Shown in pieces: positions 1 through 48,448 of a stretch of DNA of 48,448 nucleotides (positions are counted from its first letter, which is position 1; each line of letters starts with the position of its first letter). A program made the position numbers and the translations under genes. The notes below the pieces were generated by a model. It saw only the letters and a list, made by a program, of their open reading frames with translations. It was not told where the DNA came from and searched no databases. The DNA lies in the NCBI GenBank assembly GCA_015521825.1, contig WANL01000001.1, forward strand, positions 1-48,448. The letters run 5' to 3'. The stretch comes from Candidatus Aenigmatarchaeota archaeon. GTDB lineage: Archaea > Aenigmatarchaeota > Aenigmatarchaeia > Aenigmatarchaeales > JAADFI01.

Positions 1-1
1 G

Positions 2-427
2 GCGGCCATCGAGTACTTGATGACCTGGGGCTGGATGATAGTTGTAATCGCTGTGGTATCCGCGGCTCTGTATTCCCTGGGTGTTTTCAACCCGTCGACC
101 TGGGTACAGAAGAGTTCCCGCGGGTTTTCCTCGTTCTCGGTCGAGGACTGGGTACTCTCCTCGACTTCCCTGACAATCACCCTGGCCTCCAAGGAAGACT
201 CGAGAATAAACGTCACAGAGATTTCCGCTTCTTCGGACGCGGTTTCCTGCTCCGGGGCACAGTCTAAGGTTCTGAATCCCGGTGAGAAAGCCACCCTCAC
301 TGCGGCGTGTACCGGCGTGCCTCCGCGCGGAACCGGGGTAACGCTCGAGGTAACGGTTTCTTTCAGGGACTTGGACTCCGGGCTTTACCACACGGACTAC
401 GGCTATCTCACCGGAAAGGTCGAGTAA
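2..427 (+). CDS. class III signal-peptide (type IV pilin-like) protein, 5' end cut by window edge
   Basis: Frame is open back to nt 2 and reads ..AAIEYL-MTWGWMIVVIAVVSAALY. This is an IEYL-type motif plus hydrophobic helix as in archaeal DUF361/class III signal peptides. The remainder is Ser/Thr-rich. Confidence 0.5.
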   Translation, partial: AAIEYLMTWGWMIVVIAVVSAALYSLGVFNPSTWVQKSSRGFSSFSVEDWVLSSTSLTITLASKEDSRINVTEISASSDAVSCSGAQSKVLNPGEKATLTAACTGVPPRGTGVTLEVTVSFRDLDSGLYHTDYGYLTGKVE

Positions 428-1108
428 TCAGCAGGAAGTGTCCACCGGAACAGAGGTAAAAACCCCGAGGCCGAGTTCCTTCGCGGAAACGACTTTAAAG
501 CCGCTGTTCGGAAGGAACGGCAGGAATCCGGAGTAGTAATCCGAAGCCGTGAGGTTCTCCCTGTACCTGAGAAGTCTACCGGAAGCGTCGTAGATCGCGA
601 CCCGGATTCCCCGGCCTTCGACCGGTAAGAGCGAGGTATTCAGGATCCGGATACGGTAGAAAAGATTCCAGGAGGAACAGTCCTTCCCGATGCTGAGGTT
701 CAGGTAGGAAACCGGAAGGTCGAGAATGAAAATGCCGGGGTAAACCGCGAAGGCCCTGAGTCTTCCTCCGTTCTCCGGAAGGGAACCCGAAGCATTGAAG
801 CCGATGTTGGTTATAACCTCGTACCTCTCCGGGGTTTTCGGCTTCACGCTTATCTCCCCGGACGAAATGTAGGAATCCGGATCGAGCTCCGGGAGGTTGA
901 GCTTCACCGGGATCGCGGTTCCCTCCGAAAAACTTCTCGCGGTCTTCAGCGCCCATTCCATCCTCGAAACCGAGTCCTGGGCCCACCTCAACTTGAGCTC
1001 GTTAGAGTAATCCGAGAGGTACGAAACCGAAACCGCGGCTACGGCCGTGAAGATGGCAAGACCCAGGGAAATCGTGAAAAGGTAATCCACAGAAGACTGG
1101 GCCTTCAC
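428..1108 (-). CDS. class III signal-peptide (pilin-like) protein, 226 aa
   Basis: GTG start. N-terminus is MKAQSSVDYLFTISLGLAIFTAVAAV (short basic leader, Q-x-S-x-D motif, hydrophobic helix). GTGA overlap with the upstream gene. Confidence 0.55.
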   Translation of the reverse strand: MKAQSSVDYLFTISLGLAIFTAVAAVSVSYLSDYSNELKLRWAQDSVSRMEWALKTARSFSEGTAIPVKLNLPELDPDSYISSGEISVKPKTPERYEVITNIGFNASGSLPENGGRLRAFAVYPGIFILDLPVSYLNLSIGKDCSSWNLFYRIRILNTSLLPVEGRGIRVAIYDASGRLLRYRENLTASDYYSGFLPFLPNSGFKVVSAKELGLGVFTSVPVDTSC

Positions 1109-1422
1109 ACCATCACCCTCCTTATCCCGGCTACTCTGTCCTCCACGACGAGGGGCGGTCCCCTTATGAACCCCTCGGGGTAGAACTTCGAGTACTCCGA
1201 AAGCGCGGAAAGGTAGACCCGCCCGGACTCCGCGGTCATGTTGGAAAGTCCGGTGAGGTCGGAAGAGATGTCGTCGAAAACGAAATTCACCCTCGAGTAG
1301 GCGGTTTTAACCGAGCCAACCTCCAAAGAGTAGGCGGATTCCGAAACGAAGGCGGACGCAACCGCCGAAAGGGACCCTAAGAGCACCAGAATCGTTACCG
1401 TGGCAAAAAGAGCCTTAGCCAT
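1105..1422 (-). CDS. small pilin-like / N-terminal hydrophobic-helix protein, 105 aa
   Basis: N-terminus is MAKALFATVTILVLLGSLSAVA. It overlaps both neighbours (8 nt and 4 nt), so it sits in the same operon. Confidence 0.45.
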   Translation of the reverse strand: MAKALFATVTILVLLGSLSAVASAFVSESAYSLEVGSVKTAYSRVNFVFDDISSDLTGLSNMTAESGRVYLSALSEYSKFYPEGFIRGPPLVVEDRVAGIRRVMV

Positions 1423-2071
1423 AGACCACCACCATTCCCGGCCTCGAAACCGTGAACACGGCCCAGCCGAGCTCCCTTCCGTCGACGCTTTCGATCGAAA
1501 CCCGGTAAAAGTCCGTTAGGGTCCGAGGCGGAACGGTTACGACGAACTCCGCGGAGTCACCGTAGACGTAGTCCGGTTCCACAGCCCAGGAAAGACGGTG
1601 TCCGGTCGAGTTGAAAACCCCGAGCGTGACATTCTCCGGTCGCGAAAAAACCGCGGAAACCGTTAGGTTCACAGGAGAGTCCAGGGAGTAGGTGCTGTTA
1701 ACGAAAACATTTCCCGAGGTTCTGGGAGGAAGGCCGTTCAGAAGGATCCTCCTGATCGCGACCCCTTCGGAAGGCTGCCCGGCGAGCCGGAAGAAACCAG
1801 AAGTGTACCCGTAAAGCTCGAAGGACTTCCCCCCGGCTTTTTTCACCAGTTCCGGAAAGTCGCACCCAAACCCGTTCACCGATCCTCTCTCGGCGGCCGC
1901 GGTGCAATTGAACAGGAGTCCGGAAACCTCGGCGGACTCCAGGAGGCTGAAAAGCTCGCCGTAGTCCCGCTGAACTTCCGGAGCCTGGAGACCGGCGACC
2001 AGGGAGGAAACGGCAACGGCCGCAACGGTGAGGGAAAGCGCCGCATCCAGGAGTATCGCAAATCCCTTCAT
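1415..2071 (-). CDS. pilin-like protein, 218 aa
   Basis: Start re-picked to the ATG at 2071, giving MKGFAILLDAALSLTVAAVAVSSL. This ATG forms an ATGA overlap with the stop of the upstream CoA-ligase gene. The longer track ORF runs into that gene. Confidence 0.5.
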   Translation of the reverse strand: MKGFAILLDAALSLTVAAVAVSSLVAGLQAPEVQRDYGELFSLLESAEVSGLLFNCTAAAERGSVNGFGCDFPELVKKAGGKSFELYGYTSGFFRLAGQPSEGVAIRRILLNGLPPRTSGNVFVNSTYSLDSPVNLTVSAVFSRPENVTLGVFNSTGHRLSWAVEPDYVYGDSAEFVVTVPPRTLTDFYRVSIESVDGRELGWAVFTVSRPGMVVVYG

Positions 2072-3405
2072 TTCCTCGCCTCCGAAAAAAGTCTCAGCGC
2101 GTTGATAGCAGCAACGGCCCTCTCGGGGCTCGGAAAAACCGGAATTCCGAGCCTCTCGAGCCTCCTGACCTGCCTTCTCGTATACTCCCCGCCGGAAGCA
2201 CAGACGACGAAAGGTTTTCCGTAAACCTTGCACTCCGCGAGGACATCGACGATTGCCTCGTCGAGCGTGGCTATCTGAAGGAGGGCGATCACCACAACAC
2301 CGTCGACATTCGGATCCGAAAACACCAGGGAAAGCACGCTCCTGTACCTTTCGGAATCAGAATCCCCGGTGAGGTCCAGGGGATTGGAAACCGAAGCGTA
2401 GTCCGGAAGCACCTCCCTTAGCTTTTTCCCGGTTTCGGACCCGAAATCCGGAAGCTCGAAACCCAGGTTCTCGGCCGTATCCGCGGCAAGGATTCCGAAA
2501 CCCCCACCGTCCGTGACTATCGCCAGCCGCCTACCCTTCATAGGAGGTTGGGACGCGAGGACTTTTGAAAAGTCCACCAGCTCCTCCAGGGTTTTCGCCT
2601 CCAGGACTCCGAACTGCCTGAAAACCGAAGAGTAAAGCCTGTAGGAACCGGCCAGGCTCCCGGTGTGTGAAGCCGCTGCCCTGGTCCCGCTCTCGCTCTT
2701 CCCGGCCTTAAGACAAACGACCGGCTTTTTACACCGCCTAACCTCGCGCACGAACTTTTTCCCGTCGGACACGGACTCCAGGTACATGGCGATGCACCTG
2801 GTGTTCGGATCGGACTCCAGAAACCGGAGGAGCTCGACCTCTGTCACGTCAACCCTGTTGCCTATGGACGCGAACTTGGAGATGCCGACCCCGATGTCGG
2901 AAAGAACGTCGAGGACCGCGGTGCCGACGGCCCCGGACTGGGTTACGAACGAGATGTGTCCCTTCCCCGGTCTCTTCATCCTTTCCTCGGGCATGAAAAG
3001 CGTGTCGACTCCGGTGTACGGGTCGAAGACCCCGACGCAGTTCGGACCTATTATTCTGAGCTTCCGTCCCTTCAGCCTCTCCTCCAGGTCCCGCCGCCCC
3101 ACCTCGGAAAATCCCGAAGAAATTATAACCGAAAACCTCACGCCTTTTTTCTCGCACTCGTCCAGAACATCCGGAACCGAAGCCGCCGGAACGCAGATAA
3201 CGGCGAGTTCTACCCTATCCTCCACATCGAGAACCGAGGGGTAGCACCGCAAACCGAGAATCTCTGCGGCGTTCGGATTCACAGGGTATATCCTGCCCTT
3301 AAACCCGGATTTAAGGCTTTTTAGGACGGCGTGTCCGACCTTTCCGGGAGTTCTGCTCGCCCCTATAACGGCAACGGACTCCGGTTCGAAAAATCCCCTT
3401 AACAT
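2068..3405 (-). CDS. ADP-forming acetyl-CoA synthetase alpha-subunit-like protein (CoA-binding plus succinyl-CoA-synthetase-like flavodoxin domains)
   Basis: N-terminus is SVAVIGASRTPGKVGHAVLKSL..RIYPVNPN (CoA-binding Rossmann). A later GPNCVGV and a phosphohistidine-loop-like SHTGSLAG motif are present. 445 aa. Confidence 0.8.
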   Translation of the reverse strand: MLRGFFEPESVAVIGASRTPGKVGHAVLKSLKSGFKGRIYPVNPNAAEILGLRCYPSVLDVEDRVELAVICVPAASVPDVLDECEKKGVRFSVIISSGFSEVGRRDLEERLKGRKLRIIGPNCVGVFDPYTGVDTLFMPEERMKRPGKGHISFVTQSGAVGTAVLDVLSDIGVGISKFASIGNRVDVTEVELLRFLESDPNTRCIAMYLESVSDGKKFVREVRRCKKPVVCLKAGKSESGTRAAASHTGSLAGSYRLYSSVFRQFGVLEAKTLEELVDFSKVLASQPPMKGRRLAIVTDGGGFGILAADTAENLGFELPDFGSETGKKLREVLPDYASVSNPLDLTGDSDSERYRSVLSLVFSDPNVDGVVVIALLQIATLDEAIVDVLAECKVYGKPFVVCASGGEYTRRQVRRLERLGIPVFPSPERAVAAINALRLFSEARK

Positions 3406-3419
3406 CCGTTATTATTTTT

Positions 3420-4721
3420 TCACGATCCAATATAAACTTTCGGGCAGAGGTCCGAGAGGTTACAGGATCCGCACCTCGGGCGCACGGGCCGGCAGACCTC
3501 GCGTCCGAACCTCACAAGACCCTGGTTCACGTACTTCCGGAACTTCGGCGGAATCTTTTCCTCCAGAATTCTTTTCACGGCCTCCCTGGAAGCATCTCCT
3601 GGAACAAGACCGAGTCGCTTCGAGATCCTGTTCACATGGGTATCGACGGCCACAACCGGCTTTCCGAAACCGTAGCAGAGGACGACGTCAGCGGTTTTCG
3701 GTCCGACGCCCGGGAGTCCCATCAACCCCTCCCTGGTATCCGGAACTCCGGAGGAAATTCTCTTACAGAGTTCAACGATTCTCGCGGCCTTCTCCCTGTA
3801 CAGTCCGGCCGGCTTTATCAGTTCGGAAACCTTCTCCGGTCCGAGTTCAACTATCTCCTCCGGGGTTTTCGCCCTGGAAAAAAGCCTTCTGCAAGCTTCT
3901 TCGGTTCTCTCTTCCCTGCTTCTCTGCGAAATCACGCAGGAAACCAGGACGCGAAACGGATCCGCCTCCCTCACCGGACCCGAAATCTCGCGAAGAAGCC
4001 GGGAAATCAGCAGCCTTTCCCGGACGTACTCCGCGAGCCTGCCCCCGGAAATTTTCTTAAGCTCCTTGACGACTCCGGATCCGTACTGGGCGGCCTTTTT
4101 CTTCCTGGAAGCCGCGTCCGGAAAGATCCGGGAAAGTTCGGACCTAAGGATCTTTTTGTCGGCGCGCTTCTCCAAGGGAAGCGAGAGGCAGAACTCGACG
4201 ACTTCCGGGTCCGTGAACGGGAGAACGAGTTCCTTCCCGAACCTGGCGAACATGGCTCTTTCCCTTTCCACGGTTTTCTCGAGCTCTTTAAGCAGGCGGA
4301 TCTGCTCCTCGGCTCCGATTCCGTTCCTGTACCTGTGGTATCCGAGCAGCAGCTCGTCGGAACCCTGACCGGCGACTACCACCCTCTCCCTGGAATTTTT
4401 CGCAACTAAGTACAGCGGGATTTCGAAGCAGACCTCCACAGGAAGCCTCGGACCCGGTTCGAGAAAGTCCAGAACCTCGATAACGGCCTCCTCGAGCCTT
4501 TCCCTGTCGAGAAGGATCGGGACCCAATCGAGTTCCAGGACCCGGGCGAGTTCCCGGGCGGCTTTCACATCGTGGGAATCCGGAAACCCGACAGTGTACA
4601 GCGTCGTCTCCGCGTGCCTGGAGCACAGGTAGGCAACGGTAAACGAGTCCACCCCGCCGGAGAAGGCGACCCCCACACGCTTTAAGTTTTCAACGCGCCT
4701 TTCCAGAAGCTCGAGAAGCAT
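3420..4721 (-). CDS. fusion protein: asparagine-synthase-like PP-loop ATP pyrophosphatase domain plus endonuclease III (HhH-GPD, 4Fe-4S)
   Basis: Start re-picked to the ATG at 4721 (ATGA overlap with the nitroreductase stop). The N-terminal half has the PP-loop VAFSGGVDS and GQGSDELLLGYHRY. The C-terminal half has LPGVGPKTADVVL, VDTHVNRI and CRPVRPRCGSCNLSDLC (C-x6-C-x2-C-x5-C). Confidence 0.8.
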   Translation of the reverse strand: MLLELLERRVENLKRVGVAFSGGVDSFTVAYLCSRHAETTLYTVGFPDSHDVKAARELARVLELDWVPILLDRERLEEAVIEVLDFLEPGPRLPVEVCFEIPLYLVAKNSRERVVVAGQGSDELLLGYHRYRNGIGAEEQIRLLKELEKTVERERAMFARFGKELVLPFTDPEVVEFCLSLPLEKRADKKILRSELSRIFPDAASRKKKAAQYGSGVVKELKKISGGRLAEYVRERLLISRLLREISGPVREADPFRVLVSCVISQRSREERTEEACRRLFSRAKTPEEIVELGPEKVSELIKPAGLYREKAARIVELCKRISSGVPDTREGLMGLPGVGPKTADVVLCYGFGKPVVAVDTHVNRISKRLGLVPGDASREAVKRILEEKIPPKFRKYVNQGLVRFGREVCRPVRPRCGSCNLSDLCPKVYIGS

Positions 4722-5293
4722 CACCCGTCCCTCCAGGGAACTCCGAACTTCTCCCTGTGGACGATGTCCTTCAGAGGCGCCCTGACCGGCATTTCGGGTT
4801 TTTCCTTCCCGTAGCCGAGGGTGATGATCGCGCACGGTCTCACGTAAGGTGGACACTCCAGGATCATGGAAACCCTGTCCTCGGAGAAGGCCCCGACCCA
4901 GCAGGTGGACAGGCCGAGGGACTCCGCCGCCAGAAGCATGTTCTGGATCGCGGCGGCCACGGACTGAATGCAGTAAAGCCTGACGCCCCTTTCGCCGTAG
5001 GTGGCCGAGGCGATTTTCATGTTGATGCAGGCGACTATGAAAACCGGGGCCTGAAGCATCCAGTCCTGGTTGAAGCACGCCTCGACCAGCATTTTCTTGA
5101 TATTCCCGTCCCTGACGACAACAAACTCCCAGGGCTGACGATTCCCGGCCGAGGGAGCGTACCTGGCAGCGTCCAGAACGGTTTCCAGAAGATCTTCCGG
5201 AACCTGCCCGGACCTGTACTTCCTGACGGACCTTCTGGACTTTATAACGTCCAGGACTCCGGGAGCCTTTTTCCTTTTACCGAACACATTCAC
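4721..5293 (-). CDS. nitroreductase family protein
   Basis: Contains RRSVRKYRSGQVPEDLLETVLDAARYAPSAGNRQPWEFVVV, typical of the NADH oxidase/nitroreductase fold. 190 aa. Confidence 0.85.
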   Translation of the reverse strand: MNVFGKRKKAPGVLDVIKSRRSVRKYRSGQVPEDLLETVLDAARYAPSAGNRQPWEFVVVRDGNIKKMLVEACFNQDWMLQAPVFIVACINMKIASATYGERGVRLYCIQSVAAAIQNMLLAAESLGLSTCWVGAFSEDRVSMILECPPYVRPCAIITLGYGKEKPEMPVRAPLKDIVHREKFGVPWRDG

Positions 5294-5312
5294 GAATTAT
5301 AGTATGCCCCGG

Positions 5313-5328
5313 AAAATATTTAAATATA
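5313..5328. promoter_or_regulatory. AT-rich TATA-like element between divergent nitroreductase and alba genes
   Basis: The sequence aaaatatttaaatata lies about 20-35 nt from the ATG at 5293 (minus) and about 45 nt from the alba ATG. The alba ATG has its own GGAGGTGA Shine-Dalgarno at 5359-5366. Confidence 0.4.
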
Positions 5329-5371
5329 CGGAAGCTTCAATTTTGATTAAAAAGTCGCGGAGGTGACAGGA

Positions 5372-5656
5372 ATGGCGGAGAAGCAGGTGGCGGAAAACGT
5401 GGTTCTCGTAGGCAAGAAGCCCGCGATGTCCTATGTGCTGGCGTGCGTGACCCAGTTCAACAACGGAAAGAACGAAGTGGTCCTCAGAGCCAGGGGAAGG
5501 GCTATCTCGCACGCTGTGGACGTGGCGGAAATAGTGAGAAACAAGTTCCTCACCGACGTAAAGGTGAAGGACATAAAGATTTCGACCGAAGAGGTCGAGG
5601 GTGAAAACGGAGAAAAGATGAACGTTTCCGCGATAGAAATCGTTCTTTCGAAGTAG
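5372..5656 (+). CDS. albA: Alba DNA/RNA-binding protein
   Basis: [53 protein letters not shown] matches the Alba family. The ATG at 5372 lies 5 nt after GGAGGTGA. Confidence 0.9.
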
Positions 5657-5657
5657 T

Positions 5658-6293
5658 TCAGATCCTGACGGCTATTATGGAGGCTCGGTCGGCGGCTTCC
5701 TCGGCCGAGTCCGCTATTTTTATTATTTTTTCCGAGAGGTCCGAAAGTATCACGAGGTCCTTGTGGTTTCTTAGGGAAAATATCAGGTGGCGGAGATCGT
5801 GAACCATCTTCCTTACCCGATCCCTCCTCTTTTTGACGGATTCGGAGTACTTCACGACCGAGGCCGGGTTCGAAAGGTCTGAAACGCACCTGACCAGGTC
5901 CGAAACCAGGATTTCAAGCTCCTTCCCGCAGGACACCAGGATTTCGGACATTTCCGGAGAAATTCTGACCGGCCTTATGTCCATATCCCAAGCCGCGCTC
6001 TCGGCGGCATCGGCCACATCGTCTATTTTTTCGACGAGTTCGATCGTGTTTTCCTTGTCCGTGACGAACCGGGAAAACACTATTCTCTCGACCTTCCTCC
6101 TCGCCTCGTCCGCCTCGGTTTCCAGGGCATCGACCTCCCGGGAAAGTCCGGACACGGAGTCCTTCCCTTCGCAGAAAGCCCGGAGGCACTCGGAAAACTT
6201 GGCAACCGTTTTTTTAACAGAGTCCAGGAACCTGGAAAACTCCTCGAGAAATTCCCGGTCGCCGTTCACCGGAAAGAGGGGTCGCATGAACAT
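5658..6293 (-). CDS. DUF47 / PhoU-like phosphate-transport-regulator family protein
   Basis: 211-aa all-helical protein. It has the repeated ..IE.EAD...R..... and ..DDVADAAE.. pattern typical of COG1392/TIGR00153. Confidence 0.6.
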   Translation of the reverse strand: MFMRPLFPVNGDREFLEEFSRFLDSVKKTVAKFSECLRAFCEGKDSVSGLSREVDALETEADEARRKVERIVFSRFVTDKENTIELVEKIDDVADAAESAAWDMDIRPVRISPEMSEILVSCGKELEILVSDLVRCVSDLSNPASVVKYSESVKKRRDRVRKMVHDLRHLIFSLRNHKDLVILSDLSEKIIKIADSAEEAADRASIIAVRI

Positions 6294-6302
6294 AATATTA
6301 TT

Positions 6303-7205
6303 TCACTTCTCCGTATTTATAAGGTTGTCCACGAACGCCTTCGGGTCGAACTCAAGAACCTCGTCGTAACCCTGACCCGAGGAAAGGAAAAGAACCGGCC
6401 TCTTCAGGGTGAAAAGAGCGGAAAGTACGGAACCGCCCTTCTCGCAAACGTCGAACTTCGTGAACACGAACGCGTCCACACCGACCGCACCGTCGAAAAG
6501 CCTGACCTGCTCCACGACGTCGTTACCGGTGAGGGAATCGATAACCAGCACCTTCAGGTCCGGCTTCCCCACCCTCACTATCTTTCTGAGCTCTTCCATC
6601 AGATTCCTGTTCGAATGGCTTCTTCCGGCGGTGTCCACCAGGACAGCGTCTACCCCCCTGGACTTCGCGTGGTTGATCGCGTCGTAAACAACGGCCGCGG
6701 GGTCCGATCCGTACCCCTGGGAAATGACCCTTATACCGAGTGTCTGACCGTGGACTTTGAGCTGCTCTATGGCCGCGGCCCTGAACGTGTCGGCAGCTGC
6801 GAACACGACCGAAAACCCGGAGTCCCTGAGAATTTTTCCGAATTTAGCCACCGAGGTGGTCTTCCCCGAACCGTTGAAACCCAGGAACAGAACGACCCAG
6901 GGTTTTTTCCGCGGCTTTATCTCGAGCGGTTCAACCGAGACTATCTCTAAGAGGGATTTCCTGATCGTGTCGAGCAGAAGTTTTCTGACCGGCCCCTTTC
7001 TTCCAACAAGCGAGGCCTTCACGTCCGAAATTATCTTTTCTGCAACCTCCTGGGCTACGTCCCCTTCCAGAAGCGAAACCTCGAAGTCCCAGAGAGCGTC
7101 CTCGAGATCCTCCTCGCGAATTATCCGGGTCGAAGAAACCTTCCTGGAGATTTTTTCAATTCCCTGCTTCAGTTTTTTTCTCAGAATCGACAGCACGGGA
7201 TTCAC
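6303..7205 (-). CDS. ftsY: signal recognition particle receptor FtsY
   Basis: Has the SRP GTPase motifs GFNGSGKTTS, DTAGR and TKFD. 300 aa with a GTG start. Overlaps the prefoldin 3' end by 50 nt, so the start is uncertain. Confidence 0.9.
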   Translation of the reverse strand: MNPVLSILRKKLKQGIEKISRKVSSTRIIREEDLEDALWDFEVSLLEGDVAQEVAEKIISDVKASLVGRKGPVRKLLLDTIRKSLLEIVSVEPLEIKPRKKPWVVLFLGFNGSGKTTSVAKFGKILRDSGFSVVFAAADTFRAAAIEQLKVHGQTLGIRVISQGYGSDPAAVVYDAINHAKSRGVDAVLVDTAGRSHSNRNLMEELRKIVRVGKPDLKVLVIDSLTGNDVVEQVRLFDGAVGVDAFVFTKFDVCEKGGSVLSALFTLKRPVLFLSSGQGYDEVLEFDPKAFVDNLINTEK

Positions 7206-7578
7206 CGGAGTATTCGGCCTGAAGCCTGCGGAGCTCGGAAGTGAGTCTGTGAATGTCGGAAACCGTCCTGTTCATCTCGGACTCGAGTTCAGAAATCCTC
7301 CTTTCGACGATCTTCAAGGCTTCCGCCCTGGTTTTGACGGCTGCCGCACCGCCTCCCAGACCGACGAGAACCCTCTCCGGATCCGTAACCTTTCCGGACA
7401 CGAAGTTCCCGGAACCCAGAGGTATCCAGGCGGGAGAGTCCGAATCCACTCCGTCCAGAGATTCCAGAGCCTCTCTGGTCTCGAGAAGCTCGTTCATCTT
7501 CTGAAGGAGAACGGCGTACTTCTCCTGAAGGGCTTCTATTCCCCTCTGGACAGCGTAAAGCTCTATTTCCGAAGTCAT
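7156..7578 (-). CDS. pfdA: prefoldin alpha subunit
   Basis: 140-aa coiled coil / beta hairpins / coiled coil. The central WIPLGSGNFVSGKVTDPERVLVGLGGG is typical of the alpha subunit. Confidence 0.75.
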   Translation of the reverse strand: MTSEIELYAVQRGIEALQEKYAVLLQKMNELLETREALESLDGVDSDSPAWIPLGSGNFVSGKVTDPERVLVGLGGGAAAVKTRAEALKIVERRISELESEMNRTVSDIHRLTSELRRLQAEYSGESRAVDSEKKTEAGN

Positions 7579-7799
7579 TTCTTTTTCTCCTCTTCCATTC
7601 TGGCGAGCTCATCGAGATATCCGTCTTTCAGCTCGATTTTAGTTTGGGTCGGCTCGAGGTGGGAAAGGTTGCACCTCCTCTTCCTGACGCCCGGGCCGTG
7701 AACCACGGCGAAGTTGGAGTCCAGAACCTCCAGGACCACGCACAGCCTTCCGGCCTCCCTTCCGGCGATTTTGACGCAAACCCTTCCAGGCTCGAACAT
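7575..7799 (-). CDS. rpl14e: 50S ribosomal protein L14e
   Basis: Start re-picked to MFEPGRVCVKIAGREAGRLCVVLEVLDSNFAVV (KOW motif). This start overlaps the L34e stop. Confidence 0.8.
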   Translation of the reverse strand: MFEPGRVCVKIAGREAGRLCVVLEVLDSNFAVVHGPGVRKRRCNLSHLEPTQTKIELKDGYLDELARMEEEKKK

Positions 7800-7996
7800 C
7801 ACACCACCCCAACCTCGGATTTTATTTTTTCCCTCATGCACCTGGGGCAGAGTTCCGGATAGGGTCTCTCCGGCCTCCTCGAGGACTTCGGCAGCTTCCT
7901 CAGTTCCGACGGCCTCAACCTGGCCCTCACCATCTTTTTACCGCAGGACCCGCAGTGAGGGTAATCCGGTTTCTTTTTTTTCGCCACGTCCACCAC
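7799..7996 (-). CDS. rpl34e: 50S ribosomal protein L34e (short form)
   Basis: Contains CGSCGKKM..LRPSELRKLPKSSRRPERPYPELCPRC, the L34e zinc-ribbon region. Only 65 aa. Confidence 0.7.
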   Translation of the reverse strand: MVDVAKKKKPDYPHCGSCGKKMVRARLRPSELRKLPKSSRRPERPYPELCPRCMREKIKSEVGVV

Positions 7997-7997
7997 C

Positions 7998-8420
7998 TCA
8001 AAGACCCATGATCCTCCTGAATATCAGGGTAGCGGGAACGGATATCACTATGTACCACAGGATCCAGTTGAGTTCTATTCCCCCGAAGGACACCACGGCC
8101 CCGGGAAAGGCGTGAGCCATCCAGGGTATAAATAAAAGGATCAAGCCCGTATTTAAAAGCATGGGTTTCATTATGAGTTTGAATCTCTGCTTCATCAGGG
8201 AAACAATTTCGTCGTAGGTCTCTTCCGTGGGCTTCTTCTTTTTCAGCTCCTGGAGTCTCTTTCCTATGTACCTGAGCTTTGCGTAGTCCGCCGCGTACCT
8301 GTAAAACAGGGAACCTGAAAAGCTGAGGAAAAGGGCTATAATCAGCTCTGCCAGGGCCGGACCCAGTGCGAGGAGCGGTCCGAAAATCGCGTTCATGACC
8401 GAATAGTAAAGCTCTATCAT
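7998..8420 (-). CDS. DUF106 (MJ0480-type) membrane protein, archaeal YidC/Oxa1-like insertase
   Basis: Three-TM protein with a basic coiled-coil loop (RLQELKKKKPTEE). It occupies the conserved archaeal position after adk. Start re-picked to MIELYY (4-nt overlap with adk). Confidence 0.7.
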   Translation of the reverse strand: MIELYYSVMNAIFGPLLALGPALAELIIALFLSFSGSLFYRYAADYAKLRYIGKRLQELKKKKPTEETYDEIVSLMKQRFKLIMKPMLLNTGLILLFIPWMAHAFPGAVVSFGGIELNWILWYIVISVPATLIFRRIMGL

Positions 8421-8974
8421 CCCATCAACCTCGCTATTTCCGAAGCCACCGAACCGGCATCGCCCCTGAGGATCCTGACCGGGCACCCGGTCAGAACCGA
8501 GCAGGCGAACGCTATCGCGCGGTTCACCTCCTGGTGCTCGGCGATGTCCTCCTCGCTTTCGACGTCTCTCCCGGTTCTCGATCCCGTGAGCCGGTCCAGG
8601 GACCTCCTGGAGGCGATGACGCGCGGCTCGTCTTCCCTCACGAGTATTAAGTGGGGTTTAAAAATATTTAAAACCTCCTGGGTCACACCGGGAAGGAATC
8701 CGGAGCTCGTTCGCACCGAGAGGTGGGTGTCGAGAATCACCTTGGTCCCGCGAACCCTGGAAAGGGCCTTTCTCCTGAGGTCGAGAATCTCCTCCGGTTC
8801 CAGCGACCTTATCTCGTCCCTCGAAGAAACAAGGCCCCTTCTCACGGCCTCGTCCAGCATGAGATCCCCGAGATTGTAGACCTCGAGGTCCGGAACCATT
8901 CCCTTCACGAGGTCGAGAACCGTGCTCTTACCGACACCCGGCACACCGGCTAAAATGGCGCGCATATCTTTCAT
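8417..8974 (-). CDS. adkA: archaeal-type adenylate kinase
   Basis: P-loop AGVPGVGKSTV. Length of 185 aa and overall pattern fit the AdkA family. Confidence 0.85.
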   Translation of the reverse strand: MKDMRAILAGVPGVGKSTVLDLVKGMVPDLEVYNLGDLMLDEAVRRGLVSSRDEIRSLEPEEILDLRRKALSRVRGTKVILDTHLSVRTSSGFLPGVTQEVLNIFKPHLILVREDEPRVIASRRSLDRLTGSRTGRDVESEEDIAEHQEVNRAIAFACSVLTGCPVRILRGDAGSVASEIARLMG

Positions 8975-9002
8975 ACCGTTTCCCGGTTTTATATTTCTAA
9001 CG

Positions 9003-9677
9003 TTACTTCAGCACCCTTCCGGTTTCGAGGTACCAGAGGTAGAGGTCAAGTTCCCCGGGCGCCATCCCGAGTTTTTCGGCAATGAGGAACACGGACTCCT
9101 CCGCCTCGGCGTAATTCCCGCAGGGCAGACCAACCGATGCGAGAATTCTTAAAATGTGTCTGTCGATCACGGCCACACCGAGCCTTCCCGTGTTTCTCAG
9201 AAAGTGGCTCGCTTCCTTCATTCCGAGCCCCTTAACGTTCGAGACCAGCCAGGTTCTCGCCCGGCGCTCGGGAAGGCGGATGATCTCCGGGAGTTCGGAA
9301 ATGTGCTTTCTCGCCTCCACTATGTATCCGGCCCTGACCCTGTAGAACCTGTGACCGAGAGACTTCAGCCCGGCTTCCAGTTCTGTAAGCCCGGACTCCA
9401 GAAACCGGTCTCCGAGCTTTTTCTGGATCTCGATGCACCTGTCGGCGCGAAATCCGGCCGTGAGAATGCAGAAGCAGAGTTCGGAAAAAATCCTCCGGGG
9501 CCCGGAAGACCCGATTCTCGCGAATTCTTCCAGCCTGCGGTTTACGAGTTCGCCAACCGGGCCCCGGGAAAGCCGCCGGACCTCTTCAATCAGCTCCGAG
9601 AGACTCCAGGGCCTTTCTGAACATCTCTCTGTGCTTCTTCTCCCTTTCCATCGCGATTCTGAACGACTCGGCCGCAT
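9003..9677 (-). CDS. ogg: archaeal 8-oxoguanine DNA glycosylase / N-glycosylase-DNA lyase (Ogg2-type, HhH-GPD)
   Basis: Contains FSELCFCILTA, GLGMKEASHFLRNTG and AVIDRHI. The ATG at 9677 would overlap the rubrerythrin 3' end by 92 nt, so the real start may be internal. Confidence 0.8.
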   Translation of the reverse strand: MRPSRSESRWKGRRSTERCSERPWSLSELIEEVRRLSRGPVGELVNRRLEEFARIGSSGPRRIFSELCFCILTAGFRADRCIEIQKKLGDRFLESGLTELEAGLKSLGHRFYRVRAGYIVEARKHISELPEIIRLPERRARTWLVSNVKGLGMKEASHFLRNTGRLGVAVIDRHILRILASVGLPCGNYAEAEESVFLIAEKLGMAPGELDLYLWYLETGRVLK

Positions 9678-9972
9678 CCTTCATCCCTTCCTCCTCGGCC
9701 TGCCTTATAAACTCCGGATACATCTCCTCGATCTCGTAGTTCTCGCCCTCGGCGGCCTTTTTCAGGTTCTCCTCCGTGGTTCCGATTTCGCCGAGAACCT
9801 TTAAGTGGTTAACCGCGTGCGCGCTTTCCGCGCCGGCCGCCTCTAAGAACAGCTGGGCTATCTCCGGCTTACCCTCCTCCATGGCCTTAACGGCGAATGC
9901 AAGGTACTTCCTGCTGGCCTGACTCTCCCCTGCGAATGCTTTTTTCAGATTTTCTACCGTTTTCATACCCAT
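9586..9972 (-). CDS. rubrerythrin/ferritin-like diiron four-helix-bundle protein (no rubredoxin domain)
   Basis: Two E..H-containing helix pairs (ESAHAVNH, EREKKHREMF). Candidate ATGs at 9972 and 9966. A TATA-like atatataaata lies just upstream. Confidence 0.75.
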   Translation of the reverse strand: MGMKTVENLKKAFAGESQASRKYLAFAVKAMEEGKPEIAQLFLEAAGAESAHAVNHLKVLGEIGTTEENLKKAAEGENYEIEEMYPEFIRQAEEEGMKDAAESFRIAMEREKKHREMFRKALESLGAD

Positions 9973-10015
9973 CACCTCCGAAAAATATATAAATAAGTCA
10001 CGAATATATAAAATT

Positions 10016-10453
10016 ATGGTTCGAATTTCGGACCCAAGGTCGGACACGTCCGTAAGGCTTCTGGAAATGCTGGAGGCTAACGGAAGGGCTACCTTTTCAG
10101 AACTCGCGAGGAGGCTCGGGGTCTCGGAAGCCGCGGTGAGAAAGAGGGTGAAAAGGTTGGAAAGGGAAGGTGTGATAAAGGGTTACTCCGCCCGCGTGGA
10201 TCCGAAAAAACTCGGCTTCGAGATTCACGCGGTAATCGGAATGGATGTGAAACCTGACAAACTCATATCGGTCATCAGATCCCTGAAGGAAATGAAACCG
10301 AAGTCGCTCTATCTTTGCGGGGGCGACCACTCGGTTCTGTTCGAGGCGTGGTTCAGAAACTCCGGGGAGCTGGAAAGGTTCGTGGAAACCGTCGAGTCCC
10401 TGGAAGGGGTTTCGCGGGTGTGCCCCTCGGTACTCCTCGAAAAAATAGTTTAA
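10016..10453 (+). CDS. Lrp/AsnC family transcriptional regulator
   Basis: HTH region RLLEMLEANGRATFSELARRLGVSEAAVRKRVKRLEREGVIKGY followed by a RAM domain. The start is uncertain because a TATA-like box abuts the ATG at 10016. Confidence 0.85.
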   Translation: MVRISDPRSDTSVRLLEMLEANGRATFSELARRLGVSEAAVRKRVKRLEREGVIKGYSARVDPKKLGFEIHAVIGMDVKPDKLISVIRSLKEMKPKSLYLCGGDHSVLFEAWFRNSGELERFVETVESLEGVSRVCPSVLLEKIV

Positions 10454-11904
10454 CCTATCACCTTTCTCACGGCCGGGTGGATGTCCTCTAAGTGCTGCCT
10501 GGTGATCTGCTCGTAGAACTGGTGGACGATCATGACCGTGAGGAGAATTCCGGTTCCCGTCCCTATGGCTCCGGTCAGATCGGCGAACGCCGCCAGGAAC
10601 CCGACGAACGCCCCACCGAGAACCGCAAGCGGCGGAATGTACCTCTCCAGAATTCTCTCGATTATCCTGGGATCCCTCCGGAAACCTGGAAGCGAGAGAT
10701 AGGAGGACTTGAACTGCTCGGCCACGGTCTTGGCGTCCATCCCGGCCGTGTTAACCCAGAAGATCGAAAACATCACGGAACCGAGGATCATTACCGAAGA
10801 GTAGGCGAGGGCCCGGAGGACATCGGAAAGGAGGATTTCCGGAATCGCCCCTGTTGCCGGACCGACGACCGCCCCGACTGCGAATCCGAGGATCCCGCCG
10901 AGCATGGTCATCCTGAGGGTGTACTTTCCGAAAAGGCGGGAAAGTCCGGCGAACGCGAGGGCGAAGAGTCCGCTGACTATTATCGCGAATTTCAGACCCA
11001 GGGCCTCTTCCTGACCCGGTGCCCTCAGAAACTCGGCCACCGGTTTGAGAGCCGGGACAGCGGCACCCATTAGCTGGAGGTTTGCCAGCAGGGCCGCGGT
11101 GAGGATCACCGGAATGTTGCTCGTATAGATGAACCTCAGGGGCCATCTCCTGGCGGCGAATCTTCCGAAGGGCATGGTAATCGCCATCGGTATTTCTATC
11201 TTCATGTTCTGGGCGAAAACCACGATGACGAAAACCGTGAGAAGTGCGATAAGCGGAAGCAGGGACCTGAGGGCTTCGGCCGGTTCCCCGGCCGAAAGGT
11301 AGGTGATCAGGCCGAGGAGAACGCTTCCGCTACCCTCGACCGGAGAAAACAGCCTGACGAATATCGTCTTGGACACACCAGCCGCGATGAACAGGGAAAC
11401 CCCGGAGCCGAAGCCCCACTTCGAACACACCTCGTCCATCAAAATGATTATTATCCCGCCCATGGCCAGCTGAAGGATGACGAACGGAACAAGCGATGGA
11501 GAGGAAACCGGAACCGCGCCTGCCATCACGTAGGCCGCTGCCTCGAAAAAGCTGAAAAACACGGCCAGGAGCTTCTGGGTTGATGTAAACTTGGCCCTAC
11601 CTTCCGGTGTTTTCGTATCCCAGTCCAGAACCTTGCTTCCGACCAACAGCTGAAGGATTATGGAAGCCGTGACTATGGGTCCTATTCCCAGGGTTATCAG
11701 GGAACCGAACTTCGACCCGAAAATGATTTCCAGAAATTCGAACCTCTCGAACGCGGTTTCCTCGACCCCGTAAACGGTTACCGAGCCGAGAACGAAGTAA
11801 AGGAGAAGGATTAAGGCCGTCCATTTCAGCTTCTGCCCGAAGCTCAACCTGAAGTCCGGCTTTTCAACGCTGGGAAGCCTGGAGGAAAGCGAAACCAGAT
11901 CCAT
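10450..11904 (-). CDS. secY: preprotein translocase subunit SecY
   Basis: Ten-TM protein. The N-terminus MDLVSLSSRLPSVEKPDFRLSFGQKLKWTALILLLYFVL is typical of archaeal SecY. Start re-picked to the ATG at 11904. Confidence 0.9.
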   Translation of the reverse strand: MDLVSLSSRLPSVEKPDFRLSFGQKLKWTALILLLYFVLGSVTVYGVEETAFERFEFLEIIFGSKFGSLITLGIGPIVTASIILQLLVGSKVLDWDTKTPEGRAKFTSTQKLLAVFFSFFEAAAYVMAGAVPVSSPSLVPFVILQLAMGGIIIILMDEVCSKWGFGSGVSLFIAAGVSKTIFVRLFSPVEGSGSVLLGLITYLSAGEPAEALRSLLPLIALLTVFVIVVFAQNMKIEIPMAITMPFGRFAARRWPLRFIYTSNIPVILTAALLANLQLMGAAVPALKPVAEFLRAPGQEEALGLKFAIIVSGLFALAFAGLSRLFGKYTLRMTMLGGILGFAVGAVVGPATGAIPEILLSDVLRALAYSSVMILGSVMFSIFWVNTAGMDAKTVAEQFKSSYLSLPGFRRDPRIIERILERYIPPLAVLGGAFVGFLAAFADLTGAIGTGTGILLTVMIVHQFYEQITRQHLEDIHPAVRKVIG

Positions 11905-11905
11905 C

Positions 11906-12073
11906 TTACCCCTCCGAGATTTCTCTGTAAAGGAAGTAAACCAACCCGGCCAGGAGCAGAGCGGCCCCCGCGGCTCCGAGAACGACCGAGCCGTCGACGA
12001 AGCTTCCGAGACCGATCGCCGCCGAAAGGAGAGCCGCACCCGAACCGAAAATGTAAAGATACACCCTTTTCAT
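11906..12073 (-). CDS. small two-TM membrane protein (55 aa), function unknown
   Basis: Sequence is MKRVYLYIFGSGAALLSAAIGLG..LLLAGLVYFLY. ATGA overlap with the bud32 stop, and it ends 1 nt before the secY start. Confidence 0.4.
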   Translation of the reverse strand: MKRVYLYIFGSGAALLSAAIGLGSFVDGSVVLGAAGAALLLAGLVYFLYREISEG

Positions 12074-12648
12074 CTGACGTACCTCGCCCTCTTCCGGATT
12101 TCCTCGAGTTTCCGGAGGACTTCCCCCGATCCCCCGGCTTCCAGGTATCCGGATATTATATTTTTCCACATTTCATTTAAATACTTGAAGTGAGCGGACT
12201 TCACGGACTCGAAGAGGACGGAGAGATCTGTTGCCGCGTCCTCACACCTGGAAGAAAAGAACCCCAGCCCGAAATCGATGAAGTAAACCCTCCCGTCCTT
12301 CAGGATCATGTTCGAGGTAGTGAGGTCGCCGTGAATTATTCCGCCGGTGTGGAGCTTCGCAACGGACCTGCCGACTTCCCTCGCGAGCTCCGGGTCGAAG
12401 CGCCCGGAAAAAACCTCCTTCAGGGTGGGTCCGTCCACGAACTCCATTTCTATGGAAAAACCGGTTACCGAAAAGACCCTGGGAGTCAGAACGCCGCATC
12501 TACGCGCTTCGGAAAGCAACCTCGCCTCGGTTCTGGTCCTCGTTTTCCTTATATCCTCGTCGAGCTCCGGTATCCTGTAACCTTTTTTTATCCTTTCCTT
12601 AACCACACGGTCGTCGGCGAACCTTACGATCGCCTCGGCCCCTCTCAT
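12070..12648 (-). CDS. bud32: KEOPS complex kinase Bud32 (PRPK)
   Basis: Small atypical kinase with IHGDLTTSNMIL and FIDFGLG. 192 aa. Confidence 0.85.
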   Translation of the reverse strand: MRGAEAIVRFADDRVVKERIKKGYRIPELDEDIRKTRTRTEARLLSEARRCGVLTPRVFSVTGFSIEMEFVDGPTLKEVFSGRFDPELAREVGRSVAKLHTGGIIHGDLTTSNMILKDGRVYFIDFGLGFFSSRCEDAATDLSVLFESVKSAHFKYLNEMWKNIISGYLEAGGSGEVLRKLEEIRKRARYVR

Positions 12649-12681
12649 AAACTTAAAGTGAAGCCCCTACAATTTAAGTTT
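12649..12681. promoter_or_regulatory. palindromic pair of TATA-like boxes for divergent, probably leaderless bud32 and PIN genes
   Basis: aaacttaaag (12649-12658) and atttaagttt (12672-12681) form an inverted repeat. Each box lies about 24-34 nt upstream of the start codon on the opposite side. Confidence 0.4.
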
Positions 12682-12682
12682 T

Positions 12683-13030
12683 ATGAAGGTGGTCCTGGAC
12701 TCGAACGTAATTATTTACGCGGTGAGGTTCGGCGTGGACCTCGGTGCCCTGAAACCGGCCTTCGTTCCGGAGTCCGTCCGCCGGGAACTCGAGACACTGT
12801 CGAGGAAGGGGGGTAGGATCGGAACCGCGGCGAGGGTGGCGCTCCGGATATGCGAAAGGTTCCCGGAGCTTCCGTCTCCGACCGGGAAGGCCGACGATGA
12901 CCTCGTTCACTACGCGCTCGAGGGTTACGCCGTTGCCACCCAGGACTCGGAACTGAGGAAAAGAATAGAAAGGCTTGGCGGAAAAGTTATTTATTTGAGG
13001 CAGAACAAATACTTCGAAGGGATAGAATGA
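12683..13030 (+). CDS. PIN-domain protein, Fcf1/Utp24-like
   Basis: Contains VVLDSNVIIYA .. DDDLVHYA .. VATQDSELRKRI, the acidic PIN residues. 115 aa. Confidence 0.7.
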   Translation: MKVVLDSNVIIYAVRFGVDLGALKPAFVPESVRRELETLSRKGGRIGTAARVALRICERFPELPSPTGKADDDLVHYALEGYAVATQDSELRKRIERLGGKVIYLRQNKYFEGIE

Positions 13031-13482
13031 TCGTGGAGGTCGTGATCGAGGTCCCTCTCGGAAGAACGCTGAGGTACTCATGTCCGGACAGGGCCAGGGT
13101 GGTCGCAAGACTTTCGGAACCGGCTCCCGGGAACTACGGAATCATTCCCCGGGCCCATTCGGTAAAGGGTCTCGGCTGCCTGGTCCTCGGATCCGAACCG
13201 GCGTCCCCGTGCTCCGTCCTGCCGGCGAGGGTTATAGGCGCGCTGAAAGTCGAGGCGAACGGCGTTCTGGACGACGAGATAATAGCCGTGGAGCCTTGGT
13301 CCGGGATAAAGGACCTGGCCGAGATCCCGGAGGAAACCATGGAAAGAATAACCAGGTTCATCGAGGCGGTTAAGACCCAGGAGTTCGGAGGAACAGTAAA
13401 GTTTAAATCTACGAAAGATAAAGAAAAAGCAGCGGAACTCGTTAAAAAATGCGCGGAACTCTACAGGATTTTCGGTGAGTGA
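13027..13482 (+). CDS. inorganic-pyrophosphatase-like protein with degenerate active site
   Basis: Family I PPase-like VVIEVPLGRTLRY, NYGIIP and DDEIIAVEP are present. The DxDPxD metal-binding stretch is replaced by VKGLGCLVL. Confidence 0.5.
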   Translation: MIVEVVIEVPLGRTLRYSCPDRARVVARLSEPAPGNYGIIPRAHSVKGLGCLVLGSEPASPCSVLPARVIGALKVEANGVLDDEIIAVEPWSGIKDLAEIPEETMERITRFIEAVKTQEFGGTVKFKSTKDKEKAAELVKKCAELYRIFGE

Positions 13483-13483
13483 G

Positions 13484-14020
13484 ATGTACGCGATTGCTAA
13501 ACTTCAGGGAGAGGTAAAGGTACCTCCTTCCAAGTTCGGGCTACCGGTCGAGGAGGCCGTGGCCGAAAGCGTGTCCGAGAAGCTGGAAGGCGTGATAGAC
13601 GAGGAGGTCGGCATAATTCTGGCCGTGACTTCTGTGGAGATCTCTGGCGAGGGGAAGATCCTTCCGGGGGATCCCTCGGTCCACTACCCGGCGGTGTTCA
13701 CCGTGCTCACCTGGATTCCCAAGGAGCAGGAGGTCGTTGAGGGCGAGGTCGTTGACATAACCGAATTCGGGGCTTTCGTCAGAATAGGTCCTGTGGACGG
13801 GCTGGTCCACATATCCCAGGTCATGGACGATTTCGTGAGCTACGACGAGAAGAACTCCCAGCTTTCCGGGAAGAACACTAAGCGGGTCCTGAAGGAAGGG
13901 GACGCGGTCCGCGCGAGAATAATCTCGATATCCCTGAAGGAGCAGAACAAAGTGGGTCTGACCATGAGGCAGCCGAATTTGGGGGCCCTGAAGTGGTTGG
14001 AGGGTGAAAGGAATGCCTGA
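13484..14020 (+). CDS. rpo7: DNA-directed RNA polymerase subunit E' (Rpo7)
   Basis: MYAIAKLQGEVKVPPSKFG.. followed by the S1 domain VEGEVVDITEFGAFVRIGPVDGLVHISQ. Confidence 0.9.
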   Translation: MYAIAKLQGEVKVPPSKFGLPVEEAVAESVSEKLEGVIDEEVGIILAVTSVEISGEGKILPGDPSVHYPAVFTVLTWIPKEQEVVEGEVVDITEFGAFVRIGPVDGLVHISQVMDDFVSYDEKNSQLSGKNTKRVLKEGDAVRARIISISLKEQNKVGLTMRQPNLGALKWLEGERNA

Positions 14021-14195
14021 GCAGGCGTGTAAAAACTGTAGAAGGTTAACCCAGGGTCAGGTCTGTCCGGTGTGCAAGTCTCCGGAACTGACCAGGTCCT
14101 GGAAGGGTATAGTCATCGTGTTCGATCCATCGTCCGAAATAGCAAAAGAAGCCGGTGTCACGGCTCCCGGAAGGTACGCCATAAGAGTCAAGTAA
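14013..14195 (+). CDS. spt4: transcription elongation factor Spt4 (RpoE'')
   Basis: Zinc ribbon CKNCRRL..CPVC followed by WKGIVIVFDP. The ATG lies 5 nt after GGAGGGTGA and overlaps the rpo7 end. Confidence 0.85.
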   Translation: MPEQACKNCRRLTQGQVCPVCKSPELTRSWKGIVIVFDPSSEIAKEAGVTAPGRYAIRVK

Positions 14196-14196
14196 G

Positions 14197-14475
14197 GTGG
14201 TGGCCGTGAAGATAAAGGTCGTGAAGGAGAAAAACAACCCTGTAATGAAAAGGAAGGACCTGGTTCTCGAGGTGGATTACGGCGGGGGACCCACACCGCC
14301 GAAGGAAGAGGTGAGGAAGGCTGTTTCCACCGAGCTCTCGGTGGAACCCGAGCGGGTGGAGGTCGAGAAGATCCTCTCGCACTCCGGAAAGGCCTCGGGA
14401 AGGGCCTGGGTGAAGATCTGGGACGAAAAGAAGGTTCCGGTAGAAAAGGATGAAAAAACTTCTGGTGAGGAGTGA
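14197..14475 (+). CDS. rps24e: 30S ribosomal protein S24e
   Basis: Contains KIKVVKEKNNPVMKRKDLVLEVDYGGGPTPPKEEVRKAV. GTG start. Confidence 0.85.
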   Translation: MVAVKIKVVKEKNNPVMKRKDLVLEVDYGGGPTPPKEEVRKAVSTELSVEPERVEVEKILSHSGKASGRAWVKIWDEKKVPVEKDEKTSGEE

Positions 14476-15424
14476 GGAAGGTTCCCTGTCACCCTGGGGA
14501 ATTTACCCCGGGGCAAGACCCACCGAAGAGCTCGTCAAAAAGGGAATCGTGATTGTAGACAAACCCCAGGGCCCAACCTCCCACCAGGTGACCTCCTGGG
14601 TGAGGGAGATTCTCGGTCTCAAAAAGGCCGGTCACGCAGGAACCCTGGACCCGAGGGTCAGCGGAGTGCTGCCAGTGGCCCTGGGCGAAGCAACCAAAGC
14701 GATGCCGGCCCTCGCCTCGACGACCAAGGAGTACGTGGCCGTGATGCACATTCACAGGAAGGTGGAAAGGGAAAAAATCCTGGAAGCCTGCTCGTCTTTC
14801 CTCGGAACGATAGTGCAGGTTCCGCCGAGAAAATCAGCGGTGGCAAGGCGGCCGAGAAAAAGGAGGATACACGAACTGACAGTCCTGGAAGTGGAGGGGA
14901 GGGACGTGCTGATGAGGGTGGTCTGCGACGCCGGAGTGTACATAAGAAAGCTGTGCTCGGACATAGGGGAAAAAATGGGCGTGAAAGCGCACATGCAGGA
15001 ACTAAGGAGGACGCGGGCCGGAATATTTACCGAAAAGCAGAGCGTGACCCTTCAGGATCTTAAAGACGCCGTGGAATTCTGGAAGGAAGGGAATGAAAAG
15101 CCGATACGGACGGTAATACATCCCGTGGAGTTGGCGGTTGACAATATTAAGGCCGTAGTGATAAAGGACTCGGCCGTGGATGCCGTATGCAACGGGGCGC
15201 CGCTGGCAGTTACCGGGGTGGTGCTCGTCGAGGACGGGATATCGCCCGGAGACCTTGTGGGAATTCTGACGCTGAAGGGCGAACTCGTGGCCCTCGCGTC
15301 GGCGAAAATGAGTTCCGGGCAAATCCTGAAGGCGAGGAAAGGGATAGCCGCGGCGACCGATAGAGTTTTTATGCGCAGAGGCACATATCCTGATTGGAGG
15401 GCTCGTGGTGTAGCTAGCGGGTAG
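14450..15424 (+). CDS. cbf5: tRNA/rRNA pseudouridine synthase Cbf5 (H/ACA RNP catalytic subunit)
   Basis: TruB motif DKPQGPTSHQV..GHAGTLDP plus a C-terminal PUA domain. The last 26 nt of the ORF overlap the tRNA-Pro 5' end. Confidence 0.9.
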   Translation: MKKLLVRSEEGSLSPWGIYPGARPTEELVKKGIVIVDKPQGPTSHQVTSWVREILGLKKAGHAGTLDPRVSGVLPVALGEATKAMPALASTTKEYVAVMHIHRKVEREKILEACSSFLGTIVQVPPRKSAVARRPRKRRIHELTVLEVEGRDVLMRVVCDAGVYIRKLCSDIGEKMGVKAHMQELRRTRAGIFTEKQSVTLQDLKDAVEFWKEGNEKPIRTVIHPVELAVDNIKAVVIKDSAVDAVCNGAPLAVTGVVLVEDGISPGDLVGILTLKGELVALASAKMSSGQILKARKGIAAATDRVFMRRGTYPDWRARGVASG

Positions 15425-15497
15425 ACCCCGCCTGCAGTGGTCAGCATGAGAGCTTCGGGAGCTCTTGACCGCGGTTCAAATCCGCGCGAGCCCACCA
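15399..15497 (+). tRNA. tRNA-Pro (anticodon CGG) with about 23-nt insertion in the D-loop and encoded CCA
   Basis: Hand fold: GGGCTCG TG GTGT AGC[TAGCGGGTAGACCCCGCCTGCAG]TGGTCA GCAT G AGAGC TTCGGGA GCTCT TGAC CGCGG TTCAAAT CCGCG CGAGCCC A CCA. Acceptor, anticodon and T stems are perfect. The D stem uses two G-U pairs. Confidence 0.7.
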
Positions 15498-15721
15498 TAA
15501 ATGGTCTGTGAAAATTCTCGGACCGTCCTCCCGATTCAGCTTCTACCGCGGATGTCGGAGAGAAGCGAAAAATTTAAGTATAATATAGTAACTACTTAAT
15601 AATAGTAAAATTAATCCGGTGGCTAAAATGAAAGAGACCAAGAACACGGACTCGGGATTTGAGCTGCTTACACCCACATCGAGAACGGTCATTTACGTAC
15701 ATATAGTGCCCAACTTGGAGG

Positions 15722-16194
15722 TAAAAAATATTCGGTAATCGTAGGGGGTGGTGGGAATAAAGGGCTTTGTCCAATGGAAGGCTAAAAACTCGGTAATCGA
15801 AGGAAAGAAAGTTATAGGAAGAACTGCTCAATGGAAGGCTGAAAATTCCACCATTAAAGCTAAAGTGGTGAGAATAGATGTCTCTGTCCAACCTAGGGCT
15901 AAAAACTCGGTAATCGAAGGGGAGGAAGTTATAGGAATAGATGCTCAAACCTGTGCTGAAGATTCCATCATTAAAGCTAAAGTGGTGAGAATAGGGGGGT
16001 TTGCTCAATGGTGTGCTGAAGATTCCATCATTGAAGCTGAAGTGGTGAGAATAGGGGACTCTGCTCAACGGTATGCTAAAAATTCCACCATTAAAGCTGA
16101 AGTGGTGAGAATAGGGGATGATGTACAATATGGTGCAGAAAATTGTTACATTCTTGTTGGGAAAGAGTTAATATGTAGAAGCATCGGTGACGGA
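15722..16194 (+). repeat. in-frame tandem repeat, 57/60-bp unit, about 7-8 copies of two alternating subtypes
   Basis: Units start at 15781, 15838, 15898, 15955, 16015, 16075 and 16135 (gctRaaaaYtc...). A degenerate copy lies at 15722-15780. The repeats encode 19/20-aa units AKNSVIEGxxVIGxxAQxx / AEDSIIKAKVVRIGxxAQxx. Confidence 0.85.
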
Positions 16195-17490
16195 AATGGT
16201 GGAGCAATTGTCGCAAAGACTATAACAACCGATGAGCCTCTGCGGAATCCTCAGCAGACTATTATAACGACTTCCGATCTACCGGGGGCGACGAAATGCA
16301 AAGAAGAAGACTTTAAAAAAATCCTGGAATTTTTTCAAACAGAGGAGCCGGAAGCCCTGAAACTGTTCAGAATAGAAAACGAAAAGATAGACTATGAAAG
16401 CTTTCTAAAAGAAATAGAAGACCTCGAAAAGCGCTTCAAAGAAGTAAATGAAGTGTACGAAAAACTGTTGGGATCAAGTACTGGCATTCACGAGTTGAAA
16501 ACAAACGAAGAAAAATATAAGTTTCTGTCTTCGATAAAAGATGAGGAAGAAATGATACGCTACCATCTGGATTTTCTCGAAAAGGAAGGATTGACCGATG
16601 ACTACCTGCTGTTCGAGAAAAGATACGTTATATCGCCGGAAGGTGTCATCGAAACCGGGGAAGAGGAAAACAGGGTAAACGAAGTTATTTACCGCCAAGG
16701 TATGGACATTATAAGGAAAATAAAACGCGGTGAAATACCGCTGAATCCGAGAACCCCGGAAATAGAAAGATTGAATGAGGAGCTGAAGAAAGTCAAGGAA
16801 AGGTTGAAAAGAACGAAAGGTAGGGAAGGTGGGGATGAGCTAAAGAAAATAAGAAGCAGAATAGAGGAACTGAAGAGGTCGGAAACCGAAAGAGTAAGAT
16901 CTTCGCTGAAAGATGAATGCACTCTGGATGAATTGAAAGAAGAACTCAACCAACTTTCCCAGCACTATTTGTCCGGTAAACCAAAGGAAATAGCGCGTTA
17001 CATATCGGACAGTATAAAAATAGAGGAAAAAGACGTATCTAACGTCATGAAAGTAAGCGTGTGGAACAAAACCGTAAAAGACATTCCAACCTATAGAGAA
17101 TACAGGTGCTGCGCGTTCCCCGGGTACTCTAACTCTACTACTTCAATTATAGAGTACATGAAAGAGCCGAGAGTGCAGCTCTTAAAAGTGGATATCGGTG
17201 ATAAAAACGCTATGGTAATAACCTTTGCCGACGGAAAAACTTTAATCGTCGACTCCGTAGAATCGAGGTACCACATTTTCGCGAGGAAGAACGTTTCTGA
17301 GGCGCTGATCAAAGCCATCAAGGATTACGCCAAAAGTTCCGGATTCGAAAGGGTAATAGTCTCAACCTCGGGCGGGAATTCCGCGCACAGAGAATTCCTC
17401 GAACACGTAAATGGGAAACAGGTTAAATATAAAGCATCACTACCGGAGTACTGTTATCTTGAATTCGGTGGAAGGGGAATAGAAATATGA
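15748..17490 (+). CDS. hypothetical 580-aa protein: N-terminal 20-aa beta-helix-like repeats, Lys/Glu-rich coiled-coil middle, unknown C-terminal globular domain
   Basis: Long ORF in an AT-rich patch with AAA/GAA/ATA-rich codon usage unlike its neighbours. GTG start directly after two in-frame stops. No family recognised by eye. Confidence 0.6.
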   Translation: MVGIKGFVQWKAKNSVIEGKKVIGRTAQWKAENSTIKAKVVRIDVSVQPRAKNSVIEGEEVIGIDAQTCAEDSIIKAKVVRIGGFAQWCAEDSIIEAEVVRIGDSAQRYAKNSTIKAEVVRIGDDVQYGAENCYILVGKELICRSIGDGNGGAIVAKTITTDEPLRNPQQTIITTSDLPGATKCKEEDFKKILEFFQTEEPEALKLFRIENEKIDYESFLKEIEDLEKRFKEVNEVYEKLLGSSTGIHELKTNEEKYKFLSSIKDEEEMIRYHLDFLEKEGLTDDYLLFEKRYVISPEGVIETGEEENRVNEVIYRQGMDIIRKIKRGEIPLNPRTPEIERLNEELKKVKERLKRTKGREGGDELKKIRSRIEELKRSETERVRSSLKDECTLDELKEELNQLSQHYLSGKPKEIARYISDSIKIEEKDVSNVMKVSVWNKTVKDIPTYREYRCCAFPGYSNSTTSIIEYMKEPRVQLLKVDIGDKNAMVITFADGKTLIVDSVESRYHIFARKNVSEALIKAIKDYAKSSGFERVIVSTSGGNSAHREFLEHVNGKQVKYKASLPEYCYLEFGGRGIEI

Positions 17491-17514
17491 CCGAAATCCG
17501 AAAACCAAAAAAGG

Positions 17515-18252
17515 TCAAAAAACCTCGGAAATCATTCTGGTGTAGTCGGCTCCCTGAAGCGCGCTCACCAGGTTCCAGAGGACCGGAATTAGGATCACGA
17601 ACAGGAAAATTATAACTAAGGACCTCCCCCGGTTCCTGGCTTCGGCGAATCCGAAGACCGCGCCGGCTCCGAGTCCGCCCAGATGGGAGATGTACGAAAT
17701 TCCAGTCGTCTCCCCGGTGGCCACGGTGTAGAAGAATCCGGCCAGATTGTAGAGAATGTACAGGATCGCAACGAGAACCATGGGAACCGGAACGAGGTAC
17801 GGGTAGAAGACCAGGTCAAGGGGCCGGGTGAACATGGCCGTTCCGAGCAGCCCGAATATAGCTCCGGAAGCCCCGACCGTAGGAATATCCACAGGATAAA
17901 GCCCCAGCTGGGTCATCAGCAGTATCAGAAGGTCTCCGAAAACCGCGGACCCGAAGAACACCAGGAAGAACCTCGCGGTACCGAGTTCGGTCTCAACCGC
18001 CCTTCCGAAAAAGAAAAGCGCGATCATGTTGAGAATCAGGTGCTCCGGACTCGCGTGGAGAAACACCGATGTGAAAAATGTCCAGAACCTGCCGGCGGAA
18101 ACGGCTTCCATGGAAAACCCGTACTGGGAGAACAGGTAGGCCAGACCCGGTCTGCCGAATGCGAAGCTCAGAAGGGACTCGAAAAAGAATACGCCGACGC
18201 ACATCAGGATGACGAGCTTGGTCCCGGGATAGCCCCTACCGTTCTCTTCCAT
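17515..18252 (-). CDS. rhomboid family intramembrane serine protease
   Basis: Contains FLHASPEHLILNM, GASGAIFGLLG (GxSG) and the SHLGG histidine. Multi-TM. Confidence 0.85.
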   Translation of the reverse strand: MEENGRGYPGTKLVILMCVGVFFFESLLSFAFGRPGLAYLFSQYGFSMEAVSAGRFWTFFTSVFLHASPEHLILNMIALFFFGRAVETELGTARFFLVFFGSAVFGDLLILLMTQLGLYPVDIPTVGASGAIFGLLGTAMFTRPLDLVFYPYLVPVPMVLVAILYILYNLAGFFYTVATGETTGISYISHLGGLGAGAVFGFAEARNRGRSLVIIFLFVILIPVLWNLVSALQGADYTRMISEVF

Positions 18253-20533
18253 CGGAACGCTCCTTCCTTATCTTTTCCAGCACGAGTCTCATTTCCGCCC
18301 TTGCGATCGCGCTCCTCACCCGGTCGACAGCATCCACGTTCGAGGACACCGAATCGATTCCGAACTCGACGAGCTTTTCAACGAAACCCGGATCGGATCC
18401 GGCCTCCCCGCATATAGATGTCTCCACCCCGTACTTTTTGCAGATCCTTATCACGCGTCTTACGAGTTTGAGAACCGCCGGGTGATCGGTCCTGAACATT
18501 TTGGACAGCCTCTCGTTATTCCGGTCCACCGCGAGGACCGTCTGGGTCAGGTCGTTGGTCCCGAAGGAGACGAAGTCCACACCTTCTTTACAGAAGTCTT
18601 CGACGATGAGGGCCGCGGCCGGCGTTTCCACCATGATTCCAAACCTGACGGTCTCGGGGAGGATTCCGGAAGCGAGTTCTTTCGCCTTTCTCAGTTCCTC
18701 CGGGTCCACGACGAAAGGTAGCATCACCGCAACGTTGGTCAGACCCGCCTCGTGAAGCTTCCTAACAGCCTCGAACTGGGCCCTCAGCAGTTCCGGCTCG
18801 TCGAGATCCCTCCTTATTCCGTGCCACCCGAGCATCGGGTTGTCTTCTTTCGGCTCCTTCTCCCCGCCCTCGAGGTGCCTGTACTCATCGGTTCTGGCGT
18901 CGAGGGTCCTAACCCAGACGGGCTTCGGGTAGAACGCCCTGGCGATTCTGGAGATGTTGTCGAAAAGAACGGATACCAGCTCATCCTTCCTTCCCTGGCG
19001 GATGTACTCCGCCGGGTGCTTCCCGCTTTTGGTGAGCATGTGCTCTATCCTTAAAAGACCGACCCCGTCGGTTCGTTCCGCGATCTCGAGCCTTTCCGGA
19101 AATGCGAGGTTCACCTTTACCCTGGTAACGGTAGGTGGAACCCAGGAAGCCGGGGAGGAAACCGGAGAAGCCGGAGCTTCCTCCCTCTTCACGCTGACCT
19201 CGCCCCTGAGAATCCTTCCGGTGTAGGCGTCGACAGTGACGATCTCCCCGTCCTTGAGGACGGAAGTTGCGTTCCCGGTTCCCACAACGCAGGGTATTCC
19301 GAGTTCCCTGGAAACAATCGCGGCGTGGGAAGTAACACCACCCCTGTCCGTGATTATTGCCGCGGATTTTTCCATGGCGACCACGAAGTCCGGGGAGGTC
19401 ATTTTAGTAACCAGAACATCCCCCTTCTCGACCTTCCCGAGTTCCCCGGGGTGCAGAACGATCTTGACCCTTCCGGAGGCTATTCCCGGGGAAGCCGGGG
19501 AACCTGTGAGAATGACCTCGCCCTCGGGTTCGTCCCCTTCCGGAGAATCCAGAACCGTGACCGCCCTGGTCTGGAGGATGTAAATCCTTCCCTTCTCGAT
19601 TCCGAATTCTATGTCCTGCGGTCTTCCGTAGTGTTCCTCTATTTTCTTTCCGTAAGCAGCGGTCTTCACTATTTCTTCGTCCGAAAGGACCTGAGCCTCA
19701 ACGCGCTCGGGCTCGACCTCCCTCTTAACGGTTTTTCCTGTAGGATCCCTAACCCTTTCCACTATCTTCCTGCCGAGCTTTTTCTCCAGAATCTCTCCGG
19801 TGTTTCTGTCCACAACGTACCTGTCGGGTGTGACCTCGCCCTGAACTATTGTCTCACCCAGGCCGAAAACCGCCTCGATGACTATGTTCCTGTTTTTCGG
19901 ATTCGCTGGATCCACGGTGAACATGACCCCGGACTTTTCCGAATTCACCATTCTCTGAACAATGACTCCTATTCCGGCGTCCTTCTGACCGTGCTTGTGT
20001 CTGTAGTAAATCGCCCGCGGGGTGAACAGCGAGGCCCAGCACTTCTGGACCGAGTAGCAGACGTTTTCCCCTCCCCGGACGTTAAGGTAGGTTTCCTGCT
20101 GACCGGCCGAAGAGGCCTTTTCCACGTCCTCAGTCGTCGCCGAGGACCGAACGGCCACGAACGGGAAGTCCCTTCCGGCCTTTATGAACTCTATTTCCTC
20201 GCTTCCGTCGGCGTACATCATCGAAGAGTACGCCTTCAGGATCTCGTCCTTCACGGACCCGGGCATCTCGGCCTCCAGGATCATCCTCTTTATTTCGGAA
20301 GAGGCCCTCATTATCGATTCCTGGTCCGAGAAGTCTATTTCGGAAAGCACCTTCCGGATCCTGGGTTCCAGCTCGTTCTCTGCGAGAAATTTCCTGAAAG
20401 CCTCCACGGTGACGAAAAAGCACTCAGGGACCGGGAACCCGGACTTTATGAGCTCGGCGAGGTTGGCGGCCTTTCCGCCCACGATCTGGACGTCGTTCTT
20501 CCCGACATTCTCCGGATAGAGAACGTATCTCAT
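18236..20533 (-). CDS. ppsA: phosphoenolpyruvate synthase (pyruvate, water dikinase)
   Basis: 765 aa. Has an ATP-grasp N-terminus (GGKAANLAEL), the phosphohistidine motif GGVTSHAAIVSRELGIPCVVG and a PEP-utilizing TIM barrel. Confidence 0.92.
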   Translation of the reverse strand: MRYVLYPENVGKNDVQIVGGKAANLAELIKSGFPVPECFFVTVEAFRKFLAENELEPRIRKVLSEIDFSDQESIMRASSEIKRMILEAEMPGSVKDEILKAYSSMMYADGSEEIEFIKAGRDFPFVAVRSSATTEDVEKASSAGQQETYLNVRGGENVCYSVQKCWASLFTPRAIYYRHKHGQKDAGIGVIVQRMVNSEKSGVMFTVDPANPKNRNIVIEAVFGLGETIVQGEVTPDRYVVDRNTGEILEKKLGRKIVERVRDPTGKTVKREVEPERVEAQVLSDEEIVKTAAYGKKIEEHYGRPQDIEFGIEKGRIYILQTRAVTVLDSPEGDEPEGEVILTGSPASPGIASGRVKIVLHPGELGKVEKGDVLVTKMTSPDFVVAMEKSAAIITDRGGVTSHAAIVSRELGIPCVVGTGNATSVLKDGEIVTVDAYTGRILRGEVSVKREEAPASPVSSPASWVPPTVTRVKVNLAFPERLEIAERTDGVGLLRIEHMLTKSGKHPAEYIRQGRKDELVSVLFDNISRIARAFYPKPVWVRTLDARTDEYRHLEGGEKEPKEDNPMLGWHGIRRDLDEPELLRAQFEAVRKLHEAGLTNVAVMLPFVVDPEELRKAKELASGILPETVRFGIMVETPAAALIVEDFCKEGVDFVSFGTNDLTQTVLAVDRNNERLSKMFRTDHPAVLKLVRRVIRICKKYGVETSICGEAGSDPGFVEKLVEFGIDSVSSNVDAVDRVRSAIARAEMRLVLEKIRKERSDGRER

Positions 20534-20572
20534 AGTTCTTTATTTCCCTTCCTATTAAATAAATTTAACCCG

Positions 20573-21088
20573 CTACTCGGCAACTACCCTGCAGGAACCG
20601 GGAAGCTTGCTAACGGCCCTTCTGAGGGCCTCTTTGGCGAACTTCTCCTTACCTTCGGGAACGTAGGCCGAAATTATCTTCTGGCCCTTTTTGACTATAG
20701 CCGCCTGGCCTATGGGCTTTCCGAAGGCCTTTCTCATTCCGGTGGAGTACCTGTCAGCACCGGCTCCGGTAGCGATCGGGTTGAACCTGAGAACGTGGTG
20801 GGGATAAACCCTGATTTTGAGGAAGAACTGCTTTTCCCCTACGTGCTTCGTCAGGTACTTTACAGCCGCAACCCTCGCGGCCTCGAGAGAGTTCGACCTT
20901 ATCTGGACATCCTCCCCGGAAACTATGTGGAGCTTCACCGGATAGTCCCCTTTCTGTCCGGACTCGAACTGGCGAACCCTGTTCGCCGGAACTCCTTTAA
21001 CGTAACTCTTCTTCGGAACCCTGAGGGAAACCCTGGTGTTCGGCCTTTCCGGCCTCGAGTAACATCTTCCCGGTCTGAGCGAAGCCAT
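20573..21088 (-). CDS. rpl10e: 50S ribosomal protein L10e (uL16)
   Basis: N-terminus MASLRPGRCYSRPERPNTRVS.. and 171 aa. Confidence 0.9.
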   Translation of the reverse strand: MASLRPGRCYSRPERPNTRVSLRVPKKSYVKGVPANRVRQFESGQKGDYPVKLHIVSGEDVQIRSNSLEAARVAAVKYLTKHVGEKQFFLKIRVYPHHVLRFNPIATGAGADRYSTGMRKAFGKPIGQAAIVKKGQKIISAYVPEGKEKFAKEALRRAVSKLPGSCRVVAE

Positions 21089-21129
21089 GAAAAAAGTTCC
21101 GGGACGTTATTTAAATAACTTTCGCTGCC

Positions 21130-21933
21130 TCAAATCCCGATTAGCATAGCCCTCCCTTCAACAGCCCTGAAAACAAGGTAACCGAGGAGGAGGAAAAGGA
21201 ACGTCAGGAAACCCAGGAAAGTTAGTTCCGGAAGAATCTCCTGAAGTCCGGAACCCTGTATTCCTATCTTTCTCAGCATCTCTATTGCCTGGGTGGTCGG
21301 CAAAGATTTGGAAACGGACCGCAGGGGTTCCGGAAATATTTCCACCGGGTACCAAACACCGGAAAGGATCGAAAGAATGTTTGAAAACATCCAGGAAAAG
21401 TCCGCGATACCCTCCCTCCACGCACCGAGCGCCGCTATGCACACACCCAGACCGTAAAAACAGAAAAAAGTAAGAGTAAAAACCAGAAATGCCAGGAGAA
21501 GACTCCCCTTAAACTCGAAATCGAAAAAATACAGGGCAACCGAAATGAGAAACACATTTGTAATCAGTATCTGCATCAGCGACGTTCCTGCTTTTGCGAG
21601 AAGGAAAGCCGTCCTTGAAGCCGGGGACAGGAAAAAGTACAGCGAAGTCCTCATGTACTTCTCCCTTACAAATACGTGGGAAACCGGGCCGAGATTCACC
21701 CCTATCACTTCCCATAACAGGGTTCCAGAGAGAATGAAAACAACGAAGGTCTCTCTCGTTAAATTCCCTATCCCTCCGAAGCCTTCTGCGAACACGGCAC
21801 TCCAGACGAAAACGAAGGCTATGAAGAAGGTTACGGAACCCATGAGATTCCAAAGCAATCTCTCCTTCCACCTGAGGAATTTCTTGATCTCGGCTGCCTG
21901 AAGCACGAAATAATCTTTTAAAAACCTTCTCAT
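21130..21933 (-). CDS. ABC-2 type transporter permease
   Basis: Six-TM protein of 267 aa. 4-nt overlap with the upstream ABC ATPase. Confidence 0.75.
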   Translation of the reverse strand: MRRFLKDYFVLQAAEIKKFLRWKERLLWNLMGSVTFFIAFVFVWSAVFAEGFGGIGNLTRETFVVFILSGTLLWEVIGVNLGPVSHVFVREKYMRTSLYFFLSPASRTAFLLAKAGTSLMQILITNVFLISVALYFFDFEFKGSLLLAFLVFTLTFFCFYGLGVCIAALGAWREGIADFSWMFSNILSILSGVWYPVEIFPEPLRSVSKSLPTTQAIEMLRKIGIQGSGLQEILPELTFLGFLTFLFLLLGYLVFRAVEGRAMLIGI

Positions 21934-22925
21934 ACCTCACCGCCTTTCAGATTTTTTCCGGTAAACTGGATGAACACGTCTTCAAGAGTCGGGAGGGCCG
22001 TCAGCACGTTCTCTATTTCGGTGAATTTTTTAACTTTCCCGATCAGCCTGTCTAAATTGCGAAGATCGTCGATCACAACCCTTAGCCTCCCGACCTCTTC
22101 CAGAAAATACGCGCTTTTTACAAACTCTTCCGACCTGAGCACCTCGACCAGCCTTGAAGAAAATTCCTTCACCCTTATTTCAACTATATCTTGCTTTTTA
22201 ATCATTCTTTTAAAATTCTCCGGAGAATCTATTTTGATTATCCTTCCACCGTCTATCATGGCAACTCTGTCGCACAAAATGTCCGCCTCTTCCATGTAAT
22301 GGGTCGATAAAAGAATCGTGGTCTTTTCATTTTTATTCAGATCCTTTAAAAACTCCCTCACCATTAAGGTTATGTTCGGATCCAGACCTATGGTGGGTTC
22401 GTCCAGGACGAGGAGATCCGGATCGTTTATCACCGCCTTTGCCAGAGAAAGGCGCATGATCTCTCCGGTAGAGTAGAGATCCGTGTAAGTGTCTGCTTTA
22501 TCTTTTAAACCGAATAGGTCCAGAAGCTTTTCGACTTTCTCCTCCAGGTCCCTCACACCGTAAAGCTTTCCGTAAACAATCAGGTTTTCCTTTCCTGTGA
22601 GTTCCCACCACAAATTCGCCCTGGCGAACACAGTGTTTATTTTTCCGGAAATTTTTGAAAAATTTTTGGTGACGTCCTCACCGAAGATACAAACCCTGCC
22701 TTTATCGGGGTGCAGGAGACCTGTAATTATTTTAAGGAGGGTCGTTTTTCCGGCCCCGTTCGGTCCGAGTAAACCGAATATCTCTCCGCGCCTCACTCTG
22801 AAACTTACATCGTTAAGAGCGGGTACGAGCTCCGGAAAGAAAAGTGACTTCATACCGTTTACGAATCCGACGGATCTCCTTCTGTAAAACTTGGAAACGT
22901 TGAAAACCTCGACTGCGTAAGCCAT
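21930..22925 (-). CDS. ABC transporter ATP-binding protein (DrrA/CcmA-like)
   Basis: Walker A GPNGAGKTT, signature YSTGEIMRL and Walker B LLVLDEPT, plus a C-terminal extension. Confidence 0.9.
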   Translation of the reverse strand: MAYAVEVFNVSKFYRRRSVGFVNGMKSLFFPELVPALNDVSFRVRRGEIFGLLGPNGAGKTTLLKIITGLLHPDKGRVCIFGEDVTKNFSKISGKINTVFARANLWWELTGKENLIVYGKLYGVRDLEEKVEKLLDLFGLKDKADTYTDLYSTGEIMRLSLAKAVINDPDLLVLDEPTIGLDPNITLMVREFLKDLNKNEKTTILLSTHYMEEADILCDRVAMIDGGRIIKIDSPENFKRMIKKQDIVEIRVKEFSSRLVEVLRSEEFVKSAYFLEEVGRLRVVIDDLRNLDRLIGKVKKFTEIENVLTALPTLEDVFIQFTGKNLKGGEV

Positions 22926-22946
22926 GAAATTTAATCGTTTACTTTC

Positions 22947-23495
22947 TTATTTAAAGTTCTCTACGGATATCAATAATTTAGCCGCCTCGTACTTTTTCCT
23001 CATACTTTCTCTTGCCTCAGGGATCGTTAACTTATTCCAGCTTCTTTCGATTCTTTCGCGCACCCATTTAACTGCTTTTTCAAGATCATTTTTCTTCTTC
23101 AGCCCGAGGTGAAGCAGAAAGGGAATCCCATCGAAATGGGCCATCGCATCGGCATTTGCAACAATCCGGGCTATTTTCGTTCCGGGTTTTACACTACCGC
23201 TTCCTCTGTGCGACTCTATACAGTGTCTTACCTCGTCGATAACTTCCGGTGGGCAATTCACCCGTTTCAGAATTTTCTCGGCTTCAGGAATTCCTGTTAC
23301 TTCGTGGTCTTTTCCGCCGAATTTTATCCTCCCGATATCGTGAAGCAGGGCTCCCAGTTCCGCAAGATCTGTATCGGCACCGAGTTTTTCGGCCAGCAAC
23401 CTCGCATATTTAACGGTCGGTAAAATGTGAAACTTCCAGTTTTCTTCATCGCATCCTTTTTTAACGATTTCTCTGACTCTTTCAACCGCAACCAC
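22947..23495 (-). CDS. HD-domain metal-dependent phosphohydrolase
   Basis: Contains H..LLHDIGR and later HCIESH. 182 aa. Confidence 0.75.
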   Translation of the reverse strand: MVAVERVREIVKKGCDEENWKFHILPTVKYARLLAEKLGADTDLAELGALLHDIGRIKFGGKDHEVTGIPEAEKILKRVNCPPEVIDEVRHCIESHRGSGSVKPGTKIARIVANADAMAHFDGIPFLLHLGLKKKNDLEKAVKWVRERIERSWNKLTIPEARESMRKKYEAAKLLISVENFK

Positions 23496-23569
23496 AGTAA
23501 TCTTTTTCTTGTTTGTGTTTATATACTTTCGTGGAAGATTTTAAGTACGTGCGGTGACAATATTTCGGT

Positions 23570-23848
23570 ATGAAGGACGAGAAGTACCTCGAGGAGAAAC
23601 TCGGCCTCCCTCCGGATCAGGTAAAGTACGTGATGGAGCATCTCTGTCTCTACGAGGAGGGAGTACCCAGAAACAAGCTAACCTGCGAGCGGTACAGAGA
23701 AATGGGCCGAAAGGGGTGCGCCGGTTGTATCTGTCTCAACGGCTTTATATGGGTTAAAACCCGGCCGAACGGACCTCCGAAGATGATAAGAGAAGTACGG
23801 GAAATTTTAAGAGAAAAGGCCGGGATGATGATGTGGTGGTTGGAATGA
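23570..23848 (+). CDS. hypothetical 92-aa Cys-containing protein
   Basis: ORF with an ATGA overlap onto the downstream GNAT start. No family recognised. Confidence 0.4.
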   Translation: MKDEKYLEEKLGLPPDQVKYVMEHLCLYEEGVPRNKLTCERYREMGRKGCAGCICLNGFIWVKTRPNGPPKMIREVREILREKAGMMMWWLE

Positions 23849-24291
23849 AAATCCGGAATGCCGCCGAAAGGGACAGGAAAGCGGTTTCCGAACTCTACTA
23901 CGAGCTCCATCCTGAAAGAAAGGGAGAGAAGAGAAAGGGGGATGTTGGTTCCGCTCCGGGGAAGATTGAAGACGATTCTCCTGGTCGCCGAGGAGGGTGA
24001 TCGGGTTGTAGGATTCGTATGGGGCAACTTAATAACCTACGGGTTTTTCGATACGGGGTAATAGAAGAGCTTTTCGTGAAGGAGGAATTCAGAAACAGAG
24101 GTATAGGGAGGTCCCTGGTAAGGGAAATTCTGAACCGATTTAAGCGCTTAAAGGCCGAAGCGGTGTTCGTCACAACGGATCCGGAAAATAAAAAGGCCGT
24201 AGATCTTTACGAAAAAATCGGATTCAAACCGTGTAGAGGTCCCTGGTTTTTCTGGGTACCGGAAGACCGATCCGACTCCGCAGTTTCCTAA
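23845..24291 (+). pseudogene. GNAT N-acetyltransferase split over three reading frames (two frameshifts at G-runs)
   Basis: Frame 1 reads MKIRNAAERDRKAVSELYYELHPE... Frame 2 reads ..ILLVAEEGDRVVGFVWGNLITYGFFDTG*. Frame 1 then resumes with GVIEELFVKEEFRNRGIGRSLV..DLYEKIGFK. The second shift is at acggggta (about 24053-24060). The first lies between about 23930 and 23985, near aaggggga. Confidence 0.7.
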
Positions 24292-24357
24292 ATCAGCGAC
24301 AGAACCCGAACTCATTTCCGGCTTCCGGCCGCGCGTCCAGGAAAACGCGAAAACCGG

Positions 24358-25941
24358 TCACCTCTCGGACAATCCGAACGCTTCCTGAGGTGTCAGCGCC
24401 CTGTCGAAGATCATAACATCGTCGATCACTGCGGTTCCTGGACTCGTTGCTCCGTCGAAATCACCGACAAACAGCCTCCAGTCTTTGCTCGAAGCCTGCG
24501 GATTTTTGTAGTCGTAGTAAATCTCGCCGCTCTGCTCAATACTTTCGAGCTCCCTTCCGTCGTAGTAAACCGATATATGGGTTCCGTTGTAACTCATCCC
24601 TATCAGGTGCCATTTCCCGTCGTAAAGTCCGGTCGCGTTGGCGTCGATGCATCTGATACCGTTCGTCACTGTGGAGAGGCAAGCACGGATTACATCCTCG
24701 CCCCTACTCTTTGTAACGGCGATGGCCCAGCTTCTCCAGCCGGCCCAGGTGGAATTCGTCGACCTTCTGTTTATTACCCACTTACCGAAGTCCCACGTTT
24801 TATTTATTCTCAGGAAAACGGAAATTTCCTTCTGCGGATCGTACTCCGAAAAGTTATCGACCTGAAGCCAGTCGTCATAGCCGTCGAAACTGATAGCGGT
24901 CCCGCTATACCCTTCGGTCCAGTCCGGGTAGTCCACATCACCATCTATGGTCAAGGGCTGGGCCTGAGTTGCGTGCTCGCAGATGAAATTGTACCAGTTC
25001 CAGCACCTCACATCGTACCAGGTACCTCTGTAGGAGAGGACCGCGCAGTGCTCGGTTCCACCGCCGTTGTTCGGTTCTCCCGTGTTCCAGTTCGTGTAGG
25101 AACTCGTTTCGTTTGGAAGCCACTTCCAGCACCCCGCCGGTTCGTTGGGGCAGCCGTCGGGCCAGCCGTTGTTGTTGCTCAGGTCGTTCCTGTCCTGGTA
25201 GTATCCTATCCACTTCCAGCCTCGACCGGCCAGATTCAGCAGAAACGAATTTTCATTCGAGGAAGAAACAACCGGAATGTAGCCTCCCCTTCTATCACAG
25301 AAGCTCTTCGCTTCTTTCCACCTGGGATATAGCTTCCTGGGATATAGCTTCGGATATAGCTTCAGGGTGTCCATGCACCCCATGTCGATGTACTCGTACC
25401 AGTGGGTGCCGTAGGTTCCGGTTCTGTACACACACTTCCGGTCCTTTAGAAGCAGGTCGATCCTGTTCACGCTGTCCTCGGTGACCAGGCCGCTGCCTTC
25501 GTCGAAACTCCAGAAGGCAATCGCGGATTCGTCGGGTTTTAATCTAACCGACTTCTGAGCAGTAACGGTTCCGGAAGATACCTTTACCGTGTGGGTTCCG
25601 GGAGAAAACCTCCACAGGTCGAGTATCTCCAGCTCTCCTGATTTCGAACTCTGAATGTCCTGCTTTAAGCTAAAGGAAACCGGTGCGCCGTCGACAAATA
25701 CAGAAATTGAATCGTTCGTTATCACGCCGAAGCCGCAGTTTCTGAGGTATATTCTGTTTCCGGAAACCGAATCTATTCTCATGCAGGTGGAGAGCTGCTT
25801 GGTAACCTGCTGAACTTGCTTCTTTCCGGTAGCGGTCAGGCCTCCGGTGGTGGAGGTCGTCCAGGTGTAAATCACGGAAACGAGAGCGATGGTTATGACG
25901 AAAATCATGATAACCGTCAGCACAGCGGACACGCCTTTCAT
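24358..25941 (-). CDS. type IV pilin-like protein fused to a C-type lectin domain (EPN type) and a LamG/Laminin_G_3 domain, 527 aa
   Basis: N-terminus MKGVSAVLTVIMIFVITIALV. CTLD region WKEAKSFCDRRGGYIPVV..WKWIGYYQD..WNTGEPNN..HCAVL..WYDVRC..FICEH. LamG region ISFDGYDDWLQV..GKWHLIGMSYNGTHISVYYDG..IDDVMIFDRALTPQEA. Confidence 0.8.
   Translation of the reverse strand: MKGVSAVLTVIMIFVITIALVSVIYTWTTSTTGGLTATGKKQVQQVTKQLSTCMRIDSVSGNRIYLRNCGFGVITNDSISVFVDGAPVSFSLKQDIQSSKSGELEILDLWRFSPGTHTVKVSSGTVTAQKSVRLKPDESAIAFWSFDEGSGLVTEDSVNRIDLLLKDRKCVYRTGTYGTHWYEYIDMGCMDTLKLYPKLYPRKLYPRWKEAKSFCDRRGGYIPVVSSSNENSFLLNLAGRGWKWIGYYQDRNDLSNNNGWPDGCPNEPAGCWKWLPNETSSYTNWNTGEPNNGGGTEHCAVLSYRGTWYDVRCWNWYNFICEHATQAQPLTIDGDVDYPDWTEGYSGTAISFDGYDDWLQVDNFSEYDPQKEISVFLRINKTWDFGKWVINRRSTNSTWAGWRSWAIAVTKSRGEDVIRACLSTVTNGIRCIDANATGLYDGKWHLIGMSYNGTHISVYYDGRELESIEQSGEIYYDYKNPQASSKDWRLFVGDFDGATSPGTAVIDDVMIFDRALTPQEAFGLSER
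25322..25364 (-). repeat. short tandem repeat (about 13-15-bp unit, 3 copies) encoding KLYP-KLYPR-KLYPR
   Basis: Plus strand reads gggatatagcttcct gggatatagcttc ggatatagcttca, just upstream of the CTLD. The paralog at 42378-44000 has a single LYPDW. Confidence 0.7.
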
Positions 25942-25962
25942 ATTAAAAATTTCCCGGAAGAC

Positions 25963-25972
25963 TAATATAAAG
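25963..25972 (-). promoter_or_regulatory. TATA box for the pilin-lectin gene
   Basis: The minus strand reads ctttatatta, 22-31 nt upstream of the ATG at 25941. This is consistent with a leaderless or very short-leader transcript. Confidence 0.4.
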
Positions 25973-26205
25973 TTATCCGATATCTAAAAGATGGTGAGGA
26001 ATCCGACAGGTCAGTAATCAAAGGACTGAGTAAATTTTTTTCATCTTACTGCCTGAAACTACACCGCGTTTGCTATGGCGGTTGCGGTAATTCGCTGGTA
26101 TCCGGGCGGTCTCAACTTCTGGTAGACCATGTCCAAAAACAAAACCCCTTTACTTGTTTAAAACAAGCATAGGGAGATAATTTCCCATGCTACATAGAAT
26201 TTTAG

Positions 26206-26358
26206 AGGTTATTACAGAAGGTGGATAAGAATTGGATAAAGAGAAGGGAAATGTATAAGCAAAGAGTTAGGGGAGAAGCGATATTTAGCGCTTTATCTAA
26301 TTGGTTTGGAAGTAGATTGAATACCAGAAGAGATGAGGGTTATTTTTGGTTTAAATGA
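26206..26358 (+). pseudogene. possible C-terminal remnant of a DDE (IS4/IS5-like) transposase
   Basis: A 50-codon open stretch ends ..MYKQRVRGEAIFSALSNWFGSRLNTRRDEGYFWFK*. It shows the Y-x2-R-x3-E pattern of DDE transposase C-termini. It lies in a 480-bp AT-rich non-coding gap with no intact upstream part. Confidence 0.3.
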
Positions 26359-26422
26359 TAATTTTCGGACACGACCCCGAACGGGAAAATCTTTTTATTT
26401 TACCTTGAGAATTATTTAAGTA

Positions 26423-27580
26423 ATGGTGCTCGAAACCGGGATAGAAAAGCTGGACAGGCTTCTCGCCGGGAAGCCGGAAAAGAACAGAAAATTTCTGTTT
26501 TTAACAACCCCCGGTATAGACGCACCGGCCTTCGCACAACAGGTCCTTTTCTCCGGGTTAGAAGCCGGGCTGTCAGGTGTCTACCTGGTCTTCAACAAAC
26601 CCCCGGAAGCCGTGAGGGAAACCATGAAAGAGTACCTCTGGGACGTATCTTCGTTCGAGGAATCAGGAAAGCTGACGTTCGTCGACGGGTTCTCTAAACT
26701 CGCGAATTCTGAAACCGGCGAAAAATTCGTGTGCAATCCGAAGAATCCTGACGAACTGATCAGTGCTACCATGGATGCCCTTAAGTCGGTTGGGGAAACG
26801 AAAATAGTGGTGGTTGACGAGATTTCCAACCTCGTCGATCTGATAGGGACCGAAGAAACCGAGCGCTTCATAGAGAAACTCAATTCCGAATCCTCTGTCC
26901 TGGGAATCTTCACCAACTGGCTCTACCCGGAAGAAACCGTGAACTCCGTTAAGGCGGTTTTCGATGAGATCGTCGAACTCAAAGCCGTGGAGGAAAAGGT
27001 CATCCTCAGAAACTACCTTTACATAGAAGGTAGGGCGGTGCCGTTTAAAATCGCGAAACCCGGCGGAATAAACATATACATTCCGAAAATCCTGGTCACC
27101 GGTCCGTACCACGCCGGAAAGAGCACCATAGTCAAAAACCTGAGCGACAGGTCGGTATCGGTGAACCGTCTCGGAACCACTATAGCCCTGGACCACGGCT
27201 ACGTTGAAATGGAAGGGTTCACCTGCGAACTCTTCGGTACCCCGGGCCAGGAAAGATTCGACTTCATCCTTTCCATACTCGCGAAGGACGTTTTCGGGGT
27301 CATCTTGGTCGTGGATTCAACGCTTCCGGAAAGCTTTCCGAGGGCCAAAAACATGCTTTCCAAGGTCAGAGGATACGGAATTCCCTTCGTGGTGATCGCA
27401 AACAAGCAGGATCTCCCGGAGGCCTTACCGCCCGAGGAGGTCAAAAGGCTCCTCGGAGTAGAGGCCCCGGTAATACCGGGTGTGGCGACAGAGGGCAAAG
27501 GTCTGAGGGAAGCCCTGAAGGAGCTGTTCAAACTCATACTGAAAGGTGGTGAGAATGGGAAAGAAGGAGGAAATAGATAA
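26423..27580 (+). CDS. fusion: degenerate KaiC/RecA-like domain (no Walker A) plus MglA/COG2229-type small GTPase
   Basis: N-terminal half TGIEKLDRLLAG..FLFLTTPGIDAPAF aligns with the neighbouring KaiC-like GIPGLDELLEGG..LLSGGPGTGKTTF but lacks GxxGxGKT. IVVVDEIS is kept. C-terminal half has G1 GPYHAGKST, G3 FGTPGQ and G4 NKQD. Confidence 0.75.
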   Translation: MVLETGIEKLDRLLAGKPEKNRKFLFLTTPGIDAPAFAQQVLFSGLEAGLSGVYLVFNKPPEAVRETMKEYLWDVSSFEESGKLTFVDGFSKLANSETGEKFVCNPKNPDELISATMDALKSVGETKIVVVDEISNLVDLIGTEETERFIEKLNSESSVLGIFTNWLYPEETVNSVKAVFDEIVELKAVEEKVILRNYLYIEGRAVPFKIAKPGGINIYIPKILVTGPYHAGKSTIVKNLSDRSVSVNRLGTTIALDHGYVEMEGFTCELFGTPGQERFDFILSILAKDVFGVILVVDSTLPESFPRAKNMLSKVRGYGIPFVVIANKQDLPEALPPEEVKRLLGVEAPVIPGVATEGKGLREALKELFKLILKGGENGKEGGNR

Positions 27581-27923
27581 CATACTGAAAGAGCTGAACC
27601 AGAGCAGTCCCAGCATAAAAGCCTCCCTGCTCGCCAGGGTTGATGGACTGGTGATACACAGCAGGTTGATGGAAGGGGTGGACGGAAGAAGTCTCGCGGC
27701 GATGACGGCGACAATAGTGGGAACGGCCCAGACGATCTCGAAGGAGCTGGAACAGGGGAAGCTGAACCAGGTGATCGTGGAGAGCGAGAACGGAAAGCTC
27801 GTCTCCATAAACGCCGGTAAGCTCGCGATCCTCAGCTGCCTGGTGGATCCGAACGCCAACCTCGGTTTCGTGCTTCTGGAGATGGGGAAGGCCGCGAAAA
27901 AGCTCGAGGAGATCCTGGAGTAA
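27555..27923 (+). CDS. Roadblock/LC7 (MglB-like) domain protein
   Basis: About 120 aa with ..ASLLARVDGLVIHS..AAMTATIVGTAQTISKEL..VIVESENGKLVSINAGK.. The ATG at 27555 follows GGTGGTGA. Confidence 0.75.
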   Translation: MGKKEEIDNILKELNQSSPSIKASLLARVDGLVIHSRLMEGVDGRSLAAMTATIVGTAQTISKELEQGKLNQVIVESENGKLVSINAGKLAILSCLVDPNANLGFVLLEMGKAAKKLEEILE

Positions 27924-27977
27924 AGTATTTAAAACGTTCGCCCCAAACTTTATGGTAGTAAAGTTAGGGGGGCGAAC

Positions 27978-28346
27978 ATGGTTTCGGAATCCGAACTCAG
28001 GGAGATTCTCGAAGAGTTCGTGAAATCCGCAGGAGTCATAGGCGCGGCCATAGTTTCGAACGAGGGTTTGATGATGTGCTCCCTGTTACCCGAAGACTCG
28101 GATCCCAACCTCGTGGCCGCTATGTCGGCTTCCCTGTTCGGAACTTCCAGGAAGGTCGTGGAGGAACTGAATCTGGGCCCGCTCCAGCAGGCCATAGTCG
28201 AGGCAAGGGAAGGCAAGCTGGTTGCCTGCTCCGCCGGTAAGTACGGAATTCTGGTCTCCCTTGTGCCGCACACGACCAACATCGGCCTTGTGATCCTGGA
28301 ACTCGGGAAAACCAGCGAGAGGATCAGAAGACTTCTGGAAGAGTAA
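27978..28346 (+). CDS. Roadblock/LC7 (MglB-like) domain protein
   Basis: 122 aa with ..GVIGAAIVSNEGLMMCS..AAMSASLFGTSRKVVEEL..AIVEAREGKLVACSAGK.. It is a paralog of the previous gene. Confidence 0.75.
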   Translation: MVSESELREILEEFVKSAGVIGAAIVSNEGLMMCSLLPEDSDPNLVAAMSASLFGTSRKVVEELNLGPLQQAIVEAREGKLVACSAGKYGILVSLVPHTTNIGLVILELGKTSERIRRLLEE

Positions 28347-29027
28347 TCAGATGAAGACCTCTTCCTTCGAAAAGACCTCGATTCCTCCGGGGCCGATTCT
28401 TACCGGGTGGAGTCTGGTGGAGTGGTTCGTGCCCCTCATCTTTAAGATTGAAAGCACCCTTGTGTACATGTTGCCTTCCATGACTCTCCTGAGAACGACG
28501 ATCCCGTCCGACACGAACTCCTCGACCCCGTAGGGTGAAACCGAGTCAGAGCCTTCCGGAATCTCGCAGGAAATTATAGAGGTGGCTCCTGTTTTCTTCA
28601 GTTGCTTCCCCAGTTCCACGAGACCCTTCCTTATCTCCAGGGGGTGCTCCAGGAACATTCCGAGAATCGTGGCCGGATCTATGACTATCCTCCTGGCGTT
28701 CAGCCGGAGAACGTTCTCCTCGATCACGGACCTGAGACTTGAAAAATCGTAAAGGTCCAGGCGGACCACGTCCATTTTTCCGGACTTTATCTGCTTTCCG
28801 ACCTTCCAGCCGAACCTTTCCGAGTTTCTCACGATCTGCTCCGGCTCCTCCTCGAGGGAGATGAAAACACCGGGCTCGCCGGAAAGTGATCCGTGGTAAA
28901 TGTAGGAAAGGCCGAAGGTTGTTTTCCCCGTGCCCGGACCTCCCGACAGGAGGATTAGGGAACCGGAAGGAAAGCCGCCTTCCAAAAGCTCGTCCAGGCC
29001 GGGAATCCCGGTGGAAACCCTTTCCAT
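28347..29027 (-). CDS. single-domain KaiC-like RecA-superfamily ATPase
   Basis: Contains GIPGLDELLEGGFPSGSLILLSGGPGTGKTTFGLSY, Walker B RIVIDP and the C-terminal ILKMRGTNHS..HPVRIGPGGIEV. Confidence 0.85.
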   Translation of the reverse strand: MERVSTGIPGLDELLEGGFPSGSLILLSGGPGTGKTTFGLSYIYHGSLSGEPGVFISLEEEPEQIVRNSERFGWKVGKQIKSGKMDVVRLDLYDFSSLRSVIEENVLRLNARRIVIDPATILGMFLEHPLEIRKGLVELGKQLKKTGATSIISCEIPEGSDSVSPYGVEEFVSDGIVVLRRVMEGNMYTRVLSILKMRGTNHSTRLHPVRIGPGGIEVFSKEEVFI

Positions 29028-29061
29028 AAAATTTTTATAAGACCGGGCGAATAAATAGTTT

Positions 29062-29409
29062 ATGATGAATCTTTTCGAGCTGATCCTGGTTTACTCTTCC
29101 ATAGGGTTTGCCGTGCTTTCCGTGGTTTTCATCTACCTCTCCCTTAATCTAACCAGGGAAGCGGTCAGAAAGAAAATGCTGGCCTCGATATTCAACCTCA
29201 GATTCAGGCAGTTCGAAAGGTTCTGGAAGTGGGTCTTCCTCCTTCCGTTTATAATAATAATCTCGAGGTCGGTCGAACTGATAAAGGAGATCCAGGGCCT
29301 CGAGTTCATAAACGGGGCCTACAGGATTTTCGACTTCATAATAATATTCATAATTTTCGTCCTCACGATATCCTACTACTTTATCCTGAAAACCTACATG
29401 AAGTCTTAA
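29062..29409 (+). CDS. small three-TM membrane protein, function unknown
   Basis: 115-aa hydrophobic ORF, AT-richer than its surroundings. Confidence 0.4.
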   Translation: MMNLFELILVYSSIGFAVLSVVFIYLSLNLTREAVRKKMLASIFNLRFRQFERFWKWVFLLPFIIIISRSVELIKEIQGLEFINGAYRIFDFIIIFIIFVLTISYYFILKTYMKS

Positions 29410-30203
29410 AGGAGCAGCGTGAGGAGAAGGGCCAGCGGGAACACCGGGCCGTACCTTACCCCGTCCCGAACTGTAACGAACTTCCTGACTCTTTTAAGTC
29501 TCGATACCTCTTCCTCGGTCAGACCTTTTATGTATTTCTTGAACACACCGGCTTCCGGAACGTCCTCACCTATCACATCGCCTTTCTTGAGCCTCGAGAC
29601 CGGTATCCGCCTGTAAAATCCGTAAGCCTCGACCGCCCTGGCGAAGCGAATCGCAAATGGCGACAGGGCCAGGAGGATCCCTACCGCGAGGAACAGCGGA
29701 CTTTCAAGGACGAAGGATGCGAGGCCGAAAGCGGTAAGAAACACCGAAGCTGTGAAGAGATCCTTTCCCCGATTCCTCCTGACCGAAGCTCCGAACTCCC
29801 TCCAGACCCTGGGGTTTTTTCTGGTAACCACAGCGGAATAGACCAGGGAGTAGATACCGCCGACCAGGAAAACATTCAGGAAAAATAGCGGTGTGAACAG
29901 CGGTGTCAGGAAGCCTACGGGCAGGAGAACGCCGATGGCGACGAGGAGCTCGCCGTCCCCGCCTCCCCACGAGCCCGTGTAGTACATCAGAAGACCGAAC
30001 GTCAGGAAAAGGAGTCCGGTACCGGCCGAAAGCAGGAAGGGAAGGGGATCGCCCAGGAGGAAGGACTCGTAAGCGTGGATCCCGAGGCCGAAAATTATCA
30101 TTCCTATCGCGAGGGCATCCAGCATGTCGCTCGTTTTCAGATCGTAAAGGGCGCAGGCCGTACTCCCACCGAGGGCAACGGCCAGCTTGACGGCTTCGAA
30201 CAT
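29406..30203 (-). CDS. A24-family archaeal prepilin/preflagellin peptidase (FlaK/PibD/EppA-like) with C-terminal extension
   Basis: Start re-picked to MFEAVKLAV (ATG at 30203). First catalytic Asp context is ALYDLKTSD and the second is WGGGDGELL (GxGD). Multi-TM. The extra C-terminal part is RIPVSRLKKGDVIGEDV.. Confidence 0.75.
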   Translation of the reverse strand: MFEAVKLAVALGGSTACALYDLKTSDMLDALAIGMIIFGLGIHAYESFLLGDPLPFLLSAGTGLLFLTFGLLMYYTGSWGGGDGELLVAIGVLLPVGFLTPLFTPLFFLNVFLVGGIYSLVYSAVVTRKNPRVWREFGASVRRNRGKDLFTASVFLTAFGLASFVLESPLFLAVGILLALSPFAIRFARAVEAYGFYRRIPVSRLKKGDVIGEDVPEAGVFKKYIKGLTEEEVSRLKRVRKFVTVRDGVRYGPVFPLALLLTLLL

Positions 30204-30207
30204 ATAA

Positions 30208-30948
30208 ATGAAAAGGATTCCTGTTAAATTTAAATATTTCCCGGAACCTCTAAATATTGTGCACGTGGCTGTGATTCTGGACGGAAACAGAAGATTCGCC
30301 AGAAGATTGATGCAAAAGCCGTGGAAGGGCCACGAGTGGGGGGCCAAAAAGGTCAGGTCGCTTCTCGAATGGGGAAGGGAAAAGGGTATCAAAAGGTTCA
30401 CGCTCTACTCCCTGTCGATAGAGAATATTAAAAAAAGACCGAAGAGGGAGCTCGACTACCTTTTCAGGCTTTTCGAAAGGGAATTCCGCGACATCCTGAA
30501 GCCGGACCACGAGGTTCACCGGCACCGGATAAGAATCAGGGTGATAGGAAGGAAGGAACTTCTCCCCGAAACCCTGAGGGACCTGATAGATCGGGTGGAG
30601 TCCGAGACCGAAAGTTACGACGGTTACGAGCTGGTACTCGCCATAGCCTACGGGGGTCAGCAGGAAATAACCGACGCCGCGAAAAAACTGGCTGAAGCCG
30701 TGAAAAACGGTTCGGTTGACCCGGAAAAAATCGACGAAGCCGAGTTCTCCAGGCATCTCTACGCCGCGGACTGTCCGGACATAATTATAAGAACCGGTGG
30801 GGAAAAGAGGCTGAGTAACTTTTTGCTGTGGCAGAGCGCCTACTCCGAGCTTTTCTTCGTGGACAAGATGTGGCCGGAATTCGAGAAGGAGGACTTCGAA
30901 CGAATCCTGGAGGAATTCAGGAAGAGGCAGAGGAGGTTCGGCGGCTGA
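30208..30948 (+). CDS. uppS: undecaprenyl (cis-prenyl) diphosphate synthase
   Basis: Contains HVAVILDGNRRFA, and later AYGGQQEI and RTGGEKRLSNFLLWQSAYSELFF. An alternative GTG start lies at 30259. Confidence 0.9.
   Translation: MKRIPVKFKYFPEPLNIVHVAVILDGNRRFARRLMQKPWKGHEWGAKKVRSLLEWGREKGIKRFTLYSLSIENIKKRPKRELDYLFRLFEREFRDILKPDHEVHRHRIRIRVIGRKELLPETLRDLIDRVESETESYDGYELVLAIAYGGQQEITDAAKKLAEAVKNGSVDPEKIDEAEFSRHLYAADCPDIIIRTGGEKRLSNFLLWQSAYSELFFVDKMWPEFEKEDFERILEEFRKRQRRFGG
30226..30239. promoter_or_regulatory. shared AT-rich TATA-like element between divergent peptidase and uppS genes
   Basis: aaatttaaatattt lies about 23-36 nt from the ATG at 30203 (minus) and about 20-33 nt from the in-frame GTG at 30259 (plus). 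This suggests uppS may really start at 30259. Confidence 0.35.
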
Positions 30949-32335
30949 CGACCTCTTTAACAAGGGAGAACACCTCGGAACCGGGCGCCCTTCCCTTCAC
31001 TTTTTTCATCACCTCGCCCATGAGGGCTTTCAGGTTTTTCCTCTCAACGAGGTCCGGATTCTCCGCCGCGACTTCCAGAACTATTCTCTCGAGCTCCGAC
31101 CTGTCCAGCGGCGAGTACTTCGGTACCACATCTTCGAACGCCTTCCCGGAGGAGACCTCCTCGAGTAGGTCCGGGATGGCCTTTTCCTCGATTTTTCCCT
31201 TTTCCGCGAGGGAAAATGCCGAAATGACATCCTCCTCCCTGACTTCGAGGCCTCTTCTTCTGAAGTCCTTAAGAACCGAGGTGAAAAAGTGGGCCACGAA
31301 AACAGGATCGTGCTTTTCGGAAAGTTTCTCGACGAGGTCGAGGTACTCGCTTTTCAACACCTGCCTGGCCAGTTGCTCTGGAATCCTGCGCTTCAGCCTT
31401 TCCAGCCTTTCCTCGAGTGTTTCCGGCACTTCCACCTCCGGCACATCAAGGGGACCTATGTCCGTTTCGGGGTACATCCTCTCGCTTCCCGGGAGCGGGC
31501 GCATGAACTCCGAAGATCCGTCCGGAAGGGCTGCCCTGGTCTCCGGCTCCGGTTTTTTCCCGGAGGAAATGAGCCCGGCCTGGCGTTCGACCTCGGCCTC
31601 GATGATCTTCGGTATCATTTCCAGCTCCTGAACCCCCTTGATCTCTACCCTCGTTCCACCCTCTACGGAGACGTTTAAGTCCTGGCGAACGCTTCCGAGA
31701 CCGCGGTGGGCGAGACCGGTGGACCTCACGATCATGCACAGTTTTTCCGCCACCTTCCTGGCGAATTCGGCGTCCGTGATGACCGGTTCGGTCGAGATTT
31801 CAACGAGAGGTATTCCGAGCCTGTCGAGTCTGAAAACCGTTTTTTTCTCGCCTTTTTCCACTATCCCGGCCGACTCCTCCTCCAGGCATACGCTTTTTAT
31901 TCCCACCTTCCTCCGGTCGACCTCGATCCATCCGTTAAGACCGACCAGAACCGTTCTCTGAAATCCGGATGTGTTGCTTCCGTCCACGACTATTTTTCTC
32001 ATAACGTAGAGTCTGTCCGGAATATCGCAGTGAAGAAGTCTGGCCACCTTGACCGCGCACTCGAGGGACTCCGGATCGATTTCGTGAATCGGTTCCTCGT
32101 CCAGCTCGACCAGGCAGCAGGTGTCCGGGTAAAAAAGGTAGACGAATTCCCTCCCGCTTCTTTCCTCGAAAATCGCGGCTCTGTCCTTGAGGCCGGCCTC
32201 CCCGCTGACCGCCCTGAGCCTCCTCGTTACCCTGAGACTCGGTTCCGTGTCCGAAAGCCTCGGCGGGCAGTGGCAGAAGAGCTTTCTCTTTTTTCCCACC
32301 CTCACGTGAACCTCGAGACCGCACCTGAACTTCAA
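30917..32335 (-). CDS. gatE: Glu-tRNA(Gln) amidotransferase subunit E (GatE), short form
   Basis: GatE-specific MRKIVVDGSNTSGFQRT, plus GLEVHV.., VRQDLNVSVEGGTRVEIKGVQ and a YqeY-like tail. A TTG at 32335 overlaps the gatD TGA and lies 8 nt after AGGAGG. The alternative ATG at 32425 would overlap gatD by 94 nt. Confidence 0.85.
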   Translation of the reverse strand: MKFRCGLEVHVRVGKKRKLFCHCPPRLSDTEPSLRVTRRLRAVSGEAGLKDRAAIFEERSGREFVYLFYPDTCCLVELDEEPIHEIDPESLECAVKVARLLHCDIPDRLYVMRKIVVDGSNTSGFQRTVLVGLNGWIEVDRRKVGIKSVCLEEESAGIVEKGEKKTVFRLDRLGIPLVEISTEPVITDAEFARKVAEKLCMIVRSTGLAHRGLGSVRQDLNVSVEGGTRVEIKGVQELEMIPKIIEAEVERQAGLISSGKKPEPETRAALPDGSSEFMRPLPGSERMYPETDIGPLDVPEVEVPETLEERLERLKRRIPEQLARQVLKSEYLDLVEKLSEKHDPVFVAHFFTSVLKDFRRRGLEVREEDVISAFSLAEKGKIEEKAIPDLLEEVSSGKAFEDVVPKYSPLDRSELERIVLEVAAENPDLVERKNLKALMGEVMKKVKGRAPGSEVFSLVKEVVSRRTSSASS

Positions 32336-33561
32336 GGCATCGACCTCCTGGAGATTTCTCCCGCCAGGTTTCGGGTCATCATTTCTCTGACCCTGTCCAG
32401 ATCCTTCGTACGCCCGAGGACGCAACCCAGCTTCACGAAGGCCGTCTCCGGAAACATATCGAGCCCGGGAATGACCCCGGTCCTGTAAAGGATGCGGAGG
32501 TTCGAGTAAACCGCTGTGTGAACCCTCCCGAAAATGGTCTGGGTGGTTACAACCACGGGTTTTTCTTCGGCCACGCGTTTCACCACCGGAATCCAGCTTT
32601 TTCTCGCCGAAACCGGGAGGTGTCCCAGGCCCGTTCCCTCGAGAACGAATCCAGAAGAGTCCAGAAGCTCGAGAATCGAGGGATCCGAACCCGGGTGGAC
32701 CTTTATAAGCGAGACCCGATCGTCGAACCTTGTGTCGAGAGAGGTCTTCCCTCCCCGCCTTCTGATACCGGAAAGCTCCTCCACCCTTCCGTCGGCCCAG
32801 ATTTTCGCGAGAGGTTCGGAGTTGACGGACACGAAAGCGTCCCTCCTGGAGGAGTGCATTTTCCTGACCCTGGTGCCGCGGTGGAGAAAGCAGAAATCGT
32901 CGTTAAGGGATCCGTGCATACACACGCAGACCTCGGCCATGTCGTGAAGCGCAGCCCTGACCGCGCAGAGTACGTTGAGAAAGGCGTCGGAACTCGGTCT
33001 GTCGGAAGATCGCTGGGAACCGACGAAAACCACGGGCTTGGATAGAGAGGTGAACATGAAGGACAGGGCGGCCGAGCTGTACCCCATGGTGTCCGTTCCG
33101 TGAAACACCACAACACCCTCGGAGTCCCTGAGAGCGGTCTCCACGCAAACGGCAAGCTCCTTCCAGTCCTCCCAGTCCATGTCCTCGGACATTTTCTCGA
33201 AAGGTTTGAAAAACCTTAGGGAGAAGTTGCGAAGCTCCGGAACGTTCTCGACGATCTCTTCCGGAGTCTCCAGGGCGTAAACCCCCCCGGTCCTGTAGTC
33301 GACCCTGGAAAGAATGGTTCCGCCGGCTGCCACGAGTCCAATCGACGGACCGGACCCCGGACGGACAGTTGACCGCTTCTTCACAACCCTCCTGGAAAGA
33401 ACCCTAACGGTCTCGGCTCTGATGCCTATATTATATCCGGACGGAAGCTTGAGGACAACGATTCCACCGTCCTCTGTAACAAAGGTTCCGCGGTATTTCT
33501 TCCCGGATTTCCTTACCTCAACCTCGTCTCCGAATTCCGGTTTAGAATTCATGGAAATCAC
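32332..33561 (-). CDS. gatD: Glu-tRNA(Gln) amidotransferase subunit D (GatD)
   Basis: N-terminal beta domain GDEVEVRKSGKKYRGTFV plus an asparaginase fold (GGTILS, VVFHGTDTMGYSSAAL). Confidence 0.9.
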   Translation of the reverse strand: MISMNSKPEFGDEVEVRKSGKKYRGTFVTEDGGIVVLKLPSGYNIGIRAETVRVLSRRVVKKRSTVRPGSGPSIGLVAAGGTILSRVDYRTGGVYALETPEEIVENVPELRNFSLRFFKPFEKMSEDMDWEDWKELAVCVETALRDSEGVVVFHGTDTMGYSSAALSFMFTSLSKPVVFVGSQRSSDRPSSDAFLNVLCAVRAALHDMAEVCVCMHGSLNDDFCFLHRGTRVRKMHSSRRDAFVSVNSEPLAKIWADGRVEELSGIRRRGGKTSLDTRFDDRVSLIKVHPGSDPSILELLDSSGFVLEGTGLGHLPVSARKSWIPVVKRVAEEKPVVVTTQTIFGRVHTAVYSNLRILYRTGVIPGLDMFPETAFVKLGCVLGRTKDLDRVREMMTRNLAGEISRRSMP

Positions 33562-33592
33562 AAAAAAAATAAAAAAGAAGGGACCCGCTCCT

Positions 33593-34051
33593 TTAAGAGC
33601 AGGTTAGACCTTCTTCAACCGCACCCAGAGGACCGGCGATTCTCAGCGTCCTCGTGACCTTCGTGTCCCCCGGAGCAGTCTGATAGTTTATGTTCTTGGT
33701 CTCCCCGGTCTTGATTCCGACCGCTGAGAGGCTCGGTGTCGTCTTTGCGGTTATGTCCTCGCCGTCAAGGAACGCCCGAAGGTCTCCTGGTTCGATGTCA
33801 ACGGTTCCGATGTTCCTCAGTGTAAAGTTGATGGCATTGACGTTCGAAACGTTAGTGCACTTACTATTGATTATGATGACCTGCTTTCCCGCCGACTGCT
33901 GGAGCTGCTGTGCCTGCTGACTTCCTCCGGCCTGCATCCCTGTGACCATAGTGGTACTCCAGGCCCAGAGTATTCCCACCAGCGCCACCGCAATCACTAC
34001 GATCATTATCACTGCGATCACTGTCGATATACCTTTGCTGCTTCCCTTCAA
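33593..34051 (-). CDS. archaeal type IV pilin (Pilin_N-type class III signal peptide), 152 aa
   Basis: TTG start 4-5 nt after GAGGTGA. N-terminus is KGSSKGISTVIAVIMIVVIAVALVGIL, followed by a beta-sandwich-like region similar to the stalk of the pilin-lectin proteins. Confidence 0.7.
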   Translation of the reverse strand: MKGSSKGISTVIAVIMIVVIAVALVGILWAWSTTMVTGMQAGGSQQAQQLQQSAGKQVIIINSKCTNVSNVNAINFTLRNIGTVDIEPGDLRAFLDGEDITAKTTPSLSAVGIKTGETKNINYQTAPGDTKVTRTLRIAGPLGAVEEGLTCS

Positions 34052-34211
34052 AACATCACCTCACTGTTTTTTTATCAGAGATACTTTTTATTATTTGTTG
34101 TATAAGGTGATATATAAATCTTCATTTTTCCGCCAGAAAGTGATAAAACCGTTTCGGTGCTCCGATTTTCTCCGGCACGGCCCACTTCCCTGTCCGACGA
34201 ACCCCACAAGC

Positions 34212-34613
34212 TTATTTCAGGGCTGTCATCAGCGTCTTCACTCCGGTGCAGTTCGTGACGACCCTTACCTGGCTGACATCGGCCCTGTTAACCGGGAGGG
34301 GTTCGGAAATCACGGTTCCCAGAGTACCCGGAGCCACCGAAGAATTCAGAACATCCCTTAGGTGCAGAACGGTTGCGTTCTGGAGCACGACCTCGAACAC
34401 GAATCCCCCGAGCGGCGCACCGCTCACCTCCACGACCGCCTTTATAGAACCGGAATCGTACTTCGGAAAGCCGGATATGAACCTTATCGAAGCATCGCAG
34501 TTCGGTCTTTCCGGGGCCGGAACCTTGGAGGTAAGGGCGGCGAGAAAGGCGGCGAGAATCATGGTGAGAATTATCAAAAACACGGTCATTCCGAGAGGGC
34601 TCATCCCCTTCAT
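34212..34613 (-). CDS. pilin-like protein (class III signal peptide)
   Basis: ATG at 34613 gives MKGMSPLGMTVFLIILTMILAAFLAAL. Confidence 0.55.
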   Translation of the reverse strand: MKGMSPLGMTVFLIILTMILAAFLAALTSKVPAPERPNCDASIRFISGFPKYDSGSIKAVVEVSGAPLGGFVFEVVLQNATVLHLRDVLNSSVAPGTLGTVISEPLPVNRADVSQVRVVTNCTGVKTLMTALK

Positions 34614-34654
34614 CGAAAGCACCTAAAAATTATCTTTTTCGGCGCCATATAAAG

Positions 34655-34966
34655 TTAACTTATTTTAAACATCCTCCCGGACCTTTTAAGGTCCCCGGGA
34701 GACGCGAAAATCCATTTACCGTTTTTCCTGACGGCCAGAACCGGCTCGGCCCCGAAAGCCTCGGCGTACCTCTCGAGTTCCCTGACCTTTTCGGGATAGA
34801 TGTAATCCGAGGTCTGGACCTGGAACGCAAGGACCCTTCCGTTTTTACCAGCGAGTATGTCTACCCCGGTTTTGCTGGCAGAACTCCTTATCACGAGGTA
34901 TCCCTCATCTTCCAGGTGTCTCTTCAGCAACCACTCCTTTTTTATTCCCTTACTCTTATTCGACAT
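34655..34966 (-). CDS. Hjc-like (archaeal Holliday junction resolvase fold) protein with altered catalytic motif
   Basis: KGIKKEWLLKRHLEDEGYLVIRSSASKTGVDILAGKNGRVLAFQVQT aligns by eye to Hjc (..ERE..GF.V.RS.GS..VDLVA....IEVK). The E-x-K motif is Q-V-Q here. Start at the ATG at 34966 (TAATG overlap). Confidence 0.55.
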   Translation of the reverse strand: MSNKSKGIKKEWLLKRHLEDEGYLVIRSSASKTGVDILAGKNGRVLAFQVQTSDYIYPEKVRELERYAEAFGAEPVLAVRKNGKWIFASPGDLKRSGRMFKIS

Positions 34967-35244
34967 TACCTCCTCACCGGCCACAGCAGGATTCTGATCA
35001 CGGACGCCAGGAGCTTGAGAAAGTGGTAGGCGATGAAAAGCGCGAGACCGAAGGCCGCGAAGTAAAGGCCTGTCTGGAGGTCGGCCGAAACCGGAATGTC
35101 GAGACCGAAAAACTTTACAATCCACGGGAAGGAAAAGGAAATAGCGGCGATGAGCGCGGCCTGGATAGCAAGCTTCACGGCCCGGTACACGAGAAACACG
35201 AAGACCGCGAATATCAAAAGCACGAAAATCGTCTGGGCGTCCAT
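34966..35244 (-). CDS. small three-TM membrane protein, function unknown
   Basis: 92-aa hydrophobic ORF, translationally coupled to the Hjc-like gene. Confidence 0.4.
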   Translation of the reverse strand: MDAQTIFVLLIFAVFVFLVYRAVKLAIQAALIAAISFSFPWIVKFFGLDIPVSADLQTGLYFAAFGLALFIAYHFLKLLASVIRILLWPVRR

Positions 35245-35276
35245 AATTAAACTTTGAGTGCGGAAGTTAAAAACTT

Positions 35277-35459
35277 TTACAGGACTTTAACGATTCTTGC
35301 CTTTACCCTTCCCTTTCCGCCGGTTGGCTCGGCCAGAACTGAACCGCAGACCAGACACCGCACCACGGTGGACGGTCTGTTGAATATTATCTGCTCGTTC
35401 TTACACCTGCACACAACTTTAAGGAACCTCGACGCCGGGGAAGGTATTTCAACCGTCAT
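35277..35459 (-). CDS. rps27e: 30S ribosomal protein S27e
   Basis: Contains [38 protein letters not shown], the S27e zinc ribbon. Confidence 0.88.
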
Positions 35460-35744
35460 TCACTTCACCAAAACGAACTTTTTCACACGGAAACCGGAGC
35501 CGACCGTGTGTTTTTTACCGCACTCCTTGCACAGGTACCTGAGGTCGAGCTTCCTCGTCGGTTTTTCCCTGCCACGCGGATTCGGCTTCGGAAAGGAGCC
35601 GTATCCCTTCAGCTTTCTTTTGAACCTCCGCTGCCCCTCTGCCAGAGCCCGCTTTTTCTTAGAGACGCTCACTCGGTGGACTTCGTGGTCCGTGTGCCTC
35701 TTGCAAAAGGGGCAGTACCTCCGCTGGGAATTCGGAACCTCCAT
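35460..35744 (-). CDS. rpl44e: 50S ribosomal protein L44e
   Basis: Contains [22 protein letters not shown] and the basic tail. Confidence 0.88.
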
Positions 35745-36254
35745 TCACACCCTCTCCGCGAATCCTCTGGTGACCAGCATGTTAGCGACGTCCCCGGGCA
35801 CCTCGATCTCGTCCCCGGGTTTGAACGGCCCGTAGGACTTCATGGACGAATCCACGATCCTTGGTACATCCTTTTTTACTCTTAGTTTTACTACATTTTC
35901 ATTTATATTCTTTTCCCCAGGTGCTTTCGGGACCGAAGACGATAGGTGTTCCTTAAGGAGGGATACCACGGCATCGTAGAGCTCGGCTTCCTTTTCTGTC
36001 ATGTACCTCGGGGGAGGAACGCCCTTGAGGGAGAAAACCGCTGCCCTGACGGTCTTCCCTGCTCTCAGCATGACTATTTCGTCCAAAAGCTTTCTCGCGT
36101 TTTCCGACTCCACGGCCGAAAGGGGGTCGTTTTCCCTTTTTCTCCTCTCCGCCCACTCGGCTGCCTGGGAAAAGAAGTCTTCCGGAAGCTCCTGGAGATC
36201 GTGGTTTTCCCTCTCCGCTCTGTGTACCGACCTTATGGTTTCGTAGGTTATCAT
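35745..36254 (-). CDS. GINS complex subunit (Gins51/Gins23-like)
   Basis: 169 aa. Starts ITYETIRSVHRAERENHDLQELPEDFF.. and has the C-terminal small beta domain GPFKPGDEIEVPGDVANMLVTRGFAE. Located directly downstream of priS, as in many archaea. Confidence 0.65.
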   Translation of the reverse strand: MITYETIRSVHRAERENHDLQELPEDFFSQAAEWAERRKRENDPLSAVESENARKLLDEIVMLRAGKTVRAAVFSLKGVPPPRYMTEKEAELYDAVVSLLKEHLSSSVPKAPGEKNINENVVKLRVKKDVPRIVDSSMKSYGPFKPGDEIEVPGDVANMLVTRGFAERV

Positions 36255-36255
36255 A

Positions 36256-37473
36256 CTATTTCTTTCTCCTTCCTCTCTTTAAAATCTTTGCCGGGTACTG
36301 AACCGGATTCTTTATCCCGCGGCAGACGTCGTCCGGTCTGCAGATTCCGAGGGAGCCGATGAAAAGTTCGTTGGAACACCCGGGCGGCAGAAGTCTCCTG
36401 CTCTGCCTGAGGTGCCACTTGAGCTGGGTTCTGATGGTGTTTTCCCTGAGAGGGGGTCTGTTTCTCGAGTTCCAGTTTTCGAGAGCCGACTCTATTTCCT
36501 TGGCAGACCAGCCGGAAGATCTTAAGAACGTAACGAGGGTGAAGATAGACCTCTTCCTTCCGTCCGAAAGCCCGGAGAGAATGTTCTTGATACACGGGGG
36601 GAACGCGCTTTCCGGCACCTTCACCCCGGCGGTGTGCCTGACCCCGGTCTTCGGTTTTTTCTTCGGCAGGAAGGCCGAGGCCTCGTCCACAAGGGTAGAG
36701 GCGTCCCCGGACCCGGAAAATTCGAGAGAGAGATCGGCGTTCTCGGGTCTGGCCGATTCCGGATCGAAGGAGAGCGGATCCCTGACCGGAACGGAAACGA
36801 GCAGAGTCTTGTGGTGTATTGTGTAGGGTGCCCTGAACAGGTGCCGGGAACCCCAGTTCGACTCTATTTCTACCGCCTCGAAGGCGGAGAATTTTTCAAA
36901 CCCTCCTATCGCTCTGGAAAGGGAAGCGTAGCCGCCTTCGAAGGAAGCGAGCCTCTCCAGGATTTCTTTATCCACCTTAGACTTAACGAATTCAACTATG
37001 GCCCTCGGAAGCTCTGGGTACAGAGACGCCGTGGGTCTGAGGTCCACGGACTCCGGAAAGCAGGAAAAAGGGATGAAAATGTGAAAGCCCCTTCTCCCGG
37101 AAAACTTGACCCCGGCCTTTATTCCGAAATCCGAGAGGAACTCGAGGACGGCGGAGGCCGCGATCTTGGAGTGCTCGAGACTGAACTTCGCGTCTATGTC
37201 GATGAGAAGGTCCCATCCGATCCTCAGTTCATCGAGTTCCTCGGCCTTCATCTCGCTTTTCAGCCTCAGCGGGTCCTTCCAGAGCTCGACTGAACAGTGG
37301 AAGCTGATCACCCCGGACTCCACGCGCTGAATCAGGTCCCCGGGGTATACAAGAGTGTCCGGCCTTTTTAAGAAGGAGCCGTCAGGAAGCGAGCACGCCA
37401 CCTCCCGGTTAGCCGCGAATTCCACTATCCTTCTCGCGACATCCTTCCGCGAATAGTAATCCTTCGGATCCAT
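36256..37473 (-). CDS. priS: DNA primase small subunit PriS fused to a PriL-CTD-like Fe-S helical domain
   Basis: Catalytic core WDLLIDIDAKF, SGRRGFHIFIP. The C-terminal 115 aa or so read FPPCIKNILSGL..RSIFTLVTFLRSSGWS..PPGCS..GICRPDDVCRGIKNPVQY, with four Cys. Confidence 0.8.
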   Translation of the reverse strand: MDPKDYYSRKDVARRIVEFAANREVACSLPDGSFLKRPDTLVYPGDLIQRVESGVISFHCSVELWKDPLRLKSEMKAEELDELRIGWDLLIDIDAKFSLEHSKIAASAVLEFLSDFGIKAGVKFSGRRGFHIFIPFSCFPESVDLRPTASLYPELPRAIVEFVKSKVDKEILERLASFEGGYASLSRAIGGFEKFSAFEAVEIESNWGSRHLFRAPYTIHHKTLLVSVPVRDPLSFDPESARPENADLSLEFSGSGDASTLVDEASAFLPKKKPKTGVRHTAGVKVPESAFPPCIKNILSGLSDGRKRSIFTLVTFLRSSGWSAKEIESALENWNSRNRPPLRENTIRTQLKWHLRQSRRLLPPGCSNELFIGSLGICRPDDVCRGIKNPVQYPAKILKRGRRKK

Positions 37474-37497
37474 GTATAATATTCGGTGGGTAAAACT

Positions 37498-38424
37498 TTA
37501 ATTTGTGCCGAGCCCCGGTTTCTTCCTTCCCGAGCTCAGAAGGACCACCCGGCTGTCCGGTTTCTCGTTCTCCACCCGGTATCCCAGAAGTTCGGAGATT
37601 TTTTCCGAAAACTCCCGGATCTCGCGGTGGAGCGGCATCTGAGAGTACTTCAGCCTATCCTTTGCGAAACCCACGGGCATGGCCGCCTTGACTTCAACGA
37701 AGTCCGGTTCGGCTATCGAAATAAGTTCGGCGTACTTCTCCGGAAGCTCGAAATTGAGTCCTTTGGCCAGGGTCAGCCTCACGACCCTCCTCGTGTTCAT
37801 ATCCCTCATCAGTTCCAGACTACGCAGAAGCCTGGGCCAGCCGTTTCGGATCTCCGGTGCGTGAACCTTCCTGAAGTGCTTCTCCGTCGGAGAACAGACC
37901 GAGATGTAAAACTGGGTCGGAAGGGTTTCGAGCGCCTCTATTCTTTCGGGCAGGGTTCCGTTTGTGACCAGAAAGGTCGTCATCCCGCGCCTGTGAAACT
38001 CGGAAAGAAGGCCGGACATTCTCGAGTAGATCATGGGTTCCCCGGCAAGGGAAATGGCCGCGTGCTTCGGGCTCCTCGCCTCCCTGAGTTTTTCTGGATC
38101 GTGCGGAACACCCCCGAGCCCTGTTAAAAGCTGGTTATGAAGCCGTAGGATGCTATCAACGACTTCCTTCGGCTCCAACTCTTCCGGAATCTCGCAACCG
38201 AGGGATGCCTCGGTTATGGGTCTCCAGCAGTAGGTGCACCTCAGAGTGCACCACGCCACAGAAGGCGTGCACTGAACGCAGCGGTGGGACTTTATTCCGT
38301 AAAATTTTTCCTTGTAGCAGAAACCCAGGCCCCGGACGGACTTTTTCGTCCACAGGCAGAGCTTGACCGCGGCGTGACCGTGGATTTTGTACCTCTGTCT
38401 GGCGAGAATTTCGAAAGCGTCCAT
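37498..38424 (-). CDS. taw1: tRNA 4-demethylwyosine synthase Taw1/TYW1 (radical SAM)
   Basis: Contains HRCVQCTPSVAWCTLRCTYCWRP and the AISLAGEPMIY motif. 308 aa. Confidence 0.85.
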   Translation of the reverse strand: MDAFEILARQRYKIHGHAAVKLCLWTKKSVRGLGFCYKEKFYGIKSHRCVQCTPSVAWCTLRCTYCWRPITEASLGCEIPEELEPKEVVDSILRLHNQLLTGLGGVPHDPEKLREARSPKHAAISLAGEPMIYSRMSGLLSEFHRRGMTTFLVTNGTLPERIEALETLPTQFYISVCSPTEKHFRKVHAPEIRNGWPRLLRSLELMRDMNTRRVVRLTLAKGLNFELPEKYAELISIAEPDFVEVKAAMPVGFAKDRLKYSQMPLHREIREFSEKISELLGYRVENEKPDSRVVLLSSGRKKPGLGTN

Positions 38425-38427
38425 ACT

Positions 38428-39141
38428 TCACCAGAACTTCTTTATGAACTTCGGGTCATCGATACCGGTGTACTTCCTGAAGCCGTCCCCGTCCACCACG
38501 GCGAGCTCGACTTCCTGAACCTTCGCATCCTTCTCCCCGGCCCTGAGGGCTTTCAAAATCAGCTTTATCGCCGACTTCTCGTCCAGCCCCTCCTTCCACT
38601 CCTTCCTCAGCACCTTCACGGACTTTTCGGAACCCCGGCCTATTACGTGGGCCTTCCACCCGTAGTAGGCCGAGGACGGGTCCACCTCGAAGAGCTGGGG
38701 ACCACTCTCATCCACACCCCCAACCAGCAGCGCCACCCCGAAGGGCCTGACTCCTCCGTACTGGGTGAAAATCTGCATCCTGTCCGATATTTCCCTTACG
38801 CAGCCGAGAACGTCGAGCGGCTCGTCGTAGGTGATTCTGTGAATCTGGGCCTTGATCCTGGCGGTGTCTATGAGGACCCTGCCGTCAGCGAGAAACCCGG
38901 ACATGGCGGCCGCAAGGTTGTCGTCTATCTGGTGAATTTTGTCGCTGCCCGCGTTCGGAACGCTCAGAGGCTGCAGGTTCCGGATAGCCGCGAAAACCAC
39001 ACCGTCTCTGAACACCAGGGCAAGGGAAGTAGACCCCCTCTTAACAGCTTCCCTGGCGTATTCCACCTGGAAGAGTCTGCCGTCCGGGGAAAATGTTACT
39101 ATAGCCCTGTCGTAACCCATGAACTCGGGCATGACCTCCAT
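38428..39141 (-). CDS. psmA: proteasome subunit alpha
   Basis: Contains YDRAIVTFSPDGRLFQVEYAREAVKRGST. Confidence 0.92.
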   Translation of the reverse strand: MEVMPEFMGYDRAIVTFSPDGRLFQVEYAREAVKRGSTSLALVFRDGVVFAAIRNLQPLSVPNAGSDKIHQIDDNLAAAMSGFLADGRVLIDTARIKAQIHRITYDEPLDVLGCVREISDRMQIFTQYGGVRPFGVALLVGGVDESGPQLFEVDPSSAYYGWKAHVIGRGSEKSVKVLRKEWKEGLDEKSAIKLILKALRAGEKDAKVQEVELAVVDGDGFRKYTGIDDPKFIKKFW

Positions 39142-39170
39142 AAAACCACCCGAAATAAGGTTTCTCTCGG

Positions 39171-39479
39171 TTATTTATAAAGATTAACCGATTCGAGCAC
39201 CTTTTTCCTGAGTTCCAGGTCCAGTTTTCCGGCATCGATAAGGACCTCGGCTCTGGCCTCGAAGGAATCCGTAAGGGGGAGGATTCTGGCTATGACCATT
39301 ACCTTTTTCCCGGATTCCGGAACCTCGTCCGAAACAACCTCAACGGTCCCGGTACCGTCGTCGAGAACGAAAGATCCGGATCCGGTATGAACGACAGTCC
39401 CGGCGATCCGAACCCTGACGTCATCCGGTCCGATGTCCTTTACGAGTTTTTCTTTCGCCGGAATTCTCTGGGAGCGCAT
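39171..39479 (-). CDS. OB-fold nucleic-acid-binding protein (RPA/Stn1-like small OB)
   Basis: 102 aa with VRVRIAGTVVHTGSGSFVLDDGTGTVEVV, a typical tRNA_anti-like OB start. Confidence 0.5.
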   Translation of the reverse strand: MRSQRIPAKEKLVKDIGPDDVRVRIAGTVVHTGSGSFVLDDGTGTVEVVSDEVPESGKKVMVIARILPLTDSFEARAEVLIDAGKLDLELRKKVLESVNLYK

Positions 39480-39974
39480 TTAACCACACTTGTAACCGAT
39501 GTCTCTAAGGAATTTTTTCCTTTCCCCAACATCTGCCTCGGTCTCGACCCCGAGAGGCGGCGACCCGTCAACCACGCCGAGAATCCCCCTTCCCTGTTCG
39601 GTCTCGGCAACGATGACCTGAAGGGGGTTGGCCGTGGCGCAGTACACCGAACAGACTTCGGAAACGGATTTCACCCTGTTCAGAACGTTTATCGGATATC
39701 CTTCCCTGAGAAGGATCACGAAGCAGTGGCCGGCGCCGATTTCCCGGGCTATCTCCGAGGCCCGGTTCTCCAGATCCTTCTCGTTCCCGGCGGTCCTGAC
39801 GAGTCTCTTTCCCGAAGCCTCGCAAAACGCTATTCCGAACCTGAGACCCGGGGAGGATTCGACAAGGGTCTCGTAAAGGTCCTCGACCGTTTTTATGAAG
39901 TGGGCCTGGCCCAGGATGATGTTGCAGTTTTCCGGAATTTCCACCCTCACGACTTTTATCTCCATGCCGTCCAC
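39480..39974 (-). CDS. adenosine-specific kinase family protein (PF04008-like)
   Basis: Contains [49 protein letters not shown] and [16 protein letters not shown]. Confidence 0.7.
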
Positions 39975-39986
39975 CGTACTTCGAAT

Positions 39987-40114
39987 GGTGGGGTCGCCAG
40001 GATTTCCGCCGCTTTGAACCTGGATCTGCCGGTTTCTTCATCCTCCCGTCGGAGCTCCAGCTCTGGAGCCGGCCGTAATTTCCAGCCGCAGAGCCTGGTT
40101 ATACTACGACCCCC
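39987..40114 (-). tRNA. tRNA-Trp (anticodon CCA) with three insertions (D-loop about 12 nt, anticodon loop 29 nt, T-loop about 10 nt) and encoded CCA
   Basis: Hand fold of the minus strand: GGGGTCG TA GTAT AACC[AGGCTCTGCGGC]TGGAAA TTAC G GCCGG CTCCAG[AGCTGGAGCTCCGACGGGAGGATGAAGAA]A CCGGC AGAT CCAGG TTCAAA[GCGGCGGAAA]T CCTGG CGACCCC A CCA. Acceptor (7 bp), anticodon (5 bp) and T (5 bp) stems are perfect. Confidence 0.6.
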
Positions 40115-40151
40115 TTCTTTTATAATCCCCTTTCCTCCTTAAAAATTTTTG

Positions 40152-41759
40152 CTACATCCTGGACACGGTTTCTATTCCGAGAAGCCCGAGACCGGTCTCC
40201 AGAACGGTAGAAACGCACCTTACGATCTCCAGCCTCCTTCCCTCGTGCTCCGAGCCGACGACCCTGTGTTTTTCGTAGAATCTGTTAAAAGCATCGGAAA
40301 GGTCGAAGAGGAAGCGGGCGAGACGGTGCGGTTTCAGGTCCTCGGCGGACTTTTTTACGACGGACGGGAACCGGGATATCAGCCTGAGGAGTTCGATCTC
40401 CTCGGGGGCCAGATCCGAGAACTCTAAACCGCCGGGGTCTCCGGCCTTTTCGAGTATGGATTTTGCCCTGACCAGGGTGTAGAGGAGATAGGGACCGGTG
40501 TCTCCCTTCAGCTTCGTCGCCTCCTCCAGGTCGAAGGAAACCGGGGTGTTCGTGTCCATTTTGAGCATCCCGTACTTAAGCGCGGCCAAGGCGACCTTCC
40601 CGGCGGATTCGCTTCCGTACTCAGCCTCCACCTTCTTCCTGAGTGCTTCGGTCACATCGTGATACGTCACGACATTACCCTCCCTCGAGGACATCTTTCC
40701 GGATTTCAGTCTGACGAGCTCGTAGGAAAGGTGGTGACTCTTCGCCGAAAGTTCCGGATCCATCATCTCGAAAATTTTGAACACCTGCTTAAAGTAGAGA
40801 TTCTGCTCAGAGGCAACCACGTGAATACATCGATCTATACCTTCCGAAAACTGGAGTTCGGCCAGCCCCAGTTCCTTCGCCGGGTAAAGGGGGTATCCTT
40901 CCTTCGTGACCAGGACCACGATGCCGAGGTCGAATTCGGTGAGGTCGACCACAACGGCGCCGTCGCTGATTTTCGCGATCCCCCTCCGAAGAAGATCGAG
41001 GGCTATTCTCTTCCCGGGTTCCGCCGTCTGGCTTTCGAAGTAAAGTCTGTCGAACCTCACTCCGAACTCCCGGTAAATGGAGTCGAAGTACTCCAGACTC
41101 CACTCTCTGGTTTTTCTCCAGACCTCAACGGTTTCCGGGTCACCCTCGTACAGGGCCTTGGTTATTCTTTTAACTTCCTCTTCCGGAGCCTTTTTACAGG
41201 CTTCGGTGTAGAGCTTTCCTAACAGCCTTCCCTTCTCAACCGGGTCCTTCGGCTCCGGGAATTCTAGGTTCAGGTACCCCCAGATACACTTTGCCACATG
41301 CGGCCCGATATCGCCCTGGTAATTGGCCCTCAGGACTCTGTTTCCCCTGAACTCGAGAATTCTTGCCACGGCCTCGCCTATGCAGAGGTTCCTGACGTGA
41401 CCTATGTGAAGCTCCTTGTGGGTATTCGCGTGGCAGAATTCCACCATCACCTTTTTTCCTTCGTTTCCCCTCCCGTAAGACGGACCGACGGCCTTCAGAA
41501 GCCGCGGAGCGAATTTCTCCCAGTCGATCCGAAAATTCAGATACGGACCTTCGGAAATGGGGATAACGAACTCCGCCCGGACCGAGGACGCGAGATCCGA
41601 AGCCGCGGAAACCGGATCCGGAGAGAGCCCGAAGCAAGGAAGGCAGAAGTCCCCGTGCGGGCTGCCGGCCGGAAGTTCCCTTACCTCCACATTCTTTCCC
41701 AGGACACGGGAGAGAGTGGAGGATAACTCTGACTTAAGACTGCTCCAGGGGTCGGACAC
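40152..41759 (-). CDS. argS: arginine--tRNA ligase
   Basis: Class I HIGH region CHANTHKELHIGHVRN, a KMSS-like GKMSSREGNVV and the C-terminal DALR anticodon-binding domain. GTG start. Confidence 0.9.
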   Translation of the reverse strand: MSDPWSSLKSELSSTLSRVLGKNVEVRELPAGSPHGDFCLPCFGLSPDPVSAASDLASSVRAEFVIPISEGPYLNFRIDWEKFAPRLLKAVGPSYGRGNEGKKVMVEFCHANTHKELHIGHVRNLCIGEAVARILEFRGNRVLRANYQGDIGPHVAKCIWGYLNLEFPEPKDPVEKGRLLGKLYTEACKKAPEEEVKRITKALYEGDPETVEVWRKTREWSLEYFDSIYREFGVRFDRLYFESQTAEPGKRIALDLLRRGIAKISDGAVVVDLTEFDLGIVVLVTKEGYPLYPAKELGLAELQFSEGIDRCIHVVASEQNLYFKQVFKIFEMMDPELSAKSHHLSYELVRLKSGKMSSREGNVVTYHDVTEALRKKVEAEYGSESAGKVALAALKYGMLKMDTNTPVSFDLEEATKLKGDTGPYLLYTLVRAKSILEKAGDPGGLEFSDLAPEEIELLRLISRFPSVVKKSAEDLKPHRLARFLFDLSDAFNRFYEKHRVVGSEHEGRRLEIVRCVSTVLETGLGLLGIETVSRM

Positions 41760-41763
41760 GGAA

Positions 41764-42339
41764 TCACCTGACGGTTATCTTTATTACCGTGGTGTTCTCG
41801 CTGGACCTGTACCTCACGAGTTCAAGGCTCTTTCCTTTCATGGTGGCGTTGGGCGAGAACTGAATCATGAGGAATCCCTTCTGAACGAGGCTGTAGGTCT
41901 CCTCTCCGGTAGGTGTCCTGACCACCACATCGCCTGAAAGAAGGATCGCATCGGATTCCGGGTACATGAACCTCATCGAATACCTGGTTACCCCGTCGGC
42001 CTCACAGGATTCCCACAGTCTTTTACCGGAGTCGATAGGTCTCCATGGGTATCCGGAGCACACAGGGTACCTGGAAATTATGGTGTAGTAGATTCCGTCC
42101 GGTCTGACCTCGAGGTCCCCGCGGCTGACCGAAAAGACACACCTGTTTCCGGCTCCCGTCCTGGCCGTCTCCAGAATTTTCTGGGCGCATTTAGTGAACT
42201 CGGACTTCACCTTGTCTATCTCGGAAGCGTCGAAGCCGCCCTGAAGGGTGTCGTATGCCCAGGGAGCCGCCACAATCGCGAGGGAAACCAGAACGGAGAA
42301 AATGAGAACCGCCTGCAGGACCGTGGACTGTGCCTTCAT
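41764..42339 (-). CDS. class III signal-peptide (minor-pilin-like) protein, 191 aa
   Basis: N-terminus MKAQSTVLQAVLIFSVLVSLAIVAAP has the same MKAQS leader as the gene at 428-1108. It ends 4 nt before the argS start. Confidence 0.55.
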   Translation of the reverse strand: MKAQSTVLQAVLIFSVLVSLAIVAAPWAYDTLQGGFDASEIDKVKSEFTKCAQKILETARTGAGNRCVFSVSRGDLEVRPDGIYYTIISRYPVCSGYPWRPIDSGKRLWESCEADGVTRYSMRFMYPESDAILLSGDVVVRTPTGEETYSLVQKGFLMIQFSPNATMKGKSLELVRYRSSENTTVIKITVR

Positions 42340-42377
42340 AGTTTATTCTTTCTTACTGTTCTTTAAAAAAGTTTCGG

Positions 42378-44000
42378 TCACTCGAGCGAAACCATTTCCT
42401 TCGGATCGACAGCCTCGGAGAGTACCCTCACGAAGTCGAGAACCATCGGAACCTGACCGAACTGGAACTCCTTCACGTAATACGTGTTGCCGTTATCTAC
42501 GACCGGCTTCGAGTAGTTTATGGGCCCGGTCTGCGGAACCGAACCGATCTTATTACCGTCGAAGTAGAGGGAAATCTCGCTTCCGTCGTAGGTCAGGCCC
42601 AGGAGGTGGAACTTCCCGTCATTTAGGTTAATACTCCCGTCTGCGCACCTGTACTCCGAAGTGTAAACACAGGCCTTGGCCAGGGTTCCGTCACCGTAAA
42701 CCTCGATACCGTAAGCCGGGTTCAGGGAATGAGCCGCCCTGTAAGCGATTCTGACGCCCTCCCACCAGTATCCGGTCTTCTTGACCCGGACGAACAGGGA
42801 AACCCGGTTCGGGGGATCGTGATCCTCGGTTATAACGGTCTTTCCACCCGGCCCAGCCTCGGTTTTGAAAAACCCGGCCGAGACAATATCGTCGTAGCCG
42901 GAGAATTTCATTACCCCGTTTTCAATGACCGGGAGCCAGGGGTACCTCAGCTCGGGTCGATCCGGCTTCTGATCGTACTCGCAGATGAATCCCATACCGT
43001 AGGTGCAGTCGGCATCCGTGAAGTTATCGTTTTTCAATCCGCAGTTGGCCGGCGGAAAACCGACCCCGATCAACCGCTCAGCGGCCGAATCAACGTTATC
43101 GGGTTGTCCGCTTTCCCAGTTGAAGTAGGACGACGGTTCGACCGAAAGCCACTTCCAGTCTCCGGCGGGCTCGTTCGCCGAACCGCTCGGAACGGAATCG
43201 GAGTATGTGAGGTCGTTAGGATCCTGGTACAGACCGATCCAGAGACCGTTGGCCCAGTAGGGCATGGAACTGAGTTCGTCCCAGGAGGAGAACACGGCCA
43301 GGTAGCCTCCGTCGTTTTCGCAGAACTTCTTGGCCGAGACCCAGTCCGGATACAGGTTCGGATCTATTTCGTCCAGGCAGCCGTAGGGATACACGATGTA
43401 GTAGCTCGAACCGTAGTTCAGGGGGTCGAGACTCGAAGACCAGCAGGGTCCATCGACTGCGCGGGCGTCAATGCCGTTAACGGTGTCGTAAACGTAGTAG
43501 CGGTAACCGACCACATTTCCCTGAAAGTCGAGCTCGGGAACGGCCGTCCAGTTGTCGTCGAACTCGAAAAAGGCGACCGAGGAGTCCGAAGGCTTTATCT
43601 TCACGAATCTCTGGCTAACGAAGGATCCGGCCGAAATTGTCATGTCGTGATCCCCGACTCCGAAGTCGTAGAGGTTCGTCAGCTCGGCGTAACCGACCTG
43701 GTTGGGCGGAATGTCCCTGCTGAGAGAGTAATCCACGGGCTTTCCGTCTATGAAGATGTTAAGGGTTCCGTTTCTCACGACTCCGGGGCCGCAGTTTCTC
43801 AGATACACCCTGTTTTTCGCTACCTGGTCTATCCTTAGACAGTACATCTGCTCGGCCTGGGTAGTTATCCTCTCCCCGGATTCCCGCATGGTCTTTCCGG
43901 TAACTCCGAAGATCCAGTTTGCCAGAAGGTAGAGCAGGGCAATTGTTACGATTATCACAAGCGTGACGGCAACCGCGGACGAAATTCCCTTCGCGCTCAC
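42378..44000 (-). CDS. type IV pilin-like protein fused to a C-type lectin domain (QPD type) and a LamG/Laminin_G_3 domain, 540 aa
   Basis: GTG start. N-terminus SAKGISSAVAVTLVIIVTIALLYLL. CTLD region WVSAKKFCENDGGYLAVFSS..LWIGLYQD..WESGQPDN..FTDADC..FICEY. LamG region KFSGYDD..GKFHLLGLTYDGSEISLYFDG. Confidence 0.8.
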   Translation of the reverse strand: MSAKGISSAVAVTLVIIVTIALLYLLANWIFGVTGKTMRESGERITTQAEQMYCLRIDQVAKNRVYLRNCGPGVVRNGTLNIFIDGKPVDYSLSRDIPPNQVGYAELTNLYDFGVGDHDMTISAGSFVSQRFVKIKPSDSSVAFFEFDDNWTAVPELDFQGNVVGYRYYVYDTVNGIDARAVDGPCWSSSLDPLNYGSSYYIVYPYGCLDEIDPNLYPDWVSAKKFCENDGGYLAVFSSWDELSSMPYWANGLWIGLYQDPNDLTYSDSVPSGSANEPAGDWKWLSVEPSSYFNWESGQPDNVDSAAERLIGVGFPPANCGLKNDNFTDADCTYGMGFICEYDQKPDRPELRYPWLPVIENGVMKFSGYDDIVSAGFFKTEAGPGGKTVITEDHDPPNRVSLFVRVKKTGYWWEGVRIAYRAAHSLNPAYGIEVYGDGTLAKACVYTSEYRCADGSINLNDGKFHLLGLTYDGSEISLYFDGNKIGSVPQTGPINYSKPVVDNGNTYYVKEFQFGQVPMVLDFVRVLSEAVDPKEMVSLE

Positions 44001-44033
44001 ACTATAGTTTTACACACTAAGTTACTTAAAGGT

Positions 44034-46208
44034 TTACCTTGTGAGAATGTAGGTCTCGGCGTAGCCTCTGTCGGTCACAACCGCTACCTTGTACCTTTCG
44101 TTCTTTTCGAGGGAGGCGTTTACCGTGAGCGTGAAGCCTCCGTCCGGACCGGTGAGGGTATAATTCCTGTAGAGCCAGGGCGCGTCCTCGGTGCAGTAGA
44201 CAACATCCGGCTTACAGACGAAGAGGGAAACCGGAATGTTCGGAACCGGTGTCATGTTTGAAGAAAGGGCGTAGGCGGAAACCGAAATTATGTAAGGATA
44301 AACGTTCGGAACTATTCTAAAGGAAAGGATGGAGGTTCCGAAAGTGTCGGGATAGCCCGTTGTCTTGACTATTCTCACGTAATAGGTTCCGGGGTCTGCG
44401 GTGAAGGTGAGGGAGGCGTTGCTCCTCGTGTAGTTAACGAGCTCCCAGGTGGAATTGTCCCCGTCAGTGTCTACGAAAATCGTGTAGTTGTCGATGTACT
44501 CGAGCGTGGCCTCCATTTCGGCGGAATCGATGTAAAACGCACCGTTGAATCCGTTGTAGCTCAGGTCGAACCTTATTCTGACCTCGGAGTCCGGTACGCT
44601 AAAGGTCGAGGGATCGAGGTCTATTACAACCGGTCGGAATTCCTTGGAGGAGTTTACAGAAGTTACCTGCCCGGCTTTTGTCCCGTTGACAAAAACGCTT
44701 ATCGAAGTTACGTTGGTCAAAAATCCTGTGCCGTTGTCCGAAAGGAACAGCGTTACTCTGGCGCTCTTCACCCTCACCTGAGAATCCGGATACGCCTTAG
44801 CGACCGGGTTGAAGGGAATCTCGATTCCGTTGAACCGAACCGGCTGGGACATCTCGAAGTACGCGAGCTGGCCCGGTCTGGCCGCTACGGACCAAGCGGT
44901 TCTGACCTCAAGCACACCCCTTCCGGAAACATCGTCCCTAATGCTTTTCATCCCGAGAGTCGACGGGTCCTTAAAACTTTCGTGAATGTTAACGGCAGCG
45001 AACCTCCACTTTTTATCCGCGTAAAGCGGGGTGGAATATCTCTTTTTGTCCGGGTAAAAGTAGGGGTTCCCGAAAAGTTTGAACGCTGAAACCGGGGATT
45101 CCTTCGGAGAGGAGGTCAGGTTCCTGGTGGACGGAAGCGGTGAAATCGTTACGGTCACGTTGGAAGGCACCGTTATATTGTAAACTATAACCTTCGAGCA
45201 CTCGTCTGCACAGGACGGATCGAAACAGTCTATCCTTCCGTCGAAATTGTCGTCTAGTCCGTCCCTGCAGTTCTTTTCCTTCCTGTAGCACCCGACGGTA
45301 TTGTAAACACTCCCTCCCGGAGTCACCGCCCCACACTCCGCGGTGTACCACTCAACACCGAACGGTTTTTTACAACAGTAAGCGTAATTCGGATCGTTCG
45401 GATCCACCGCACAACCTTCGCCATCGGGGCAGGTCTCAGTAGGACTGTAAGATATTCTTACTATTTTCCATTTATTATTCCAGTAGAAGCTGGTGTAACC
45501 TACTCCCGGAGAAGACTGGCTTCCGCCGACAGCGCAGACAGTCCCATCTGGCTCGCCCTCGCAGGCTCTTTCCCTCGGTTTACACTTCCCGTTGACCCAG
45601 GCGCAGGCAGCGGTCTGAAGACACTGCTCGTAAGTGAAATCCGAGCAGTTCACGCGATAGATCCGGAACATTTCTGACTCGGTACACGGAAGCCACTGGT
45701 ACTCAATCCGACCGTCTTCAATTCCGCACGGATAATTTGGATTATAATTCTGCCACCAGTAATCATTGTAATCTGTAATTATATAAACGGGACAATCATT
45801 GTCTCCGGTCCCGAAAACAGTACAGGACTGAGTCACGAAAGTTTTATCCAACCCCCCGTACCTCGCCGTTGTTTTATAAGAAAGCATATTAGCCGGCGCG
45901 CACGGAGCTCCCATTACTTTGTCGATCTCGTATTCACAGTTAGGATCTCTGTGAAAGGATGTTTCAGCTCCCATGGGTTTTTGTAACAAGTAATGAAGGT
46001 AATTTACCTTATTGGGGTCTGTATCCACACACGGATTGGTATACTCACAACACTCTCCGTACGTACAACTGCTAGTAATGTAAGCGCTTCCGTAGTTATC
46101 GTAGCAGTAACCGGAAGTAACCCAGTCACAAACTACGGCATACGAACCTTCGGTGAGTAGGAACAGACCGGTTCCGATGGCAGCCACCAGGAAAATCAAA
46201 GACCTCAT
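44034..46208 (-). CDS. secreted 724-aa protein: Cys-rich N-terminal half, beta-rich C-terminal half
   Basis: Signal peptide MRSLIFLVAAIGTGLFLLTEGSYA. Dozens of Cys lie in the first 340 aa or so, including CRDGLDDNFDGRIDCFDPSC (MopE/TSP3-like metal-binding pattern). Many N-x-S/T sequons. The C-terminus is CarboxypepD_reg-like (YTLTGPDGGFTLTV..YKVAVV). Confidence 0.7.
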   Translation of the reverse strand: MRSLIFLVAAIGTGLFLLTEGSYAVVCDWVTSGYCYDNYGSAYITSSCTYGECCEYTNPCVDTDPNKVNYLHYLLQKPMGAETSFHRDPNCEYEIDKVMGAPCAPANMLSYKTTARYGGLDKTFVTQSCTVFGTGDNDCPVYIITDYNDYWWQNYNPNYPCGIEDGRIEYQWLPCTESEMFRIYRVNCSDFTYEQCLQTAACAWVNGKCKPRERACEGEPDGTVCAVGGSQSSPGVGYTSFYWNNKWKIVRISYSPTETCPDGEGCAVDPNDPNYAYCCKKPFGVEWYTAECGAVTPGGSVYNTVGCYRKEKNCRDGLDDNFDGRIDCFDPSCADECSKVIVYNITVPSNVTVTISPLPSTRNLTSSPKESPVSAFKLFGNPYFYPDKKRYSTPLYADKKWRFAAVNIHESFKDPSTLGMKSIRDDVSGRGVLEVRTAWSVAARPGQLAYFEMSQPVRFNGIEIPFNPVAKAYPDSQVRVKSARVTLFLSDNGTGFLTNVTSISVFVNGTKAGQVTSVNSSKEFRPVVIDLDPSTFSVPDSEVRIRFDLSYNGFNGAFYIDSAEMEATLEYIDNYTIFVDTDGDNSTWELVNYTRSNASLTFTADPGTYYVRIVKTTGYPDTFGTSILSFRIVPNVYPYIISVSAYALSSNMTPVPNIPVSLFVCKPDVVYCTEDAPWLYRNYTLTGPDGGFTLTVNASLEKNERYKVAVVTDRGYAETYILTR

Positions 46209-47905
46209 ATGACCACCCAGGTTTCAGTATCCTTTTTTATTTCTCCCAGCTCCTGAATCTTTCCGGTAGGCGGGATGCAGTAGTAGTATTCCGGCACGCA
46301 CTTCGAAGCCCCGGGAGTGTAAGCAGCGTACGGGCACCATTTACAGCCCTGAGTGTTATCACATACCCTCTTTTTCTCTTCGTCCGTGGTCAGACCTTTT
46401 TCACATGCAGCGCAGTCCCACGCTCCACAACCCCGATCCGGCGGACAAGCCCCGGCCTCCTTACAGCCTATTTGAAAGCCGCACCAGTCGCAGGTGGAGA
46501 AACTCTCGCAGGTCGTCGGGTCCCAGTAATTCTGGCAGCAGTCTTCCGGACAATTCTCCGGAGTCTCGCCATAAGCAGTCTCGCAGATGCCGTTGGGAGT
46601 CCCGGTGAGAGTTCCGGTAGCCGGGTCGTAGCAGGATCCGCACGGCGTGGGCTTACAGGTTCCGGAACACCAGTAACAGCCGGCGTTCTCACAGTCCGTC
46701 TGGGTCTGGCAGTTAACGCAGCTGGAAGCCGTACAGTCGGAAGGAACCGTGCCCGTGGGCTGGCACTTAACGGTTAAACCGGCCGGAAGGGTACACGACT
46801 CCAGCCAGGACTCGCAGTTTATCTTTCTGTCCCGGTAGTAACTCCACCCGTTCGTTTTCGAAGGTCTGCAGGTGAACCTGGTCGGGTCGCTGTTGGTGCA
46901 GGGCGAATCGTCCGTTCCGGTCATGCAGTACAGCCCGTCCGCGCACTCGTCGTTACACTGGCAGACGTCTCCCTCGGTCTTCGCGAACCCGAGGACCTTG
47001 AGGCAGGGATCGCACTTTTCCGTGTCTATCGCGTCCTCGTAACTGCAGATCGGAACGCACTTACCGTTTTCGCACTTGAAATCCGGCGGGCACACGAGCT
47101 TTCCGTAGGAGCACTGCGAATCCCTGGAAGGACAGAAGGCCTCGAGAACGGTCGTGTTGTCGACGCAGTAGTCCGAGATGGTTTGAAGGACTTTGTCTCC
47201 CTCTCCGTACTCGCAGGTACCGGAGGAAAACTTAGTGTCCGGATACAGGCCAGGAACATCTGGAGAATCACTATCGTAGCACCACGGCCACGGTGGGGGT
47301 TCCGACTTTTTACAGAAAAACTTGTGGGTGGAGTTGTAAGATATTTCGTAACCTTCCGGGCATCCGACCTCGACATTAAACCATACCGAAGCGTTTACAG
47401 ACTTTACATTCTTGGGATTTACACAGACGTCCGAGTAAAAAGACCAAGAAGCATCGATTAGCAAAACGGTTCCGGAAGCACCTTTTAAATTATAGGTATA
47501 ATCCGTTGCTGTCCACCTTTCCCATCCTGAAATTAACCCACACCGTTCATTCAGGGGCTGTGGATTTGAAAGACATTCGTAAGTCACCCTGCTCTTAACC
47601 TGTTCATTAACTCCGTTGTTATCCGTGCAGGTAGTTATTCTATGACCAACACCCGTGATTGCGCACCATCCTACGTTATTCTCGTCCCAGTCGCACGGAA
47701 CTTCTACGAGCAATTGACGGGTAAGCGTTGTCTCCTCAGCTGTATCTATAACGTAACAGGTAGCGCCAACGAGAGTTGGATCCGTCGGGGCTCTTTCAAG
47801 AGGGCAGTCGCTCTCCAGACGAACTTGAAGGGTGGTCCCGAAAGCGGGTGGAAACAGTAGTAAAAACCCTATCAGAATTAAAATCAAAGGGGTACCCCTG
47901 TTCAT
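46205..47905 (-). CDS. secreted 566-aa protein, about 10% cysteine, with PSI-like Cys patterns
   Basis: Signal peptide MNRGTPLILILIGFLLLFPPAFG. About 56 Cys by hand count. Contains CTASSCVNCQTQTDCENAGCYWCSGTC and CAACEKG..CDNTQGCKWC (C..C..C...CxWC). ATGA overlap with the downstream 724-aa gene. Confidence 0.7.
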   Translation of the reverse strand: MNRGTPLILILIGFLLLFPPAFGTTLQVRLESDCPLERAPTDPTLVGATCYVIDTAEETTLTRQLLVEVPCDWDENNVGWCAITGVGHRITTCTDNNGVNEQVKSRVTYECLSNPQPLNERCGLISGWERWTATDYTYNLKGASGTVLLIDASWSFYSDVCVNPKNVKSVNASVWFNVEVGCPEGYEISYNSTHKFFCKKSEPPPWPWCYDSDSPDVPGLYPDTKFSSGTCEYGEGDKVLQTISDYCVDNTTVLEAFCPSRDSQCSYGKLVCPPDFKCENGKCVPICSYEDAIDTEKCDPCLKVLGFAKTEGDVCQCNDECADGLYCMTGTDDSPCTNSDPTRFTCRPSKTNGWSYYRDRKINCESWLESCTLPAGLTVKCQPTGTVPSDCTASSCVNCQTQTDCENAGCYWCSGTCKPTPCGSCYDPATGTLTGTPNGICETAYGETPENCPEDCCQNYWDPTTCESFSTCDWCGFQIGCKEAGACPPDRGCGAWDCAACEKGLTTDEEKKRVCDNTQGCKWCPYAAYTPGASKCVPEYYYCIPPTGKIQELGEIKKDTETWVVI

Positions 47906-47910
47906 AGTTT

Positions 47911-48448
47911 TTATTTTACCTCTGTTGTATTTATATATTTTAATTTTAACGAATCCAGAATCCAGGGAAAATCTTCCCGGAGCTTTTCCACGTCCTCGGT
48001 AACGTCGACCGTGATGTTCTTCGGTGGAGAATACTCGTCTATACTTTCATTACTGTATCTAACCCTTTTCTGCAGATCCTCCCAAACACGCTTTACGAAT
48101 CCTTCCTCGTCCCCTGCTAAGAGTTTATCCACCCCTATTCTCCGCAGGTATTCTTCGGTGGTCTCACCCTTTATTTCCGTTTCAACGACCGGCACCTTTC
48201 CGGTCTTGTTACCGATGGTGACATTTTTATATTTCACCTCAATCACGGGGCCGCAGAAAGGTATAAGACCCCTGTGGGTCTGGACGAATGTTTCCCGATC
48301 CACGTAAGGAATGGATTTCTCACCCCTTATCAGCTTTAAGTAAATTTCGGCCAATCTGCTCGGGAATCCGGTCACATGCGAATCTTCGTGGCCAATAATG
48401 TTAATAGTGGTATAGGACTCGTGAGGAGATAAAGCCAAATCTTCATTC
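47911..48448 (-). CDS. hypothetical protein, 5' end outside the window; contains an HExxH-like HEDSH motif
   Basis: The frame stays open to the window edge (the TTG at 48438 is only a track artefact). Reads ..TINIIGHEDSHVTGF.. It ends 5 nt before the 566-aa gene start. Confidence 0.45.
   Translation of the reverse strand, partial: NEDLALSPHESYTTINIIGHEDSHVTGFPSRLAEIYLKLIRGEKSIPYVDRETFVQTHRGLIPFCGPVIEVKYKNVTIGNKTGKVPVVETEIKGETTEEYLRRIGVDKLLAGDEEGFVKRVWEDLQKRVRYSNESIDEYSPPKNITVDVTEDVEKLREDFPWILDSLKLKYINTTEVK

What the first reader, a model, noticed from the sequence alone, without database searches (positions are those of the whole stretch)
42378..44000. Prepilin N-terminus fused to a C-type lectin domain and a LamG domain
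The protein starts with a short basic leader and KG|ISSAVAVTLVIIVTIALLYLL, a prepilin-peptidase-type site. A beta-rich stalk follows, shared with the small pilin at 33593-34051.

Next comes a block with the canonical CTLD landmarks: W..A..FC, WIGL, W.W, Q-P-D, a D..C stretch and FICE. The C-terminus is a Laminin_G_3-like region (GKFHLLGLTYDGSEISLYFDG).

C-type lectin domains are rare in archaea. A CTLD carried on a type IV pilin subunit would be an unusual way to present a lectin.
Basis: partly seen in the sequence, partly recalled or inferred. Interest (0 to 1): 0.7.

Follow-up and report, generated by a model that had tools for sequence, protein, structure and literature searches.

The report
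Archaeal pilin-like protein carrying lectin domains
This gene from a small uncultured archaeon encodes a surface protein that starts like a pilus subunit and ends in two sugar-binding-type domains, one of them a rare animal-style C-type lectin domain; it is a plausible cell-attachment protein and an unusual member of a large, unstudied family.

Summary
ORF 42378-44000 (-) encodes a 540-aa protein with four parts:
- an archaeal class III (prepilin-type) signal peptide, MSAKG|ISSAVAV...;
- a long N-terminal helix and a beta-sandwich stalk homologous to the small pilin at 33593-34051;
- a true C-type lectin-like domain (CTLD): Pfam Lectin_C is above threshold, and the model's best 50 PDB matches are all animal carbohydrate-recognition domains;
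- a Laminin_G_3 (LamG) domain.

1. The window holds a paralogue (24358-25941) with the same architecture, but EPN where the target has QPD.
2. The CTLD appears to be inserted into the LamG domain rather than placed before it.
3. The pilin-stalk-LamG scaffold is a large family: 2,343 cluster representatives, with named members from DPANN archaea. Different modules occupy the same insertion site. The CTLD version is rare: none among 119 other top representatives.

The target's Ca2+/sugar site is only partly canonical (QPD kept; WND is FTD; one cysteine displaced).

The best reading is a modular archaeal pilin-like surface lectin or adhesin. It is the archaeal counterpart of bacterial modular pilins such as S. 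sanguinis PilC. I class it as a new variant of a known kind. Filament assembly and sugar binding are untested.

The parts
42378..44000 (-). Whole gene: 540-aa modular pilin-like lectin protein (GTG start; stop codon at 42378-42380)
   Evidence: ORF; domains; orthologues at 98%, 89% and about 40% identity share the same start and architecture
44022..44030 (-). TATA-box-like TTTAAGTAA, 22-30 nt upstream of the GTG start. It lies in the 33-nt gap after the upstream gene's stop codon. This suggests the gene has its own promoter and a leaderless or near-leaderless mRNA (inference).
   Evidence: sequence read directly. The paralogue has TTTATATT at a similar distance. The position rule for archaeal promoters comes from general knowledge; it was not tested here.
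43986..44000 (-). Class III signal-peptide leader MSAKG (residues 1-5). The predicted prepilin-peptidase cut is after Gly5.
   Evidence: Sequence. The FlaFind-like pattern [KRDE][GA][ALIFQMVED][ILMVTAS]x3 plus a hydrophobic run is matched by only 4 ORFs in the window. All family members begin M[KR]G[VI]S....
43851..43985 (-). Hydrophobic, then amphipathic N-terminal helix (residues 6-50): the pilin alpha-1 equivalent
   Evidence: AF2 helix 8-50 (pLDDT is low for residues 32-50). NCBIfam UpsA pilin E 0.009 over residues 4-100. Pilin_N matches in 5 of 9 family N-termini.
43581..43850 (-). Beta-sandwich 'stalk' (residues 51-140) with invariant C54 and C70 and the motif C.RIDQVAKNRVYLRNCG. It is homologous to the globular part of the small pilin at 33593-34051.
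   Evidence: AF2 pLDDT 79-93; hhalign 98.4%; profile search finds 2,343 representatives
43446..43580 (-). First strands of the LamG domain (residues 141-185: VAFFEFDD...YVYDTVNGIDARAVDG), with a hairpin insertion specific to this subfamily (about residues 151-171)
   Evidence: These residues align with the FDEGSG..D.S.N.NG.L segment. In CTLD-less relatives that segment runs straight into the rest of the LamG domain. Three-dimensional packing was not checked.
42966..43445 (-). C-type lectin-like domain (residues 186-345), with cysteines C186, C208, C227, C320, C332 and C340, and WIGL at 254-257
   Evidence: Pfam Lectin_C above threshold; PDB sequence hits; AF2 model with Foldseek; cysteine columns
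43098..43106 (-). QPD motif (residues 299-301) of the primary Ca2+/sugar site. The WND equivalent is FTD (327-329). An insertion of 11-13 residues lies between them.
   Evidence: One orthologue at 89% identity has EPD here, and FAD in place of FTD.
42381..42965 (-). Linker plus the main body of the Laminin_G_3 / concanavalin A-like domain (residues 346-540), with invariant C444 and C452
   Evidence: Pfam Laminin_G_3 36.2 bits; AF2 pLDDT mostly 80-98. The Foldseek list is dominated by ConA-like/LamG-type domains: trans-sialidase lectin domain, PAPP-A LamG, collagen IX NC4, BoNT Hcn.
24358..25941 (-). Paralogue (527 aa) with the same architecture. It has EPN...EHC...WYD where the target has QPD...FTD, and an extra cysteine pair (C264, C271).
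   Evidence: Pfam Lectin_C 51.4 bits, Laminin_G_3 35.4 bits, Pilin_N E 0.0017; BLASTP to the target 32% identity, E 6e-89
29406..30203 (-). Candidate processing enzyme: an A24 (FlaK/PibD-type) prepilin peptidase. The mechanical ORF extends to 30401. Both aspartate motifs are visible (ALYDLKT and GGGDGEL).
   Evidence: Pfam Peptidase_A24 34.5 bits against 26.5; sequence. Calling the two Asp motifs catalytic rests on general knowledge.
33593..34051 (-). Small (152-aa) pilin of the same N-terminal family. It is a candidate major subunit of the filament that would carry the lectin pilins.
   Evidence: Arch_flagellin E 1.5e-4; class III pattern; hhalign 98.4% to the family N-terminal profile

Best explanation
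**What it is.** The gene encodes a modular archaeal type IV pilin-like surface lectin.

**Shown here.**
- The precursor carries a class III signal peptide.
- The signal peptide is followed by a long hydrophobic-to-amphipathic helix and a beta-sandwich stalk. These are homologous to a bona fide small pilin encoded 8 kb away.
- The head is a LamG (concanavalin A-like) domain into which a canonical C-type lectin-like domain has been inserted.
- An A24 prepilin peptidase is encoded in the same window.

**Inferred.**
- The peptidase removes MSAKG.
- The N-terminal helix then either polymerises into a type IV pilus-like filament or holds the protein at the membrane. If it polymerises, the likely position is as a minor or tip subunit, because the head is bulky.
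- The LamG and CTLD head binds glycans on another cell or on a surface.

**Context for the inference.** The named relatives are DPANN archaea (Micrarchaeota, Woesearchaeota, Aenigmarchaeota). All cultivated members of that group attach to host archaea. The most likely role is therefore adhesion to, or recognition of, host or substrate glycans. The QPD copy (this gene) and the EPN copy (24358-25941) would provide two different specificities.
For: **Architecture.**
- Pfam Lectin_C and Laminin_G_3 are both above their gathering scores.
- The CTLD-only AF2 model has pLDDT 71 and pTM 0.75. Its best 50 PDB matches are all CTLD carbohydrate-recognition domains, target-normalised TM 0.58-0.76.
- In the full-length model the helix start, the stalk and the LamG domain are confident. 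The PDB matches are dominated by ConA-like/LamG-type domains.

**Pilin nature.**
- The class III pattern is matched.
- There is a weak UpsA pilin hit.
- Pilin_N hits appear in the paralogue and in 5 of 9 family N-termini.
- hhalign to the small pilin gives 98.4%.
- An A24 peptidase is present.

**Cysteines.**
- Six CTLD cysteines are invariant across the ten sequences of the target's own two subfamilies.
- In a wider CTLD alignment, C1 and C4 are kept or lost together. So are C2 and C3 in every sequence except the target and its 98% orthologue, whose C2-type cysteine is displaced. This fits the canonical disulfide pairing.

**Family context.**
- The stalk profile finds 2,343 representatives among 1.84 billion proteins.
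- Of 119 of these, 87 carry Laminin_G_3. Others carry SUEL lectin, pentraxin, CBM or toxin receptor-binding domains. The scaffold is therefore used to display carbohydrate-binding modules.
- The syntenic orthologues P0018 (360 aa) and P0025 (581 aa) differ by an inserted module at the same site.

**Functional precedent.** S. sanguinis PilC is a pilin with a ConA-like module and is a proven lectin (PMC9934059). Pilin plus PF13385 is among the commonest bacterial modular-pilin architectures (PMC8179133).
Against: - No pilus-assembly ATPase or TadC/PilC-type platform gene lies in the 48-kb window, nor next to relatives.
- The target N-terminus alone does not reach Pfam Pilin_N at E 0.05.
- The Ca2+/sugar site is incomplete in this copy:
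  - the WND asparagine is Thr, and Ala in an orthologue at 89% identity;
  - the canonical C2 column holds Leu;
  - an insertion of 11-13 residues sits in the site;
  - AF2 confidence there is below 50.
- Only about 11 sequences in 3 clusters are close homologues of the target, so conservation statistics are thin.
- The organism itself is unnamed. The DPANN assignment rests on named relatives of the protein family and on the general look of the gene content.
Confidence: 0.6

Rival explanations
1. **Bindosome-like display.** The class III signal peptide serves only for export and membrane anchoring, or for a short pseudopilus. No extended pilus is involved. This is how Sulfolobus sugar-binding proteins are displayed. 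The protein would then be a cell-envelope lectin that captures polysaccharide or glycoconjugate for nutrient scavenging or envelope organisation, not a fibre-borne adhesin.
For: [quoted passage not shown]
- No assembly ATPase or platform gene lies near this gene or its relatives.
- Family members are stand-alone genes among housekeeping genes.
Against: - Unlike bindosome substrate-binding proteins, the N-terminal region is more than a signal peptide. It includes a globular stalk homologous to a small pilin.
- No uptake ABC transporter is adjacent. The ABC genes at 21130-22925 are ABC-2 / DrrA-type.
- Stand-alone pilin genes are common in archaea (PMC4858521), so the missing linkage is weak evidence.
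Confidence: 0.25
2. **The CTLD is not a Ca2+-dependent sugar binder.** It would act as a protein-binding or purely structural CTLD scaffold. Any glycan binding would come from the LamG domain.
For: - Only 3-4 of the 5 canonical site-2 ligands can be placed: Q299, D301, D329 and possibly E308.
- WND is FTD in the target and FAD in a close orthologue.
- The site carries a lineage-specific insertion and a displaced cysteine.
- LamG is the constant module of the wider family, and the CTLD is optional.
Against: - QPD or EPN is retained in all CTLD-bearing members except P0014 (EPS) and one close orthologue of the target (EPD).
- The relative P0013 has the complete canonical set EPN...ENC...WND. The in-window paralogue has 4 of 5.
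- A switch between QPD and EPN among paralogues is the classic signature of Gal-type versus Man-type specificity (general knowledge of CTLDs).
Confidence: 0.3
3. **Chance or misannotation.** The CTLD landmarks are chance motif matches in an unrelated beta-rich domain, or the ORF is not a real gene.
For: The single-sequence Pfam score is only 4 bits above threshold. The full-length AF2 model is unconfident in residues 248-335.
Against: - The paralogue scores 51 bits.
- The family profile recovers bacterial and animal CTLDs at E down to 8e-20.
- The domain-only model matches only CTLDs among its best 50 hits.
- The gene is conserved full-length in relatives at 98%, 89% and about 40% identity.
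Confidence: 0.02

Closest known systems
Bacterial modular type IV pilins: Streptococcus sanguinis PilC (pilin + Ig-like + ConA-like lectin module) and the catalogued architectures IPR012902-PF13385 and IPR012902-IPR001304 (PMC9934059; PMC8179133)
   Same: - An N-terminal class III signal peptide and pilin module with a carbohydrate-binding module grafted on.
- A ConA-like/LamG (PF13385) module.
- A prepilin motif plus a C-type lectin domain also exists in three catalogued bacterial proteins.
- Expected display at the filament tip.
   Different: - The pilin module here is the archaeal type: Pilin_N / archaellin-like, with an [KR]G|hydrophobic cut site and no bacterial IPR012902 motif or Glu5.
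- The CTLD is nested inside the LamG domain rather than appended.
- The published census did not cover archaea; the term 'archaea' does not occur in PMC8179133.
- There is no experimental evidence of assembly or binding.
Archaeal type IV adhesion pilins / UpsA, and Pilin_N (PF07790) stand-alone pilins (census in PMC4858521)
   Same: - Class III signal peptide, long N-terminal helix and beta-sandwich globular part.
- Stand-alone gene location.
- An A24 peptidase in the genome.
- Ups pili are reported to recognise S-layer glycans (PMC7064770, seen in the list).
   Different: Those pilins are about 130-160 aa with no added domains. This protein carries about 400 extra residues made of two lectin-type domains. 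The matches to UpsA and Pilin_N are sub-threshold.
Sulfolobus bindosome sugar-binding proteins (class III signal peptide on a functional, non-pilin protein; PMC3047682)
   Same: An archaeal class III signal peptide is used to put a carbohydrate-binding protein at the cell surface.
   Different: Bindosome proteins are ABC-transporter substrate-binding proteins encoded with their transporters. They lack a pilin-like globular stalk. This protein has lectin folds and no uptake transporter nearby.
Animal C-type lectin carbohydrate-recognition domains (Langerin, Mincle, SRCL/CL-P1, CD23, ASGR) and bacterial 'lectin-like proteins' with PF00059
   Same: - Fold, WIGL, WxW and QPD/EPN motifs.
- The C1-C4 and C2-C3 cysteine framework.
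- By profile search, the nearest CTLDs outside the family with a source name are bacterial: Labilithrix, Dolichospermum, Aquisphaera.
   Different: - An extended GLYQDPxDL...EP.G.WKW loop, shared with a few prokaryotic CTLDs.
- An N-terminal cysteine pair with non-canonical spacing.
- In the target, a displaced C2, FTD instead of WND, and an insertion in the site.
DGR-diversified C-type-lectin-fold variable proteins of DPANN archaea (PMC4372165)
   Same: A CLec-type fold in DPANN surface or ligand-binding proteins.
   Different: Those belong to the divergent CLec/FGE-like branch and come with a reverse transcriptase and a template repeat. No template/variable repeat pair involving this gene exists in the window, and no reverse transcriptase was seen among the ORFs scanned.

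Membership tests
C-type lectin-like domain (Pfam PF00059 Lectin_C) | Sequence match above the curated gathering score | tested here: met
   26.9 bits against 22.6, residues 220-341, covering profile positions 5-106 of 107. The paralogue scores 51.4 bits.
C-type lectin-like domain (Pfam PF00059 Lectin_C) | CTLD fold (two helices, two sheets, long loop region) | tested here: met
   The domain-only AF2 model has pLDDT 71 and pTM 0.75. Its best 50 Foldseek PDB hits are all CTLD carbohydrate-recognition domains, probability 1.00, target-normalised TM 0.58-0.76. Caveat: the loop at residues 303-325 is modelled with low confidence.
C-type lectin-like domain (Pfam PF00059 Lectin_C) | Core disulfide framework C1-C4 and C2-C3 | tested here: inconclusive
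   C227 (C1), C340 (C4) and C332 (C3) sit at the canonical columns. The canonical C2 column holds L310, and a cysteine (C320) lies 10 residues downstream in a subfamily insertion. Across the alignment C1/C4 are kept or lost together; so are C2/C3 except in the target and its 98% orthologue. No coordinates were available to measure S-S distances.
C-type lectin-like domain (Pfam PF00059 Lectin_C) | Complete Ca2+ site 2 (EPN/QPD, Glu, WND), as in sugar-binding carbohydrate-recognition domains | tested here: inconclusive
   QPD is present. The Glu may be E308, depending on the alignment. WND is FTD: the Asn is lost and the Asp is kept. The paralogue has EPN..E..WYD, and the relative P0013 has the full EPN..E..WND.
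C-type lectin-like domain (Pfam PF00059 Lectin_C) | Ca2+-dependent carbohydrate binding | not testable with these tools
   Needs a glycan array, ITC or similar on recombinant protein.
Laminin_G_3 / concanavalin A-like lectin-glucanase superfamily (PF13385) | Sequence match above the gathering score, and a jelly-roll fold | tested here: met
   36.2 bits against 27.6. AF2 pLDDT is mostly 80-98 for about residues 390-540. Foldseek E down to 7e-8 to ConA-like/LamG-type domains.
Archaeal type IV pilin (class III signal peptide; Pilin_N PF07790 / archaellin-like) | Class III signal peptide: a short charged leader, [KR]-[GA] before the cut, then about 20 hydrophobic residues | tested here: met
   MSAKG|ISSAVAVTLVIIVTIALLYLL. 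The regex scan finds only 4 such ORFs in the window.
Archaeal type IV pilin (class III signal peptide; Pilin_N PF07790 / archaellin-like) | Homology of the N-terminal module to recognised pilins | tested here: met
   hhalign of the family N-terminal profile against the 152-aa pilin at 33593-34051 gives 98.4%, E 4e-15. That pilin hits Arch_flagellin at E 1.5e-4. Pilin_N matches 5 of 9 family N-termini, best E 1.9e-5. The target alone is sub-threshold: UpsA E 0.009 and no Pilin_N hit at E 0.05.
Archaeal type IV pilin (class III signal peptide; Pilin_N PF07790 / archaellin-like) | A cognate A24 prepilin peptidase in the genome | tested here: met
   Peptidase_A24 34.5 bits against 26.5 at 29406-30401. 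Cleavage of this substrate has not been tested.
Archaeal type IV pilin (class III signal peptide; Pilin_N PF07790 / archaellin-like) | Assembly ATPase (PilB/ArlI-type) and platform protein (PilC/TadC/ArlJ-type) | tested here: inconclusive
   None was found among the main ORFs of the 48-kb window. The window is only part of the genome, and archaeal pilin genes are often unlinked to these genes (PMC4858521).
Archaeal type IV pilin (class III signal peptide; Pilin_N PF07790 / archaellin-like) | Incorporation into a filament | not testable with these tools
   Needs filament purification with mass spectrometry, or cryo-EM.
Bacterial modular pilins (IPR012902 + extra module) | Bacterial prepilin N-terminal cleavage/methylation motif (IPR012902) | not tested
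   No InterPro scan is available here. The N-terminus is of the archaeal type (KG|ISS, no Glu5). I therefore treat the protein as a functional analogue, not a member.
DGR variable protein (CLec fold) | A template/variable repeat pair and a reverse transcriptase nearby | tested here: not met
   No repeat involving 42378-44000 was found in the window. No reverse transcriptase was found among the ORFs scanned.

The most novel reading that the evidence does not exclude
The two paralogous lectin pilins would be host-recognition determinants of a DPANN episymbiont. This gene is the QPD, galactose-type copy, and 24358-25941 is the EPN, mannose/GlcNAc-type copy. They would sit at the tips of type IV pili and read the N-glycans or glycolipids of the host archaeon's envelope. 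The interchangeable cassette site inside the LamG head would then be the way this large DPANN pilin family evolves new host specificities. Modules seen at that site include CTLD, SUEL lectin, pentraxin and others.
Probability: 0.25. Interest if true: 0.8.

Novelty: new variant of a known kind. Interest (0 to 1): 0.55.

Why it matters
- **An open question in DPANN biology.** The papers retrieved here state that how DPANN archaea find and hold on to their hosts is unresolved. One example is PMC11329633, which reports thin filaments that could be pili but names no adhesin.
- **A testable candidate class.** A family with about 2,300 cluster representatives, built as pilin plus lectin-type head with an exchangeable module, gives concrete adhesin candidates. 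This genome offers a natural comparison: a QPD copy and an EPN copy side by side.
- **Extension of the modular-pilin principle.** That principle was established experimentally only in bacteria. This protein suggests it also applies to archaeal type IV filaments.
- **An unusual CTLD.** A canonical, animal-style CTLD occurs in an archaeon, nested inside another lectin fold. By profile search, its nearest named relatives outside the family are bacterial.

Tried and rejected
1. **Full-length AF2 with a 20-sequence alignment.** The CTLD loop region (residues 248-335) came out below pLDDT 50, so the full-length Foldseek run only reported the LamG domain. I fixed this with a domain-only alignment that includes bacterial and metagenomic CTLDs.
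2. **Testing the 'nested CTLD' idea by deletion.** I deleted residues 185-346 and rescanned Pfam. The test was uninformative. The Laminin_G_3 profile does not cover the first LamG strands even in CTLD-less relatives, where the match starts at the ...FDG motif. Nesting therefore rests on alignment and synteny, not on 3D contacts, which I could not inspect.
3. **Naming the organism.** Exact look-ups of 13 window proteins and 10 family members returned almost no names. The target itself is 'not on record' in the contig index. Taxonomy is inferred only from named relatives.
4. **Searching for more CTLD-pilins.**
   - The GTDB species-representative scan found 2 archaeal loci plus 1 short bacterial match.
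   - The JGI metagenome scan found 1 locus.
   - Both scans used a single peptide pattern, so these counts are lower bounds.
5. **The downstream 191-aa gene (41764-42339) as a pilin partner.** hhalign gives only 3.9% probability and DUF7289 E 0.048. It has a signal-peptide-like N-terminus, but homology is not supported.
6. **DGR hypothesis.** No repeats involve the gene.
7. **Conserved operon with the cysteine-rich upstream genes.** This was rejected as a family feature, because subfamily-2 and other relatives sit among unrelated housekeeping genes.
Full report

ORF 42378-44000 on the minus strand is a 540-aa reading frame starting with GTG.
- N-terminus: MSAKG|ISSAVAVTLVIIVTIALLYLL.
- CTLD landmarks: WVSAKKFC, WIGL, WKW, QPD, DADC and FICE.
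- LamG stretch: GKFHLLGLTYDGSEISLYFDG.

These are not chance matches.
- Pfam Lectin_C scores 26.9 bits against a gathering score of 22.6, over residues 220-341 and almost the whole profile.
- Laminin_G_3 scores 36.2 bits against 27.6, over residues 400-535.
- A plain phmmer search of PDB sequences returns only C-type lectins. The best is collectin placenta 1 / SRCL at E 5e-4, followed by mannose receptor 2, CD23, ASGR2 and MGL.
- NCBIfam gives a weak hit to the Sulfolobus pilin UpsA over residues 4-100, at E 0.009.

**2. Genomic setting**

The window is archaeal. It encodes:
- GatD and GatE, Hjc, a fused small/large primase and a wyosine radical-SAM enzyme;
- SecY, a proteasome alpha subunit, a PEP-utilising enzyme and a KaiC-like ATPase;
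- FtsY and others;
- one tRNA-Pro.

An A24 prepilin peptidase gene lies at 29406-30401, at 34.5 bits against 26.5. It carries ALYDLKT and GGGDGEL motifs.

A 152-aa pilin lies at 33593-34051. It matches Arch_flagellin at E 1.5e-4.

A FlaFind-like scan of all reading frames finds four class III candidates:
- the target;
- the small pilin;
- a 218-aa ORF at 1415-2071;
- a 527-aa ORF at 24358-25941.

No PilB/ArlI-type ATPase or TadC-type platform gene is in the window.

A TATA-like TTTAAGTAA sits 22-30 nt upstream of the GTG, inside the 33-nt gap after the upstream gene. The 527-aa ORF has TTTATATT at a similar distance. This suggests independent, leaderless transcription, but that is an inference.

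**3.

ORF 24358-25941 (-) has the same architecture:
- Lectin_C 51.4 bits;
- Laminin_G_3 35.4 bits;
- Pilin_N E 0.0017.

It is 32% identical to the target end to end, at E 6e-89. Where the target has QPD...FTD, the paralogue has EPN...EHC...WYD. It also has an extra cysteine pair in the long loop.

**4. The N-terminal module is a pilin module**

The first 150 residues align with the small pilin at E 5e-4. A profile of nine family N-termini aligns with that pilin at 98.4% probability over 115 columns. The aligned span covers the helix and the LRN.G...F.DG beta region.

Five of the nine N-termini hit Pfam Pilin_N, best E 1.9e-5. The target on its own does not.

AF2 predicts a helix from residue 8 to 50 and then a confident beta sandwich, with pLDDT 79-93 for residues 51-140.

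The 191-aa gene just downstream (41764-42339) is not detectably related, at 3.9% probability.

**5. The CTLD is a real CTLD, with a partly non-canonical site**

The full-length model was poor in residues 248-335. I therefore built a domain alignment of the archaeal CTLDs plus their nearest relatives found by profile search.

The named ones are mostly bacterial 'lectin-like proteins' from Labilithrix, Dolichospermum and Aquisphaera, plus a whale-shark lectin.

The domain-only model reaches pLDDT 71 and pTM 0.75. Its 50 best PDB matches are all C-type carbohydrate-recognition domains: Mincle, Langerin, SRCL, DCAR2, CD23, ASGR and MGL. Probability is 1.00 and target-normalised TM 0.58-0.76, with the lowest values for the longer Langerin trimer chains.

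Cysteines:
- Within the target's own two subfamilies, six CTLD cysteines are invariant: C186, C208, C227, C320, C332 and C340. So are two in the stalk and two in the LamG domain.
- In the wider alignment, C227 and C340 occupy the canonical C1 and C4 columns, and C332 the C3 column.
- Sequences that lack C1 also lack C4. Sequences that lack C2 also lack C3. This is what the canonical pairing predicts.
- The target and its 98% orthologue are the only exception. The canonical C2 column holds L310, and a cysteine (C320) lies ten residues downstream, inside an insertion of 11-13 residues specific to this subfamily.

Ca2+ site 2 ligands:
- Q299, D301 and D329 are clear.
- E308 aligns with the canonical Glu in one alignment but not in another.
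- The WND asparagine is Thr328, and Ala in an orthologue at 89% identity that also reads EPD instead of QPD.
- The relative P0013 has the complete EPN...ENC...WND set.
- The segment 299-335 is the most divergent part of the protein. Against the 89%-identical orthologue it is 78% identical, compared with 86-96% for the other large segments (the 10-residue CTLD C-terminal tail is 70%). Against paralogues it is 19-31% identical, compared with about 25-62% elsewhere. The sample is small.

**6. The LamG domain and the nesting of the CTLD**

The C-terminal 190 residues are confidently modelled. The PDB match list is dominated by ConA-like/LamG-type domains: the trans-sialidase lectin domain, PAPP-A LamG, collagen IX NC4 and botulinum toxin Hcn.

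Relatives without a CTLD, such as P0017 (354 aa) and P0018 (360 aa), have the same pilin-stalk. Their stalk is followed directly by ...FDEGSG..D.S.N.NG.L...W.DGK.G.AL.FDG..., a continuous LamG domain.

In the target, the segment VAFFEFDD...YDTVNGIDARAVDG (141-185) aligns with the first part of that stretch. ...NGVMKFSGYDD (from about residue 360) aligns with the second part. The CTLD lies between them. The CTLD therefore looks like an insertion into a loop of the LamG domain.

Other family members carry different inserts at the same point. P0018 and P0025 are syntenic orthologues that differ by a roughly 220-residue insert.

I could not inspect coordinates, so 3D nesting remains an inference. 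A deletion-construct Pfam test was uninformative.

**7. How big is the family, and how rare is the CTLD version?**

Close homologues of the target:
- A word-indexed search of 5.8 billion proteins found 3 clusters.
- Those clusters hold 11 sequences.

The paralogue search brought in further members:
- P0014, from a Micrarchaeota MAG;
- P0016, from a Woesearchaeota MAG, which has the class III peptide and the CTLD-in-LamG head but no stalk;
- P0013;
- many CTLD-less pilin-LamG proteins, one from an Aenigmarchaeota MAG and one labelled 'flagellin-like'.

An exhaustive HMMER search with the N-terminal profile against 1.84 billion representatives gave these counts:

| E-value cut-off | Proteins |
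|---|---|
| 1e-3 | 2,343 |
| 1e-10 | 781 |
| 1e-30 | 62 |

Most hits are 340-370 aa long.

Of 119 top representatives outside the CTLD group:

| Pfam family | Members |
|---|---|
| Laminin_G_3 | 87 |
| Toxin_R_bind_N | 12 |
| Pentaxin | 4 |
| SUEL_Lectin | 3 |
| CBM_4_9 | 1 |
| Lectin_C | 0 |

My own CTLD HMM also finds no CTLD among 140 representatives.

Pattern scans found few further loci. The scan of 185,579 species genomes found 2 archaeal loci. The scan of JGI metagenomes found 1. Both are lower bounds.

Family genes sit among housekeeping genes, not in pilus operons.

**8. Mechanism**

Shown here:
- the domain composition;
- homology of the N-terminal module to a pilin;
- the presence of an A24 peptidase;
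- the modular nature of the family.

Inferred:
- cleavage after Gly5;
- insertion of the N-terminal helix into a type IV filament, probably at the tip or as a minor subunit because of the 400-residue head, or alternatively retention at the membrane;
- glycan binding by the head.

I consider a surface lectin or adhesin role the most likely, at 0.6. The main rivals are not mutually exclusive:
- a bindosome-like, non-filament display (0.25);
- a CTLD that has lost sugar binding, with LamG as the active lectin (0.3).

Chance is excluded.

**9. Comparison with what is known**

- **Bacterial modular pilins are the closest functional precedent.**
  - S. sanguinis PilC carries a ConA-like module and binds glycans (PMC9934059).
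  - A census of pilins with the bacterial IPR012902 motif found more than 1,200 modular pilins (PMC8179133). Pilin-PF13385 is among the commonest architectures, and three proteins combine IPR012902 with IPR001304 (C-type lectin).
  - That census did not address archaea.
- **Archaeal pili.** The archaeal type IV pili census does not mention lectin domains (PMC4858521).
- **Literature searches.** Searches for C-type lectin plus archaea plus type IV pilin, or DPANN plus pilin plus LamG, found no description of this architecture.
- **DPANN papers.** They mention secreted LamG proteins and possible pili only in passing (PMC9563170; PMC11329633).
- **DGR-diversified CLec proteins of DPANN (PMC4372165).** These are a different branch. 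No template repeat exists here.

**10. Verdict**

- It is not categorically new. It is an archaeal version of the modular-pilin idea, built on an abundant but uncharacterised DPANN pilin-LamG scaffold.
- The rare addition is a canonical CTLD nested in the LamG head.
- The most useful extra fact is the in-genome QPD/EPN paralogue pair, which makes the lectin hypothesis directly testable.

Noticed in passing
window 24358-25941 (-): A second pilin-stalk + CTLD + LamG gene (527 aa), 32% identical to the target. It has an EPN motif and a stronger Lectin_C score (51 bits). The finding did not mention it.
   Followed up: yes
window 26423-29027: A cluster next to the prepilin peptidase gene: a KaiC-like ATPase (28347-29027), a KaiC-like domain fused to a small Arf/Ras-type GTPase (26423-27580), a Roadblock/LC7 gene (27546-27923, Pfam Robl_LC7) and a similar-looking 122-aa ORF (27978-28346, not scanned). 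It resembles an MglA/MglB-type polarity or regulatory module. A 40-nt imperfect inverted repeat flanks 28307-29130.
   Followed up: partly
window 44034-46208 (-) and 46205-47905 (-): Two large, cysteine-rich secreted proteins (724 and 566 aa) lie directly upstream of the target on the same strand. The first has a weak hit to the 'acidic double-disulfide repeat' family. They have no other family matches. They are conserved next to the target only in very close relatives.
   Followed up: partly
window 41764-42339 (-): A 191-aa protein with a signal-peptide-like or class III-like N-terminus (MKAQSTVLQAVLIFSVLV...) lies 38 nt downstream of the target. It has a weak DUF7289 hit (E 0.048) and is not homologous to the pilin-stalk family by hhalign.
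   Followed up: yes
window 1415-2071 (-): Another ORF with a class III-type N-terminus (MKG|FAILLDAALSLTVAAVAVSSLV), 218 aa, with no Pfam match. It may be a further pilin-like protein.
   Followed up: partly
window 34212-34622 (-): A 136-aa ORF beginning MLSMKGMSPLGMTVFLIILTMILAAFLAAL lies close to the small pilin. It looks like a further short pilin-like protein. It has no Pfam hit and did not pass my strict regex.
   Followed up: no
window 15748-17490 (+): A 580-aa ORF in a low-GC stretch (about 45%, against 55% for the window). It has 60-nt and 117-nt tandem repeats at its 5' end that encode repeated ...AQWKAENSTIKAKVVRI... units, followed by a charged coiled-coil-like region. It has no family match.
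   Followed up: partly
window 36256-37473 (-): A single 405-aa protein combines matches to the small and large primase subunits (DNA_primase_S plus DNA_primase_lrg/PriCT). This is a fused primase.
   Followed up: no
window 3420-5078 (-): A 552-aa ORF joins an Asn_synthase/PP-loop-like region to a HhH-GPD base-excision glycosylase domain. It may be a fusion, or two genes merged by the mechanical ORF call.
   Followed up: no
L006 10001-11746 vs L007 9178-10260: Syntenic orthologues of the pilin-LamG family sit between a TsaD-like gene and a beta-CASP nuclease gene. They differ by an inserted module of about 220 residues. The larger locus also gains a 1,652-aa LamG/PA14/cellulase protein.
   Followed up: partly
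P0033, P0039, P0044 (CTLD relatives outside the family): A few CTLDs outside the family, with no source name or taxon, share the extended GLYQD(P/L)xD...EP.G.WKW loop seen in the archaeal pilin CTLDs. This hints at a distinct CTLD subfamily, probably prokaryotic, from which the archaeal cassette may derive.
   Followed up: partly

What the first reader, a model, noticed from the sequence alone, without database searches (positions are those of the whole stretch)
46205..47905. 566-aa secreted protein with about 10% cysteine and PSI-like CxWC modules
After a clear signal peptide, I counted about 56 Cys by hand. The C-terminal third contains three stretches with the spacing C-x4-5-C-x2-C-x..-C-x-W-C-x3-C: CTASSCVNCQTQTDCENAGCYWCSGTC, CESFSTCDWC and CAACEKG..CDNTQGCKWC. 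This resembles plexin/semaphorin/integrin (PSI) domains.

The middle region has EGF/follistatin-like CPPDFKCENGKCVP. Such disulfide-knot modules are very unusual for archaeal proteins, and this one is translationally coupled (ATGA) to the next gene.
Basis: partly seen in the sequence, partly recalled or inferred. Interest (0 to 1): 0.6.

Follow-up and report, generated by a model that had tools for sequence, protein, structure and literature searches.

The report
Archaeal secreted protein with PSI-like modules
A tiny heat-loving archaeon from hydrothermal vents encodes a real, exported, disulfide-packed surface protein built from small cysteine modules, one of which is a divergent relative of the PSI module known from animal plexin, semaphorin and integrin receptors; it probably helps the cell attach to a host.

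Summary
ORF 46205-47905 (-) encodes 566 aa with 56 Cys (9.9% against 1.26% genome-wide), a Sec-type signal peptide, three CxWC motifs (0.17 expected, P=4e-4) and an ATGA overlap with the next gene. Four alleles from vent metagenomes keep the frame and all 56 Cys.

The full-length protein is confined to one species-level population, but it is a mosaic of modules shared with other DPANN archaea.
- aa 209-285 is a 68-aa six-Cys module found in 169 of 371 genomes of the class, with no Pfam or PDB match.
- aa 390-425 is a clear member of a "SC..SCE.AGC.W(C).G.C" module family found in 31 of 371 genomes. The two later CxWC stretches are degenerate copies.

The protein does not match Pfam PSI directly. 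Profile-profile comparison does link the module family (89-94%) to DPANN sequences that sit at the Pfam PSI cut-off, and links those (87.5%) to animal PSI domains. Foldseek's best, non-significant hit is the MET receptor.

The gene lies in an operon with a 724-aa Cys-rich protein, a lectin-tipped pilin and a minor-pilin-like gene, and its aa 199-245 region is hypervariable. The likeliest role is a disulfide-stabilised attachment component. That function is inferred, not shown.

The parts
47837..47905 (-). Sec-type signal peptide, aa 1-23 (MNRGTPLILILIGFLLLFPPAFG|TT)
   Evidence: It is the only hydrophobic segment of the protein. It is a Sec-type n-h-c peptide by inspection, not a class III (pilin) signal.
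47312..47836 (-). Lineage-specific N-terminal region, aa 24-198, with 10 Cys and predicted beta-rich
   Evidence: No homolog appeared in the 5.8-billion or 1.8-billion protein searches. The AF2 single-sequence model is poor. 6.5-12% of positions vary among the four alleles.
47171..47311 (-). Hypervariable segment, aa 199-245 (substitutions, indels, mosaic allele patterns); it overlaps the long insert in the six-Cys module
   Evidence: 36% of positions vary among four alleles, against 0-4% for aa 291-566. For aa 101-245, dS is 0.094 and omega 0.6; for aa 246-566, dS is 0.01 and dN is 0.
47051..47281 (-).
   Evidence: phmmer hits P0002 and P0003 at E 8e-8 and 1e-6. Alignment A4 defines the module. 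It occurs in 169 of 371 genomes of the class. It has no PDB or Pfam match.
46745..47050 (-). Cys-rich spacer, aa 286-387 (CSYEDAIDTEKCDPC...CQCNDECADGLYC...), nearly invariant among alleles
   Evidence: No family match was found. No amino-acid position in aa 291-380 varies among the four alleles.
46631..46744 (-). PSI-type module 1, aa 388-425 (DCTASSCVNCQTQTDCENAGCYWCSGTCKPTPCGSC)
   Evidence: The family HMM built without the window's own sequences scores E=2.5e-9. AF2 with alignment A2 gives pLDDT 82. The top Foldseek hit is MET chain 6gcu_A at E=2.3. A chain of hhalign comparisons links it to PSI.
46535..46594 (-). Mini-motif GICETAYGETPENCPEDC, aa 438-457 (C.E..GE...CP.DC type)
   Evidence: The same motif appears in large open frames of relatives G024 and G037 and in the L022 protein.
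46436..46558 (-). Degenerate module 2, aa 450-490 (CCQNYWDPTTCESFSTCDWCGFQIGCKEAGAC)
   Evidence: It scores 38.3 bits only with a profile that includes the window's own sequences, and is not significant with the non-own HMM (iE 12). The order of the core Cys is kept, by inspection.
46277..46417 (-). Degenerate module 3, aa 497-543 (CAACEKG..VCDNTQGCKWCPY...KCVPEYYYC)
   Evidence: It scores 44.6 bits only with a profile that includes the window's own sequences, and is not significant with the non-own HMM (iE 8.7).
46205..46208 (-). ATGA overlap between the stop of the 566-aa gene and the start of the 724-aa gene
   Evidence: Read directly from the sequence. The same arrangement is found in L002 and L049.
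44034..46208 (-). Downstream partner gene: 724 aa, Sec signal, 30 Cys in the N-terminal half, 15 N-glycosylation sequons, and a conserved C-terminal domain of about 110 aa
   Evidence: The C-terminal domain is shared with other proteins in three families of the order. The G001 relative carries a different Cys-rich head.
42378..44000 (-). Pilin-like protein (class III signal KG|ISSAV...) with C-type lectin and LamG-type domains
   Evidence: Pfam gives Lectin_C at 8.8e-6 and Laminin_G_3 at 8.5e-9. The gene sits in the same place in L049.
41764..42339 (-). 191-aa minor-pilin-like protein (MKA|QSTVLQAVLIF...)
   Evidence: The N-terminus was read by inspection. It has a weak DUF7289 hit at E=0.048.
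47911..48448 (-). Upstream gene, cut by the contig end (at least 272 aa in L049), with an HE..H motif; it ends 5 nt before the 566-aa start
   Evidence: The ORF is seen. No significant family match was found.

Best explanation
The gene encodes an exported, heavily disulfide-bonded, modular surface protein of a thermophilic, small-genome (DPANN-type) archaeon from hydrothermal vents.

Shown:
- It is a real gene under constraint.
- It has a Sec-type signal and no membrane anchor.
- Its order of parts is a lineage-specific N-terminal region, a hypervariable segment, one copy of a widespread DPANN six-Cys module, an invariant Cys-rich spacer, one clear PSI-type module, two degenerate copies of it, and a short tail.

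Inferred: the Cys form disulfides. All 56 are invariant among alleles. Exported proteins of this genome carry even Cys counts 36:4, against 149:170 for cytoplasmic-type proteins.

Inferred mechanism: the invariant Cys-rich C-terminal half acts as a rigid, heat-stable stalk or docking platform, the role PSI and EGF modules play in animal receptors. The variable N-terminal part is the exposed, ligand- or host-facing surface and diversifies by mutation and recombination. The protein is made together with the translationally coupled 724-aa partner, whose conserved C-terminal domain probably holds the pair at the cell surface. It acts alongside the lectin-tipped pilin and the minor pilin encoded directly downstream, in attachment to a host cell or surface.
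For: Real gene and architecture.

Conservation:
- Four alleles exist; all 56 Cys are invariant and the frame is intact.
- dN/dS is 0.40. Across aa 246-566 there are no non-synonymous changes.
- Variants about 91% identical at the nucleotide level occur at 248-331x depth in vent metagenomes from other studies.

Disulfides: the even-Cys bias in exported proteins gives Fisher p=6e-8. The estimated growth temperature is about 74 C.

Surface and adhesion context:
- The operon is tight and has the same order in L049.
- The pilin-lectin gene is downstream.
- A prepilin peptidase, a second pilin-lectin and an archaellin-like pilin lie in the same window.
- The same module occurs in pilin-like proteins inside pilin clusters, in membrane-anchored surface proteins, and in giant open frames of 1000-13,314 aa.
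- The segment aa 199-245 is hypervariable and mosaic among alleles. This fits the excess of non-synonymous SNPs reported for Nanoarchaeota hypothetical external proteins (PMC6142677).

PSI link.
Against: - There is no expression data; no RNA run holds the gene.
- No binding partner, localisation or disulfide has been observed.
- The protein has no anchor of its own, so surface retention rests on an assumed complex with the 724-aa protein.
- No VKOR and no obvious exported thioredoxin-fold oxidase was found in this 88%-complete genome. Vent fluids can be reducing, so how the disulfides would form is unexplained.
- The module is not confined to pilin loci.
- The sister genus lacks this protein, so it is not an essential conserved part of any machine.
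- The N-terminal domain could not be modelled.
Confidence: 0.6

Rival explanations
1. The CxWC modules only look like PSI by convergence. On this view they are an independent DPANN invention, a small cystine-stapled hairpin around a GC.W core, with no common ancestry with eukaryotic PSI domains.
For: - The protein has no direct Pfam PSI match.
- Direct comparison of the family with eukaryotic PSI gives only 9-12% probability over 12-25 columns.
- The trypanosome VSG C-terminal domain fragment scores as well as PSI (17.2).
- The invariant Cys of the family has a PSI counterpart only if the C3-C4 loop is shortened by four residues.
- The Cys after Trp is variable in the family.
- The Pfam PSI scores of the linking DPANN fragments fall to or below the cut-off in whole-ORF context.
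- The Foldseek E-value is 2.3.
Against: - All eight linking fragments hit PSI and no other family among 24,736 Pfam models.
- Both steps of the link reach 87-94% HHalign probability, and this survives removing the window's own sequences and same-protein sequences.
- Unrelated Cys-rich domains score 5.7-7.8, against 11.2-19.7 for five PSI domains.
- None of 300 column permutations reaches the observed profile-profile score.
- The co-occurrence of Cys residues matches PSI pairing.
- One G235 module has all eight PSI Cys in order.
- MET is the best of 350,542 PDB chains.
Confidence: 0.3
2. It is a structural component of the cell envelope or coat, an S-layer-associated or matrix protein, with no specific role in pili or host attachment. 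On this view the neighbouring pilin genes are only neighbours.
For: - The module also occurs in membrane-anchored surface proteins that lie away from pilin genes.
- The six-Cys module is found in nearly half of the class, in many architectures.
- The 724-aa partner carries 15 N-glycosylation sequons and a shared C-terminal domain, as coat proteins do.
Against: - The operon with the two pilin-type genes is tight (5-nt gap, ATGA overlap, then gaps of 33 and 38 nt) and is kept in a second assembly.
- The sister genus lacks the protein, which is unlike a core coat component.
- The hypervariable, recombining segment suggests an interaction surface.
Confidence: 0.2
3. The cysteines bind metal (Zn, Fe, Cu or other vent metals) rather than forming disulfides. 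The protein would then be an extracellular metal-binding or detoxifying protein.
For: - The habitat is a hydrothermal vent.
- There are CxxC...CxxC pairs in module 1 (C396/C399 and C422/C425) and in module 3.
- No disulfide oxidase was found.
Against: - Exported proteins of this genome show a strong genome-wide even-Cys bias, which is typical of disulfide bonding.
- The Cys spacing follows conserved module patterns, not metallothionein-like CC or CxC runs.
- There are only 2 His.
- Cys residues are gained and lost in pairs across the family.
Confidence: 0.06
4. The ORF is not a functional gene: a chance ORF, a pseudogene or a gene that is not expressed.
For: There is no RNA evidence, and no homolog is known outside one species-level population.
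Against: - A 566-codon frame is intact in four alleles down to 92.9% identity, and indels are in frame.
- All 56 Cys are kept.
- dN/dS is 0.40, and aa 246-566 show no non-synonymous change.
- The protein has significant module-level homology to many other proteins.
- The gene is translationally coupled inside an operon.
Confidence: 0.02

Closest known systems
PSI (plexin-semaphorin-integrin) domain, Pfam PF01437; e.g. the MET PSI domain (1ssl), integrin beta1/2/3, Sema3A
   Same: - It is a small extracellular cystine-knotted module with a C-x-W-C core followed by C after 3 residues.
- Module 1 has eight Cys in PSI order.
- AF2 predicts a short helix plus a hairpin across the C.WC...C stretch, and the best Foldseek hit is a MET chain.
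- The inferred pairs Ca-Cc, Cb-Ce and Cd-Cf equal PSI C1-C4, C3-C6 and C5-C7 (the PSI map is from my own knowledge).
- A profile chain links the two through DPANN intermediates.
- Like PSI, it sits as a spacer before beta-sandwich domains in some relatives (L022: modules, then CARDB, then a membrane anchor).
   Different: - The protein does not reach the Pfam cut-off, and no hit is reported at all.
- The C3-C4 loop is 4 residues, where animal PSI has about 8.
- Most family members lack the C2-C8 pair, and many lack C5-C7.
- The host proteins have no Sema, integrin or IPT domains.
- The organism is an archaeon.
- Direct similarity to animal PSI is weak (9-12% HHalign probability).
Uncatalogued cysteine-rich surface proteins of DPANN archaea
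   Same: - They are exported, Cys-rich, modular and often next to pilin-like genes.
- They share the 68-aa six-Cys module (169 of 371 genomes), the GC.W module (31 of 371) and the CE..GE...CP.DC mini-motif.
   Different: - This protein is a single-species mosaic with one copy of each module rather than long tandem arrays.
- It has an orphan N-terminal domain.
- It has no membrane anchor.
- It has the highest Cys density in its genome.
C-terminal domain of the trypanosome variant surface glycoprotein (2jwh)
   Same: It is the best direct phmmer hit in the PDB (E=0.25). It has the same C-x4-C-x-W-x4-C spacing, and its hhalign score against the family is 17.2. It is also a small disulfide-stapled module of a variable surface protein.
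   Different: The match is not significant and covers only 17 columns. It is a four-Cys domain of a eukaryotic parasite, and there is no evidence of common descent.
Modular type IV pilins and pilus-associated adhesins of bacteria (e.g. Streptococcus sanguinis PilC, PilY1-type tip proteins); own knowledge
   Same: An adhesion-type protein is encoded together with pilin and minor-pilin genes, and lectin modules are fused to a pilin in the same operon.
   Different: The 566-aa protein has a Sec signal, not a class III pilin signal. It shows no sequence or fold relation to these proteins, and its association with a pilus has not been shown.

Membership tests
Pfam PSI (PF01437) | Match to the family HMM at or above the gathering cut-off (23.1 bits) | tested here: not met
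   hmmscan of the whole protein and of five pieces reports no PSI hit, even at E<=10. A PF01437 search of the whole genome in six frames gives no hit at E<=10.
Pfam PSI (PF01437) | Cys pattern with a C4-x-W-C5 core, C6 three residues later, and up to eight Cys in a fixed order | tested here: met
   Module 1 reads C396-x2-C399-x5-C405-x4-C410-x-W-C413-x3-C417-x4-C422-x2-C425. The order is the same as in the G235 module with eight Cys and as in MET PSI. The loop lengths differ.
Pfam PSI (PF01437) | Disulfide map C1-C4, C2-C8, C3-C6, C5-C7 (own knowledge of PSI structures) | tested here: inconclusive
   The test is only presence/absence covariation across 28 family members. Cd and Cf co-occur 14 of 15 times against 2 of 13 (Fisher 5e-5), and Ca and Cc are lost together in L018 and L027. 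This is consistent with the PSI map, but no coordinates or chemistry were available.
Pfam PSI (PF01437) | PSI fold | tested here: inconclusive
   AF2 of module 1 with alignment A2 gives pLDDT 82. Foldseek against the PDB returns only two hits. The best is 6gcu_A (MET, which holds a PSI domain at residues 498-541), with TM 0.56 over 38 columns and 24% identity, but at E=2.3. The tool does not report which residues were aligned.
Pfam PSI (PF01437) | Profile-level link to accepted members | tested here: met
   The link has three steps. The window's own modules match the rest of family A2 at 95.9%. A2, without the window's own and same-protein rows, matches six DPANN PSI-hit fragments at 89.4% (E 2e-6). 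Those six match the MET/ITGB1-3/SEMA3A alignment at 87.5% (E 4e-6). All eight fragments hit only PSI in Pfam. The direct comparison of A2 with animal PSI gives only 9-12%.
DPANN 'SC..SCE.AGC.W(C).G.C' module family (alignment A2, uncatalogued) | Significant match to a family profile built without the query | tested here: met
   An HMM of 25 non-own members finds aa 390-425 at E=2.5e-9. Modules 2 and 3 are not significant (iE 12 and 8.7).
DPANN 68-aa six-Cys module (alignment A4, uncatalogued) | Significant sequence match to independent members; six conserved Cys plus D..D and E positions | tested here: met
   phmmer of the whole protein hits P0002 (E 7.8e-8) and P0003 (E 1.4e-6) over aa 212-291. 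The invariant columns are C1, D5, D37, C39, E47, C50, C64, C70, G73 and C75.
EGF-like, follistatin or Kazal modules | Match to any EGF, Kazal or follistatin profile | tested here: not met
   No such Pfam hit appears at E<=10 for aa 245-351. hhalign of human EGF against A2 scores 6.1, which is background.
Archaeal type IV pilins (class III signal peptide) | A short charged leader ending in K/R-G/A, directly followed by the hydrophobic helix | tested here: not met
   By inspection the N-terminus is a Sec-type n-h-c peptide with an AFG|TT cleavage site. The two downstream genes do carry KG|ISSAV and KA|QSTV class III signals.

The most novel reading that the evidence does not exclude
PSI-type cystine modules, regarded as a hallmark of eukaryotic plexin, semaphorin, integrin and MET receptors, are a genuine and widespread building block of DPANN archaeal surface proteins, with this protein carrying a trimmed variant. 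On this reading the eukaryotic and archaeal modules share ancestry, by descent or by transfer. The DPANN versions, together with the uncatalogued 68-aa six-Cys module found in nearly half of the class, would form a disulfide-based extracellular adhesion toolkit used for cell-to-cell attachment by ultra-small symbiotic archaea.
Probability: 0.3. Interest if true: 0.7.

Novelty: new variant of a known kind. Interest (0 to 1): 0.5.

Why it matters
DPANN archaea live attached to other cells, and how they attach is largely unknown. This protein is a concrete, testable candidate: it is exported, built for stability at high temperature, variable where one would expect it to touch a partner, and co-encoded with lectin-tipped pilins.

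The work also defines two small cysteine modules that are common in this archaeal class but absent from Pfam, NCBIfam and the PDB sequence set. It gives the first profile-level link I could find between one of them and the PSI domain of animal receptors. No paper in the searched library discusses PSI domains in archaea.

If the link holds, it bears on where eukaryotic extracellular adhesion modules came from. It would also give annotators two new domain models for thousands of "hypothetical" DPANN surface proteins.

Tried and rejected
- **Full-length homolog searches.** The search for homologous proteins on the whole protein and on aa 360-566, the exhaustive phmmer over 1.8 billion representatives, and 61 relatives' genomes returned only near-identical alleles plus module-level hits.
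- **Genome-contig scan.** It gave one spurious Oscillospiraceae hit and left out the window's own genome, so the organism's name was not obtained.
- **Paper searches for accessions.** JALTQR and SAMN12239314 found nothing.
- **AF2 of the full protein without an alignment.** The result was unusable (pLDDT 37.5), so the N-terminal domain stays unmodelled.
- **PDB sequence searches.** The searches with the protein and with profiles A1, A2 and A4 found nothing significant.
- **A plain HMM of six DPANN PSI-hit fragments.** It does not find this protein.
- **NCBIfam.** No hit for the 566-aa protein. The 724-aa partner has a sub-threshold "acidic double-disulfide repeat" hit.
- **RNA evidence.** No run holds the gene.
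- **Disulfide-forming enzymes.** No VKOR and no obvious exported CxxC thioredoxin-fold protein was found, although ORFs under 100 aa were not screened.
- **Readings rejected.** These were an EGF/follistatin module, a pilin (Sec-type signal), a metallothionein-like protein (Cys spacing, only 2 His, paired gain and loss of Cys) and a chance ORF.
- **A possible fourth module copy.** The 724-aa partner has a look-alike stretch (CSDFTYEQCLQTAACAWVNGKCKP), but the HMM does not detect it.

Full report
**1. The observation**

The minus-strand ORF 46205-47905 is real. It has an ATG start and encodes 566 aa.
- It holds 56 Cys (9.9%), 58 Thr, 43 Pro and only 2 His.
- In a crude census of about 511 ORFs of the 495-kb, 30-contig genome, it is the most Cys-rich protein; the overall Cys content is 1.26%.
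- C.WC occurs three times, at aa 410, 472 and 521. Shuffles of the mature sequence give a mean of 0.17, and 3 or more occurrences turn up in 0.043% of 100,000 shuffles.
- The only hydrophobic segment is the N-terminal Sec-type signal MNRGTPLILILIGFLLLFPPAFG|TT. There is no C-terminal anchor.
- The stop overlaps the next start as ATGA, and the upstream gene ends 5 nt before the ATG.

**2. Organism and habitat**

- The window encodes archaeal housekeeping genes: proteasome alpha, GINS51, Hjc, GatD/GatE, a PriS-PriL-type primase and ArgRS.
- The genome is about 0.5 Mb at 88% completeness. This is the DPANN pattern. The tools withhold the organism's name.
- The DNA is found in hydrothermal-vent metagenomes from three studies.
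- The IVYWREL fraction of the proteome (0.436) suggests growth near 74 C by the Zeldovich relation. This is a rough estimate.

**3. It is a functional gene**

- The 90% cluster holds four alleles, at 100, 98.6, 97.0 and 92.9% identity. One is 563 aa because of in-frame indels.
- All 56 Cys columns are invariant.
- Against L002, dN/dS is 0.40. Across aa 246-566 there are 0 non-synonymous and 2 synonymous changes. Across aa 101-245, dS is 0.094 and omega is 0.6.
- Variation is concentrated in aa 199-245. There 36% of positions vary and there are indels, against 0-4% for aa 291-566. P0010 combines blocks of two other alleles, which points to recombination.
- Contigs from two other studies carry variants about 91% identical at the nucleotide level, at 10x and 248-331x depth.
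- No RNA run holds the gene, so expression is inferred from constraint only.

**4. Anatomy and relatives**

No full-length homolog exists outside this population. The sister genus of the same family lacks the protein. The protein is a mosaic of smaller parts.

(a) *aa 209-285: a six-Cys module.* This stretch matches repeats in P0002 and P0003 (E 7.8e-8 and 1.4e-6). P0003 is a hypothetical protein from Candidatus Micrarchaeota.
- The module is about 68 aa, with the pattern C.D.D.G...DYC.D..T..E..C...CP....C..G.C (A4).
- It occurs in 169 of 371 genomes of the class (100 of 170 genera), often in tandem.
- It has no PDB, Pfam or NCBIfam match.

(b) *aa 438-457: a mini-motif.* GICETAYGETPENCPEDC recurs in large open frames of relatives.

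(c) *aa 388-425: the CxWC module.* DCTASSCVNCQTQTDCENAGCYWCSGTCKPTPCGSC matches P0005 (CEDAGCYWCNGACQTEPCG) and short stretches in relatives.
- A 28-sequence alignment (A2) gives the core SC.......SCE.AGC.W(C).G.C...(P)C.
- The family occurs in 31 of 371 genomes, often in open frames of 1000-13,314 aa.
- An HMM of the 25 members from other genomes finds aa 390-425 at E=2.5e-9.
- That HMM does not find the second and third CxWC stretches significantly (iE 12 and 8.7). These keep the order of the core Cys with longer loops, and are best called degenerate copies.

**5. Is the module a PSI domain?**

Direct tests fail.
- Pfam gives no PSI hit for the protein or its pieces, even at E<=10.
- PF01437 finds nothing in the whole genome at E<=10.
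- Profiles A1 and A2 hit no PSI chain among the PDB sequences.

Indirect tests agree with each other.
- *Fold.* AF2 of module 1 with A2 gives pLDDT 82, a short helix and a hairpin over YWC/TCK. Foldseek against 350,542 PDB chains returns two hits. The best is the MET receptor, which holds a PSI domain (TM 0.56, 38 columns, 24% identity), but at E=2.3.
- *A2 against single PSI domains.* A2 scores 15.6 against the MET PSI domain; 3 of 300 shuffles reach that. It scores 11.2-19.7 against integrin beta1/2/3 and Sema3A PSI. EGF, BPTI, crambin, hirudin and other Cys-rich parts of this protein score 5.7-7.8.
- *A2 against an animal PSI profile.* The score is 17.6, and none of 300 column permutations reaches it. 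Only 12 columns align, and the probability is 12%.
- *PF01437 over the class.* Hits appear in 45 of 371 genomes at E<=0.1. Four are over Pfam's cut-off, all in ORFs of 648-2262 aa, against 0 of 14 control genomes over the cut-off.
- *Adjacent modules.* In G235 and G272 the PSI hit lies directly beside an A2-type module in the same ORF. One G235 module (LSCNNYLSCSSCVAAGCYWCSAGNCVADCESC) has all eight PSI Cys in order, with short loops.
- *Linking fragments.* Eight such DPANN fragments (A6) each hit PSI and no other Pfam family (best 27.8 bits). In whole-ORF context the scores fall to or below the cut-off (21.2 bits, or none), so they are borderline members.
- *The hhalign chain.* The window's own three modules match the rest of A2 at 95.9% (E 6e-9). 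A2, without the window's own and same-protein rows, matches six PSI-hit fragments at 89.4% (E 2e-6). Those six match the animal PSI alignment at 87.5% (E 4e-6).
- *Register.* In this alignment the invariant "SCE" Cys equals PSI C3 and "GC.W" equals C4. The C3-C4 loop is 4 residues, where animal PSI has about 8.
- *Cys pairing.* Across A2, the Cys after Trp and the "PC" Cys co-occur 14 of 15 times against 2 of 13 (Fisher 5e-5). Two members lose Ca and Cc together. The inferred pairs Ca-Cc, Cb-Ce and Cd-Cf equal PSI C1-C4, C3-C6 and C5-C7 (the PSI map is from my own knowledge). The sequences are not phylogenetically independent, so this is supportive only.

My reading is that module 1 is a trimmed PSI-type module, at about 70% for relatedness to the DPANN PSI-scoring set. 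Shared ancestry with animal PSI is likely but not proven. The VSG C-terminal domain fragment scores as high as PSI, which shows how little information these short motifs carry.

**6. Disulfides**

Among ORFs with an N-terminal hydrophobic segment and no other membrane span, 36 have an even and 4 an odd number of Cys. Among ORFs without any hydrophobic span the split is 149 to 170 (Fisher 6e-8). This is the classical sign that exported proteins are disulfide-bonded.

No VKOR and no obvious exported CxxC thioredoxin-fold protein was found in this incomplete genome. How the disulfides are made is therefore open.

**7. Context and likely function**

The gene order on the minus strand is:
1. an unknown gene with an HE..H motif, cut by the contig end;
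2. a 5-nt gap, then the 566-aa gene;
3. the ATGA overlap, then a 724-aa protein with a Sec signal, 30 Cys in its N-terminal half and 15 N-glycosylation sequons;
4. a 33-nt gap, then a 540-aa pilin-like protein with Lectin_C and Laminin_G_3 domains;
5. a 38-nt gap, then a 191-aa minor-pilin-like protein;
6. ArgRS.

An independent assembly (L049) has the same order. The window also holds a prepilin peptidase, a second pilin-lectin and an archaellin-like pilin.

The last 110 aa or so of the 724-aa protein recur at the C-termini of different proteins in three families of the order. One of these is a G001 protein with an unrelated Cys-rich head. This fits a shared surface-retention domain.

The module's genomic context varies. 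In family f4, the GC.W module sits at the end of pilin-like proteins inside pilin clusters. Elsewhere it sits in signal-peptide proteins with a CARDB-type beta-sandwich and a C-terminal membrane anchor, away from pilin genes. It is therefore a general extracellular module, not a pilus-specific one.

Taken together, the best-supported model is a disulfide-stabilised, heat-stable surface protein. Its invariant Cys-rich half would serve as a stalk or docking platform. Its variable N-terminal part would face the partner, and it would be retained through the co-translated 724-aa protein. It would act with the lectin-tipped pilins in attachment. [quoted passage not shown] All functional steps are inferred.

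**8. Novelty**

The protein itself is an orphan. The kind of protein is not new: Cys-rich exported DPANN proteins recur in earlier notes of this scan (these are leads, not evidence).

Three things are new here:
- the definition of two uncatalogued modules, with their distribution;
- the profile-level bridge from one of them to PSI;
- the allele-level picture of an invariant cystine scaffold next to a hypervariable segment.

I found no paper on PSI domains in archaea in the searched library.

Noticed in passing
G000 contigs C27:6418-6807 (-) and C11:12331-12675 (+): Two further small exported proteins (129 aa with 12 Cys; 114 aa with 10 Cys) are nearly as Cys-dense (9.3% and 8.8%) as the 566-aa protein. 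The C27 protein gives a weak hit to the GC.W module HMM (domain iE 0.023-0.063).
   Followed up: partly
whole genome G000: Exported-type ORFs carry an even number of Cys 36:4, against 149:170 for ORFs without hydrophobic spans (Fisher 6e-8). Yet no VKOR and no obvious exported CxxC oxidoreductase was found, so the disulfide-forming machinery of this organism is unidentified.
   Followed up: partly
window 44034-44400 (aa ~605-724 of the 724-aa protein): The C-terminal domain of about 110 aa (ISVSAYALSSNMTPVPNIPVSLFVCKPDVVYC...DRGYAETYILTR) recurs at the C-termini of otherwise different proteins in families f1, f2 and f4 (52-30% identity). It has no Pfam match and is a candidate shared surface-retention domain.
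   Followed up: partly
window 47911-48448; L049:1-819: The gene upstream of the 566-aa gene (at least 272 aa) has an HE(D/Y)SH motif. Its only family matches are sub-threshold hits to Peptidase_M48 (E 0.24) and arcadin-4 (E 0.005). Both assemblies break inside or just upstream of it.
   Followed up: partly
L049:2522-4270: In the ENA assembly the 724-aa homolog has a scaffold gap (a run of X) exactly in its N-terminal Cys-rich head. This suggests strain-level variation there too.
   Followed up: no
L054, L055, L056, L059 (genomes G111, G210, G185, G275): Long ORFs (648-2262 aa) of other genomes of the class contain stretches such as SLCRGYASSCSGCVESMLCGWSTSQQKC. These reach Pfam's PSI gathering score in six-frame fragments (23.2-27.2 bits) but drop to or below it in whole-ORF context. 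They are borderline canonical PSI-like domains in archaea.
   Followed up: partly
L022:985-2076 (genome G148): A 363-aa protein has the order signal peptide, CDPGETCSNCLQDC mini-motif, two tandem GC.W modules, a CARDB-type beta-sandwich and a C-terminal membrane anchor. This order recalls the PSI-IPT arrangement of plexins and MET.
   Followed up: partly
L015 and L016 (genomes G004, G011): Conserved clusters of four to five small genes with pilin-type N-termini. One gene (189-313 aa) ends in the GC.W module, and a small upstream protein ends in a Cys-rich CxCxC..C tail.
   Followed up: no
window 24358-25941 and 29406-30401: A second pilin-like Lectin_C + Laminin_G_3 protein and a Peptidase_A24 prepilin peptidase lie 16-22 kb from the operon, with KaiC-type ATPases between them.
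   Followed up: partly
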